DNA of 64,000 bases from Schmidtea polychroa. Its lineage: Eukaryota. The stretch is from NCBI GenBank assembly GCA_044892525.1, contig CM097885.1, forward strand, positions 28,212,001 through 28,276,000, in the 5' to 3' direction. Each line of letters opens with the position of its first letter. Positions within the stretch are counted from its first letter, which is position 1. The translations under genes were made by a program, and so were the position numbers. Positions 1 to 64,000 of this stretch are shown piece after piece. The notes beneath the pieces are model-generated. The model did not search any database. It saw only the letters and a list, made by a program, of their open reading frames with translations, and was not told the DNA's origin.

Positions 1-551
1 ATAAAGTTGTAATTATTTCATTTAATTTCATTTATATTTTTGATATTGCGTTTAATTTAACCCTGAGATCCCCCCGACAATTATATTCTATAGAAAGATT
101 GACTGAGAACCACTTCTGATTATTTTGTATTCGGACTAATTTGTTCTGTATTCGTAATAATGAATAATCTAATTATATTCAGTGGATTGAATTTAGGAAA
201 ACAATTCCGGATTATTTCGTTTCGTGTTGGTCTTATAATATTTAGTTCCGATTCAAATTTTATTTTCAGAATTTTTATTACTTTGCAATTCTTATGTTTC
301 TTATTGATTTTTCTATTTTTACTATAGTAAATTATCGATATATAGTTTTTGATTTTTCATCTTTTTATGCAGTACGCGAAAACAAAACTAATAATCACAT
401 TTGTATATCACAGTTGTATATGTGTTACATAAATATATTTTGAATTGTAATGATTAAATATTAAATGTAGAAATAAAGTTGTAATTATTTCATTTAATTT
501 CATTTATATTTTTGAGATGGCGTTTAACTTAACCCTGAGATCCCCCGACAA
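1..551 (+). repeat. ~80-bp direct repeat (1-80 and 473-551)
   Basis: ATAAAGTTGTAATTATTTCATT...AACCCTGAGATCCCCCGACAA occurs twice with few mismatches. Confidence 0.8.
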
Positions 552-1010
552 ATTTAGATGTGCTAAATCATTTTATAAAATTCAAAGAAGTGCGGGCTTT
601 GACAAAGGTTAAGAACCCCTGGTTTAGACCGTCAAACCGATGAAAATCAGAAGATCACGTTACAAATTTAAATGTTTTACTAAAGTAAAAATGATACGTA
701 TGTCCAGGCTTGATCTCATAATGACCATGAGAAGTATTTGAGGCGATAATGGCTCATGGATCAGAACCCTCACGTAATTCTACTCAGATGAAATTTAGAA
801 ATTGTATTTATTTGGTCAATGAATCAAAAATGATGAAAAATTTCCAAATATATTTAACTCTTGTCAATTCTATTTGATCCAAATATTTTATAAATTATTT
901 ATAATTTATTATTTTATATTTTCATCTAATAATAAATTAGACAAATATAAAATAAACAAATTGTATTACTATTTATAAAATCTAAAACATGAAATACAAA
1001 CCAAATAAAA

Positions 1011-1817
1011 ATGATAAATATTAGTGATAAATATAAATTCATTCAAACCCTTCACTCATCAGTAAAAGGTGAAGTATATATTGCTGAGAATAATTCCCAG
1101 AACAATAAAAGGAACAAAACTGTAGTGATTAAAAGAATCCACAAATCTGAAAATAGATTATTTGCACAGAATCCAAATTATCCATTTCGTATTCCACTGG
1201 AAATGCAATTTAATCAATTAATTAATGATGATGAAATTTGCCCTAAGATTCTTGATTTCTTTCAAGACGACAAAGAATTTTCAATTGTTATGGAACATTT
1301 GACTGGTAAATGGGTTGAACTAGGGGAATACATTATGGAGAAAAAGCGACAAGAAAGATGTGTTAAAAGAATTGTAGAAAATGTAATAATTGCCATTGAA
1401 AAATTAATCGATAAAGGCATTTATCATCTCGATATCAAACCTGAAAATATTATCATAAATAAAACAACATATCAGGTAAAGATTCTTGATTATGAAGATG
1501 CACTCGACGATGATGAGAATGATTATCCTGAAACTAACAGTTATTCTGGAACAATTGGTTATTGCAGTCCAGAGGCAATAAGCAGTCAAATTTATGATGT
1601 GAACAAAAGTGTTGTATTCATGTTAGGCGCTCTAATTTACAGTTGCATAGAAAGGAAACCTCCATATCTATTAAAAAACAATTGCTACGTTGAGGATATA
1701 ATATTTTTAAGGTGTTCAAAAACATTACAAAATTTAATTAAAAATTGTCTTGCTTCTAATCCGACAAAAAGAATGAAAATAAAGGAAATACGCAACGACA
1801 TTTGGTTTCAATCTTAA
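1011..1817 (+). CDS. Intronless divergent Ser/Thr protein kinase (PIM-like)
   Basis: VVIK, IPLE, HLDIKPEN, DYE in place of DFG, GTIGYCSPE; no Gly-rich loop; paralog at 53393-54238. Confidence 0.8.
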   Translation: MINISDKYKFIQTLHSSVKGEVYIAENNSQNNKRNKTVVIKRIHKSENRLFAQNPNYPFRIPLEMQFNQLINDDEICPKILDFFQDDKEFSIVMEHLTGKWVELGEYIMEKKRQERCVKRIVENVIIAIEKLIDKGIYHLDIKPENIIINKTTYQVKILDYEDALDDDENDYPETNSYSGTIGYCSPEAISSQIYDVNKSVVFMLGALIYSCIERKPPYLLKNNCYVEDIIFLRCSKTLQNLIKNCLASNPTKRMKIKEIRNDIWFQS

Positions 1818-1987
1818 TTTTTATAATTCTGTGTTATTTTGTTAGTTTTTGCGTTGTTAGTTTTATTATATATTATTAAAAAGATTATTATTCAAGAATT
1901 TACTAAAAAATGATTTAATGATTCTTTATTATGAAGGGTGGTCAATTTTGAATTATAATTTCCGCTTAAATAATATGACCATTTATT

Positions 1988-2645
1988 AGTAGGGTATTGT
2001 GTGGACCCGGGAACAAAGACATATGACGTCACAAAGACATATTAGGTCATTTTTTTAAATTTTTTTTTAAATTTTTTTTTAAATTTTTTTTTATAAATTT
2101 TTTTTTTAATTTATATTACGTTGCGGTATTTTAACATTTATATTACGTTGCGGTATTTTAAAATTTATATTACGTTGCGGTATTTTAAAATTTATTATAT
2201 TTTAATATTTAAATATATTACGTTGCGGTATTTTAAAAACTTATTGATAAAAGTTTAATAAAATAAAATTATTATTACACACACACAATATAGTCTACCC
2301 GACAAAATATTCTGTTCCCCTATGGTCACACACACACACACAATGTATAAAAATATTATTTACACACACGCAACAAGTTAGTGTTCTCATTGATATATTA
2401 ATAATCTATATACTCCGAGTCTATCCGACAAAATATTCTGTTCCCCTATGGTCACACACACACAATGTATAAAAATATTATTTACACACACGCAACAAGT
2501 TAGTGTTCTCATTGATATATTATTAATCTATATACTCCGAGTCTATCCGACAAAATATTCTGTCCCCCTATGGGTACTGCTCACAAGGGTACTGGTCACG
2601 CTCAACAACTCGCAAGGGTATTAATAAACAATGTAATAAAACATA

Positions 2646-2717
<72 letters not shown>

Positions 2718-2810
2718 ATTTCTATCACAAATCATGGTTAACAAAAAACAGTCGAATATTATAAAATTAAGGTATTGTGTTAGCACACACTCGTTATAAT
2801 AATTAGCAAT
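1988..2810 (+). repeat. Mav1 left TIR
   Basis: Reverse complement of 16944-17910; contains ~28-bp TTACGTTGCGGTATTTTAA repeats, ~130-bp repeats and (ATT)n. Confidence 0.93.
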
Positions 2811-2823
2811 GTAATAAAACATA

Positions 2824-2860
<37 letters not shown>

Positions 2861-3129
2861 ATTATTATTATTAATATTATTATTATGGGTACTGCTCACA
2901 AAGGTCACAAAGGTAAAGGTTACAAATGTACTGCTAAAAAATATTCAAGACATTAACAAAGAAATTATACTTTAATATACACTAAAATTTATTAACACAC
3001 TGAGTAAAGGTAACTAACAAAACTTTAACATATTATTATTATTACAATGTATAAAAATTGTTCACAAAGTTACTGTTAAAAATAATCAAGATAATAAAAT
3101 CAATACATTTATTAAATAATTTAAACACA

Positions 3130-6100
3130 TCATCGAAAATAATCATGTCCAAAATAATTATCATCTGCTGGATCATGGAAATCATCTGTATCATCTGCTG
3201 AGATAGCTTCCGTTGAATCTATAAATATATCGGTGTCACCGCCCCTATAATGGCCATATGCCAAACTTTGATTTTTATCCACCCAATTTCGTTTATCATC
3301 TCTACACGTCAAGGCTCTTTTATTATTTTTAATACTAAAAAGTTGGTGATTTTTTGACGTTATTCTAAACTGAGGGACTGTGTATATTTTATCATTTAAA
3401 TAACAATCTAGATACGACTGATGTGTTAGTCCAGTATCTTTCATACTTATCACCTTAGCCTTCATACTTTCCTCATCACCCATCAAACTGTAACATTTAG
3501 GTCTCAAGAACACCCAATCTTTATATAATAACCCTTTATTCTCGTCTTTGAATTTGCCAATGACAGAATCAAGGTTCCTACTATATAAAGGATGATTTGG
3601 GTCATAATTCGAAGTATCTAATAATTGATCTCTAATCATCGCAGGTAAAAGAATGTCAAGACTACAATGTTTAATTTCCAAGAAGAAGGAATCTGTGTCT
3701 CCAGCAACGATATTAATTTCGCAGTTGAATTCGTCGCGATATTTTTGCAACTCTTCATACTGCAGCTGGTACATCCTGAGTTTGGATAAATCAAGTACGG
3801 TTTGACCAATGTAACTAGGTCTATTCAAACACACTATGTCCTTCCTCAATAAAACCGAAATCAAGTCATCATCGATTTTCGTGGATTTACGAAAAGTCGG
3901 TTTCGAACAGAATGTTAATAATCTCTGTGAAGAATTACACAGACGTAAATTAATACGTTTTTTAAGATTTTCAACAGTCTTACCGTAAAGACTGTTGTTT
4001 AATAATTTATAAAAATTTTTATCGAGTTTATTTGTCGACGCTGCTCGTAACGCCGTATTTGTGTTAATATAATTTTTGAAAATTTTATCTTGTTTAAATT
4101 TAATTGCTCTATGTGTTTTTGATATTTTAACACCTAATTTAATAAATATTTGTAGAAGCCTCCAATGAAGAACGTAGTTCCTCTTGGGGCTATGTGTAAG
4201 CAACAGCTTCTCTATTTTCGAACCCGGTACACACATCTTTTCAGCGGCAACGGGAAGATCGTCCAGTTTGTCGTGAATTGACGTCGGTATTTCTAAATCC
4301 ACTTCTATGGTATAACCATAATCAAGCAGATCTAAATCTACCGTTGTGCATTCAACAATTATATTATTTAATAAATTATCATCAGTAACCCATTCAAAGT
4401 CACTGCAAGGTAATGGTTGACTTAAAGCCCAACCGTATAAATTATTTATATCTATGTAAAGCAAAGCGGTATCCGGGTCTGTTTTTACATAATGTTTGTT
4501 TACAAAAGTTAGTCCGCCACGGATACCGCCCTCGAAAAAGTTATACATCTCCATATCGGTGAGGAGCTCAATTGGAGAGTTTAAAGTTAATAAGGCTGAA
4601 TTCCAAGACATACCTGGAATCCCTAAGAAATTTAATGGCTCTAGTCGGTTATGAGCAATGGACTTAGCTCTAAATTGCTGGAAAAAATCGGCTAAAAGGA
4701 AAACATCAAGTTTTAAATAAACCATCATGTAATCGAAAAGTGAAGTACATGAAGTTTCAACCCAAATTCGCTGAGCTGTCTCATATTCAGCAGGAGTCAC
4801 ATCTTTCCAAATAGGTGGTAACTGATGAGTGTTATGTAAAACCTCTAATGAAGTTGCGACATCATAAGGAAAAATTCCCTTTGCAGTTATTATTGTACCC
4901 TGAAATTCTGATTCGGTCAAGGGTAAAGATGATAAAGTTTTGACAGCATTATTTAAAGACTCGCTGACAAATTGATTAGAGTCTATAAATTTAACAGTTA
5001 ATGAGTCAATCCTAGCAAAAAGACTAAGGAATTTCTCGCTGGTTAAAGGAATACAACTAATATTCCATGAATGATATTTTGAAAGGCCAAATTTCAAGAT
5101 ATGATGCAGATCATAACCCTTTAAATTATGAAATACTACAGGAAGGGTATGTCTAATTTGCCTCGACAGATTACAAGTTGTACAAGCGGCACCAAGATAT
5201 AGACCGGTAAAATGATCATGGTCCCTAACTGGACTAACTAAAGGCTTATTGCACAAATAACATGATGTGCTGTTTTCAAACATTAATTGTTGCTCATCTG
5301 TAATTATCATTTTCTTTTGATAATTTTTATAATAATAAGGAGTTACAATATATTTCCCTATCATTTCAATTTCAGTAAGAAATTGATCGACACAATCTAA
5401 ACCGGTGAACGACTTATAAATTTTTACGCCTGTGAAATTATTAATAAAAAGCATACCGGCAGAAATAGGCAGATGACGTTGAAAGTAGCGAGTGTCTTTA
5501 GGTAAGATAGCCTCAAAGTCAGCGTAAATAACAAAGGGAGGAGTAACTGTTTTACTCCAATCAGTAAATTCTAAATATTTATTTTTAGGCAATGTGTACA
5601 AGGTAGTACCAAGCTGATTTTTATCGCAAAGACCCTTATGTCTATTAAAAGCGTCATCATTCTTAAAACCGTTTAAACATCTAGGGCACCACTGACTACA
5701 AATCCTAACAGGAGTGATTGAACTATTCCTACAATTAAGAAATCTATTTAGGTCTGTGATTCCAAGATAATGATAATTATCATTCTTTTCGATTAATAAT
5801 AAATTGATAGGTATGGCTCCTACTATCTTACTCCTATATATTATATCAATAAAGGGATGTTTCATAACTGCATCTTCATCGGAAATGTCAATCAAAGCCT
5901 TTTCGTTATAAGTAAGAACATTAATACTATAACCCGGATTTTGTTGTTCAAATTTACTTATATTTGATAGTTTCATCGGCATATCATTAGGATCAAATTT
6001 AATTTCAGAAAGATTGTAGGAATTAGGGCGATTTCTATATTGCCTATTTATACAGTCATATTTAATAATTGACAAGAAACTATACAAAAAGCAGAAGTGG

Positions 6101-6917
6101 TCATTATTAACTACATTAATGAGACAGCTTAAGTTTCTTAAAGATTTTGGGGTTTCAATAAAACTTCTACCACTTAATCGACTTATTTCAGCAAATTTAG
6201 TAAGAACAAAGCTTATGTATTCTATTTTATTGATAGTCCAATTACTACCTTTCTCATTAATTTTAATTATTTTTTCATTTAAACGAGCAATACCTTCGTC
6301 AATGAATGTATCGCTCCAAACTCGGGCGGAATTCGAGATTACAAAAGATTGTAACTCATCATCTTTTATAAATTCCACCTTTAGACAAAATTGAATTTTA
6401 CATGATTTTAATTTATTTACATATAAATTTAATTTATTTATTAAAATTTCTGGTACAGAGACCGTTTTTAAATCTAAAGACGAAACGTCCATTTTTAATA
6501 TAATATGATTATTATTTAAATCACTGGTGACATCTACGACACCATAACCTATTTGATTAGTATTATTAATACGATTATTATAATAAATATTACTACTACT
6601 ACTACTATTATTATTATTATTATCAATTTCCTCATCACTTATGTTGATTATTTCATCATCATCACTTATTGTGATTACATCAATAACTTTAGATTTTTTA
6701 CTTGGTATTGAATTTATTTTTTCATTATTTTTTCTTTTATTCATATTAATTAGATTATTTATTTGTTCATTTAATTTATTTACTTGATCTTTTAGATTAT
6801 TTATTTCGTTTATATCATTATTATTATTATTGGTGCTGTTAGTATTATTGTTGGTGATATTATTATTATTATTATTGTTGATATTATTATTATTATTATT
6901 ATTATTATTGTTGTTGA

Positions 6918-6954
<37 letters not shown>

Positions 6955-6994
6955 GTTGTTGATATTATTGTTGATATTATTATTATTATTATTA

Positions 6995-7026
<32 letters not shown>

Positions 7027-7855
7027 GTTAACAAACGATTCATATAAGCTATAGAAAAGAGACTTCTTAGAAGGTTTAAATTGTTGGAGATGGAGTCTAT
7101 GCTTATTATAAAATTCCTTATACGTTATAACTTCAATAACCTCACATTTAGGGCATAGGATGTAGGTGACACCGTTATATTTATGACTATAATATCTTTC
7201 CATTATATCATCGCAGTCATTATGATATTGACTATTACAAAAGTTTTGGTATTTCAAACCTATGAAAATATTTTTATCATAAAATGTTTAAAAAATATTA
7301 AGATAATAATCATTTTTAAAGTTTAAGATATTTTTCGTAAGATATTATTCAAAATTATCTTTTAAATAGTATCTTATAAAAAATAATATAAAATATATAT
7401 AATTTAATTCGTTTTCATAAATAATTCAATTCATTTTCATAAATAAATAAATAAGTAAATCTTCTTTTTATGAATAAATCTTCTTTTCAAAATCATCATA
7501 AATAAATAAGTAAATCTTCTTTTCATAAATCATCATAAATAAATAAATAATTCTTTTTCTAAAATAGTATTTATTTTCATAAATAATATATAAAAGTTAT
7601 TAATTATAATGTTCAAAATCATCATAAATAAATAGGTAAATCTTCTTTTCATGAATAAATCTTCTTTTCAAAATCATCATAAATAAATAAGTAAATCTTC
7701 TTTTCATAAATTATCATAAATAAATAAGTAAATCTTCTTTTCATGAATAAATCTTCTTTTCATAAATCTTCCTTTCAAAATCATCATAAATAAATCTTCT
7801 TTTAAAATATCTTCTTTTCATGAAAAAATCTTCTTTTCATAAGTTTCTTCTTTTA

Positions 7856-7906
<51 letters not shown>

Positions 7907-8230
7907 ATTGTTTAAAAAACTTAAAAACTTATAACAATAAATAAAAACTTACATTTTCGTCCTTTCGAAAGAAATTTTCCAGCATCAGCACCAGCAGAAG
8001 TATTTATTACATTTCCATCTAAAAGCATAATAAAAATAATAATGATAATAAGAGTAAACTATTACCATTTATTCTATTCATGTCTACAGCTTGTCCGTCG
8101 ATATTCATTTTAATTTGTTGATTAGTACCTAATAATCATATTAAAAATAATAAAATAATAAAATAATAAATTTACCATTAATTCCTCCAACGATCTTTCC
8201 GTCAACTCTTTGAATATTGTTGTTGTTCAT
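3130..8230 (-). CDS. Protein-primed family B DNA polymerase, spliced (exons 8230-8176, 8128-8066, 8018-7953, 7259-3130)
   Basis: YADFE exonuclease, DINNLYG, KLLNNSLYGK, GDTDS; CYLC..RDHDH..CN endonuclease-VII-like insert; three upstream GT-AG mini-exons join the main ORF in phase 1. Confidence 0.93.
7430..7850. repeat. Minisatellite in the large pPolB intron of Mav1
   Basis: Imperfect repeats of AAATAAGTAAATCTTCTTTTCAT(G/A)AA. Confidence 0.75.
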
Positions 8231-8595
8231 GTTGCTAATAGATTTTTAAAAGTGATGAAAAAATGAAAGTGTAGACTATATAAGAGAGATATTACAGGTT
8301 TTATTAACCGACCAATGAAAATAGAGATAGGATAGGAAAAGATACTACATGTTTGTTTATACAAACCATGACGAAATAATGACCTTTACATGTCTTTATT
8401 ACTCAGTGCTTTGTTACTTTGCACTGTGCATGCACTGAACATGTAATAGTATTACATAATATTTTTAAACATAAAATTTTAAACATAAAATAATACAATA
8501 ATAAAATAATAAAACAAATAATAATAATATTTAACAAATAATAATAATATTTAACAAATAATTAAAATAGTCAACAAATAAAAATCATACATTTA

Positions 8596-9007
8596 TTAAC
8601 CATCAAATTTTTTATACAACAACCATGCCAAACAGTGTTGACCACATGTTTGAGTCAATGGATTTTGAAACATAGTTTTATTATATACAATAGGTTTCCC
8701 AATTGTTTGAAGTTTTGATATCAACAAAGCAGGATAATAGAAACCCATAGGATCGAATACGAATATATTACTAGGTTTCACATATATAGCTATCCAATGT
8801 TCTCCACCAAGATGAGACGAATGAGTATTGATGATTATGGCTTGATTATTGCTCAAATAAGGAATTTTATCAAGAGGAAAAACTCCTACAAATTCATTTC
8901 CTAATATTTGTTTTCCAATTCGATTAACCTGAACAGAACTACTTTAATAAAATTAAACAGTATCAAAAAACTTACTCCATGACAACTTTTTGTGTTTCTG
9001 TATACAT
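8596..9007 (-). CDS. Adenain-like (C5) cysteine maturation protease, intron 8939-8975
   Basis: GEHW, FDPMG, QNPLTQTCGQHC; splicing gives ...MDSVQVNRIG...; start at 9007 or 8980. Confidence 0.88.
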
Positions 9008-10226
9008 TTATACTAGCACGGTTCTATTTGCAGTAATTTGAACTTCATTTTCAAATACTCCATATATTATAACATGTACCGGTTCAGTAATAGCTTTTGC
9101 AAACTTAATATCCAGTCGTAAATTCCCGTTTTGTGGTAGTTGACTCTGATTTAAATCAAAATCAGGGGCTAAAACAAATGTAAAAAATGGATATTTGCTT
9201 TTAAATTCTTCTAGAGTTATTCCACAATTCAAGTTTTTATCTAAGTAACCCAGATTTCTAACAATACTCTGCATATATGTCGCACAGTAATTATCGCTTT
9301 CGAAATCTTGAGTATATGTTTCTCTATAATCAGTATTTTTCGACAAAGTCAATGAAGTAACACCAAAATTTTTGAAAATTGAGCTGGAAGCAGTATATGA
9401 TCCATTATATTGCGTTTCATTTTGAAATGTTACCAGAATAAAATTAGGCATTCTTCTGTCACCAAATATTTGTTCTTTATAGAATGATGAAGCACCTTTA
9501 GCAATAGCAAATTGTACAATTTCCTTTGTTTTTAAAGGATAAATTGCATGTTTTGAATTAAGACCCAATTGATGACCAGCTAATACTGACGGGTCTACTC
9601 GAACTCTTCTCACCAATAATTTTGCATCAACTAATTGGCATATTGGTGCACCAGTTGCACTAGTAAGAGATAATGCAGAATCGGACCTTTTCAATCTAAT
9701 GTGTACATTAACTCCTGGTAGCAAATATTTCGGTTGATCCATAAAATCGAGTTGTAATGATGAGCACATAGTGAATGATTTTGAGCCTTTAACCCACTTT
9801 TTTCTTTCATCATCTGTTGCTGCATAACCCATAGGTGTAAGACAGGTATTTTTAGTATCAGAATTGTAATTTAAAATAGTTTCTATCAAAGCCTTGTGAA
9901 TGAATGTATTATTTCCGCCCTCAATCTTAATATTATTAAATCCCAAGACTGCATCTTTAAACAGAGTATGAAACATGAAATTGTTCGGTATTACATCTGC
10001 ATTGGCATCCAAAACTTTTCTATCTTTATCTACAACCTTGATCTGGACAGTCAATAAAGTATCGTTATAAATATTCAGTTTGCGAACCATTAATATAAAA
10101 CTCGATATCATTTCTACTATCAGTAATTGAATTCATAGGAAAAACTTCCTCAAAGGCCCCAAATTCGATTACCGCTTGAGGCGATGGTCTATCAAATATA
10201 CATAATTCAGATTTACCACAAATCAT
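9008..10226 (-). pseudogene. Major capsid protein (double jelly-roll), frameshifted near 10066
   Basis: Near-identical to Mav2 MCP; GAATATTTATAACGAT versus GAATATTTAGATTTGAACGAT is a net 5-nt loss giving an immediate stop. Confidence 0.85.
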
Positions 10227-10585
10227 TTTGCAAATATAGTTCCATGTCCTTTCATTCGTTTGTTTATACGCGATATTCCATGTCCTTTACGTTTTGGAGC
10301 TGGGGCTGGGGGCGTATCTTTTTGAAACATACCAGCAGCTCCAGGTAGAACCTTCCCTAACTCAGCTAAATCATTTGTTTTTAGGGATGGTAATATTTTC
10401 TGTTCATTCATAATAACATCTTTTGCAGTTTTCATACCAAAACTACCGATACGTTTAAGAATAGGAAGTGCAAATCTCCCTATTGTTTTTAACCAACCTG
10501 ATCCGTACTGTTTACCAATAAAATATGGTAATTCACCGCCAGATTGGATATCACTATACATACTAATAATATCGGAATTAGCCAT
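10223..10585 (-). CDS. Small Polinton virion protein, adenovirus pVI-like (amphipathic helix after putative adenain sites)
   Basis: IQSGG and QYGSG followed by WLKTIGRFALPILKRIG; basic C-terminus; ATGA overlap with MCP. Confidence 0.7.
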   Translation of the reverse strand: MANSDIISMYSDIQSGGELPYFIGKQYGSGWLKTIGRFALPILKRIGSFGMKTAKDVIMNEQKILPSLKTNDLAELGKVLPGAAGMFQKDTPPAPAPKRKGHGISRINKRMKGHGTIFAK

Positions 10586-11590
10586 CTACTTTACGAAAAT
10601 GTAGTGTCAAATGAGTTTTTGAGTCTTTTGGGAAGTTTATAAGTTTTCCACTATCGTCACGAATATTTATTTCTATATTGTTTATACATGAGCTTGCTAT
10701 TGGTAAATACATGGGATTATCGATATTTATATTGACAACTTCATCATGTTCATATTTTCCAATCCATACCGATTTCAAAAGAGGAACACTGGAATCACCA
10801 ACAATTATAGGCTCAATAATATTAGTATATATGAACATTTGTTGATGATGTTCAAGTATTCTTGGTTTACGTATACCAGCCGATTTTTCCCGATATTGCT
10901 GCTTCTCTAATCCAAGTGTATTTGTCAAATTTTTATCAAATGTAACTTCGCAAATATCATCATTCAAACTGAAGGTAAACATCAAATCTTTCACAATGTC
11001 CAAACTTTTAAATATGTGTGAACAATTGTACTTTAAATATTTAAGTAACACATCAAGTTTATCAATATATAATTCGTCAGCAAAGGTGAATGATTCTTCA
11101 ATTTCATTATTATACGACACTGATATTTTGATTTCTTCTCTCATTACACTGTTTGCTTCAAATAGATTAAAGCGTAATAAATATTCTGTTTCCATAACTT
11201 CATTTTTCAACTTATTGCAACCCAATCGTTTGGCATCTTCAATATATTCGAATGTTATTGTAAATGGTTTAAAATCACAACTGATATTTAATCCATCCTT
11301 GTAAAACATATAGCAGTGCTGATCTAATAGTTGATTTGGAATATGATATGTTTTATCATAATTACTGATAATAAAGATACCGCTACATGTTTTCATAGCA
11401 TTCCTTTTGAAATCAATCTTACATTGACTATAAAATGGGAATGTATTGTACACGAATGTAAAATCTTGCAGTGCAACTTCCCAGTCCCCATTTAAAGAAA
11501 TCGGATTCTGGAGATTGACCATGAATTTACTGGCTTGATTATCTGGATGAATAAGCGGGCAACTATTGCTTGGTAAAATAGTATAAAAAT

Positions 11591-12781
<1,191 letters not shown>

Positions 12782-12842
12782 TACAACAAGAAGATTTAAT
12801 ATTAAATTTAATGTCTGGTAATGAAGGATTAGCACCCATTGT

Positions 12843-13339
12843 TTATGATCGACTTCCTATTATTCCACCTAATAATGATATTGCTAAAGGTATCAATGCA
12901 CCGATAAATCCCCCTTGTTGTTTATATATAAAATTTTTCTCATTTGTTGACGATTTTTATTATTTACTAATGATAGCAAAGGTTTCCTATGTTTACTCAA
13001 TAATTGCTTTTTAGATTTACTGATTTTAATCTTGCCTTTGACTACTTTAAGTATAATATCGAGTAAATCATCGACAACATAATTTGGAAAAGATTGCAAA
13101 ATACTGTTTCTTTTCATACTGGGTGCTTTTAACAATGTATTGAAAAACGGGAAACTCCGATGATTTTTAACAACTTTTACTTTCTTAGTGGTTTTACTTT
13201 TAGTTTTAGGTTTAGGATTTTTCGAAATGAGATTCATTGCAGGAAAATTTTCTGTAATAAGTTCTTTAGATGGAGTATAACTAGTTGTTGGTGGAACTTT
13301 TGGTTGTTTTTTACTCGATATCCTTGTTTTTGAAAACAT
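12843..13339 (-). pseudogene. Basic core protein, adenovirus pX/Mu-like, frameshifted
   Basis: Homolog of 42445-42978; a 2-nt insertion near 12930 shifts the QQGGFIGALIPLAISLLGG tail out of frame. Confidence 0.75.
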
Positions 13340-13352
13340 GATTTATGTGTTT

Positions 13353-13991
13353 TCAAATTTGTTTTAAACTTTGTTTATATACCATGGCACCTTTTGGGTT
13401 GAAAATATCTGTTTTTACCCGTATATCATCAGGACATTGTTGTGTGAAATCGAGAAATATATACCCATGAGGTATTTTCGTAGCATCTTGAAATGCACTG
13501 ATAAGAAAATTACGGTTATTAGGGTATGCTTGTCGTCCAAGAAAATCGATGACGGTTGCATCTCTAGGATTCTTGAAAATAACTAGATATTGTACATTTA
13601 AATTACGTGTTCGATGTGCACCACCTTGATGAAATAGATTTTGTGTTATGAAAATAACTGTTACACCAACATGTCTGCTGATTTTTGTGAATAAATTATT
13701 AAAATCCTTTTCTTTATTGGCTTCTTGATACAAATTATCGATAATGATGACATCATCTTTCTTCAAACGACTTGACCAGTTTTTATCAAAACCCTTTACT
13801 ATTTTCATGTTTTTCAATTGACAGAAACTTGATTGTGTCAATCCATGTTCTTCATCGGCGCCCCTATGCCAATAAATATTGTTGAATTTTGTTTTGAACA
13901 AATTAGATTTTAGTAATTTACAAACAAATAATGTTTTTCCACTACCACTCGGACCAACGATTTGGTATACTGCATCATTTCTTAATTCCAT
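13353..13991 (-). CDS. A32/FtsK-like genome packaging ATPase
   Basis: Walker A GPSGSGKT; Walker B IIIDNL (IIIDDL in Mav2); SRH and ITQN motifs. Confidence 0.92.
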   Translation of the reverse strand: MELRNDAVYQIVGPSGSGKTLFVCKLLKSNLFKTKFNNIYWHRGADEEHGLTQSSFCQLKNMKIVKGFDKNWSSRLKKDDVIIIDNLYQEANKEKDFNNLFTKISRHVGVTVIFITQNLFHQGGAHRTRNLNVQYLVIFKNPRDATVIDFLGRQAYPNNRNFLISAFQDATKIPHGYIFLDFTQQCPDDIRVKTDIFNPKGAMVYKQSLKQI

Positions 13992-14096
13992 TTTTTTAAA
14001 TTTAAACTATATAATTATTGTTTATATTGATAATTTAAATGAACTCCGTTTTAAAATAACTATATATAACAGAGTTTTTATAATTATTTCATTAAA

Positions 14097-14561
14097 ATGC
14101 TTTCAAATATAAATTACAGGGCAAAAGCTGATGTATCAAAAATGGTATTTCCAATGGGGAAACCACAACAACTTATCAATAGAAGTAAAAAATATCCAAT
14201 AATATATTTCAAAACTGGTAAATGTAGAATTATGGGGTGTAAGGAAATAATCAAAGCTAGTGAATATAATGTTTATGATTTAGAAATACAATCGATAACC
14301 GTAACTTCCGATATAGGTTTTTCTTGTAATTTAAATAATTTGGCTAAATTAATACCATGCTCTTACGAACCAGAATTATTTCCAGCTTTGAGATATATAA
14401 AATATAACCCTATGTGTGTAAATATATTCGCTAGCGGTAAGATAGTAATTCTTGGAATAAAAAATATTGATTACAAATGTATAGTTGATAATATCATATC
14501 TGAAATTAAATCAATAATGGAAGGAAAAGAATTTTTAGATTTTTTATTATCACTTAATTAA
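14097..14561 (+). CDS. TATA-binding protein (TBP)-like protein
   Basis: YEPELFPAL...IFASGKIVILG matches TBP repeat 2; YFKTGKCRIMGCK matches a degenerate repeat 1. Confidence 0.88.
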   Translation: MLSNINYRAKADVSKMVFPMGKPQQLINRSKKYPIIYFKTGKCRIMGCKEIIKASEYNVYDLEIQSITVTSDIGFSCNLNNLAKLIPCSYEPELFPALRYIKYNPMCVNIFASGKIVILGIKNIDYKCIVDNIISEIKSIMEGKEFLDFLLSLN

Positions 14562-14682
14562 TTATTTATCATTGCAAATTCAATGCAATTAAAATGCATG
14601 ATTCTGATTGGTCAAAATCTAATTGGCTGATGATTATTTATAACAAAATGTTTTCGGTTTAGTTGTCATTTATTCAACAAAA

Positions 14683-15092
14683 ATGTACAACATACAAAGT
14701 TCCGCAATCACCTCAATGAAAGAGCATGCAAATTATGGTAATTTCAAATTTTTATTATTACATTAATATATATATTTTTTACAGATGAATATCAATCAAT
14801 TATCCTGCAAAGATTATGCTTCTATTATCCAGAATTAAATGAAATTCTACAAGATAGAGATCCAGCTATCATTCCGGATTTGGTATACAACCAAACTCGA
14901 ATCTGGATATTCGATATAATAAACACCTTTCTATGGGATATCAAGATAGGAAGGGGGATGAAAGAAATGAAAGCAGAGGCTCCTTGCATTTTCGGATGTA
15001 GCTGTTGCAATTTCCGTTATCAACAATATGTTGAATGGTGTTTGGTGAAGACTCTGAGAAATCATCACTCGAGTCAGATTGTATCAAAATAA
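14683..15092 (+). CDS. Unknown conserved protein with CxxGCSCC motif; intron 14738-14784
   Basis: In-frame splicing; homolog with the same intron in Mav2 (44232-44649). Confidence 0.75.
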
Positions 15093-15365
15093 TTTTTTTT
15101 TTTTTTTTTTTTTTTATGTTGAATTGTTTTGTTTTTGTAAATCGAAATAATAGAAATAATATAAGTAATAATAGTAATATTAGAAATAATAATAATAAAA
15201 AACAATATTTATAATAAAAACATTAATGCAACATTAATGCAAATGACATGCAATTTAAACAAAGACATGCAATTTAAACAAAGACATACAGCAATCTGAT
15301 TGGTTGATAAACAATAGTCATAGGTATAAAAACCCTGTACCATTTCATTTTAATCATTATTTACG

Positions 15366-15785
15366 ATGACAAAGAAAATTTCAAGCACTGAAAAGCCAAA
15401 AGTTGTTCCAGAACTTGTACAACCTGTTCAAATGTTCCACAACTATAAAATGTATTTTTTAAAAGAAGAAATCAATATAAAATTGGTGTCACCGATCAAG
15501 CTAATTCCAACTAAATTTCAATTCTTATCCGGCACGCTTTCAATGTTAGATGTTAAATCTATTGATGAGGTTTTCAAACGGTTGAATACGAATCTATCTT
15601 GTAATCAACATGCCTGGTTCAACAACAGATATGCAAGATTTTATGATTCATTTGATGAAATCGGTTTCAAAGAAAACGAAAATTGGTATATTGCAATTGC
15701 AATCCAAGGATATAAAGTTGATAATAATGATGTGTATTCTCCAATTTGGAAAATTATGTCTGCTAGACTTTCACAACTATTTTAA
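15366..15785 (+). CDS. Unknown conserved protein (possible OB-fold ssDNA-binding protein)
   Basis: Highly conserved with 45072-45482; upstream ATTGG and TATAAAAA; function is a guess. Confidence 0.75.
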   Translation: MTKKISSTEKPKVVPELVQPVQMFHNYKMYFLKEEINIKLVSPIKLIPTKFQFLSGTLSMLDVKSIDEVFKRLNTNLSCNQHAWFNNRYARFYDSFDEIGFKENENWYIAIAIQGYKVDNNDVYSPIWKIMSARLSQLF

Positions 15786-15918
15786 TGTTATATTTAATAA
15801 ATGTATTAGTCATATTTGTTTTTTCTCTTTATTAATTGCAACATTAATGCAAATGACATGCAAATTTAACAAAGAAAATCTATAAACAAACTTATAATAT
15901 AGTTTTAAAGTGTTATTA

Positions 15919-16253
15919 ATGACTACAGAAAAAGGTTAACATGATTAATTAAATACCGAATTATTTATTATTTAGAATTATTAATCAACTTTTTGTTGGA
16001 AAAGTTAGCAGAAATAGCTGGTGTAAAAATTGAGGATATATTATCTATTACAAATGCCTTAAATATCGGCTGGGTAGCTGAGAGTCAAGATTCAGGATTT
16101 GACAATCATGAAGAAACTCAAGAAATTGATGACGAAATCTATGAACCTATAGAGGAACCTAAAGATAATATTACGAATGATTGTATTGATCATGTCGTTG
16201 AAAATATAATGAAATGTGGAGATGACGATTGCGAATGTGTTAATAAATTTTAA
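15919..16253 (+). CDS. Unknown acidic protein with Cys-rich C-terminus; intron 15935-15975
   Basis: MTTEK|ELLINFLLEK after splicing; conserved in Mav2. Confidence 0.7.
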
Positions 16254-16297
16254 AATTGAATTATTTTCATTTAAATATACTATTAAAAACAATAACA

Positions 16298-16826
16298 TTA
16301 ATTTTTATTCATATATCTACAGAAAATATACATTATAACAACTCCAGTTGTAAGTTTTATATAGTTTTTCATTTTTCTTTTGATTTCATCAGTTTCTTTA
16401 AAATTGCAGGCCAGTTTATTTAATACACCCCATCCGCCATTGGCTTCTATCCATGGGGTAAACTTGGACTTGATTATCTAGAAATGAATATTATTAAAAT
16501 ATAGATTATAAAAGAAATCTTACTTCTAAAGACCAATGATAATAATGTTCTGAATCATGTTGACCTTTTGCAATGATTATCTTCATGTAGGTGAATCCTA
16601 CAATTATCCTTGTCCATTTCATGTCTTCATCGAAAAGACACTGAAATATTCTATTGAAGTAATACTTCTTGGTTTCCAGGGATTCCATCTCCATCATCTG
16701 CTGATAATCGATATGTTCACCTTCAATGATTTGTTCGGTTCGATTGATCAGGAAATTGAGGCTGTCGACTATATTCGCGGTGACAATTCCGTTTAGAACA
16801 TTTTCCATAAAATTTGGTTGCGACAT
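16298..16826 (-). CDS. Bcl-2 family protein (160 aa); intron 16478-16523
   Basis: BH1-like LFDEDMKWTRIIVGF, BH2 WIEANGGW in exon 2, C-terminal hydrophobic anchor. Confidence 0.85.
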
Positions 16827-16943
16827 TTCTAAAATAATTTAAAATATAATGTTTTTATTTATACTAATACCATATGATTTTGATTGGTTGATAGACTATA
16901 AATGTAAAAGAAAGGTTTTGATTTGATACACCATAAAAACTAT

Positions 16944-17910
<967 letters not shown>

Positions 17911-18453
17911 TTTATTTGCTGTCATTTCTTTCTGAAATTTGATCTCCTAGTAAATTTCATATGCAAAAATATAGATATTATAATTCTTCAATATGTTACG
18001 TTTCTTTGGTATTTCTAAATTGTCTCCTTCCCTAATTACCCTTCGTGTTTGCTATTTATCTCCCGTGCTGTTTGGTGAGCCTCTATGTTAATACTACTCT
18101 CCGATGGAAGGTCTTACCCCTTTTTACTTTGCCTCGTCCCTGGCCCAAGGAGACGGCATTCATACTTGTACAACTTGTAACCTTGATTCAAACACACTTA
18201 TTTTCTTCAATGATACCCTTGAATAACTCAGTAAGCTCTCCAAAAATAAATCAGAGCCGGAACTCTCACTAGCTACTAGTCACAATCGCCCTACATTTGC
18301 AATGATTCGGAAACTCAAACTCACCGTCTCATAATACTAGCTAGCGTAGATTTCTCACATAGTTGTAGACAAATGTCTCTTCATGTCATAATCAACCATG
18401 CCATTGAAGCTCATATCATTTACCTCATCACTCTATCTTTACCTTACATTCAG

Positions 18454-18459
<6 letters not shown>

Positions 18460-18547
<88 letters not shown>
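18460..18547. repeat. (TA)n microsatellite
   Basis: Pure TA run. Confidence 0.95.
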
Positions 18548-18549
<2 letters not shown>

Positions 18550-19849
18550 CCGTCGAAATCAAACGCTCGAGTACACTATAAGACAGTAAGAAATCAAACA
18601 TTATTTAAGATTTTATTATGGTATACAAAATATGAACTACACCAAAAGGATCAACAAAATAAAATGATAGTTCAAATGTTATTATTTACAGGATTCCGCC
18701 CAATTTCAAAATAGTGAGATTTTCGAGAAGTCCTATCGGGATTTCATCCAATCGCCCTCTTACGTCATCTCTCCTTCGTTCAGCAGGGCATCAATGTCAA
18801 CCTGCAGTCAAGGGTCTTTCGGTGGAGTCGTTACCGCTGACAAAATCACCTGGAAAGTATCATGTGATGTCTCTGGTTGGCAGGTAGTATTGTTTTGAGC
18901 AATCGCGGATTTAGCAGCGAATAAGGATGCCTCGAGCTCTTCCATTTTCTCTTTTCTTTTCACAGTTCGCTTTGCTCTGGATGGACGCTTTTGTTTTTAC
19001 GGAGCTATACTAGACAGTTGATTGTTATTGACTATGGGAGCTCTAGGAAGCGGCACGAAGGGGATTTGTGTAGAAGAACTAGTTGTAGCTGCCCACTCAG
19101 AATGGAGTCTACGATCTTTGGCAGATCCGGCCCATGTCCCGCACAATTTGACGTTACTGGGACATCTATCTCGTCTGTCCGGTGATGGAGTGGAAACACA
19201 TTCACTCCGTCTTGATTGGATATTCACGGACTCTCCTTTGCAATTCAGAATCTGTATAAACCTGATGCAAGGCCTCGGATTGGGTCATGATGGTTAGTCA
19301 TTGGCAGCGACTTTCTTCTAAGATACTGTCGCGACAGTGCTCAAGCATGAGGATATTCATTTTCTCCTCTTTCATTTTTGGCGGGGAGAACCACGTATGT
19401 TCTAGCGTTTCGATACGCTTTTTGAGGACCCCTATATGTTCGTGTAATTTCTTTATATCCATAATTTTGTCAGAGCACGAGAAACACGGTCTCGGCCCGT
19501 GTGGAGGTATGTTGGATTCTGACATATCTAAAATAGAAGAACTCGTTTACAACTCGTCGATCTATCTGTTTTGGCTCTACTTAGACACTCTAGTTGATTT
19601 GCCAGGCATTCTTACCCTCAAATTCAGACAAAAAATCCGCATTGCTTTCCCTTTCATACACATGACGCAAAAGTTTATATTTCCACACGAGTTTAATGGC
19701 GGGAAGTGTTTGATCAACTAACAAGCGAGACCTTTACTTGAATAAACGGAAAATTCTATACTGAGCTATGATTTAACGGTCAATTCTCATTATGCTCTTA
19801 TTATTAGTATAAAGTGATAATTTCTTGGTAGCAGCATTTATTATTTAAA

Positions 19850-20034
19850 AATAAAATGATAATTTAAGCCCTTTGCTGCAAATAATGTATTTAATGAAAA
19901 TATTTTCGACTATAAGATAGTTCTTGTCAATAATATCTTATAATAAGACTATCTTGACAAAGACTATCTTATAGTCGAAATTTTTTTCATTAAATACATT
20001 ATTTGCAGCAAAGGGCTTAAATTATCATTTTATT
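19850..20034. repeat. Long inverted repeat/hairpin (~80-bp arms), MITE-like
   Basis: AATAAAATGATAATTTAAGCCCTTTGCTGCAAAT... pairs with ...ATTTGCAGCAAAGGGCTTAAATTATCATTTTATT. Confidence 0.85.
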
Positions 20035-22429
20035 GCTCTTATTATTGTTAACACCTATCTGATAATTGGTTTGTAATAAATTAATGTTTCATGCAAATAT
20101 TCGTTGTGTCGTCTGATGATTATCTCGTCGAGAAATTATTATATTTTAGAACAGATGTTGCCTATTTGATTTTTGATCTCCTTTTGACGGACAAACACTT
20201 GTTATACGACCCCGCTAGTTTGATATTTACTCCCATAGATATAACTTTCTCATATTATTTATCTAAATTCTCTGATTTTAATTCAATGTCTCTCGCATAA
20301 CGGCGTTAGCCTTACCATTTAGTTTAACCAAATTTTCAATTTCATATTCGTTTATTTACTTTACCATCTATAACGTAAATTTCTACACGAGTTTTTGAAG
20401 TTTGTTTATCGTCCGGTTTTATTTATTTATATAACCGTTATTTGGTCGTCGATCGCGAATGACGATTCCTTATGTGAAAAAATTATCAAAGAGATTACCC
20501 TATCGGTTGACAGATTTTTTTAAGAAATATGTCGTAAACAACATATCAAAGTTTATAGTTAATTCTTGTACGATTATTAACGAGGTCGACGAATTTGATT
20601 TAATCGAAGTGAACGGAAAACGAAAATATGATTGTCGACGGGTTTGTTTATCCTAATTGAATCGCAATATCCTGTTCATTGGAGTGTTTACGACATCAAG
20701 ATGTTCATCGCGTTTTGACAACTTATCAAGATCGATGTGCAATCTGGAATCTATACGAAATTTACTGCGAATTTCCGTTTATCTGTGATCATCAATTATA
20801 TCTAAGGAAAATGAATTTTCTACCGGCCGAGAGATCTGGTTATGCAAACGTTGAAAAGAATCTTTAGAAAATGAAGAAAATTACTCTAGCTATATGTAAA
20901 GATGGATTTTGAATAATTTATCGACATTGGATGTGAAAATTGACACCAAATGCCCGACGCGACTGGTTTATGCTCTGTGATTCAATGTACGTGGAATATT
21001 GTATGCTCTTGAAGATGTCGTCTACTCATGATGGTTACTCGCCTTACTATCCTGCTCACACTTCTAAGATGATACAGAGAAATCTCCTAGTAAATTTGAA
21101 AATCGTCTATCTACTACTGGTCTCTCCACCTTTCACGGTTCACTCGAAAACCACCGATACAAGTACCGACTATTATCGAATGACCATGCCAGACGGATTG
21201 ACCCTATTGCCATTTATATTTATAAAATTATCGAAATAAAAACTATTTCGAAAAATTAAATATTATAAATAAATTCTTACTGGCGATAAATTCTTACTCC
21301 TTGCTTCTGTGCATGATAATTCCGGATCTATTCTTCAACACAATCAGAGTATTCAATTCTAATCCCCATCAAAACGACAAATGTTTTCCTTTCCGAACGT
21401 CATTCGAATCTCATTGAAAATTTCATAATACTCGGAATTCAAAATGTTCTTCTTCACAAATTTACTGAATAGTCGGAGATCATGCACAGCTGTCCAAGCA
21501 GTATCGTCGTCAGGCATCGTGAAGAGAAAATCGAAATGTAGCCATTAATAATATTTTGTCTAATACATTTACAATTGTTTATTCCTTTGTAATGATACAA
21601 TATAACAATAAAAATTAGTTTACTTTTTCTGATTTAGTGGTATCAAAATTCACTGAATGAGTTTATAGGAATCTTCTCCGGTATCTCGAAAGGATGTTTT
21701 AAAAGTTCTGCTGAAAAATTTCTAAGTCCTAGTTTTAGTGATTGAAATCGTCGAATTAGAAGTAGTCCTGTAGTATGAGTTTTCTTGTCGCAAGTTCTTA
21801 GAAGTTAGTAGGTTCCTTGGTTCGTACCTGTCGTAAGTTTTTAGAAGTTATGATTGCTTTCCAAATAGTTTGAGTCGACCTGTCGCAAATTTTTAGAAGT
21901 TAAACTAATTACTAAACGACCGCTTTATATAGTGTTTTCGTCCAATCAGGACTTTGTTGGGGTCTTTTTTTCATTAGTTCCTTGTTTTTTGGATTTTTAT
22001 TTGTTTCTTTTAATTAAATTATTTATTTTATTTAATTATGTTATTTGTTTTTTTCCTTTTTATTTTTTCCTATTTTTTGGTGGGTTTCTATTGCTAATTC
22101 TACCTATTGCTTATTATTTTAATTTCTTTTGTTTTTATTTTATGTTTTTAGGTTAACTTTTCCTATTTTCTTATTCATTCTGATTCCCCGCTATTTTGTT
22201 GTGATTTCATTTAATTATTTTTCCTATATTTGTTTGCTAGGGTTGCCTAATTTGGGTTTGTTGGTCGTTATTTGTGGTAACTTTATGTTGATTTTTTAGG
22301 TAAGTGTTTTTCTCTTTTTATTATTTAATTTCTTTTACACTTAGCTATTTTGTTTAATTTTATTTAATACGGTGTCTCAAATTTTTAATTTATTTGTCGG
22401 AAACATCATTTTTCTAACGAATCGTTACC

Positions 22430-24142
22430 GTTTTTTCAATTCCTACAACCTCACTTCAGCTTTTATGGCTCCGAGCCCAACAATGGTGAACTCTTATATT
22501 TATTACTTTTAGAAGACTTGCCATTACACCGCAGTTTTAAACCTGCAAAAATTAATAAATTAGCACTCTAGCAATGAATGCAGTGTTAGAATTAAAGTGA
22601 ACTGGTGTCCCCATTATCTCAATGGCTTTCAACATGAAAATGCATTTAACGTGAATGTTGTACTTTTTAAAAATTCCAAGTAGGCACCACACTGTACACA
22701 CTCCCTGAAAATAAATTATTCAATTTTAAAAATTATGCCAAAACAATATACTATCTTTTGTAATTTATGCGGATTTTGAGACAGTTGGTATGACTGTGTG
22801 TTGGAATTTTGACGTAAAATAGAGAAAATTGATGTCACAATTGTCCTACCTTATTATGAACTAGTTTTATAACTTTTTCAAAGGGGGATCCGTGATGGAT
22901 TAACATTTGTTAACAAACACCATGTAGTATCCTCCGACAATACAGAACTTCTTTACATTGATATAAATAATTTGTATGGGTGGGCCTTAAGCCAAAAACT
23001 TCTATATAAGGATTTTAAATGGGTAACCAATAGAGAAGAGATAAATAAAATAATTTATTTTTGTGAATCTGCAGATTTGGAAGTACTTCCATTTGGATTT
23101 ACCTTGGAGGTTGATTTTGAAATTCATGATTCGATTCGCGACAAATTGGATGATTTTCCAGTTGCCGATGAAAAGATGTGTCCATCTGGCTCTAAAGTTG
23201 AGAAGTTGATGCTTACACATCATCCCAAGAAGAACTATGTTCTTCATTGAAGACTCATCAAGCTTTTTCTTTCTCTTGGTGTAAAATTAATTCATGTACA
23301 TTGGGCAATTCAATTCACAAACGATAATATTTTTAAAGATTACATCGATACCAATACCCGACTTATGGCGGAATCGAGTAATGCCTTGGATAAAAATTAT
23401 TATAAGTTATAAAATAATAGTCTTTACGGCAAGATCGTAGAGAATCTGAAAAAAACATCTGAATTTGCGGCTTTGTAATTCGGCTTCTAGGCTAATTACA
23501 TACACATCTAAACCAACGTTTAAAAGGACTTATGAAATTGACAATGACTTAGTATCAGTCTTGCTAAATAAGGAAGCTATTTGTTTAGATAGACCCAGCT
23601 ACATTTGCCAAACTGTACTGGACTTATCGAAACTTAGAATGTATCAGTTGTAGTATGAAAAGTTACAAAAATATCGTAACGAATTCAATTGTAAAATTTA
23701 TATCGTTGCAGCTGATACGGATTATTTTTTCCTTGAAGTTATTAACTGTAAGCTTGATGTTTTTTTACCTGCAATGATCCGTGATAGTTTACTAGACACA
23801 TCTAATTATGATATTTGTCATCCCTTATACAGTAAGAACCTTGATTTTGTCATTGGAAAGTTCAAAGACGAGAATAAAGGTCTTAAATATAAGGAGTGGG
23901 TTTTTCTTAGGCCAAAGTGTTATAGTTTGCTACGCGAAGATGAAACTAAAAAAGCAAAAGGAGTAACATTGAAAGGTAGTGACATAAAACATCAGTCGTA
24001 CCTGGAATGTTATAACACTAATCAAATTTTTTCTATACCACAAACTAAAATAACTAGCAAAAATCACCAGCTATTCATCATAAAAAATCCATCATACTCG
24101 CAACTCAAAGAATCAGCTGAAGATATACCGGATGTTATTTAA
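22430..24142 (+). pseudogene. Fossil Maverick pPolB with internal deletions, stops and frameshifts
   Basis: Fragments encode HYTAV, WCPH.LNGF, GTTLYTLP, VIYADFE, DINNLYGWALSQ, DLSKLRMYQL, FLRPKCYSL. Confidence 0.9.
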
Positions 24143-24364
24143 ATAAATCTTTGTTAAAAAATTTTTTTTTATTGATTTTATTTTTAGAATTAATATATTT
24201 TGTACATTTTGTCTCAGTTTTCGTAAATTAGTAAAAACGAGTATTAAGAATAACAGATAAGAATTAATAATTTAAATTTAAACTAAAATAAATTAAATTA
24301 AATAATGAAATAAAGAAATAAAATTATAATAATTAATTAATTAAATAAAAATAATGAAATAAAA

Positions 24365-24441
24365 GGAAATCATTAATGAAATCATTAATGAAATCATTAA
24401 TGAAATCATTAATGAAATCTTTAATGAAATCATTAATGAAA
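24365..24441. repeat. 12-bp tandem repeat (GAAATCATTAAT)n
   Basis: About six copies. Confidence 0.85.
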
Positions 24442-25381
24442 ATATTTGTTAACTTCTGATTAATTATTGAATAATAATGGGATGGGTACCAAATTGCTGC
24501 CGTAAGCTCATATATACCTACTAAAATAAATTGTTTTATCTTTGGGACAATATATGCTAATGTATAAATCTTTTTTTGATTTATATGATTATAATTAAAA
24601 CATTTTATTCATTGATAAATTAATGTGTAAAATTTCATGTCAATGTCTTGTAAGTTTTATTTTTATCAGTTTTCTGACGATTTAATTTTGAATTTGACAT
24701 TTTAAAAAAATAAAAGGAATTTAAATATAAAATATTTAAAGAATTAATTCATTTTAACAAAAAGTTCAAGAGCTTAAAAGTAAATAATAGTAATCGACAA
24801 ATTTTAATTGTTGGCTTATCAATTACGATTTCGAAAATATTGAAAGTATTTTTTAGTTTTTAAATTTATTAAATATTATTGAATAAATATCGAAATTATC
24901 AAAACCCAATCGCCAATAATTTGCTATTTTAATTAAGATTTTGTAAAATATTTTTCTATATGGTGTAACTAATTTTTAAATAATAATTTTAACAAATATT
25001 TTCTTTAAAATATTTTCAGGTGTTGTATTTTATCGCTTGTTTTCATATTTGATTTATCATAGAAATTGAACTCATCGAGTGTGTATGTTTCATTCATTTT
25101 TTCTAACCTTTCTTAAATTATATAATAAATTGACATATGTAACTGTTAATGAATTTCTAGCACACATGTGAGTTTATAATATAATTTATTGATTAATTTT
25201 TTATATTTTAGACTTTTTTTATCAAATATAACGAGGTCTTTATGCTTTTCGTGTCTTTGAATTACTTTTTGTGTGTTTCAAATTAAATGAAAATTTGATT
25301 TTCTTTTAATTCAAATTGATGTTAAATCAACCTAAAGTAATATGTAAATAATATACAAAAAGTATTTTTCAACATATTTTA

Positions 25382-25555
25382 CAATAAAAATCTTTTTATA
25401 CGGTCTTTTTTATTTTCTTATTGCAGAAAATCATGTAAATAATTTTAAAAAAATTTTGGAATTCGTGTTATATCAAAAATAAGGTGTAAAAAAATTTTAA
25501 ATTTCTTCTTGACGAACCGTGTTATTTCAAAATCGTGTAAAAAAAGATTTTACTG
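25382..25555. mobile_element. Degenerate Tigger-like MITE
   Basis: TA-flanked imperfect TIRs (CAATAAAAATCTTTTT / AAAAAGATTTTACTG) and CGTGT subterminal motifs like those of 56972-58438. Confidence 0.45.
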
Positions 25556-26054
25556 TAATACATGATAATTAAATGAACAATAATGTCCAACAAATTTCTT
25601 GGTAATGACAAACTAAAATAAAATCAAAGCCCAAAAGTTTAATTTTTGTTATAATGAATTTAATTTATATAATTGAGAAGAGATTATTTTGGGATTATAT
25701 GTTTGGGGATCATTATGTTTTCATTTCGTTTCTTGAACTGATTGTGCATGAAATATAATTTGATTTGGTTTGATAACCCCCTTACAGGAGTGATAAATGA
25801 TCAACTGAAATTCTTGCTTGATTGATAGACTGACTGGTTAAATTTGGGAAATTATTATATAGATCATTATTCATGATTTGTTTAAAACAATAGCTTTACC
25901 AATTTGTGTAGCTCTTATTATGACGTGAATTTTGACATATCTTTGTTTTAATTTGTAGTTTTTTAATTGGAAATAGTTATTCAGTTTGAAAGCTTGAAAT
26001 ATAATTGAGAAATTTCTCTTCAAACCCAAAAATTTTCAACGTGAATATATGAAT

Positions 26055-26347
26055 TGGTATCCACGCTCGTGTGATTTAACTCCTTTAAGTATTTTCTGAA
26101 TTTATGTTAAATCTGAGGTGTACGCCAATAATCTAAAAATCCTCGATGACCTAAAATTCAACACCTTGTGTCATTGAAGACATGGCTATTTATTAAAATG
26201 TTGCTCCGAGTCATCATCTATGACAGGAACCGAGATGGCCATGTGGCCGATATCATTTCCCACAAGTGCATTTTTTTCTTTAATACCAATAAAAAGACTA
26301 ATTTTTTCATTGATTTAAAATTTAAGTTCTTGTTGCACCACCCTATA
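26055..26347 (+). mobile_element. Tc1/mariner-superfamily transposase remnant with right end
   Basis: Encodes WYPRSCDLTPL..F...YVKSEVY; ends in TTGCACCACCCTATA. Confidence 0.6.
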
Positions 26348-28234
26348 CGTTAAATCTATAAAATGGAAAACTTATAAAAATAAATAAATTAATAAAAAAT
26401 TTGGAAAAATTAAAACATTGACGTATTCCGAGAAACGAGTATGTATGGATGGAAAATGATGAGACGAATACAGATAAAATAATATAATGGGGGTGGAGGA
26501 GGTTTGAGAAAAAAAATTAATTAAAAATAAATAAATAATTTAGTAGCAATGTGAGAAACTCGAACATTATGGGAAACACAAGCCATGTAGAAATCCTAAA
26601 CAGTAATTGACAAAATAAACTAATTGGTTCCTCTCAAAATAAAATTACTTAAAGAGTCTGTTCGCATAATGGCGAAATGTCGCCTACCTAGTTATTTTGT
26701 CTTTAGAAAAATACCTTTTATGAAATTATTTTGATGTTGGTTGATTGATTAATTTGAACAATAGAAACGTATAAAAGGTAACGGAACTAATAACCAATTT
26801 TCAGTTGGTTGAAGATCGAAATGAACAACAAACAAGGAAAGCGAAGCATACTCTGATTAAGAATCACAACTAAATAAACAAAGAAAAAGTTGATAGATAA
26901 ATAAAGGCTGTTTTCCTTTGGGATTCTTACTTTGAGTTTATTGTCAAAATATGTAGATAAAGTGTGATTGACTATATTGAAAAAGTTTTGATTGAGTTTC
27001 AATAAATTATCTTGTGTTGGCCCAACCTGACCCGAACCCGACTCTTCATAATTTATTATAGTCCGAACTTGAAAAAAATTAATTCAAGCTAAAATATTGT
27101 AAATATCCTAAAACACAATTACTATTTTTATATTATTTTTATATATCAATATAACGCAAGGAGTATGTATGCTTATTGCTTATATTATTTAAAAACCGCA
27201 GAAAAGTATTAATATATCGTTTAAATCGGTTATAACAACAATTCTTTCTGTCAAAACTGAGAGTAATGGCGTTTAGTAATATAATATAGCCCAATCATAA
27301 AGACCGTATTAGACAAAATCATATTTATCAAGAATTTTGTACTAGATTTTCAAGTCCATGGTATCGAAATGCTGTCATTTTGGCTAATTAAAATTAAATT
27401 TATCTAAGCAAGGAAATTTACTCACGTAAATTTTATTTTAATTCATTCATCATCGGAGCAAATAAAATTATATTAAAAATTCATAATGAAAATATATTTG
27501 ATTACTTTTTAAAATTAAGCCCGGCCCGAACCCGTGTACGTTTCTGCTATGTACCGGTCATACAATTCAAATATAATTATGTTTATAATATAACAGAATT
27601 GAATCAATATCTATAATTATTAAAAACATATCAGTATATAAGCTTAAAATATGATATTCAATTATATACAAAAGAAAACAAAAATAAAGAAGAAAAAAAT
27701 TTGTTTTAATATTTAGAAAAAAACGTGGAGTTAAAAATTAGAAAATGTTAGTCAAGATAAACGTCAATAGTGTCAAATGAAGAATTCAAATTTCCAATTA
27801 CCAACAGTTCAAAAATACCATTCAGATATTTTATAGAAACAAGTTGAAAAAAGTATTTATTTGTATTATATATGAAACTTCACAAATAAAATTGTACAAA
27901 AGTGATCCAAAAATATTATAAAAAGCATTATAATTCATCTAACATTTTAAAGACATTTATAATTTTATATATAAACATAATTTTTATTATTCCTAACCAA
28001 ATTCATTCAACCTTTATAGTATAAAAAATACAATTAAAACTTCATTTTATCCTATTGGTAGTTGTTGGATATTAATTTTGCTAGCCAATCAAATAACTAG
28101 AAAAAAAGTATCCATTAGAAAATAAAACACAAATAAAATAATAATAAAAATTATATTAAAAATAGTTGTTACTGATAATTACAATTACATTCAAACCATT
28201 TATTTATAATTATCATTTTTGATAAAATGGCATG

Positions 28235-28397
28235 TCGATTAAAACAATTCACAATGCATTAAATGTTTTCACAAATCATCGATTAAACTTTTCATAAAGA
28301 ATTCAAATTATTCATTTTTTAATCCAATTGAAATGCTTTTTAATCTAATTAATAATTTTGTGAAAACATTTAATGCATTGTGAATTGTTTTAATCGA
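28235..28397. repeat. Inverted repeat, ~41-bp arms (MITE-like)
   Basis: TCGATTAAAACAATTCACAATGCATTAAATGTTTTCACAAA and its reverse complement. Confidence 0.8.
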
Positions 28398-28468
28398 TAA
28401 TTTGCAATAATTAATGAATTATAACAATCGCTAAATAATGGCATTGATTTAAATCTAACGAAAAGCAC

Positions 28469-28532
<64 letters not shown>

Positions 28533-28580
28533 CGACAGAATCACAGTCATCTTCAGGTAGAATTGAAAATCAAACTCAAT

Positions 28581-29717
28581 AGTAGATGGATTGGGCACCG
28601 CTGGCACAGGGCACCGCTAGCACAGTACCCCCCCCGTCGGTAAGATTTTCAAAAATATTCTAAGTCTAAAAGTACATTTTTTTTTCAAGGTCAAATTTAA
28701 ACAAAGACATATGACTCATCAAGGTCATTGAAACAAAGACCATGAGTCATCCTATGACTCATCAAGGTCATTTTCAAGGTCATATGACTCATAATATGAC
28801 TCATCAAGGTCAAAAAAATTTTCTCAAGGTCATTTAAACAAAGACCATGACTCATCAAGGTCATTTTCAAGGTCATATGACTCATAGTATGACTCATTTG
28901 ACCTTGAATTTTTTTTTCAAGGCCATATGACTCATCCTATGACTCATCAAGGTCATTGAAACAAAGACCATGACTCATAGTATGACTCATTTGACCTTGA
29001 AAAATTTTTTTCAAGGTCATATGACTCATCCTATGACTCATCAAGGTCATTTCCAAGGTCATATGACTCGTAGTATGACTCATTTGACCTTGAAAATTTT
29101 TTTCAAGGTCATATGACTCATCCTATGACTCATCAAGGTCATTTTCAAGGTCATATGACTCATAGTATGACTCATTTGACCTTGAAAAATTTTTTTCAAG
29201 GTCATATGACTCATCCTATGACTCATCAAGGTCATTTTCAAGGTCATATGACTCATAGTATGACTCATTTGACCTTGAAAATTTTTTCAAGGTCATATGA
29301 CTCACCCTATGACTCATCAAGGTCATTTTCAAGGTCATATGACTCATGGTATGACTCATTTGGCCTTGAAAAATTTTTTTCAAGGTCATATGTCTCATCC
29401 TATGACTCATCAAGGTCATTCTCAAGGTCATATGACTCATCCGATGAGTCATCAAAATTTTCAAGGACATTTTCAAGGTCATCTGAGTCATCCTATGACT
29501 CATCAAGGACATTTTCAAGGTCACGTGACTCATCCAAGGTCATTCCCAAGGTCATATGAGTCATCGCGATGACTCATCAAGGTCATATTATTATTTTTAA
29601 AAATACTATTATTTTATTTTTAATTTTTTCAAAGTTCCCGCCAACGAAAATTAATAATCGATAGCTCATTTTAAAGCTTAATCCAAGACCTTTCGAATGA
29701 GCTATATATGTTGTTAC

Positions 29718-29751
<34 letters not shown>

Positions 29752-29768
29752 ATTATTATTATTATTAA

Positions 29769-29814
<46 letters not shown>

Positions 29815-29984
29815 CTATATACTCCGAGTCTATATACTCCTAGTCTATCCGACAAAATATTTTGTCCCCCTATGGGTAATGCTCACAAGGGTACTGGTCA
29901 CGCTCAACAAATCAACAAATCAACAAAACATACATTTATTTAAACAATAAAATAATGTAAAATTAACAAAGGTAAACTAAATAT
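28581..29984 (+). repeat. Mav2 left TIR with TGACTCA/TCAAGGTCA tandem array
   Basis: Reverse complement of 47150-48618. Confidence 0.93.
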
Positions 29985-30613
29985 ATATAGTATGATATTC
30001 ATTAATCAGTGTTGAACAGGCTTGACACTTGCGAACATTCTTCTCATGACACTTAGAACAAACAATTACGTGACCACACGGTAAATACAAAACCGAAACT
30101 CGATTTTCTTTACAAATTGAACAAGTTAAATATCTTTTCTTAACATCTTTCAATTTTTTCGTTAGCTTATTTTCAATCAAATCGGCTTTCGCTATCCATT
30201 CATAAATCAATCTACTATATCCAGGTTTCAACCTTAAAAACATACAACTCCAAAAGTATTCATTCAGTGAATCGTTGTTTACTGCTATTTTTTCTAAGTA
30301 CATTAAATAACAAGATAACTTTAAAATGGATTTCTCATAATTAAATAAATCAAACAAATATTCAATAGAGGAATGTTTGAAAATTTTTAAAATATTTATG
30401 AGTTGCTTATCACTGTAAGTATCATGATTATTTATAAAATCTTCAAGTGTATTGTTAAAAAATGTCAATGAAATTTCAGAATAGGCTGGACTTAATTTTT
30501 CCTTATTTCTAGTAGGACTTCCTTGCTATAAATGACATATAAAAAAAAAATTGCCAAAATAATAAAGTTACCAAATGTGTTACACATTCATCGGTTTTAT
30601 TTGTATAAATCAT
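29977..30613 (-). CDS. IAP/MDM2-type C-terminal RING protein (putative E3 ligase, 196 aa); intron 30526-30571
   Basis: CSIC...LPCGHVIVCSKC....CQAC...IYI; upstream exon in phase 0; TATAAAT and CCAAT upstream. Confidence 0.82.
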
Positions 30614-30779
30614 TATTAATAACTAAATTACTTTTGTTTTTACATTTATAAAAATTGTGATAACCAATCAAAATAGAGCTTTCAAAATGTAACCATCAAA
30701 TGTATAACAATAATAAGCATGACTAGTACCCTTTGCAACCTGTTTAAAGTTTTATTATTATTATTATTATTATTATTAA

Positions 30780-30918
<139 letters not shown>

Positions 30919-30946
30919 ATTATTATTATTAATATTATTTCATTGA

Positions 30947-31160
30947 TATAGCTGCAGACTATATATAAAAATATAGCTGCATGCCCACTGCAGACTATAT
31001 ATAAAAATATAGCTGCATGCCCACTGCAGACTATATATAAAAAATATAGCTGCATGCCCACTGCAGACTATATATAAAAAAATATAGCCGCATGCCCACT
31101 GCAGACTATATATAAAAAACATATAGCTGCATGCTCACTGCAGACTATATATAAAAAACA
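30947..31160. repeat. ~35-bp palindromic tandem repeat
   Basis: ATATAGCTGCATGCCCACTGCAGACTATAT plus A-run, about five copies. Confidence 0.9.
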
Positions 31161-31392
31161 TATAAAAGTCACCATTAAATACTTATAAAATAAACTTAAA
31201 AATTATAATAAAACAAACTTAAAAATTCGAAAAATATCTGATTACAAAATTTTATTGAATATATACAAATTTTAAATCAATATATTAATACAAGTTTTTA
31301 TACATTTTTTTTTTTATAAATCAAAATAAAAAGTTTTTTTTCAATATATACAAGTTTTTTGATCAAAAGTTTCTGTACAATTCTGAGTTGCC

Positions 31393-34300
31393 CTATTGAT
31401 CTTCGTCCCATTCGCTGTCGTCAAAACTGGGACTTGGAGCTGCACTGAATTCCTCATCATATTCGCTTAATTCGTCAACTCCTAAATAATGCCCAAATGC
31501 GTAACTTAAGTTTTTTCCTAGCCACGCGCGCTTATCATCATTATTACTTAGGGCAATTTTCGAATTTTTAAAAGTAAAAAGTTGGTGATTTCTAGTACCT
31601 ATTCTAGTCTGCGGTACAGAAATCACCTGATTTGAATGAAAGCAATTTAGATATGATTCGTGATTTATTGATGTCCCTGGTAATTTAACCCCTTTCGCTT
31701 TTACCGTTTCCTTACTACCTAAAAGACTATAACATTTAGGGCGTAAGAAAACCCATTCAGAATACCCTAATCCCTTGCTCTCATCTTTAAACTTCCCGAT
31801 GACCGAGTCAAGGTTCCTACTATACAAGGGGTGGGTTGGATCGTAATTTGACGTATCCAATAAATTATCAGAGATCATCTGAGGTAATAAAGTTGTTAAT
31901 TTTAAATTTTTTATTTCCAAAAAGAAACTGTCGGTATCACCGGCAATAATATTTATGATACATTTATATTGGCGTCTGTACTTCTCCAAATCAATATATT
32001 GGAGCTGGTACATCCGCAGTTTAGACAGATCTAGTACTGTTTGACCAATGTAGCTAGGTCTGTCTAAACAAATCACATCTTTTTCCAAATGTGCCGCAAT
32101 CAGATCTTGATCGATTCTTATGGACTTTCTGAAAGTCGGCTTTGAGGAGTATACTATCATCTTTTCGGATGAATTACACAACCTCAAATTCATTCTTTTT
32201 TTCAAATTTTCAACCGATTTACCGTAAAGAGAGTTATTATACAATTTAAACAAGTCCCTATATATCTCGCTAGTAGACTGAGATCGTAAAGTGGTGTTGG
32301 TGTCTATGTAGGATTTAAAGATAGGTCCTTGTTTAAACTTTATACACCTATGAATATTTACAACAACCGCACCTAATTCTATATACAATTTGAGAAGCCT
32401 CCAATGAAGAACATAGTTCCTCTTTGGCCAATGCGTAAGCATAAGCTTCTCAACTTTTGAATTAGGCGGGCACAACTTTTCCGGCGCAAGCGGAAAATCA
32501 TTCAAAAAGTCATGCACACATTCCGGAATATCGATATCGACCTCCATAGTATACCCATATGGAAGGTTATCAATATCCGTGTTCATACATTCAAGTAAAA
32601 CATCATTCAAGTTATTATTCACCCAAGAAAAATCACCATACGGAAGATTTTGGCTAAGAGCCCAACCATACAGATTATTTATATCAATGTACAATAATTC
32701 TGTATCATCTGAAGTAGCCGTGTAATGTTTGTTAACAAATGTTAACCCACCCCGGATACCTCCCTCATAGAAATTATACATTTCCATGTCCTGCAGAAGT
32801 TCTATTGGTTCCGTTAATGTCATAAGCGCTGAGGCCCATGACATACCGGGAATCCCGTAGAAATTAAGAGGATCCAGACCATTGTAAGCAATTGCCTTAC
32901 CGCGGAATTGCTGAAAATAATCTGCGAGGAGGTATACGTCCAATTTTAGGTAGATTAACATATAATCTAACAAATTATTACAGTTATGCTGACTCCAAAT
33001 TAGTTGAGCCTCAGCGTACTGATCTTCCGTAACATCAGACCAAATAGGAGGTAATTCTAAAGTCGATTCAAGAACATCTAAAGAAGTAGCGAAATTATAT
33101 GGAAAGATACCTTTAGAGTGAATCATCGACCCTTGAAAGACAGACGAAGTCAAAGGAAAAGTAGTTAAGGTTTTCACAGCTTTTGCTAAAGAACAATTAA
33201 CAAATTGCATGCTGTCAATAAAACGAACAGGCAATTTGTTAATATATGCAATTAAAGATATAAATTTTTCTGTAGAGGTAGGTATAATATTAAGTTCCCA
33301 AAGGGGAAAATCACTGAGACCATGTTTTAAAATATGGTGGAGGTCATAGCCTCGTAAATTATGAAAGACAACAGGTAACAATTTATTAATCCTGCGAGAG
33401 ACATTGCATTTCCTACATGCCGCTCCGACATATCTACCTGTAAAATGGCAATGATCTCTCACAGGATTAATAATAGATTTTTTACACAAATAACAAATAG
33501 TGGAAGATCGAAAGGCACGCTCCTGAGCAAAAGACAAAGTAGACATACCTTTACGACCTTCAAGATCATAATATGGCAGGACAATTGTGACAGCAATTTC
33601 CTCCACTTTCCTCAAAAAATCCAAAATACAATTAGGTCCAAAAAAATAATAATAAAATTTAGTGTGTGTATAATTATTAATTAATAAAAGACCTGCTGAT
33701 ATGGGTAAATGTATTTGATGATATGTTTCATGTTCTGGTAAAACCGATTCAAAATCGGCATAAATTACGAAGGGAGGTGTAACTGTTTTTGCGTAATCTG
33801 TGAATAATAAATCTTTATTTTTAGGAAGTGTATACAAAGTTGTGCCAGTCTGATTTTTACAGCATAGAGCAACATGCTGATCGAAAGCATTCTTATATCT
33901 AAAGCCATTTAAACAATGTGGGCACCAGTTACACCTTATTTGAACATTTACATTTTCATTTTCATGACAATTCATTAATTTGTCCAAGTCTGTCACGGCT
34001 GTATAATGATATTTATCTTTATTACTCAAAAGTAATAAATAAATTGGTCTACCGTCTATAACCTTGGAGCGATGTACTATATTAAGATGAGGGTGGTGAG
34101 CTACATAATCCTCAGAAATATCTAAATCAGAACTGGCTGGATTATAAGACAGAACGTTTATGCTCAAGTTTAAATCTCTATTTTTTCTTTCAAATTTGGG
34201 AATGTTGCATAGCCTCATCGGGCAATCAGTGTCTTCGTCATAATTTAATAGAGGTAAAAATTCTATATATTTGCCGGCTCTTTGGTGATTACGACCTATT

Positions 34301-35698
34301 TCTTCTCTTTTTAAAAGTGCAAGAATGCTATACAAGAAGCACTTATGGTCGTTGTTTTTAACGTTAATTATTGCATGTTTTAATTTTAAAGCCGATGGGG
34401 TTTTTATATAGCTATGTCCGGATAATCTACTAACGGGTGCGTATTTCGTTAAAATAAAATCTATTTCTAAAATATTCACTACTCGCCACCCGCTTCCTAA
34501 ATAGGTGAATTGCTCAATCTTTTCATTTAATTTGCTCACCCCCTCGTTTATAAAGTTTGATGTAAAAACTTGAGCATTGTTTGAAAAATAATTATCCCGG
34601 ATCTCCCCATCTTTTTCAAATTTAATTAAAATTGTGAATTGTATTTTTACATTGCCCATCTTTTCTATTTCCTCTATTAATCTATCTTCAATTTTTGATG
34701 TTAGGGCTATTTTAACCAGGTTTTCATTTCTTATATTAAATTTTAATGTTTTACGTGATCCATTCAAATCGGATTCAACAACTGGTTCAAACAAAGAGCC
34801 GCCTATTTGAAATATGTTGAAAGACGTTGAAGCTACACATTCATCATTGATGACTATCACTTCTTGTTGTGTAATGGGTGATTGTTGTGTAATGGGTGCT
34901 TGTTGTGTAAACGATGTTGAAGCTACACATTCATCTTTGCTGATGACTATCACTTCAGGTCGCGATAATTTATTAGGAATGCAATTTTTAATTAAACCAG
35001 CAGGTCTTTTAATAGAATCTTTTTTAATATTTATAATATCTTTTTTAATAATATTTATAGTATCTTTTTTAATAGCATCTTTTTTAATAGAATCTGTTTT
35101 TTCTTTTATAATATTTTTTTTAATATTTTTTAAATCTTTTTTAATATCTTTTTTTATATCTTTTTTAATAGTATTTTTTGGTAAATTTTTTTGTAATTTT
35201 TTATTTATTTTTTTAAATAAAACATTTTTTGATATCGAAAATTGCCCTAAGTGACAATGATGTTTATTAAAAAATTCCCTATATTTTACTTTTTCGCTCG
35301 TTACACATTTGGGGCATATAAAAAAGTTGAGCGAATTAAACGTCTTTTTGTAGTATTTTCTCATTGTGCGATGACATTTATCGCTATGTCCATTTGCAGC
35401 TTGGCAATAATTTGGGTATAGTTTACCTGTTAAATAATAAAATTAAAGTTTTATTTTTTTTTTTCTAATTGTTATTAATTGTTACATCTATAAGGATTTA
35501 TCATCATTTGTTATTTAATTCAAATGAACTATATAACAAATGATGATAAATCCTTATAGAAAATAGGTTAATATATTCGAGAGAATATTAGAGAGATTTT
35601 AGTAGATAGGTCAGATTATTATATGAATATGTTAAATATTAGAGAGATTTTAGTAGATAGGTCAGATTATTATATGAATATTAGACGAGTCAGATTAA

Positions 35699-35751
<53 letters not shown>

Positions 35752-36153
35752 TGAAGAGAAGTAGCTGCATGCCCACTGCAGACTACTATGTAGCTACATG
35801 CTTACTGTAGACTACATTATTATTATTAATATTATTAATATTATTATTATTATTATATTGAAGAGAAGTAGCTGCATGCCCACTGCAGACTACTATGTAG
35901 CTACATGCTTACTGTAGACTACATTATTATTATTAATATTATTATTATTATTATTATATTGAAGAGAAGTAGCTGCATGCCCACTGCAGACTACTATGTA
36001 GCTACATGCTTACTGTAGACTACATTATTATTATTAATATTATTAATATTATTATTATTATATTGAAGAGAAGTAGCTGCATGCCCACTGCAGACTACTA
36101 TGTAGCTACATGCTTACTGTAGACTACATTATTATTATTATTAATATTATTAA

Positions 36154-36202
<49 letters not shown>

Positions 36203-37741
36203 TTAACTATTGTAGATGCACATTGCAAACTACAAGGATTTATTTTATAACTATAATTTTGTAATCACTTTTTTAAATACTTTGATTATATTTCAAAAAA
36301 CATAGTATTTTCTTCATAATTTTCGTCATATTTTCATCATAATTTTGGTCATATTTTCATCATAATTTTGGTCATAATTTTGGTCATAAATCATTTTCAT
36401 TTTGTTCATAAATTTTCGTCATAATTTGGGCATAAATCATCATAATTTGGGCATAAATCATTTTCTTCATAATTTGGGCCTAAATCATCATAATTTGGGC
36501 ATAAATCATCATAATTTGGGCATAAATCATAAATCATCATAATTTGGGCATAAATCATTTTCTTCATAATTTGGGCATAAATCATCATAATTTGGGCATA
36601 AATCATCATAATTTGAGCATAAATTCATAATTCATTTTCTTCATAAGTTTGATCATAAGGTTCATCAAAATATTTAAGAAATTTTCATCAAAAATTAAAG
36701 AAATTTTCATCAAAATATTTAAAAAAAAGTGATTACGAAATTTAAATATCAAAAATATATATAAAATAAATAAATCTTACATTCTGATTCCATATCGGAA
36801 TCTGAGTCTTCAGCAACCGAGCTGAGGGTATTATCATCAATTGTTACATTTTCCATAAAATCTTCATCGATGGAATCTGAGTCTTCAGCAACCGAACTGA
36901 GGGCATTATCATCAATTGTTACATTTTCCATAATTTCTTCTTCATCGATGTCGACATTGAAATTAAACGCTAAAAAATAAAATTTTTAAAAATAAATTAC
37001 TAAAGTAAATAAATTTACTTTTTTCTTTGATAACCTTGGTTTGCCCAACATCAATAACTGGGGCATCCGATTGTCCAAGAAAAATAATATCTTCATCACT
37101 ATTTTCATTAACATTTTCTGTAATGCAAATTAATTTAATAAAAATTAAAATAAATTTACTTTTTTCTTTGAAAACATAGTTGTGCCCAACATCATTAACT
37201 GGGGCATCCGATTGTCCAAGAAAAATAATATCTTCATCACTATTTTCATTAACATTTTCTGTAATGCAAATTAATTTAATAAAAATTAAAATAAATTTAC
37301 TTTTTTCTTTGAAAACATAGTTGTGCCCAACATCATTAACTGGGGCATCCGATTGTCCAAGAAAAATAATATCTTCATCACTATTTTCATTAACATTTTC
37401 TGTAATGCAAATTAATTTAATAAAAATTAAAATAAATTTACTTTTTTCTTTGAAAACATAGTTGTGCCCAACATCATTAACTGGGGCATCCGATTGTCCA
37501 AGAAAAATAATATCTTCATCACTATTTTCATTAACATTTTCTGTAATGCAAATTAATTTAATAAAAATTAAAATATTAAATTTACCAAATATATTTTCCA
37601 CATTTAAAATGGCATCGTTTTCTGTAACTTCGTACCAGTCGAATGGTTCTAAAATAAAAGATAATAAAAATCGAATAAAAATAATAATAATTTACCGTTA
37701 GTCAAAAGACTTCTCAATACTCGATTCTTGTTGGTTTCCAT
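31393..37741 (-). CDS. Protein-primed family B DNA polymerase, 8 exons (37741-37696, 37648-37586, 37540-37442, 37399-37301, 37258-37160, 37117-37019, 36969-36781, 35426-31393)
   Basis: YADFE, DINNLYG, NNSLYGK, GDTDS, KAKG; all upstream exons have GT-AG boundaries and keep phase 1. Confidence 0.9.
35750..36130. repeat. ~100-bp tandem repeat in the pPolB intron
   Basis: Four copies containing GTAGCTGCATGCCCACTGCAGACTAC and a degenerate duplicate. Confidence 0.9.
36310..36650. repeat. ~21-bp minisatellite in the pPolB intron
   Basis: CATAATTTGGGCATAAATCAT repeats. Confidence 0.85.
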
Positions 37742-38084
37742 TGATTTCAAATAGATTTTCGAATTGATTTTCAAAATTTCAAAATAATTGTGACAAATTT
37801 TAGATTTGTCAATGTTTATAAAGAGAATGAATATTTTCCTGTCCCAGCCAATGAGAATATAGACACACACACACATATACATTGAATATTTTACTCTCTC
37901 AACCAATCACACGCATGCATGTATGTAATGTAAATCAGTCAGAATTACATGTGACTGCCTTTGTTAGTCATGCCTTTGTTAACTTGCACTGTGCATGCCT
38001 CAGGCAAAGGCAGTCTTTATGTTACAAATAATAATATTTATTAGAATAATAATAAAATTAATTAAAAATAATAATATTTTTCAC

Positions 38085-38139
<55 letters not shown>

Positions 38140-38216
38140 TTAATAATATTAATAATAACACAACAACAAAGGAAAGGATACATTTATTAAACATCAAATT
38201 TATTAAACATTTTTCT

Positions 38217-38631
38217 TTAAACATCAAATTTTTTGTACAATAACCAAGCTAAACAATGTTGACCACATGTTTGGGTCAAAGGATTTTGAAACATAGTTTT
38301 ATTATACACAATAGGTTTTCCCATTGTTTGTAGTTTTGATATCAACAAAGCTGGGTAATAGAAACCCATCGGATCGAACACGAATATATTACCAGGTTTC
38401 ACATATATAGCTATCCAATGTTCTCCACCAAGATGAGACGATTGAGTATTGACGATTATTGCTTGATTATTGCTCAAATATGGAATTTTATCAAGAGGAA
38501 AAACTCCAACAAATTCATTTCTCAATATCTGTTTTCCGATTTTATTGACCTGAACAGAACTATTTAAATAAATCCAGAGTATAAAAAAAAACAACTTACT
38601 CCATGATAACTTTTTGTGTTTCTGTATACAT
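38217..38631 (-). CDS. Adenain-like protease; intron 38560-38599
   Basis: GEHW, FDPMG, QTCGQHC; intron at the same position as in Mav1. Confidence 0.9.
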
Positions 38632-39852
38632 TTATACCAACACGGTTCTATTTGCAGTAATTTGAACTTCATTTTCAAATACTCCATATATTATAACATG
38701 TACTGGTTCAGTAATAGCTTTGGCAAACTTTATATCCAGTCGTAAATTCCCGTTTTGTGGTAATTGACTCTGATTTAAATCAAAATCAGGGGCTAAAACA
38801 AATGTAAAAAATGGGTATTTGCTTTTAAAATCTTCTAGTGTTATTCCGCAATTCAAATTTTTATCTAAATAACCCAGATTTCTAACAATACTCTGCATAT
38901 ATGTCGCACAGTAATTGTCATTCTCGAAATCTTGAATATATGTTTCTCTATAATCAGTATTTTTCGACAAAGTCAATGATGTAACACCAAAGTTTTTGAA
39001 AATTGAGCTGGACGCAGTATATGATCCATTATATTGTGCTTCACTTTGAAATGTTATCAGAATAAAATTAGGCATTCTTCTGTCACCAAATATTTGTTCT
39101 TTATAGAATGATGAAGCACCTTTAGCAATAGCAAATTGTACAATTTCCTTTGTTTTTAAGGGATAAATTGCATGTTTTGAATTAAGACCCAATTGATGAC
39201 CAGCTAATACAGAGGGGTCTACTCGAACTCTTCTCACCAATAATTTTGCATCAACTAATTGACATCTTGGTGCAGTAGTTGCACTAGTAAGAGATAATGC
39301 AGAATCAGACCTTTTCAATCTAATATGTACATTAACTCCCGGTAGTAAATATTTCGGTTGATCCATAAAATCAAGTTGTAATGATGAGCACATGGTGAAA
39401 ACCTTTGAGCCTTTTACCCACTTTTTTCTTTCATCATCACTGCCATAACCCATAGGAGTAAGACATGTATTTTTAGTATCGGAATTGTAATTTAAAATAG
39501 TTTCTATTAATGCCTTGTGAATGAATGTATTATTTCCGCCTTCAATCTTGATATTATTAAATCCCAACACTACATCTTTAAAAAGAGTATGAAACAGGAA
39601 ATTGTTCGGTATTACATCTGCATTGGCATCCAAAACTTTTCTATCTTTATCTACAACCTTAATCTGAACAGTCAATAAAGTATCGTTCAAATCTAAATAT
39701 TCGGTTTGTGAACCGTTAATATAAAACTCGATATCATTTCTACTATCTGTAATTGAATTCATAGGAAAAACTTCCTCAAATGCCCCAAATTCTATTACAG
39801 CCTGGGGCGATGGTCTATCAAATATACATAATTCAGATTTACCACAAATCAT
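38632..39852 (-). CDS. Major capsid protein (double jelly-roll)
   Basis: 406 aa; SELCIF, YLLPGV, GNLRLDIKF motifs typical of Polinton MCP; expected gene position. Confidence 0.9.
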   Translation of the reverse strand: MICGKSELCIFDRPSPQAVIEFGAFEEVFPMNSITDSRNDIEFYINGSQTEYLDLNDTLLTVQIKVVDKDRKVLDANADVIPNNFLFHTLFKDVVLGFNNIKIEGGNNTFIHKALIETILNYNSDTKNTCLTPMGYGSDDERKKWVKGSKVFTMCSSLQLDFMDQPKYLLPGVNVHIRLKRSDSALSLTSATTAPRCQLVDAKLLVRRVRVDPSVLAGHQLGLNSKHAIYPLKTKEIVQFAIAKGASSFYKEQIFGDRRMPNFILITFQSEAQYNGSYTASSSIFKNFGVTSLTLSKNTDYRETYIQDFENDNYCATYMQSIVRNLGYLDKNLNCGITLEDFKSKYPFFTFVLAPDFDLNQSQLPQNGNLRLDIKFAKAITEPVHVIIYGVFENEVQITANRTVLV

Positions 39853-40220
39853 TTTGCAAATATAGTTCCATGTCCTTTCATTCGTTTGTTTATACGTGAT
39901 ATTCCATGTCTTTTACGTTTTGGAGCATGAGCTGGAGCTGGTGCTGGAGCTGGTTTTTGAAACATACCTGCAACCCCGGGTAAAACTTTCCCTAATTCTG
40001 CTAAAGCATTTGTTTTTAGAGATGGTAATATTTTCTGTTCATTCATAATAACATCTTTTGCAGTTTTCATACCAAAACTACCGATACGTTTAAGAATAGG
40101 CAATGCAAATCTACCTATTGTTCTCAACCATCCTGATCCGTACTGTTTACCAATAAAATATGGTAAATCACCACCAGATTGGCTACCACTATACATACTA
40201 ATAATATCAGAATTTGCCAT
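39849..40220 (-). CDS. pVI-like small virion protein
   Basis: QSGG and QYGSG followed by an amphipathic helix; homolog in Mav1. Confidence 0.7.
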   Translation of the reverse strand: MANSDIISMYSGSQSGGDLPYFIGKQYGSGWLRTIGRFALPILKRIGSFGMKTAKDVIMNEQKILPSLKTNALAELGKVLPGVAGMFQKPAPAPAPAHAPKRKRHGISRINKRMKGHGTIFAK

Positions 40221-41225
40221 CTACTTTACGAAAATGTAATGTCAAATGAGTTTTTGAACCTTTTGGAAAGTTTATAAGTTTTCCACTATCATCACGAATA
40301 TTTATTTCTATATTGTTTATACATGAACTTGCTATTGGTAAATACATGGGATTATCGATATTTATATTGACAACTTCATCATGTTCATATTTGCCAATCC
40401 ATACCGATTTCAAAAGAGGAACACTGGAATCACCAACAATTATGGGTTCGATAATGTTAGTATATATGAACATTTGTTGATGATGTTCTAGTATTCTTGG
40501 TTTGCGTATACCAGTCGATTTTTCTCGATATTTTTGCTTATCTAATCCAAGTGAATTTGCCAAATTTTTATCAAATGTAACTTCGCAAATATCATCATTC
40601 AAACTGAAGGTAAACATCAAATCTTTCACAATTTCCAAATTTTTAAATATGTGTGAACAATTGAACTTTAAATATTTAAGTAAATCATCAAGTTTATCAA
40701 AATATAATTCATCAGCAAAGGTAAATGATTCTTCAACTTCATCATTATACGACACAGATATTTTGATTTCTTCTTTCATTACACTGTTTGCTTCAAATAG
40801 ATTAAAACGTAATAAATACTCGGTCTCCGTAACAATATTTTTCAACTTATTGCAACCCATTCGTTTGGCATCTTCAATAGTTTCGAATGTTATTGTAAAT
40901 GGTTTAAAATCACAACTGATATTTAATCCATCCTTGTAAAACATATAGCAATGCGAATCTAATATTTGATTCGGAATATGATATGTTTTATCATAATTAC
41001 TGATAACAAAGATACCGCTACATGTTTTCACAATATTCCTTTTGAAATCAATCTTACATTGACTATAAAATGGGAATGTGTTGTACACGAATGTAAAATC
41101 TTGCAGTGCAACTTCCCAATCCCCATTTAAAGAAATCGGATTCTGAAGATTGACCATGAATTTACTGGCTTGATTGTCTGGATGAATTAATGGACAACTA
41201 TTGCTCGGCAAAATAGTATAAAAAT

Positions 41226-42383
<1,158 letters not shown>

Positions 42384-42444
42384 TACAACAAGAAGATTTA
42401 AAATTAAATTTAATGTCGGGCAATGAAGGATTAGCACCCATTGT

Positions 42445-42978
42445 TTATGATTGATTTCCTACAACTCCACCTAATAATGATAATGCCAGAGGTATTAATG
42501 CACCAATAAATCCACCTTGTTGTTTATATATAATTTTTCTCATTTGCTTACGATTTTTATTATTTACTAAAGATAACAATGGTTTCCTATGTTTGCTCAA
42601 TAAATGCTTTTTTGATTTACTGATTTTAATTTTGCCTTTGACTACTTTAAGTATAATATTGAGTAAATCATCGACAACAAAATTTGGGAATGATTGCAAT
42701 ATATTCATTCTTTTCATACTCGGGGCCTTTAACAATGCATTAAAAAATGGAAAACTGCGATGATTTTTAACTACTTTTTTACCGGTTTTACGGGTTTTAC
42801 GGGTTTTACGTTTAGGTTTAGGATTTTTCGAAATAAGATTCATTGCAGAGAAATTTTCAGTTACAAGTTTTTTAGATGGTGTATAACTAGTTGTTGGTGG
42901 AACTTTTGGAACTTTAATAGTCTTTCTAATACCTTTTCTTAATTTCCTAATATTTTTCACCCTTGCTTTTAGAAACAT
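42445..42978 (-). CDS. Basic core protein, adenovirus pX/Mu-like
   Basis: Lys/Arg-rich body ending QQGGFIGALIPLALSLLGG, resembling the pX cleavage site and hydrophobic tail. Confidence 0.75.
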   Translation of the reverse strand: MFLKARVKNIRKLRKGIRKTIKVPKVPPTTSYTPSKKLVTENFSAMNLISKNPKPKRKTRKTRKTGKKVVKNHRSFPFFNALLKAPSMKRMNILQSFPNFVVDDLLNIILKVVKGKIKISKSKKHLLSKHRKPLLSLVNNKNRKQMRKIIYKQQGGFIGALIPLALSLLGGVVGNQS

Positions 42979-42996
42979 TATTATTCATAGAGGTTT

Positions 42997-43623
42997 TCAA
43001 CTTTGTTTATAAACCATGGCACCTTTTGGGTTGAAAATATCTGTTTTTACACGTAAATCATCGGGACATTGTTGTGTGAAATCAAGAAATATATATCCAT
43101 GAGGTATTTTTGTAGCATCTTGAAATGCACTGATAAGAAAATTACGATTGTTAGGGTATGCTTGACGTGCAAGAAAATCAATCACTGTTGCATCTCTAGG
43201 ATTCTTGAAAATGACTAAATACTGTACATTTAAATTACGTGTTCGATGTGCCCCACCTTGATGAAATAGATTTTGAGTTATGAAAATAACTGTTACACCG
43301 ACATGTCTGCTGATCTTTGTAAATAAATTATTAAAATCTTTTTCTTTATTAGCTTCTTGATACAAATCATCGATAATAATGACATCACCTTTCTTTAATC
43401 GGCTGGACCAGTTTTTATCGAATCCCTTTACTATTTTCATGTTTTTTAATTTACAGAAACTTGATTGAGTTAATCCATGTTCTTCATCAGCACCCCTATG
43501 CCAATAAATCCTGTTGAATTTTGATTTGAATAAATTTGATTTTAGTAATTTACAAACAAATAATGTTTTTCCACTACCACTCGGACCAACGATTTGGTAT
43601 ACTGCATCATTTCTTAATTCCAT
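42997..43623 (-). CDS. Packaging ATPase
   Basis: GPSGSGKT, IIIDDL. Confidence 0.93.
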   Translation of the reverse strand: MELRNDAVYQIVGPSGSGKTLFVCKLLKSNLFKSKFNRIYWHRGADEEHGLTQSSFCKLKNMKIVKGFDKNWSSRLKKGDVIIIDDLYQEANKEKDFNNLFTKISRHVGVTVIFITQNLFHQGGAHRTRNLNVQYLVIFKNPRDATVIDFLARQAYPNNRNFLISAFQDATKIPHGYIFLDFTQQCPDDLRVKTDIFNPKGAMVYKQS

Positions 43624-43722
43624 TTCAAAGATTTTATAAATGTGTATTTGTTTATATTCGATGATTTAATGAACTCATGCTCAATTTGTATATAAAGACT
43701 AATTTTCATAAATGATTTAATA

Positions 43723-44160
43723 ATGTTAGCAAATATAAATTATCGAGGAAATTTTGATGTATCGAATATGAGGTTCCCACCAGGGAAACCTCAGCAAATT
43801 ATCGATAGAAGCGGGAAATATCCGATAATATTTTTCAAGACTGGTAAATGCCGAATCATGGGATGTAAGAAACCTTTGGATATTAATAAATTACAATATC
43901 GAATAAATAATATTAAAATCCAATCAATTACCGTTACTATGGATATGGGACATAGTATCAATCTATATAACATGTCGAAAAAATGTGATTGTATGTTTGA
44001 ACCGGAATTGTTTCCGGCACTAAGACTAATAAAATATAACCCTATATGTGTCAACGTGTTTGCTAGTGGAAAGGTTGTCATGTTGGGGTTGAGAAATTTG
44101 GAGTATAGAGAATTTGTTGACAATGTTCGAAATGAGATAATTTCATTGGTCGATTTTTAA
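43723..44160 (+). CDS. TBP-like protein
   Basis: FFKTGKCRIMGCK; IQSITVT; FEPELFPAL..VFASGKVVMLG. Confidence 0.88.
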   Translation: MLANINYRGNFDVSNMRFPPGKPQQIIDRSGKYPIIFFKTGKCRIMGCKKPLDINKLQYRINNIKIQSITVTMDMGHSINLYNMSKKCDCMFEPELFPALRLIKYNPICVNVFASGKVVMLGLRNLEYREFVDNVRNEIISLVDF

Positions 44161-44231
44161 TTGGTTAATTTCTAATTGGTTATTGATTGATTTAAACAAA
44201 CGGTTTTTTGTTTAGAATTCATTTTTTCACT

Positions 44232-44649
44232 ATGTACAAAATACCAAGCTCTGCAACCCTCATGAAGGATATTGACGATTCCGGTAAATTTAAAATTTTT
44301 ATTTTCACATTATTTACTATTTATTATTTTAGAAAAATATATCAAAGTTATGATCAACAGGATAAAATATTATTATCCGCAAATCAATGAAATTATCAAG
44401 GATAGAGAAGCAGAAATAATTCCAGACCTCATTTTCTACACAACACAAATTAGAATAATGGAGGTATTTCACCAGTTCTTGTGGGATCTTAAGATAAACA
44501 GAAGCATCAAACAAATGGAGCCAGAGTACCAGTGCATCATCGGATGCTCATGCTGTGCCGATCGATATCGGCGATATGTCGAATGGGAGTTAGTGAAAAC
44601 TCTGCGAAGGTTTCACTACTCCCGGATTGTAGATCTTGGATATGAATAA
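44232..44649 (+). CDS. Unknown protein with CxxGCSCC motif; intron 44284-44332
   Basis: Homolog of 14683-15092. Confidence 0.75.
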
Positions 44650-45071
44650 ATGTATTTTTGTATCTGTTGTGTTTTTTATATTTGAAATAGTAATAAATAA
44701 TAGTAATAATAATAATATTAATAATAATAATAGAAATAATAATAGAAATAATAATAGTAATAATAGAAATATGAATAGTAATAATAATAGAAATAATAGT
44801 AAAAAAAAAACATTAATAATAATAATGAAACACCTTATTAATAAATCTGTAAATAGAACATATAACAAAACATGTAATAATTAAAACATTAATAATAAAA
44901 CACATAAATAATAAATCTGTAAATAGAACATATAACAAAACATGTGACAATGCAACATCAATGCATTTTGAATGCAATTTGAAACAAAGACATGCTGTAA
45001 TCTGATTGGTTGATAGACATGAGTCAAAGGTATAAAAACCCTGTAACATTTCAATTTATTCATTATTCACG

Positions 45072-45482
45072 ATGACCAAGAAAATTTCAAGCACCGAAAA
45101 ACCAAAAGAAATGGTACAACCAGTTCAAATGTTCCACAACTACAAAATGTATTTTTTGAAAGAAGAAATCAATATGAAATTGGTTGCACCAGTCAAGCTA
45201 ATTCCAACTAAATTCGAATTCTTATCCGGCACGCTTTCAATGATTGATGTCAAAACTATTGATGATGTTTTTAAACGGATAGATTCGAATCTATCGTGTA
45301 ATCAACATGCATGGTTCAACAATAGATATGCAAGATTTTATGATGCTTTTGATGAAATCAGTTTCAAAGAAAATGAAAATTGGTATATAACAATAGCAAT
45401 CCAGGGATATAAAGTTGATAATAATGATGTATATTCTCCTATTTGGAAAATTATGTCTGCTAGACTTTCACAAATATTTTAA
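45072..45482 (+). CDS. Unknown conserved protein (possible OB-fold SSB)
   Basis: Homolog of 15366-15785. Confidence 0.75.
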   Translation: MTKKISSTEKPKEMVQPVQMFHNYKMYFLKEEINMKLVAPVKLIPTKFEFLSGTLSMIDVKTIDDVFKRIDSNLSCNQHAWFNNRYARFYDAFDEISFKENENWYITIAIQGYKVDNNDVYSPIWKIMSARLSQIF

Positions 45483-45608
45483 TGTTATATTTAATAAATG
45501 TATTAGTCAGATTTGTTTTTCTCTTTATTAATTGCAACATAAATGCAAATGACATGCAAATTTAACAAAGAAAATCTATAAACAAAATTATAATATAGTT
45601 TTAAAGTG

Positions 45609-46006
45609 ATGAAAATGACTGCAGAAAAAGGTTAACATGATTAATTAATTACCGAATTATTTATTATTTAGAATTTTTAATCAACTTTTTGTTGGAAAAG
45701 TTAGCAGAAATATCTGGTGTGAAAATGGAGGATATATTATCTATTACAAATGCCTTAAATATCGGCTGGTTAGTTGAGAGTCAAGATACAGGATTTGATG
45801 ATGAGGAAGAAACTCAAGAAATTGATGAGGAAGAAACACAAGAGGAAATGTATGAACCTATAGAGGAACCTATAGAGGAACCTATAGAGGAACCTAAAGA
45901 TGAATCTAAAGATGAATCTAAAGATAATATTACGAATGATTGTATTGATCATGTCGTTGAAAATATAATGAAATGTGGAGATGACGACTGCGAATGTGTT
46001 AATTAA
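45609..46006 (+). CDS. Unknown acidic protein; intron 45631-45671
   Basis: Homolog of 15919-16253 with expanded EPIE/KDES repeats. Confidence 0.7.
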
Positions 46007-46074
46007 TAAATCTTAGTGTTTGTAAATTTATTTAAAATTTTATTTAAAAATCAAACAAAATAACTATATAAATT

Positions 46075-46589
46075 TTATTTAAAAAAACGACATAAAACAT
46101 ATAAAATAGCAACACCTGTTGCAAGTTTTAAATAGTTTTTAAATTGGATTTTTTGCTGATCTAATTCTTTTGCATTTCTGGCGAGTCGATTCAGCACGCC
46201 CCATCCGCCATTGGCTTCAATCCATGGCTGAAACTTTGACTTGATTATCTAGAAAATATATATTAATAAAATATAGATTATAAAAGTATTACTTCTTGAG
46301 ACCACTGATAATAGTGCTCAGAATCCAATAGGCTTTTTTCAATTATTATCTTCATATAAGCGAACCCTACTAATATTCGGGTCCACTTCATCTCCTCGTC
46401 GCATAAGCAATTAAATATTCTATTAAAATAGAATTTCTTTGTTTCGAGGGAATCGGAATTGAGGACGTCCTCATAATCAATGTGATTACCTTCTATAATC
46501 TTTTCGGTCCGATCGACCAGGAAAATTAGGCTTTCCATAATATTCTTGTTGATGAGTTCTCTGCACATATTTTCCATTAAATTAGACAT
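46075..46589 (-). CDS. Bcl-2 family protein; intron 46249-46292
   Basis: KWTRILVGF (BH1-like), WIEANGGW (BH2), tail LATGVAILYVLCRFFK. Confidence 0.85.
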
Positions 46590-47149
46590 TTTTTTACAAT
46601 ATTTTAAAATATGATGTTTTATTTATACTAATACCGGATGATTTTGATTGGTTGATAGACTATAAATGTAAAAGAAAGGTTTTGATTTGATACACCATGA
46701 AAACTATATTCATATTGCTAATTATTATAACGAGTGTGTGCTCACACAATACAACAATAACAGTGGAGTCTTTTAATAAATCAATATGTGTTTGTCCGAA
46801 TACAGCCAAGTTGATGGATATTTTATATATTCTCGACAAACCAAAATGGTCAAAGCATCCAGGAAAAAGAATATCTCAAAGATTGGAGAATTTAGAAAAC
46901 AGTTATGAACTATCATTTGAATATATACAAAATATAAAATTTGAATTGATTGATCATATTAAGGTTTTCAATAACTCTATTGTTGAAAATAAAATGAATA
47001 TGAAAATAATTGATAAGAAGCATGATTATTTGTTAAAAAAGATTGAATTATTATTAAGAGAAATTCAAACAATCAAAGGATCAATAGAATCTCTGAAAAT
47101 CAATTCAACGTTACCAATTTCTAACAATATTGCTGCGAATAGTACATCA

Positions 47150-48618
<1,469 letters not shown>

Positions 48619-48779
48619 CTCAATCAATGTAAATTGCTCTTTTTTTAAACAAACTAATTCATTAATTTTTTTAAAATTAATTTCGCTAAAAATTTACAAA
48701 ATTCTGTATTTTTCAAAAAAAATTATAACACTTTTAAAACTCACAAAAAACTCAAACAAGATTTTAATAAATTTTCCAC

Positions 48780-49130
48780 AAAATTTTGTTTACTAATATT
48801 AATCAATTGCTTCAATCGATAGTGATCAGGAACTTGAAAACGGAGATGACGGACAGTCATTCCAATGTATGTGGCATTGTACCCATGACATAAATATTCA
48901 TAACCAAGTTCCGAAAACCATCTAAGTAAGAATTGAAATACACTAATAAACACGAAGTTAAAAAACAGGAATTAGATACCACCTTCCAACGTTGAAATGT
49001 AAACCTAAACAAAAAACTGTGCTTGCTGATATAAATATATATTTTTCTTTCATTAATTTTCTACATCTCTTCGTCAATTCCAAAGTGCTTCTATTGAGTA
49101 TCGGAAGAATCAAAGAGTAACTTTCCAATT
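48780..49130 (-). pseudogene. Penelope-like GIY-YIG endonuclease remnant
   Basis: YEYLC....TYIGMTVRHL..Q..DH resembles the GIY-YIG motif. Confidence 0.5.
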
Positions 49131-49155
49131 TATTATAACAATCGCTAAAAGCACT

Positions 49156-49243
<88 letters not shown>

Positions 49244-50688
49244 CTACAATTACTACAATATATTTCGACATGAATATTTGATTAATAGAAAAATAGATTT
49301 AATGAATATTTGACCAATAATGAAACGTGAATATAAAAATATATCAAAAGAATTTTACAAATGCTGGAGAAAATTAACAAAAAAATTTCAAAAGAGAATT
49401 TCAAAAGTGAAAATATTATTATTAATAAACAAATAATCATGTAAATAATTATTTATTAAAAATAAACAACCTATAAATAAGGATTTTGCTGGAATAAATA
49501 AAATAACAAGATTGCTATTAGATTAGAAATATTATGTTTTAAAAATTATGAAAAATAATAAGAAAATTATTAATAAAATATTTTGCTTTTATTCTATAAG
49601 CGAAGAAATAGCACAAATTCATTAAGAAATTTGATATATATCTTTGTTAAACATGAATTTTTTTGATAAATTTAAAATGAATTAATGATAAAATTTTAAG
49701 AAGTTAGTTGATATTGATAAATTTCTTGAATAAAATTTAAATTTATTAATTTTAGAAAAAAATTGTTTATTTCAAAATTGTATACATTTTGATTTTTGTG
49801 CATAGCAAAACAATGCATGACAAAATATTACATAACAAAATAGTGAATGATAAAAATTAGTGCGTGTGCTGGAAGATGGGAGAACAACGAAGACTATAAA
49901 TTTAAAATATTATATAATAAAATCCAATAATTACAAGATCAATTTACACATAGTAAAGGATGATGACTAATTATAACCTATTCAAGATTCTGATAGTCTC
50001 AATTTTATTGAATTAAGAATTGATTTAAATTGATTTATTTTATTAATTAATTTTGTGTTTAGTTTATTATGTTGAATAATTTGTTATTATTTTATAATGT
50101 TGTTCCTTTTTTAATAGGAAAGATGAATAAAAGGGAACTGACCCATACATATTATCATTAACTAAATTAATTTTAATTTCAACGCCATCTAGGGGCTAAA
50201 AGTTTATTTTTAGACCCTTAGCGTCATAAAAAATCATTTTAAAAAAGAAAAATAATTTCTTAAAATACAATTTTATGTAACAAATATTAAAAGTACTTAA
50301 AGTGCAAAAAATATAATAATAGTAATAATGGCGGTAGCAGCGATGAATATAATAGTTGTAGTAATAGTGGTAATTGGGACATTAATGATTAGTAAATTTT
50401 GGTAATAAATAAAATGCAATTATAAGTAATGATTTAAACAAAAATAATTATATGATAAAACTATTATAATGATGTCTAAATAATAGACCTCTACATTTCT
50501 AAACTCGGAATGCTGGAAACCACGATTACCATTAAAATAGCAATTGAACTTTAAAAAATCGGAAATAGTTTCTAAATAAACAAACGATATTGACAAATAA
50601 CAATCACTTAGAATTAAGAGCAACAAAATTTAGTATATAACCTGAGGGAATGCTCAAATTACAATACAAGGTACTCAAAACATATATA

Positions 50689-51536
50689 TGTTACCGTTAA
50701 AGTATGAAATCCGTTATATCATAGAATACCTAGTTATTCCATGATATAACTGATCGTGTCCGCTAAAGTGTAAAACTCTCTTGTATTTCATAGTTTAACT
50801 AGTTATTTCATAGAATAACGATCTGCAGCCCGTTAAGGTGTAAAATAATCTATATCACATATCTCGCTATTACAGGCCATATGGAGAGAATTTGTTTAAT
50901 GTGTTAACGCCAGTTGATTCCGGTTAATTGATTGCTTGCACGCTGTGAAGCCTCTGTGGGGTTTACCGTCCGTATCCCAGAGCCTGAAGTTGACAGAGGA
51001 ATAGGTGATGCCAAATCTATTTTAGCTATCACCATAAAAATAACTGAAGAAGGATTTTTCCAATTGGGCACAAGAAACGGCCGCATAAAACAACTATATT
51101 CCCGACCCCAGTTCAGTGTCTGCGAACAAAAATTAATTAAAATCGAAGAAGTAATGGATGTAGAAATATCGCTCCGTTCGGTTGCTACAGCTGAAAGTTT
51201 AGGTACTGGTCAGGGATTTAAAAAATGTTTTTGTTTTAGAAATAATGTTCTTTGTAATTCCAAGTGTCATTTTAGTAATCCTTGTTGTATTAAATGATTT
51301 TATGGTACGTTTCCATAAATACCATTTATACGCTGCATAAATTAAATAAATTGCTTCTTTTTCATTTTAATTGTCTATCATTAGTTTATTTATAGAATAC
51401 CTAGTTATTTCATAGAATAACTAGTTAAAGTGTCAAATTATTAACATATTACACATTTTAATGGACACCATCAGTTATTTCATGGAATAACTAGGTATTC
51501 TATGAAATAACTGCATTATATACTTTAACGGTAACT
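50689..51536 (+). mobile_element. Non-autonomous Ginger-like DNA transposon with integrase C-terminal remnant
   Basis: TIR TGTTACCGTTAAAGTAT / ATACTTTAACGGTAAC, subterminal TAGTTATTTCATAGAATA repeats; ORF 50932-51297 with GQGFKKC..CNSKCH (KRBA2/SCAND3-like tail). Confidence 0.65.
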
Positions 51537-51539
51537 TTG

Positions 51540-51798
51540 GAATGTTCTGTGTTTCGCCTATGTAAGATGCGTCGCATCTTGTGCAAGTGATTTGATATAC
51601 AATGTCTTTTGAGAAACAAAAACATTTGATGGAGGATTGGCATATACAATCTTGATGAAATAGGTCGGATATTAGAGATTTTTGAGGCTTATGAAGCTGT
51701 GATTTCAAAGGTGAAGCGGTTGTAAAAATTGGGTGAATATGTACTGGTAACTCCATATTGTGAATGTAAGATCTGATTATATTTTTTAAGCTAGACAA
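51540..51798 (-). pseudogene. Penelope-like GIY-YIG fragment
   Basis: IVYQITCTRCDASYIGET, truncated at the adjacent Ginger-like element. Confidence 0.65.
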
Positions 51799-53392
51799 AA
51801 AAGCAAATTTAATTTATTCAATTTAATTTTAAAAATTATTTATTTTATTCATTGAAACAAAAAATATTCTTGAAGTCTTTTCTTTGATAAAAATAGGGGA
51901 AAAATAAAACAAAGCGATAAATTTTAAAAATTCAAAAATGCATAAAATATTTCGATGAAAATATTTAACATTAGTTAATATTTATAAAAAAATTCAAATT
52001 CAAATTTGAAGTTAATTTTTAAAGTACAATTATTGAAAACTACCATCGAAATAATCCACTAAATTCTACTTTATTTATGGTCTATAACAGCGTTTCCTAA
52101 ATTATTTTTACCGAGGAACCCTTATTTGTTTAATAGGTTTTTCAGAACTCTTTCTTACTAAAAATTTTAAAAATAATAATGTAATTTAATTTAAGAATTT
52201 TAATATAAAATATTTTTCTAAACTTGAAAATAACTTGTCAATATTGGAATTATTTATAAAAAATATAATTCAAATAAATAATTATGTAAGTCATTTACGT
52301 AATATTTATTCATAAAATGAAATATTTCACCCAAAATAGATCCTGTTTAACAAAATCTTTTCTCTATCTCTTATTCTCTAAGTGAATCTTTCTTTCCGAT
52401 TTCTAGTTTTTCCTCGAGAGAAAATAAATTATTTTCTATAATTAATATATTAAAAATTACTTTCCATGTTAAAAAATATATAATTAATTCTTTTTATTAT
52501 TCAAAATTCGTATTTTGTTTTTATCCTAATTAGTCCAATCATTCTCAGTGAGCCACAGAAGAATTTCAAATTTTGTAAAATATATTAAAATATTATGAAA
52601 AATATAAACTATTTCTTACATTTTATATTTTCAACTGATTTCATTACTTGAATTATTAAAAATTAAATTAATTAAAAAAATTATTTTAATAATTTTAGTT
52701 TGTTTATAAAAATGAATATTTTAATTTTCTAACATTTCAGTAATACAAATTAATATATTAAATTTAATGAAATGCAAAATCTATTTTGTGTTTATTATTT
52801 CACTCGACAAAATTCTCAATAGGAAAATTAATTTACATACATAATTTTAAAAAATCACTAGCATTAAATAATTATAGAAATTTTAAAATTTTATTTTTTA
52901 AAATTGATTATATTAGACATTAAAATTTCATTTATTAACCATTTTTTTAAATAAATAATTAAACATACATAGCAACGATTTAATTATAGGACAGCGCTGC
53001 TCGAATATTTGTTTTACAATATACTTTTGAAAGATTTTATGAACAAATTTATTAATTATATCTTTTTGATTGAAAATATTTTTAAATTTAAATAATAAAT
53101 AAGTTTTTTAATTTGTAAAAAATATATCAAAATATTTAAAAATATTTAATTATAATTTTATCTTAGTATTTTTTATTAAAATTTAAAACTTTTAAAAACT
53201 GAAATTTAATAATTATTTAATTTAATAATTTAATACATTCAAAACAACAACAATCCATACAAAATTAAATAAATAATACTTTTTATATTCAATTAAGTTG
53301 TTTTAAATTTTTATCCAATCAAATATTCAGAAAATAAATATTAATAAAAATTGTCTGTATTTCAAAACAATTATTAAATTTAAGCAAAGAAA

Positions 53393-54238
53393 ATGATAAT
53401 TACTGAAAATTATAAATTGATTAGAATTCTTCAACAAAGTGAAAAAAGCATAATTTATGTTGCTAAAAACAATTCAGACAAAAATATAAGTCATAAAACT
53501 GTTGTTATTAAGAGCTTCTCCAAACTAGAATTAAATTTATTTATTATAGATAAAAAAAATTCAACCAAAATACCCAAAGAACAATTTTTTATCAACTTAA
53601 TTAATGATAAAAATATCTGTCCGGAAATTCTCGATTCTTTTCAAAATGAAAAAGAATTTGCGCTCGTTATGGAAAATCTGGGCGGTAATTGGATGGATTT
53701 GTTTGAATTTATTGTTATTAAAACACCGAATGAAATAGCTGCAAAGATAATTGTAAAAAATGTCATGAAACATTTAAACAAATTAATTAGCAAAGGAATT
53801 TACCACTTAGACATTAAGCCTGAAAATATTATGATAAATCAAACAACTTATCAAGTAAAATTGATAGATTTTGAAAATGCCCTTCAAGAAAAACATGTAA
53901 AAAATCCTACAAATTTTAGATTTGTCGGCACCATTGGTTATTCCAGTTACGAAGCTGTTAAAAATGAGACTTATGATGTCAAAAAAAATATGGTATTTGA
54001 AATCGGATGTTTAATTTATAGTTTAATCGAAGGAAATTGCCTTTTTAATACTCTAAAAGATTACGATCAAGTTAATCCCATTTACTATTATAAATGTTCT
54101 TCGAGTGCTGGAGATTTAATCGAAAAATGTGTAACTTTCAATTCAGATGATAGAATAAAATTAACAAACATTTTAAAACACAAATGGATTCAGAAAAAAT
54201 CTCTAAGTCAAAGGTTTTTCAGTTATTTTCGTAAATAA
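53393..54238 (+). CDS. Intronless divergent Ser/Thr kinase (PIM-like), paralog of 1011-1817
   Basis: VVIK, HLDIKPEN, DFE, GTIGYSSYE. Confidence 0.8.
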   Translation: MIITENYKLIRILQQSEKSIIYVAKNNSDKNISHKTVVIKSFSKLELNLFIIDKKNSTKIPKEQFFINLINDKNICPEILDSFQNEKEFALVMENLGGNWMDLFEFIVIKTPNEIAAKIIVKNVMKHLNKLISKGIYHLDIKPENIMINQTTYQVKLIDFENALQEKHVKNPTNFRFVGTIGYSSYEAVKNETYDVKKNMVFEIGCLIYSLIEGNCLFNTLKDYDQVNPIYYYKCSSSAGDLIEKCVTFNSDDRIKLTNILKHKWIQKKSLSQRFFSYFRK

Positions 54239-56971
54239 ATCAATATTTTTTTATATTTTTTTTGTTTTAATTAAGTAAAATTTATTATATAAGTTTTAAT
54301 TAAATTAAAAATAGCTTGACTAAAATAATTTATTTATTGCAATTTAATTTGTAATTAGTTGTACTAATTTCATAATGTAAAATCATATGAGTAGAAATAT
54401 GAACAGGATAATTTTTTGATTTTTGATATTAATTTTAATATATAAAAAAAAACAAATAAATTTTATTCAAATTTTAGTCTGGAGGTTTATATATTTGGTA
54501 GTGCTAGAAATATTTTTCATATTTTGCTTTTATATAAAATCTAAATAATATTGTAATCTTTTCAATTACATGTCAAAACATTTGTTAGTAAATAAAATAA
54601 ATAAACATATAAACTTTGCATCTATATTAGGATGTTGAAGATAAATAATGAGTTAAAACCAAAACCAAACAATTATCAAATTCGTGACTTTTTAACTTTT
54701 TATTTTATTGAAACTCTATATTGCTAGAGTAAAAGCCAAGATAGCTTATATTAAACGCGAATTTCAACATATTTCACATCTTCATTTAATAGTACTGTTT
54801 GGTTATTATTTAACAAGTCGGTTAGTTTCTGACTCCTCGTGTATTTTTTTTCAATCAAATAACTAAAACCTAACACCAAACAACTTTATTCAAACTTACA
54901 ATTATTCACAATTACAATTAGTCTCTCTATTTGCAATTTTCTTTCGTAAACAATCTATATCGTATTGTAGGTTGCGTTGTTACGTTACGTTATAATTTTA
55001 TCTCGCTTTTCTTGAATTATTTTACTCTTTGGATCTCTTTGATTTCTTAGACTCTCTCTAATTTTATTTCTTTGGCCAACAACTCTTCTCTATTCAGCTT
55101 TTCTTTTTATACTTTTCTGAAATGCATTATCAGGCATTGGATCAACATTATAGTAATTCCTTTGAGGATTAGCAATATTTACCCAATAAATTTACCCAAT
55201 ATTAAATTACCGCTATTCCTATCCTTTTGGGAATTATTGTCATTTTCCCAACGCATTGGTTACCCGTTATTTCAAATCTTCTGTGAAGGTTTATTGAAAT
55301 CCTACAATGTCATTTCTAAACGGGCGATTGTTCAAATTTGTTTCCATTTTTAATTAGTTGTGTCTCAGTGCGTTCCGGGTTTTCCTAATCGCTCGGGTTT
55401 CCCATTGACTCGGGCTTTTCATTAGCGATAAATTAATTTTTAAATTAGTTATTTTATTATAATATTTTTTAAGGATTCCGCCCTAAATTTCTATTATTGT
55501 TTCTGGATTTATCTCATGATTTCGCGTTCAACCATACCCATTTCCCCCGATATCAATTTCTACATTGTTATAAATTTTTAATTAATTTCGCACTTTTGTT
55601 ATTTCGGTGTTCTTATTGATTTGTATTCCTATTTCGTTTTATTTTGTGCCTAAACCTTGTTTGGTTTTAGCGGTGTTAAGGCTTTTCATTTTAGACATTC
55701 AGATGTTTACAATTTTATCGACATAAACCTATTATATATTTCAAAATGCGTTCTAACATATGGTATTGGCAGGCAATATATGATGTAACCGGTAAATCTA
55801 ATAATTCTGCTGTCCATAATTCAAAATAATCCACTTAATCCTTTACACCAGGAACAATTGTTTACGCGATCGAAATTCCTAATTTAACTTCTTTTCTGTT
55901 TTTGTTTTTAGCTTAACATTGAAATTATTAATTTGTATTTATTACGGAAATTGCTTACCTTTTCATAGAGGTTTTGTTTTATCTCATAATTTAATTAAAA
56001 TATAATTTTCTAATAGAAAGCTAAAGTATATATATATAGTGCATCATTAGTATCAATAATAAAGGCTGACATATCCTGAGAATCCAGACATTCAAGATAA
56101 TCAACCAATTTACTAGAGCAACCATCGAAATTTTTTATCATTATTTATTTGAGTTTTGATAATTGTAAATTGACTTACCAATTTCTTAATTCAAGTTAAA
56201 AAAGTTCTTTAAATTATCAGAATTAAAAGAAATTATTGTTTCACATGGTATACTTCCATATAATTTCGCTACATCTTTGAAAGATTTAGAAGCCAAATAC
56301 GAGGTGCCACCAATTTAGGAGGACATCTCAGGCAGTAGATATATAAACAAAAATCGATTGAATTTTAAGTTTTACATTTTAATCGAAAAAGCTTTTTTAG
56401 TTCTATAAGTAAAATTACATCTACTATATAATAATTAGACAAAAAGCATTTAAAATTATAATTTTAATAAAATAATTATTTAATATTTACTTTGTTTGAA
56501 TGTATTATTTACATTACCTTGAAAAATTTATAAATAATATTATGTAAAAAATTTCTTATGCTTTTTTTCAAACTAAACTCCAAATAAATATTTCCTAACA
56601 TTTCCATAGAGATTAGGAATTTTATTTTCAGAAAAAACACGTGCATTCAATTTGTCATGCAAAATTTTGCTCTCCTTTTCTAAATTATTCCAGTTAGTGT
56701 GCTGAATTAAAATAAACAAATTATATTTATTAGTTTATTAGTTATCGCTTTTTATTATTTTTGTAATTGACCATTTTAAACAAATGCAAAAAAATAAAGA
56801 TTTTAATTTTCGAAAAATAAACGTTTTTCTTTTGATTTTAAACAGTAAATTGAATTATTTGTTAAAAATTTTACAATTGTTGTCATTGATTTTTAGATTT
56901 TCATTGTTATTTGAAATTTATTTATTATTTAATAAAACGAATAAATTTTAATCTGTAATAAAATTGAAATA

Positions 56972-58438
56972 CAGGTAACCCTCGATTAACACGGTAGTTT
57001 GGTTCCAAGAATTCTCCGTGCTAATTAAAATCGTGTTAATCGAGACTAACAATTAATACAATTCATGGGGTTTGGTTCCAAAAAATTTAAAAAATTATTT
57101 ATGTTTTTGATAGTTTTTATTATTTTCATGCATCCAGTACAAAAAAAAGAAGATTGAAATACAAATAGACTTGAAATCAAAAAATAACAAAAAATAGTAA
57201 AATAAATTCATTCATTTTGCATAGATTAATTCATTTTGCATAAATATCAAAATAAAAATATGGCATAATTTAAAGCCTCGTCAGCAGATGCGGTTTCTCC
57301 TTGAAGCTTCACATTGTGTAAAGAAAATCGTTTCTTAAAATTTTCAAACCAGCCTTTACTTCCTGAAAATTCACGAATTGGGGTCTGTTGTTCAAACGAT
57401 TGTTGGGAAGTTGATGGTTGACTAGGTAAAGCTGGCGCTGGTCTGGTTTCTTTTAGATGGTTAAAAATTTTAACAGCCTTATACCTGATAACATTACCAT
57501 CTAACGGCATTCGCTTTTGCGTATTGTCCTCTATCCAAATCATTAAAGCTTTTTCCATCATTTCCATAATAACGTCTCGAGCATGAGATGTTTTCTTTGT
57601 ACTTATGGAAGATGCAGCTGCAACGCTTTTCCTTATTTTTTCTTCATTTTTTTTTATAGTTCGTATAGTTGCTTCATTGAATCCAAAAGCTTTGGCAACT
57701 AAAGTTGATCCTTCACCTTTTCTTAAACGATCTAAAATTTCAACTTTTTGACCAAGAGATATTGCATTTCTTTTTAATTTTGTTTTGGTTGCTTTCGGCA
57801 TGATGGGCTAGTTTTCTAGAAATTTATGAATTTTACAATAGAATATTAATTAAGAAAAAATCTTACAAATTCACTGTTGTTCAACTTAATATGTATAGTC
57901 CACGACCACTAAAAAATCTTGCTTGAATAAAATTTGAAATGGGAATTATAAAGAATTAAACAAAATTAAACTTTTAAATAAAATTAATCACTTTTATTGA
58001 TTAAAAATCAATTTTTATTTTTTAAAAATTACTTCTTTTCACTACAAGAAATCAGTAATGTATGACTTGACTGGCTTGGACATAAAATATAAAAACATAA
58101 GAAACAGTTACTGCGATTGAGAAAATTTGAAAACGTACATTACATATGTTAACATATTTAAAAAAAAACAAGCCAACTAAGATTGTACAAATTTGAAAAT
58201 GTACATTACATTACATATATTTATTTATATACGTGTATGTACATAAAAAAGTCAACTAAGATTGTACAAATTTGAATTTTGAAACCGTGTTAATTAAGGG
58301 TTTTCATCAATTTTGAAACCGTGTAAAATCAAAACCGTGCTAAAAAATATCGTGTTAGACAAGGGTGTGCCGCAATATTTTAACCGTGTTAAAGCGAAAT
58401 CGTGTTATTCAAGTACCGTGTTAATCGAGGGTTACCTG
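56972..58438 (-). mobile_element. Tigger/pogo deletion derivative
   Basis: 25-bp TIR CAGGTAACCCTCGATTAACACGGTA, TA TSD on both sides. Confidence 0.93.
57247..57801 (-). CDS. Truncated Tigger transposase (CENP-B-type HTH domains only)
   Basis: ISLGQKVEIL..TIRTI, MEKALMIW, FSGSKGWFENFKKR, GETASAD; DDE domain absent. Confidence 0.8.
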   Translation of the reverse strand: MPKATKTKLKRNAISLGQKVEILDRLRKGEGSTLVAKAFGFNEATIRTIKKNEEKIRKSVAAASSISTKKTSHARDVIMEMMEKALMIWIEDNTQKRMPLDGNVIRYKAVKIFNHLKETRPAPALPSQPSTSQQSFEQQTPIREFSGSKGWFENFKKRFSLHNVKLQGETASADEALNYAIFLF

Positions 58439-60849
58439 TATAACAAAATGTATTCGGTAAGTAACTATGATGTAATAATTTAGTGTTGGCTAACTATTTT
58501 CTATAACTTATTTGCTAGATAAGCTTGCAAGGAATTAATATAGTAGCATCCCTAAATTATTCAGTTAAAAGTGATATTTTGAAACCAAGTCGAAGTCAGA
58601 GTCGTACAAATCGTACAAATCGTTCGATTCCGCCTTTTTAATATTTTCTTTAAAGGATAACTTTGCGATATGTGTCAATGAAAGCATTAGATTCATAATT
58701 CTGAGAAAACACAATGTGAAACAATTTCTCGGAAGCAATGTTATTTATTTCGCTTATGTGTAACAGTGCTTACTTTTCTTGTTATTTCTTCGGTCATCGT
58801 TTGGCGGTTGCATATGAGAGTTCTGTCCTGAAAAAATATTATATAATTCTGAATAATTCTGAATAATTCTGAAAATTGCAAGAGTCTTTTTTTACATAAA
58901 ATAAAAATATTGATTTTTTTATCGGATTTCATTTTTTAGTGAAAATAAAAATTTGAGCACTCCGGATTATTTATGATTAATCAGGAATCAAATAAAAAAT
59001 CATCGGTTTATGAATATTTCAACATAAATGAGAATGTATTATTTTTTGTGTGTCATATGAAGGATGATAATGAGAGTGAAATCTTTGGTGCATATACGGT
59101 TAAAAAGCCAACAATCCAAGTAGAGCGTCAAATATGAAACGTTATTTTTAGTAATTTACTGAAAATCATCTCCGAAAAAGATAGCAGCAGAAATAAGGAA
59201 GGATGATATACCTATATCAATTATATAAAGAATATAAACAAATTAGGTAAACATAGCAAATTATAAAATAAAATAAATTGGAATCAGAGTTGGTTGCCGA
59301 TGACGGTGAATTTTGAAACAACTTCAGCCCTGACTGAAAATAACTTAATTAGTGTTTAGAAAATTATTTCTAATTTTCAAATTTTATTAACAATCTTATA
59401 ATATTTGGCAACGTAATAATATAGTGTACAGAAGTTTGGATTTATAAAAACAGGTAATTTTACGTGCTTAGCATGCTTCGACAATAGGTTACTGTCCTGT
59501 GGCCAAACTTGTGTACCCGTTTTCATGAAACAACCCATAGATATAGTTGAAAATGGGTCGAGGGTCGAATATGTAATACAAATGTGAAACCGGGCGGCCT
59601 ATAATGCTAATAAACAACAAGAAGTACTACAAATGTAAGAAAATTAAAAATACAAATTACACATAAATTATGTTGTATATCCGAATTATATGTCACAAAA
59701 TACACTTATGAACCTCTAGTTTCTTTTTATTGGTTTAGGAAAATATTTCACTTTTAATTCTCTCCTTTTAAAAGAAAGAGTTAAACAAAATACATTTGGA
59801 AATCTTATCGGAGTGCTGTCACAAATGTCTTGCAAAATTACCTTAATTTGATTTTATATTTTATAACATTTTAATAAATCCAACAATTTCTCTCTTTATA
59901 TTGAAAATGATGGGAATTTAAATTACTTAAAATTAAATGTGAAATAAATAGAAATTGCAATCGTTTCAAATACAAAAAAACTTATTAACTATTTATTTTT
60001 AGGATTTAAATAATATTCAGGTTCCCAAATTGTGGACATTAAGTAAAAACACAATTAAAAATAATTTCGTCTTTCGACTCCTCACATCAATGGAAATCAA
60101 ACGGAAACATTATACAACTGAAATAATAAATTGTCCAGAATTGGTTTATATTTTATATTTTTAAACTATTAAATCTATTTAATTAAAAAATTAAAACTAG
60201 AATTTAGCACTATATTATTTACAACTGCAATTGAAACTGTAAAAACTTTATTTTGTAAGCATTTGTCCAAGGCTTTTTACACTTCATTCAAATTTCGTTA
60301 TTTATTCTAAAAATTAACTAAATCCTTAGCATTTTTATTTCTTGAATTTAATAAAATACTCTTTAATTATAACATTAGAATACTAATTTTATTTTTCAAT
60401 TTAATGCTTTAGCAAGCATAATACGATAAACAATCCTTAATGCGTATAATAAATCTTACTAAAATTAACTTAGTAAATAATATTTAGTACTTTTTAAAGT
60501 TCCGCTGTTTTAAATATTAACTCGAATAATTTAAACATAAGTGTAAGATTTAATAATCAGAAATTTTAAATACTTACATTTAGGTTATAATAAAATAAGT
60601 TAGAAAACAAAAGTTGAAAATATGAGTATAATATAATTGATTAAAAATCTAAATAAATAGATGAAAATTTTTCACATAAAATGAAATAGAAAAACATTAA
60701 AGCTAGAATTTAGCACTCAAATTTAACCATAAGCTTGGTAAATCAAAATTACGGACTAACGGACTATATTTAATTAAAATAGAAATGTAATAGCGATATT
60801 TTACTGCTACGTAAAGTACATGAAACATGATTTTAAAAATGTACATAAA

Positions 60850-61817
60850 TCATCCAATGACTGATTCCTTGGCTGAAACATTAGAATTTAAATTAATTTC
60901 TTCGGATTTAATTGAATTGTCGCAATTTATTTGGGGTGTTTTGGTAGCATGATTTTCACCAGAAGCTGAGTTTAAATAACTGTTTTCACCTTCTGCAGAA
61001 CCACTTTTAACCTGTGGTTCTTTTCTATCATCATCCTTATTAACTTCATCGTCAACTTCACCCGCTTCTTCATCATATTCTTCGTCATCATCCAGGTCTT
61101 CTTCATCTATAATCGGGGCATCAGTTGAAACAGCTGCGGGATCCTCAGTGCTTGAACTACCTGCTACTAAAGCACTACCATTGGAATCTGCTCTCGGTCG
61201 CTTGACGGGCGGAACATATTGACCAGCTCTGAATTGAGACATTTGCTAGAAAAAATAGTAAATGGAGAATTTTTCAATAACTTATACCTCTTCATATCTT
61301 TGTTTATCCGCTTCTGATTTTTTTTCATATTTCTCTTTATCCGTACATGATTCCCATAATCGACCCAACTCTTTCGCAATATTTCCAACTCTCCAATCAG
61401 GATGGGCTTCTCTGACTTTAGGTCTATATTCGTCACAGAAAAAGAAAAATGCCGACCAAGCTCGCTTTGGTTGCCCTGGTTCTTTAATTCTCCTTCTTTT
61501 TCTTCGTCGACGTCCACCTTCTCCAGTAGGCTGATAGTTATTCATTTCTCTATTAAATCGATCTTTGTCACTAGCCGCCATTTCTTCAAATCTTTTCTTT
61601 TCTTTCGGAGTCATTAACTGAAATAAATAATGTAAAATAATATAATACATAAATCACTAACTTTCCATTTCTCTGCACATTTCTTTGAAAATTCACTAAA
61701 AACAACTTGTTCTCCAGGATGCTTTCGCTTGTGTTCCTCTCGGATAACTTGCACAAAATAAGCATATGCTGACATAGCACCCTTTGGTCTTGGTTTATCT
61801 TTATCTTGAACTGACAT
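60850..61817 (-). CDS. HMGB: High mobility group B protein (two HMG boxes plus acidic tail); exons 61817-61662, 61617-61288, 61245-60850
   Basis: [12 protein letters not shown] and [11 protein letters not shown] boxes; in-frame GT-AG introns; 293 aa. Confidence 0.92.
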
Positions 61818-63362
61818 CTAAATAAGTTATTAATTGTTTAAATCGAATATTTCAATATTAATGGCGACTGACCAATCAAAGAAACTATATAACTTTTAAC
61901 TAATGTTTCTATAAATAGTTCATTAATAAATTGATTTGAAAATAATTGAAAATTAAAAAATATTAAAAATAAAATTCTTACTTTATAAACGAAAAGCTAA
62001 ATATTGTTTCAAATAACAAATATGTCCCGGCTTTGCAAAACTAAAGGCATAGCATAAAACTGTGACTCTTTAATATAACCTATATTAACTTAGCTAACAT
62101 ATAGGCAATTGCTGTGTTCTGTATATGTAGCTAGATAAGGATTATGATTTAGAGCTAGACACTGTTAGCTATGGCTTGTGTATAATATAGCTAACGCTGA
62201 GCTGAATATAAGATACACATTCTACATTTAAGGGCATGTGGACATTCAGCATACCAATTAAGCACACCAAAACAGCATATAAACATTGTGTGTATTTTTG
62301 TACACAAGCCATTAACTCTATCCCTTTTGTTACCCGTGATTATTTGAATATGTACAAATCAACACCAGTGAGTGTATGCGCAATTTTATGATGTTAATTA
62401 TCTGTGTCATACGAACAAGGTATCTGCTTCTACTCTAAAATGGTTTTAATGACTAATCATAGATTGTTTCAGTTTTTTAAGCAAGGGAAGGACATTTTCT
62501 CGTTTACTTTATGTGAAAGAAAATCATTAATTAACAATTTTCTTTCAATCTGGGCATTAATTGATTTCATATTTTATTTTAAATATTTTTAGTTTTACTC
62601 AGTTAAAAATCATAAATTTTTATTTATTTACGAAATATTTTTATGAAGAATAATGACAAATTTTCAGTAGAATTTATTAAAAATGAAACAGAAAATATTA
62701 TTGATTGATCCGAGAAGATTCCAGTAGAGATTTGATTCTTGGTAAAACTTCATCAATTGACGACAGGCCTTAAAATTTAACATTATTAATTTAATTTTTT
62801 TATTTATTTATTTACTAATATAAAGTAGCTAATTTCAATAATTTTATTTTAAACAAATAATTTGGCTTTCGAAACAAAATTAAAGTTCACATAACTTTAT
62901 TTACTTTCTAACTTCAGTAGTTAATTTCTTTTATTTTTTATTTTACAAATAATTTATAAGTAATGTGAATATTTAATAATAATTAATAATCATAATTTCG
63001 AAAATTTTCAATGTTTCGTCATCATACAATATTTCAATCAATAATTAACTATAATTAATTAAAGATTTATGGAAATTCAATTTAATTTCGAAAATTTAAT
63101 ATACAAAAATTGAACTATTTAAACAAATGTATTTGCAAAAATTTTGGTTTCCAAAACCAAATTACAATTTTAAAATAACTTGACAAAATTGAATAAATTA
63201 AGAATTATTCGATTGATAGAAATCGATTTATTGATAGTATAAAATAAAAATATTATGTTATCGATTAAAAATAAAATTCATCAACCAAATTACATAATGA
63301 GTCGAGAACTGAAATAGAAAATTGCTTATCATATTTGAAAGTATTTTCGTATAAAGATAATA

Positions 63363-64000
63363 CAGTAATCCTTCGTTTATCGCGGTTAATCCGTTCCAGA
63401 CTCTATCGCGATAATTTAAATAATGGTATTAAAATTCTAGACATTACATAAAACCTCTCTAGTCACCATTATTTTTAGTACGTATTACCCATTATTGCAT
63501 ACATATATGGATTATACAAAACAAGAGAAAACAAGACATATTATGTATTACACATTATTGTACATACATAACAGTATATTCACCAGGTACATTGTTGTCT
63601 TCTTCCACTGAAGGAGTACTAGGCATAGATAGTGGGTGTCTAATTACACAGCATAGAAACATACTGAGAGTCAATTGCTGGTGCTTTCTTTTCATATACG
63701 TGAGTTTTAGGGTTCTATCGCACCACGAAGGGGCTTTCTGAAACTGTAATGCACGCATCTTTTGTGTGTCCCACCCACCAATCATGTTCTGATTGGCCAG
63801 GCGAAAGGCCAACTTCTTTCTCCTGACCTCCAGAAACCTCTTCCTGGTCCCCCTCCCTCGTTATTCGCAGACTCAATAACCTCCACCAGGTCATCATGGA
63901 GTAAGGGATCCGAACACGTCTCTAGCAGCTCATCCTCGTCATAGCGAGTCTTATCCACTGCCGAGTTGCTTATTTCCACTGGGGTTAATATTCTGTAGCC
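63363..64000 (-). mobile_element. Second Tigger-like element (right end), runs off the window
   Basis: TA+CAGTAATCCTTCGTTTATCGCGG terminus; degenerate transposase C-terminus (RALQF..Y.KRK.QQLTLSMF). Confidence 0.6.

Follow-up and report, generated by a model that had tools for sequence, protein, structure and literature searches.

Bcl-2 homologs have already been reported in adintoviruses, the animal Maverick/Polinton viruses, by Starrett et al. 2021, both in the text and in Fig. S2, where the label Bcl2 occurs three times around the Beta-polymerase panel (PMC8502044). The accessible text of that paper gives no description of these genes and does not contain the string 'splic'; they are likened to the genes reported here by label only. 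A viral Bcl-2 gene split into two exons by a single intron, whose product has a membrane domain at its C-terminus, the arrangement considered here, is known from turkey herpesvirus, and some predictors missed the full ORF of this gene, vNr-13 (PMC7199394). Its product shares 64% identity with chicken Nr-13, and it has a canonical NWGR motif and the host exon structure (PMC7199394). Adenovirus E1B-19K, a Bcl-2-type inhibitor of cell death with a divergent BH1, comes from a related lineage of viruses. In planarians, the Burro retrotransposons are mobile elements that carry a BCL2-like motif, like the elements described below, although their Bcl-2 domain is part of a retroelement polyprotein rather than a free spliced gene (PMC6431247). 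A term search of the accessible text of a 2024 review of viral Bcl-2 proteins (PMC11209288) returned no mention of Polintons, adintoviruses or introns, and 'Bcl' does not occur in PMC11071296. In the literature searched, which left out most subscription papers, neither a spliced Maverick Bcl-2 structure nor a WTR motif was found in print. Bcl-2 cargo in adintoviruses and two-exon viral Bcl-2 genes are already known; what is unusual in the present case is a fixed change in BH1.

The window analysed here is a 64,000-nt stretch of the Schmidtea polychroa genome (assembly GCA_044892525.1, contig CM097885.1, forward-strand positions 28,212,001 to 28,276,000). It holds two Maverick/Polinton elements, with a Bcl-2-like gene near the right end of each.

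1988..17910, no strand assigned: Maverick/Polinton element A; AGTAG ends, long terminal inverted repeats, 6-bp target duplication TTTATT
28581..48618, no strand assigned: Maverick/Polinton element B; AGTAG ends, 1.4-kb terminal inverted repeats, 6-bp target duplication CTCAAT

The element ends and target duplications point to insertions recent enough to retain these marks. Pfam searches returned an rve integrase (E 1.2e-6) and a Pox_A32 ATPase (E 1.9e-6) in element A and an adenain protease (Peptidase_C5, E 5e-6) in element B, each with a homolog in the other element by DNA match. ORFs of 1323-1357 aa, putative protein-primed family B polymerases from motifs seen by eye, gave no Pfam, PHROG or PDB polymerase match, an absence that would fit the divergent Beta class. 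Candidate jelly-roll major and minor capsid genes were placed by size and position and matched no family. The elements resemble the adintoviruses of Starrett et al. (PMC8502044) in having an rve integrase, a packaging ATPase, adenain, inverted repeats, a putative polymerase and Bcl2 cargo.

The two Bcl-2-like genes had been placed by the sequence-only reading at 16298..16826 and 46075-46589, and both sets of coordinates proved exact.

16524..16826, minus strand: copy A exon 1; 303 nt, 101 codons; predicted helices 1-6, including BH1
16478..16523, minus strand: copy A predicted intron; 46 nt, GT..AG, phase 0, 15% GC
16298..16477, minus strand: copy A exon 2; 59 codons plus stop; BH2 and C-terminal hydrophobic tail
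16605..16619, minus strand: BH1-like motif KWTRI of copy A, aligned to NWGRI/NWGRV of A1 and Bak; Thr for the family Gly, Arg kept
16430..16453, minus strand: BH2 motif WIEANGGW of copy A, from PDB sequence matches of exon 2
16319..16354, minus strand: short predicted tail anchor of copy A; 12 uncharged residues between Lys/Arg
16857..16887, minus strand: candidate promoter of copy A; CCAAT at 16887-16883, TATAAAT at 16863-16857; presumed function
46293..46589, minus strand: copy B exon 1; 99 codons; 63% identity to A
46249..46292, minus strand: copy B predicted intron; 44 nt, GT..AG, phase 0
46075..46248, minus strand: copy B exon 2; 57 codons plus stop; 67% identity to A

The copy A gene runs from an ATG at 16826 to a stop at 16298, with a predicted product of 160 aa, a GTAAG donor at 16523 and a TTTCTAG acceptor that ends at 16478; the predicted product of copy B has 156 aa, and its donor, GTAATA, is weaker than that of copy A. 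Both copies contain KWTRI and WIEANGGW. The earlier description of an exon 1 that leads over 44-46 nt to a BH2-bearing exon 2 holds, the gap having GT..AG ends and the two exons forming one frame, as does the claim that the gene is intact in both elements despite their divergence, the exons being open, 63% and 67% identical and under purifying selection. Only exon 2 is hidden from the ORF track, as had been said of the whole gene, since exon 1 is visible there as an ORF of 106 aa (A) or 103 aa (B). The proposed tail anchor is present in both copies as 12 uncharged residues with basic flanks; it is short, and its best 19-residue hydropathy is 0.9-1.3. Around and upstream of the candidate promoter, 130 nt are 87-100% identical between A and B, against about 70% in the coding part. 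The gene is not preceded by TATAAAC, the word found 5' of several structural genes, and might accordingly be expressed early. A trans-spliced leader at the start codon was dropped as a possibility, as the AG just before the ATG in copy A is absent in copy B.

Assignment to the Bcl-2 family draws on several weak but concordant sequence matches rather than on a confident model. The exons were scanned apart, and every Pfam match falls under the curated PF00452 (Bcl-2) cut-off of 31.4 bits: the family is the top match of exon 1 in copy A (profile positions 7-66, E 8e-4, 20.3 bits) and in copy B (E 0.03, 15.3 bits), and also of exon 2 in copy B (positions 86-100, E 0.13-0.26, 12.3-13.3 bits), so that exon 1 and then exon 2 come in profile order. 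Exon 2 of copy A gave no Pfam match. All nine available exon-1 sequences (A, B and seven relatives) match PF00452 at E<=1. Against the PDB, Bcl-2-family proteins account for 8 of the 9 sequence matches of exon 1 and 13 of the 21 matches of an exon-1 profile (best E 0.037), including two schistosome Bcl-2 chains and five Bak core fragments, and for 45/45 and 55/56 of the weak exon-2 matches (best E 0.075-0.12). The best matches are pro-survival proteins, A1/Bfl-1 for exon 1 and Bcl-xL for exon 2. PDB matches to falcipain, metalloelastase and acetyltransferase were set aside as chance, none extending to exon 2, and PHROGs held no match for the gene. Language-model features gave 0.92 to a Bcl-2 cluster, with 209 of 256 features shared and all ten best family matches in agreement, at a recognition value of 2243 that lies below the 2300 mark and makes the match weak; in the second-best cluster, 11% of the members are Poxv_Bcl-2-like.

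The arrangement of the motifs agrees with these matches. The BH1 Trp and Arg, where helix 5 begins, are invariant (9/9 sequences), and a BH2 W-x4-GGW lies downstream of BH1 in the joined frame, where its presence depends on the predicted splice. The proposed joint places the exon-1 Trp 12 residues before the BH2 Trp, and the Trp-to-BH2-Trp spacing in Bcl-xL is likewise 12 residues. BH1 and BH2 are in register with cellular A1/Bfl-1, Bcl-xL, Bak and schistosome Bcl-2, whereas the BH1-BH2 stretch is about 5 residues shorter than in cellular Bcl-2 proteins by Pfam positions, and Thr replaces Gly. The end of GGW lies 16 codons downstream of the predicted element intron; in animal Bcl-2 genes, the conserved intron immediately follows GGW.

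Structure prediction was less informative. Exon-1 models, covering half a domain and built alone or with eight relatives, were all-helical and poor (pLDDT 49 and 60), and four fold searches with them returned no significant match, to Bcl-2 or otherwise; Bcl-2 chains appeared in one search only at E>4 (ranks 4, 9, 15 and 18), and none was among 50 VIA rows, where the best Z, 7.2, was to unrelated small bundles. When the exon-1 and exon-2 products were co-folded as two chains, the score was 0.35 against 0.01 for the best control, with at least 91% contact agreement between runs and a partner pLDDT of at least 68, which lends weak support to their packing. Among reference pairs, 51 of 78 solved ones and 2 of 108 mismatched ones attained the mark used, but passes at 0.60 or under comprise only 5 of the 78 solved pairs and all 4 passing mismatches; furthermore, the two parts of one known fold can pass through their similarity to solved structures, and similarity to Bcl-2 structures may drive the present score. 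Taken with the motif spacing and the ordered matches, the spliced product very probably belongs to the Bcl-2 family, and a two-exon Bcl-2-family gene in Maverick/adintovirus-type elements, as had been proposed, is the best reading.

Precedent for Bcl-2 genes in other adintoviruses, suggested previously, is real (Starrett et al. 2021, PMC8502044), and the parallel with E1B-19K survives as a functional analogy, not as a demonstrated kinship. The BH2 GGW kept in the element protein is absent from human adenoviruses (PMC7199394), the element gene has no Pfam E1B-19K match, and the cluster containing E1B-19K is a weak language-model feature match (0.86); E1B-19K and the element Bcl-2 are likely separate captures. 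Compared with vNr-13, the element protein differs in its WTR motif and in that no close cellular relative was found.

The replacement of Gly by Thr in BH1, also pointed out in the sequence-only reading, is real and fixed, with WTR in 9/9 sequences from two lineages that are 61-67% identical. Human adenovirus and murine herpesvirus members depart from NWGR too (PMC7199394), and the BH1 Gly is typical rather than strictly defining for the family. In viral Bcl-2s, the BH1 Arg forms the hallmark salt bridge, also where the motif is altered (PMC9027176, PMC7719400). Both the Gly and the Arg are reported to matter, the Gly being important for family interactions (PMC9027176), and the SPGR of orf virus keeps the two (PMC7719400). 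In Bcl-xL, G138A impairs Bax binding while BAD binding is kept (bioRxiv 10.64898/2026.06.23.733989). An altered partner choice is therefore a likely consequence of the fixed Thr, on analogy with these proteins.

On balance, we feel that the gene probably encodes a pro-survival viral Bcl-2 that is compact, anchored by its tail and altered in its choice of partners. Transcription would start from the CCAAT/TATA promoter, the host spliceosome would remove the 44-46-nt intron to give a Bcl-2-family protein of 156-160 residues, and the short predicted tail would anchor this protein in the mitochondrial or ER membrane. There it would bind BH3 helices of host death proteins and hold back those of the Bax/Bak type while the element copies itself; the kept BH1 Arg would still pair with the BH3 aspartate, and the Thr at the Gly position would narrow the groove and change its binding partners. 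The pro-survival direction follows from what viral Bcl-2s do, from the compact, A1/Bfl-1-like size and from the missing BH3 core L-x3-G-D, the Bax/Bak-type effector mark, which neither copy shows in its exon 1.

The Thr at this position could, by the same analogy, abolish the very Bax/Bak binding that a pro-survival mechanism needs, and the chief alternative, if an unlikely one, is that the spliced product has the Bcl-2 fold and is not a canonical BH3 receptor, its groove closed or retuned by the Thr. It might then serve as a selective decoy for BH3-only proteins, or act in autophagy or innate signalling, like some poxvirus proteins with a Bcl-2 fold. WTR in every sequence of both lineages speaks for this, as do the loss of Bax binding with retention of BAD binding in Bcl-xL G138A, the Poxv_Bcl-2-like share of the second feature cluster, and the description of vaccinia N1 as an inhibitor of both signalling and apoptosis; on the other side, the BH1 Trp and Arg and the entire BH2 are kept as in death-regulating members, and the tail is kept as well. 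We also hold it possible, but doubtful, that the element lineage has a Bcl-2 subfamily of its own, with a rebuilt WTR groove that chooses its partners unlike any characterised viral Bcl-2 and an intron, off the usual Bcl-2 intron site, gained inside the element together with those of the protease, integrase and acidic genes; if so, viral death control and particle maturation would both depend on host micro-intron splicing.

The pro-survival reading requires that the gap be spliced. Near the end of exon 1 there are 15 GT..AG pairs 30-80 nt apart in copy A and 26 in copy B, of which only pairs with the proposed donor bring BH2 into frame (3/15 and 4/26), the proposed acceptor being the nearest among these frame-restoring pairs; exon 2 has 3-7 stops in its other two frames. 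The gaps contain 11-15% GC against 29-36% in the exons, and their lengths of 46 and 44 nt (3n+1 and 3n+2) leave both exons open in A and B. Both exons are under purifying selection between the copies, with dN/dS of 0.15 for exon 1 (bootstrap 95% interval of pN/pS 0.22-0.46) and 0.41 for exon 2 (0.32-0.90). Among the seven database relatives, 53 of 101 columns are invariant up to Glu101, the last exon-1 codon, past which the proteins diverge into unrelated tails of 3-13 residues. The first tail residue is Val, a GTN codon, in 6/7; that of P0001 is Gly, which a phase-0 donor does not account for. The tail of P0002, ending FR-stop, is what translation through a 38-nt intron, different in sequence, would give on entering exon 2 at the same start, a reading drawn from the protein sequence only. 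In related contigs, no exon indel occurs among the 12 listed of 33 indels and one lies inside the intron, where a 1-nt insertion (16481) is found in 16 contigs of 3 runs. Similar GT..AG gaps are present in the protease, integrase and small acidic genes of both elements. A host gene outside the elements served as a control for intron size:

61246..61661, minus strand: host HMGB gene, predicted introns at 61661-61618 (44 nt) and 61287-61246 (42 nt)

The first of these HMGB introns falls inside HMG box A, and both are similar in size to the predicted Bcl-2 intron. The intron-length peak in Schmidtea mediterranea is 45-85 nt (PMC13594981), which puts the 42-46-nt introns seen here at its low edge.

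Because the gap lengths differ by 2 nt while the exons stay open and selected, conservation ends at the donor, and host introns measure 42 and 44 nt, we consider it highly likely, from these comparative signals, that the gap is a spliced intron. Were it left unspliced, exon 1 would be made as a protein of 103-106 aa, with exon 2 a separate product or a remnant of a decaying split gene. No intron joint appears among the 15 listed of 61 joints, which come from contigs of guessed or unknown type in four runs, none recorded as RNA, and are neutral on splicing; one contig, also of unknown type, is continuous over 16215-16535, and the database entries are all exon-1 read-throughs, made by bacterial-style gene calls. 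Exon 2, however, has no start codon before its BH2 motif, evolves under purifying selection and supplies the later part of the Pfam profile in the right order, and the gap lengths differ by a number that is not a multiple of three and match host introns in size, all of which makes an unspliced gene quite improbable.

Slightly less probable still is a pro-death Bak/Bax-like pore former that would release particles or kill cells losing the element. The Bak core fragments among the PDB matches of the exon-1 profile (5/21) would agree with such a role, and other adintoviruses have a gene labelled as gasdermin-like, a cytolytic type (PMC8502044); against this, neither copy has a BH3 core motif, the best matches are to pro-survival A1/Bfl-1 and Bcl-xL, and the characterised viral Bcl-2s in the cited papers, as far as their accessible text goes, are pro-survival. 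The empty fold searches and the lack of any match above a curated threshold might suggest a helical viral protein of some other family whose motifs arose by chance; this is very improbable, as the two exons independently match one family, in order, in Pfam, PDB and feature comparisons.

Relatives of the Bcl-2-like gene were found within the element family only. A profile search of 1.8 billion representatives returned P0001 alone; searches for longer proteins gave 0/40 candidates with exon 2 and 0/3843 with exon 1, and pattern matches were confirmed in 0/300 viral and 0/592 metagenome contigs. No cellular or viral relative outside the element family emerged from the profile and longer-protein searches, so no tree against host Bcl-2 was possible. 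The nine exon-1 sequences fall into two groups, one resembling A (81-98% identity to A) and one resembling B (82-86% identity to B), with 61-70% identity between groups. Synonymous distances between A and B are 1.7 for Bcl-2 exon 1, 1.6 for TBP and 2.6 for the polymerase, far above the 0.17-0.35 of the capsid, penton-like and ATPase genes, and the two Bcl-2 versions would thus predate the shared structural module. This suggests that elements have exchanged modules.

Between A and B, the intron and the initial 60 nt of exon 2 agree more closely than the remainder, with 39/43 intron letters shared and an intron score of 66 against a shuffled maximum of 56 and 24-44 for four other introns. The two introns, 16478-16523 and 46249-46292, have an identical 20-nt core that occurs nowhere else in the window, although exon 1 is near saturation at synonymous sites. 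Either a conversion tract or constraint on a very short intron may account for the likeness.

These genes add a concrete, selection-tested example to what has been a one-line report of adintovirus Bcl-2 genes, and suggest that host cell death is a real pressure on these elements, which fits an active-virus life. Current views are not overturned by this finding of Bcl-2 cargo. ORF-based annotation shortens such cargo, since 7/7 database entries end in the intron, and the fixed Gly-to-Thr change offers a natural test of the importance of the BH1 glycine. Planarian Polintons are reported to be released from silencing during differentiation (PMC8532177), and in a planarian host an element-borne survival factor could bear on stem-cell turnover.

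Several further features of the elements were observed. The adenain protease has an apparent 5-nt first exon followed by a 37- or 40-nt GT..AG gap in phase 2, at 8975-8939 (minus) and 38599-38560 (minus), and ORF callers missed its start in both elements. An in-frame gap of 177/141 nt in the integrase, 12393-12217 (minus) and 41995-41855 (minus), consists wholly of ATT repeat between a GT and an AG, likely an intron read by ORF callers as poly-isoleucine. Converging on the Bcl-2 gene is a small acidic, Cys-tailed gene with no family match and a 41-nt predicted intron in phase 1, at 15935-15975 (plus) and 45631-45671 (plus). Both elements carry a short TBP-like gene, 14097-14561 (plus) and 43723-44160 (plus), with Pfam E 1e-15 and 63% identity. 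Only element B has a RING-finger gene at its left end (29977-30303, minus; IAP-like RING, E 6e-10) and a gene lying head to head with Bcl-2 (46697-47194, plus) that combines a signal-peptide-like start, a coiled coil and a hydrophobic end. Compared with B, element A has a break close to the 5' end of its presumed major capsid frame (near 10070, minus), while the Bcl-2 gene of A is open.

Over 13300-16960, 27,631 contigs of a single run match, with many variants, and the element family is very diverse; summed depth was lower over the Bcl-2 gene than over the ATPase, and the Bcl-2 gene may be present in a subset of copies or may only be more diverged. Outside the elements, two intronless protein-kinase genes of 47% identity lie at 1011-1817 (plus), where the gene adjoins element A on the left, and at 53393-54238 (plus), possibly members of a family that is mobile or has expanded. 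Remnants of a third Maverick polymerase gene, decayed and in opposite orientation, occupy 22590-24142 (plus), and a Tc5/pogo-type transposase fragment with CENP-B and HTH domains is found at 57247-57801 (minus).

Follow-up and report, generated by a model that had tools for sequence, protein, structure and literature searches.

Mavericks, or Polintons, have long terminal inverted repeats that start from AG, a short target duplication and a length of 15–25 kb. In C. elegans, the repeats of these elements are long (744 bp) and putative factor sites are described in repeats that come largely from Polinton ends (10.1101/2024.01.15.575659). The consulted excerpts of the papers on Maverick/Polinton repeats describe neither a dense two-word array nor a motif switch between sister families, both of which are seen in the elements reported here, Mav2 and Mav1 (10.1101/2024.01.15.575659, PMC8532177). 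Planarian Polintons are described as PIWI-repressed and desilenced during differentiation (PMC8532177; PMC10558129), and early in Hydra regeneration a Maverick is reported to fall into one cluster with Jun, Fos and CREB (PMC13465017). The planarian and Hydra observations concern other elements than Mav2.

The closest working analogue of the Mav2 array is the baculovirus hr. The hrs are described, in the excerpt consulted, as arrays of 390–880 bp in which every ~72-bp unit contains a palindrome of 30 bp together with CRE/TRE words, and in which activity tracks the CRE plus TRE count (PMC13513840). A repeat unit with a central palindrome and bZIP words between is likewise true of the 93-bp unit of Mav2. 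The hrs are, however, dispersed and CRE-dominated, and as described require viral IE1 for full activity, whereas the Mav2 array, dominated by TRE words and combined with a nuclear-receptor word, occupies each terminal repeat of an integrating element. An hr has an EcoRI-centred 30-bp palindrome, a dispersed location and an IE1 partner; the Mav2 array has another palindrome, a terminal place and a Maverick gene set, and an IE1-like gene was not found in Mav2. At most, and by analogy, the Mav2 array may work like an hr. By mode of replication, the closest system is the adenovirus terminal repeat, with host-factor sites, including ATF/CRE, on a protein-primed linear DNA genome (PMC2685984). As described there, this repeat is 212 bp with few sites, whereas Mav2 has ~70 sites of other factors over 900 bp. 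Host-factor arrays in viral repeats are a known principle; for the form seen in the Mav2 repeats, a literature search that covered few subscription journals or Repbase reports found no AP-1/receptor array described in Mavericks.

The window, which is the whole stretch of 64,000 bases analysed, contains Mav2 at 28581–48618. This is a Maverick of 20,038 bp that starts with AGTAG and is flanked by the 6-bp target duplication CTCAAT on each side (28575–28580 and 48619–48624, both read on the forward strand). The left terminal inverted repeat of 1.4 kb (28581–29984, forward) was aligned to the right arm (47150–48618, reverse). There are 17 differences between the arms in 1403 aligned bases (18 are listed, one of which is a gap artefact), and the Mav2 insertion is therefore young. 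The gene content is likewise that of a Maverick/Polinton, with a family B polymerase, an rve integrase, an A32 ATPase and an adenovirus-type protease.

The polymerase ORF of 1323 aa (31393–35364, reverse) is assigned to family B on three catalytic-type motifs found by pattern (DINNLY, KLYNNSLYGK and GDTDS), and it has zero profile matches in Pfam, PHROGs, NCBIfam and PDB. The polymerase gene is flanked by tandem arrays (30952–31164 and 35712–36165, with 36-bp and 104-bp units) that share GCTGCATGCCCACTGCAGACTA and have no match in the motif panel. Upstream of it is a spliced acidic gene with four tandem 141-bp exon-intron copies (36300–37740). A third Maverick polymerase, decayed and with several breaks, is found at 22522–24088.

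A block on the reverse strand at 38217–43623 encodes a C5 protease (Peptidase_C5, E 5e-6), presumed major and minor capsid proteins, an rve integrase with a chromodomain (E 1.3e-5, below the cut-off) and an A32-type ATPase (Pox_A32, E 3.6e-7). The capsid labels are presumed from ORF size and place. Mavericks have a double jelly-roll major capsid protein, and the presumed counterpart in Mav2 is a 406-aa ORF with 171 relatives and with no PDB or profile match. In viral contigs the capsid and polymerase queries had zero relatives, and in metagenomes they gave one distant contig of 1125 bases; no further terminal repeats came from these searches. The presumed capsid frame of Mav1 (10066–10226) is broken near 10066–10068. 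Both integrase ORFs contain an (AAT)n tract (41859–41994 and 12221–12392) bounded by GT/AG on the coding strand, and therefore resembling an intron filled by a microsatellite, through which the frame stays open as a run of Ile codons.

Mav2 also encodes a TBP-like protein (43723–44160, forward; Pfam PF00352, E 1.3e-15), a RING protein and, at 46278–46589 on the reverse strand, a piece of a Bcl-2-like ORF that is 63% identical to a Mav1 ORF with a weak Bcl-2 match (E 0.00085, under the curated cut-off). The TBP-like proteins of the two Mavericks (43723–44160 and 14097–14561) are ~60% identical, as against 87–97% for their neighbours. Beside the terminal repeats (29977–30303, 46078–46589 and 16400–16826) are the RING-finger ORF and a Bcl-2-like gene, apparently of two exons, which are possibly anti-death cargo. 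Rfam gave 20 weak matches, all well under the gathering scores, and no RNA family.

The motif array of the left arm (28684–29585, forward) contains 35 exact copies of TGACTCA (31 forward and 4 reverse) and 31 of TCAAGGTCA (26 and 5). Its mirror in the right arm (47553–48510, reverse) is ~52 bp longer and has 35 and 32 exact copies in either orientation. The sequence TGA(C/G)TCA of an AP-1/TRE element is thus present 35 times per arm, and the YCAAGGTCA sequence of an NR5A/FTZ-F1 response element is present in 31–32 exact copies. Only 3 AP-1 words and no TCAAGGTCA are found in the remaining 62,142 bases of the window, and first-order Markov models of the array, run 2000 times, gave means of 0.45 and 0.05 with maxima of 4 and 2, respectively. 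This bears out the first-pass annotation, which had reported dozens of both words mirrored at the other end. It had also described the array as made almost wholly of the two words in alternation, and neither point holds. The exact words make up 58% of the left and 56% of the right array, a share that rises to 78% and 77% when 9-mers with up to 2 mismatches and a third word, AACAAAGAC (4 copies in the left array, 4–5 per arm), are included. There is no simple alternation; the main arrangement is of paired AP-1 words, the members of a pair being 12 bp apart, and the receptor word stands two bases ahead of an AP-1 word. Presumably other receptors, ERR for example, might also bind words of the TCAAGGTCA type. 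E-box words at the junctions of receptor and AP-1 words were set aside, as CANNTG arises from any two-base spacer.

The core of the array is a 93-bp higher-order repeat in ~8.6 copies. Palindromes with 10–13 bp arms, at 28992, 29085, 29177, 29270 and 29364, consist of opposed FTZ-F1-type words flanking an A/T run. Among the receptor words, 32 of 38 are oriented inward and the reversed ones build the palindromes; hairpins alone therefore cannot explain most of them. The array spans only part of the inverted repeat and begins 104–108 bp inward of the element tips. The tip segment ahead of it (28581–28683, forward) has a 16-bp direct repeat (28593–28625) and a C-run, and its inner part is swapped in related copies. 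Immediately inward of each array is a module of the repeat that contains TATATA twice (29813–29913, forward, on the left); of this, 29829–29913 is 95% identical to the Mav1 repeat, and the module is possibly an inward core promoter.

Mav1, the second Maverick of the window (1988–17910, target duplication TTTATT), has most core proteins 87–97% identical to those of Mav2, and the ends differ. The lead word AACAAAGACATA, presumably of SOX/TCF type, is common to the ends of both elements, and is followed by a CRE in Mav1 and by an AP-1/TRE word in Mav2. In the whole window there are 4 copies of the CRE TGACGTCA, all of them at the Mav1 ends. The left end (1988–2240, forward) has the lead word, one TGACGTCA (2024) and then a 27-bp tandem unit, and the right end (17564–17910, reverse), next to the duplication, has three TGACGTCA (17837, 17855 and 17867) with the lead word and the 27-bp unit. 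Compared with the left end and its single CRE, the right end is thus two CRE words richer, and it has in addition a G/C-rich block (17790–17836). We take a RUNX-like word in the 27-bp unit, found with a loose pattern, as a lead only. By sequence, the difference between TRE in one sister and CRE in the other would be a switch of the two classic bZIP sites, which are one base apart (TRE, TGACTCA, and CRE as defined in the consulted part of PMC13513840).

The same vocabulary is found inside Mav2. In the promoter-like stretch at 44982–45074 (forward), AAACAAAGAC (44982), ATTGG (45005), TGAGTCA (45020) and TATAAAA (45031) are packed into 56 bases upstream of the ORF that starts with ATG at 45072. 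The TGAGTCA is the sole TGA(C/G)TCA in the 17,165-base Mav2 interior, and AAACAAAGAC occurs 3 times across both interiors, always within this promoter pair, and not at all in 28,041 flank bases. In the Mav1 counterpart, CCAAT and TATA are accompanied by a pair of lead words but by no AP-1 word. The location of lead and AP-1 words beside CCAAT and TATA indicates that the array vocabulary is also used by the element in a promoter. Neither this copy, the CRE counterpart in Mav1, the third word nor the palindromic build had been recorded in the first-pass annotation.

Comparison of the arms addresses whether changes spare the words. There are 13 differences within the array (a fourteenth listed one, at 28768, was produced by the 52-bp gap and is excluded). 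Those private to one arm fall inside words in 11 of 13 cases, where words make up 699 of the 900 aligned bases (p 0.75). For receptor words, the motif was counted as kept according to the S4 probe table of a study of Schistosoma FTZ-F1, which, in the part consulted, bound 7 of 7 YCAAGGTCA probes, 0 of 2 CCAAGGCCA probes and 11 of 37 probes overall (PMC8673669). The motif is retained in 8 of 11 shared variants, as against 2 of 10 private events (Fisher p 0.03); with types collapsed, this becomes 4 of 7 against 2 of 10 and is non-significant (p 0.16). One shared receptor variant, TCAAGGCCA, is similar to the unbound type CCAAGGCCA. The spacer between paired AP-1 words has 5 forms that are found in both arms. 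An even spread of substitutions had been named in advance as evidence against function, and the outcome is divided: shared variants mostly keep the motif, but private differences do not spare the words. All four centre C-to-G flips are within AP-1 pairs that turn into perfect hairpins, for which template switching suffices and selection is not needed. Hairpin correction could be the source of part of the word conservation.

Further variation was sought in public sequencing runs, 4 of the 23 listed being compared with 28531–28760 (7965, 2362, 3 and 75 contigs), so that population variation covers the first 76 bases of the array (28685–28760). All 4 of the common differences listed there are in spacers, which make up 16 of the 76 positions (nominal p 0.002); 3 of the 4 are indels, of which two fall in base runs, some may stem from other units of the array, and differences close to contig ends go unlisted. 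Among the 15 joints listed, out of a set with 16 more, 11 replace 54–111 bases between the tip and the array with both kept, each joint being seen in 1–2 contigs with 20–44 letters on the short side. In the run labelled organism B, the three words form a tandem of 33 bp. In one X7 contig, a CRE stands two bases after the receptor word and is itself followed by the AP-1 word. There are hints here that the word vocabulary outlasts the surrounding DNA, and the comparative signs together point to conserved words and variable spacers. Many different flanking sequences are joined to the tip in the contigs, and the left flank is in some continued by sequence like the right flank; both observations fit the called boundaries and a large family, although summed contig depth in the runs is not a copy number. 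There is no RNA run among those listed as carrying the sequence. A search of viral contigs with a 19-base array pattern gave 4 single matches with no surrounding array, which are attributed to chance.

The array is likely an enhancer (probability roughly 0.55), a switch for the element that would be bound by bZIP factors of the host and by a nuclear receptor of NR5A type. The first-pass annotation had proposed an enhancer coupled to stress or wound signalling and a nuclear receptor, or else host-factor sites that assist the replication origin. Its reading is partly supported, indirectly, by the exact matches to the TRE/AP-1 word and to the FTZ-F1 probes and by the comparative signs. Among the points against an enhancer are the private differences within words, the missing AP-1 word in the Mav1 promoter and the position of the left array downstream of the polymerase gene. 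The motif panel also matches other repeats, such as the 141-bp repeat with three motifs 4 times each. The closest inward-read gene to any array is the Bcl-2-like ORF, 964 bp from the right array.

It is unlikely, on balance, that the array is a neutral minisatellite in which slippage and fold-back amplified a TGAC/GTCA-rich seed that matched two motifs by chance, with conversion homogenising the units. Amplification of the 93-bp unit makes its copies non-independent, and copy number alone is therefore little proof of function. The two words are not independent of each other either, as they share TCA and GTCA. The element contains many other motif-free tandem repeats, private changes strike the words freely, and the flips agree with hairpin correction. 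Against this reading stand the CRE at the matching place in Mav1, the internal promoter copy, and the persistence of the words where the adjoining tip DNA is swapped and in another organism's run.

A role in replication is not exclusive of the enhancer reading and the two are compatible, although it is quite unlikely to be the explanation of the array. Host factors near the tip would here aid protein-primed initiation, or the displaced strand would fold on the palindromes. There is precedent in the consulted portions of the literature for both adenovirus repeats, whose NFI, Oct-1, Sp1 and ATF sites are reported to aid replication (PMC2685984), and baculovirus hrs, which are origins as well as enhancers (PMC13513840). 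The single-strand fold of the array reaches -178 kcal/mol, compared with -82.5 ± 5 when letters are shuffled (20 shuffles) and -158 ± 5 when word order is shuffled (0 of 30 as low). Most of this excess is nevertheless a by-product of self-complementary words, with a smaller share from word order. The distance of 104–108 bp from the tip and the length of 900 bp also argue against such a role, as do the recurrence of the words in the internal promoter and the structure of Mav1, which has no comparably long array and in its left end no palindrome arm of at least 9 bp. It is improbable that the words are recognised, during integration or packaging, by a protein of the element itself, such as a terminal-protein part of the polymerase, a core protein or the integrase, with the likeness to host motifs secondary. 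The array is at both ends, and several ORFs are without a family match. Among the scanned ORFs, though, with spliced genes taken as single exons, the TBP-like protein alone belongs to a family of sequence-specific DNA-binding proteins, bZIP domains and receptor-type zinc fingers being absent, and the integrase and ATPase are 91% and 95–97% identical to those of Mav1, whose array differs.

Under the enhancer reading, slippage and fold-back would have duplicated a small module of lead word, two bases and bZIP word and so given rise to the array. Its lead word may have passed from CAAAGACA to CAAGGTCA by two changes, with the intermediate CAAGGACA found in the array, and the 93-bp unit would have been amplified afterwards. 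Host factors bound at both ends would act first, opening up the element and driving transcription of its CCAAT/TATA genes, and the TBP-like protein of the element would act later. A wider proposal is more tentative and rather doubtful: that each Maverick family of one animal genome combines near-identical core genes with swappable terminal host-factor arrays (AP-1 and FTZ-F1 in one, CRE and another word in the other), so that different families would be activated in different cell states, for example in injury-activated stem or germ cells. Present in so many copies, the sites might in addition anchor the free genome at open chromatin or rewire the host AP-1/FTZ-F1 network. A family-specific terminal code would name candidate host factors for the activation of animal Mavericks. 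In a regenerating flatworm, if that is what the host is, such a high-copy element would connect an endogenous virus with injury signalling and would supply the genome with a great number of AP-1 and FTZ-F1 sites.

Outside the two Mavericks, the window has related intronless kinase genes and a remnant (1011–1817, 53393–54238 and 28168–28356), a CENP-B/Tc5 ORF (57247–57801) and a piece of an HMG-box gene (61282–61650).
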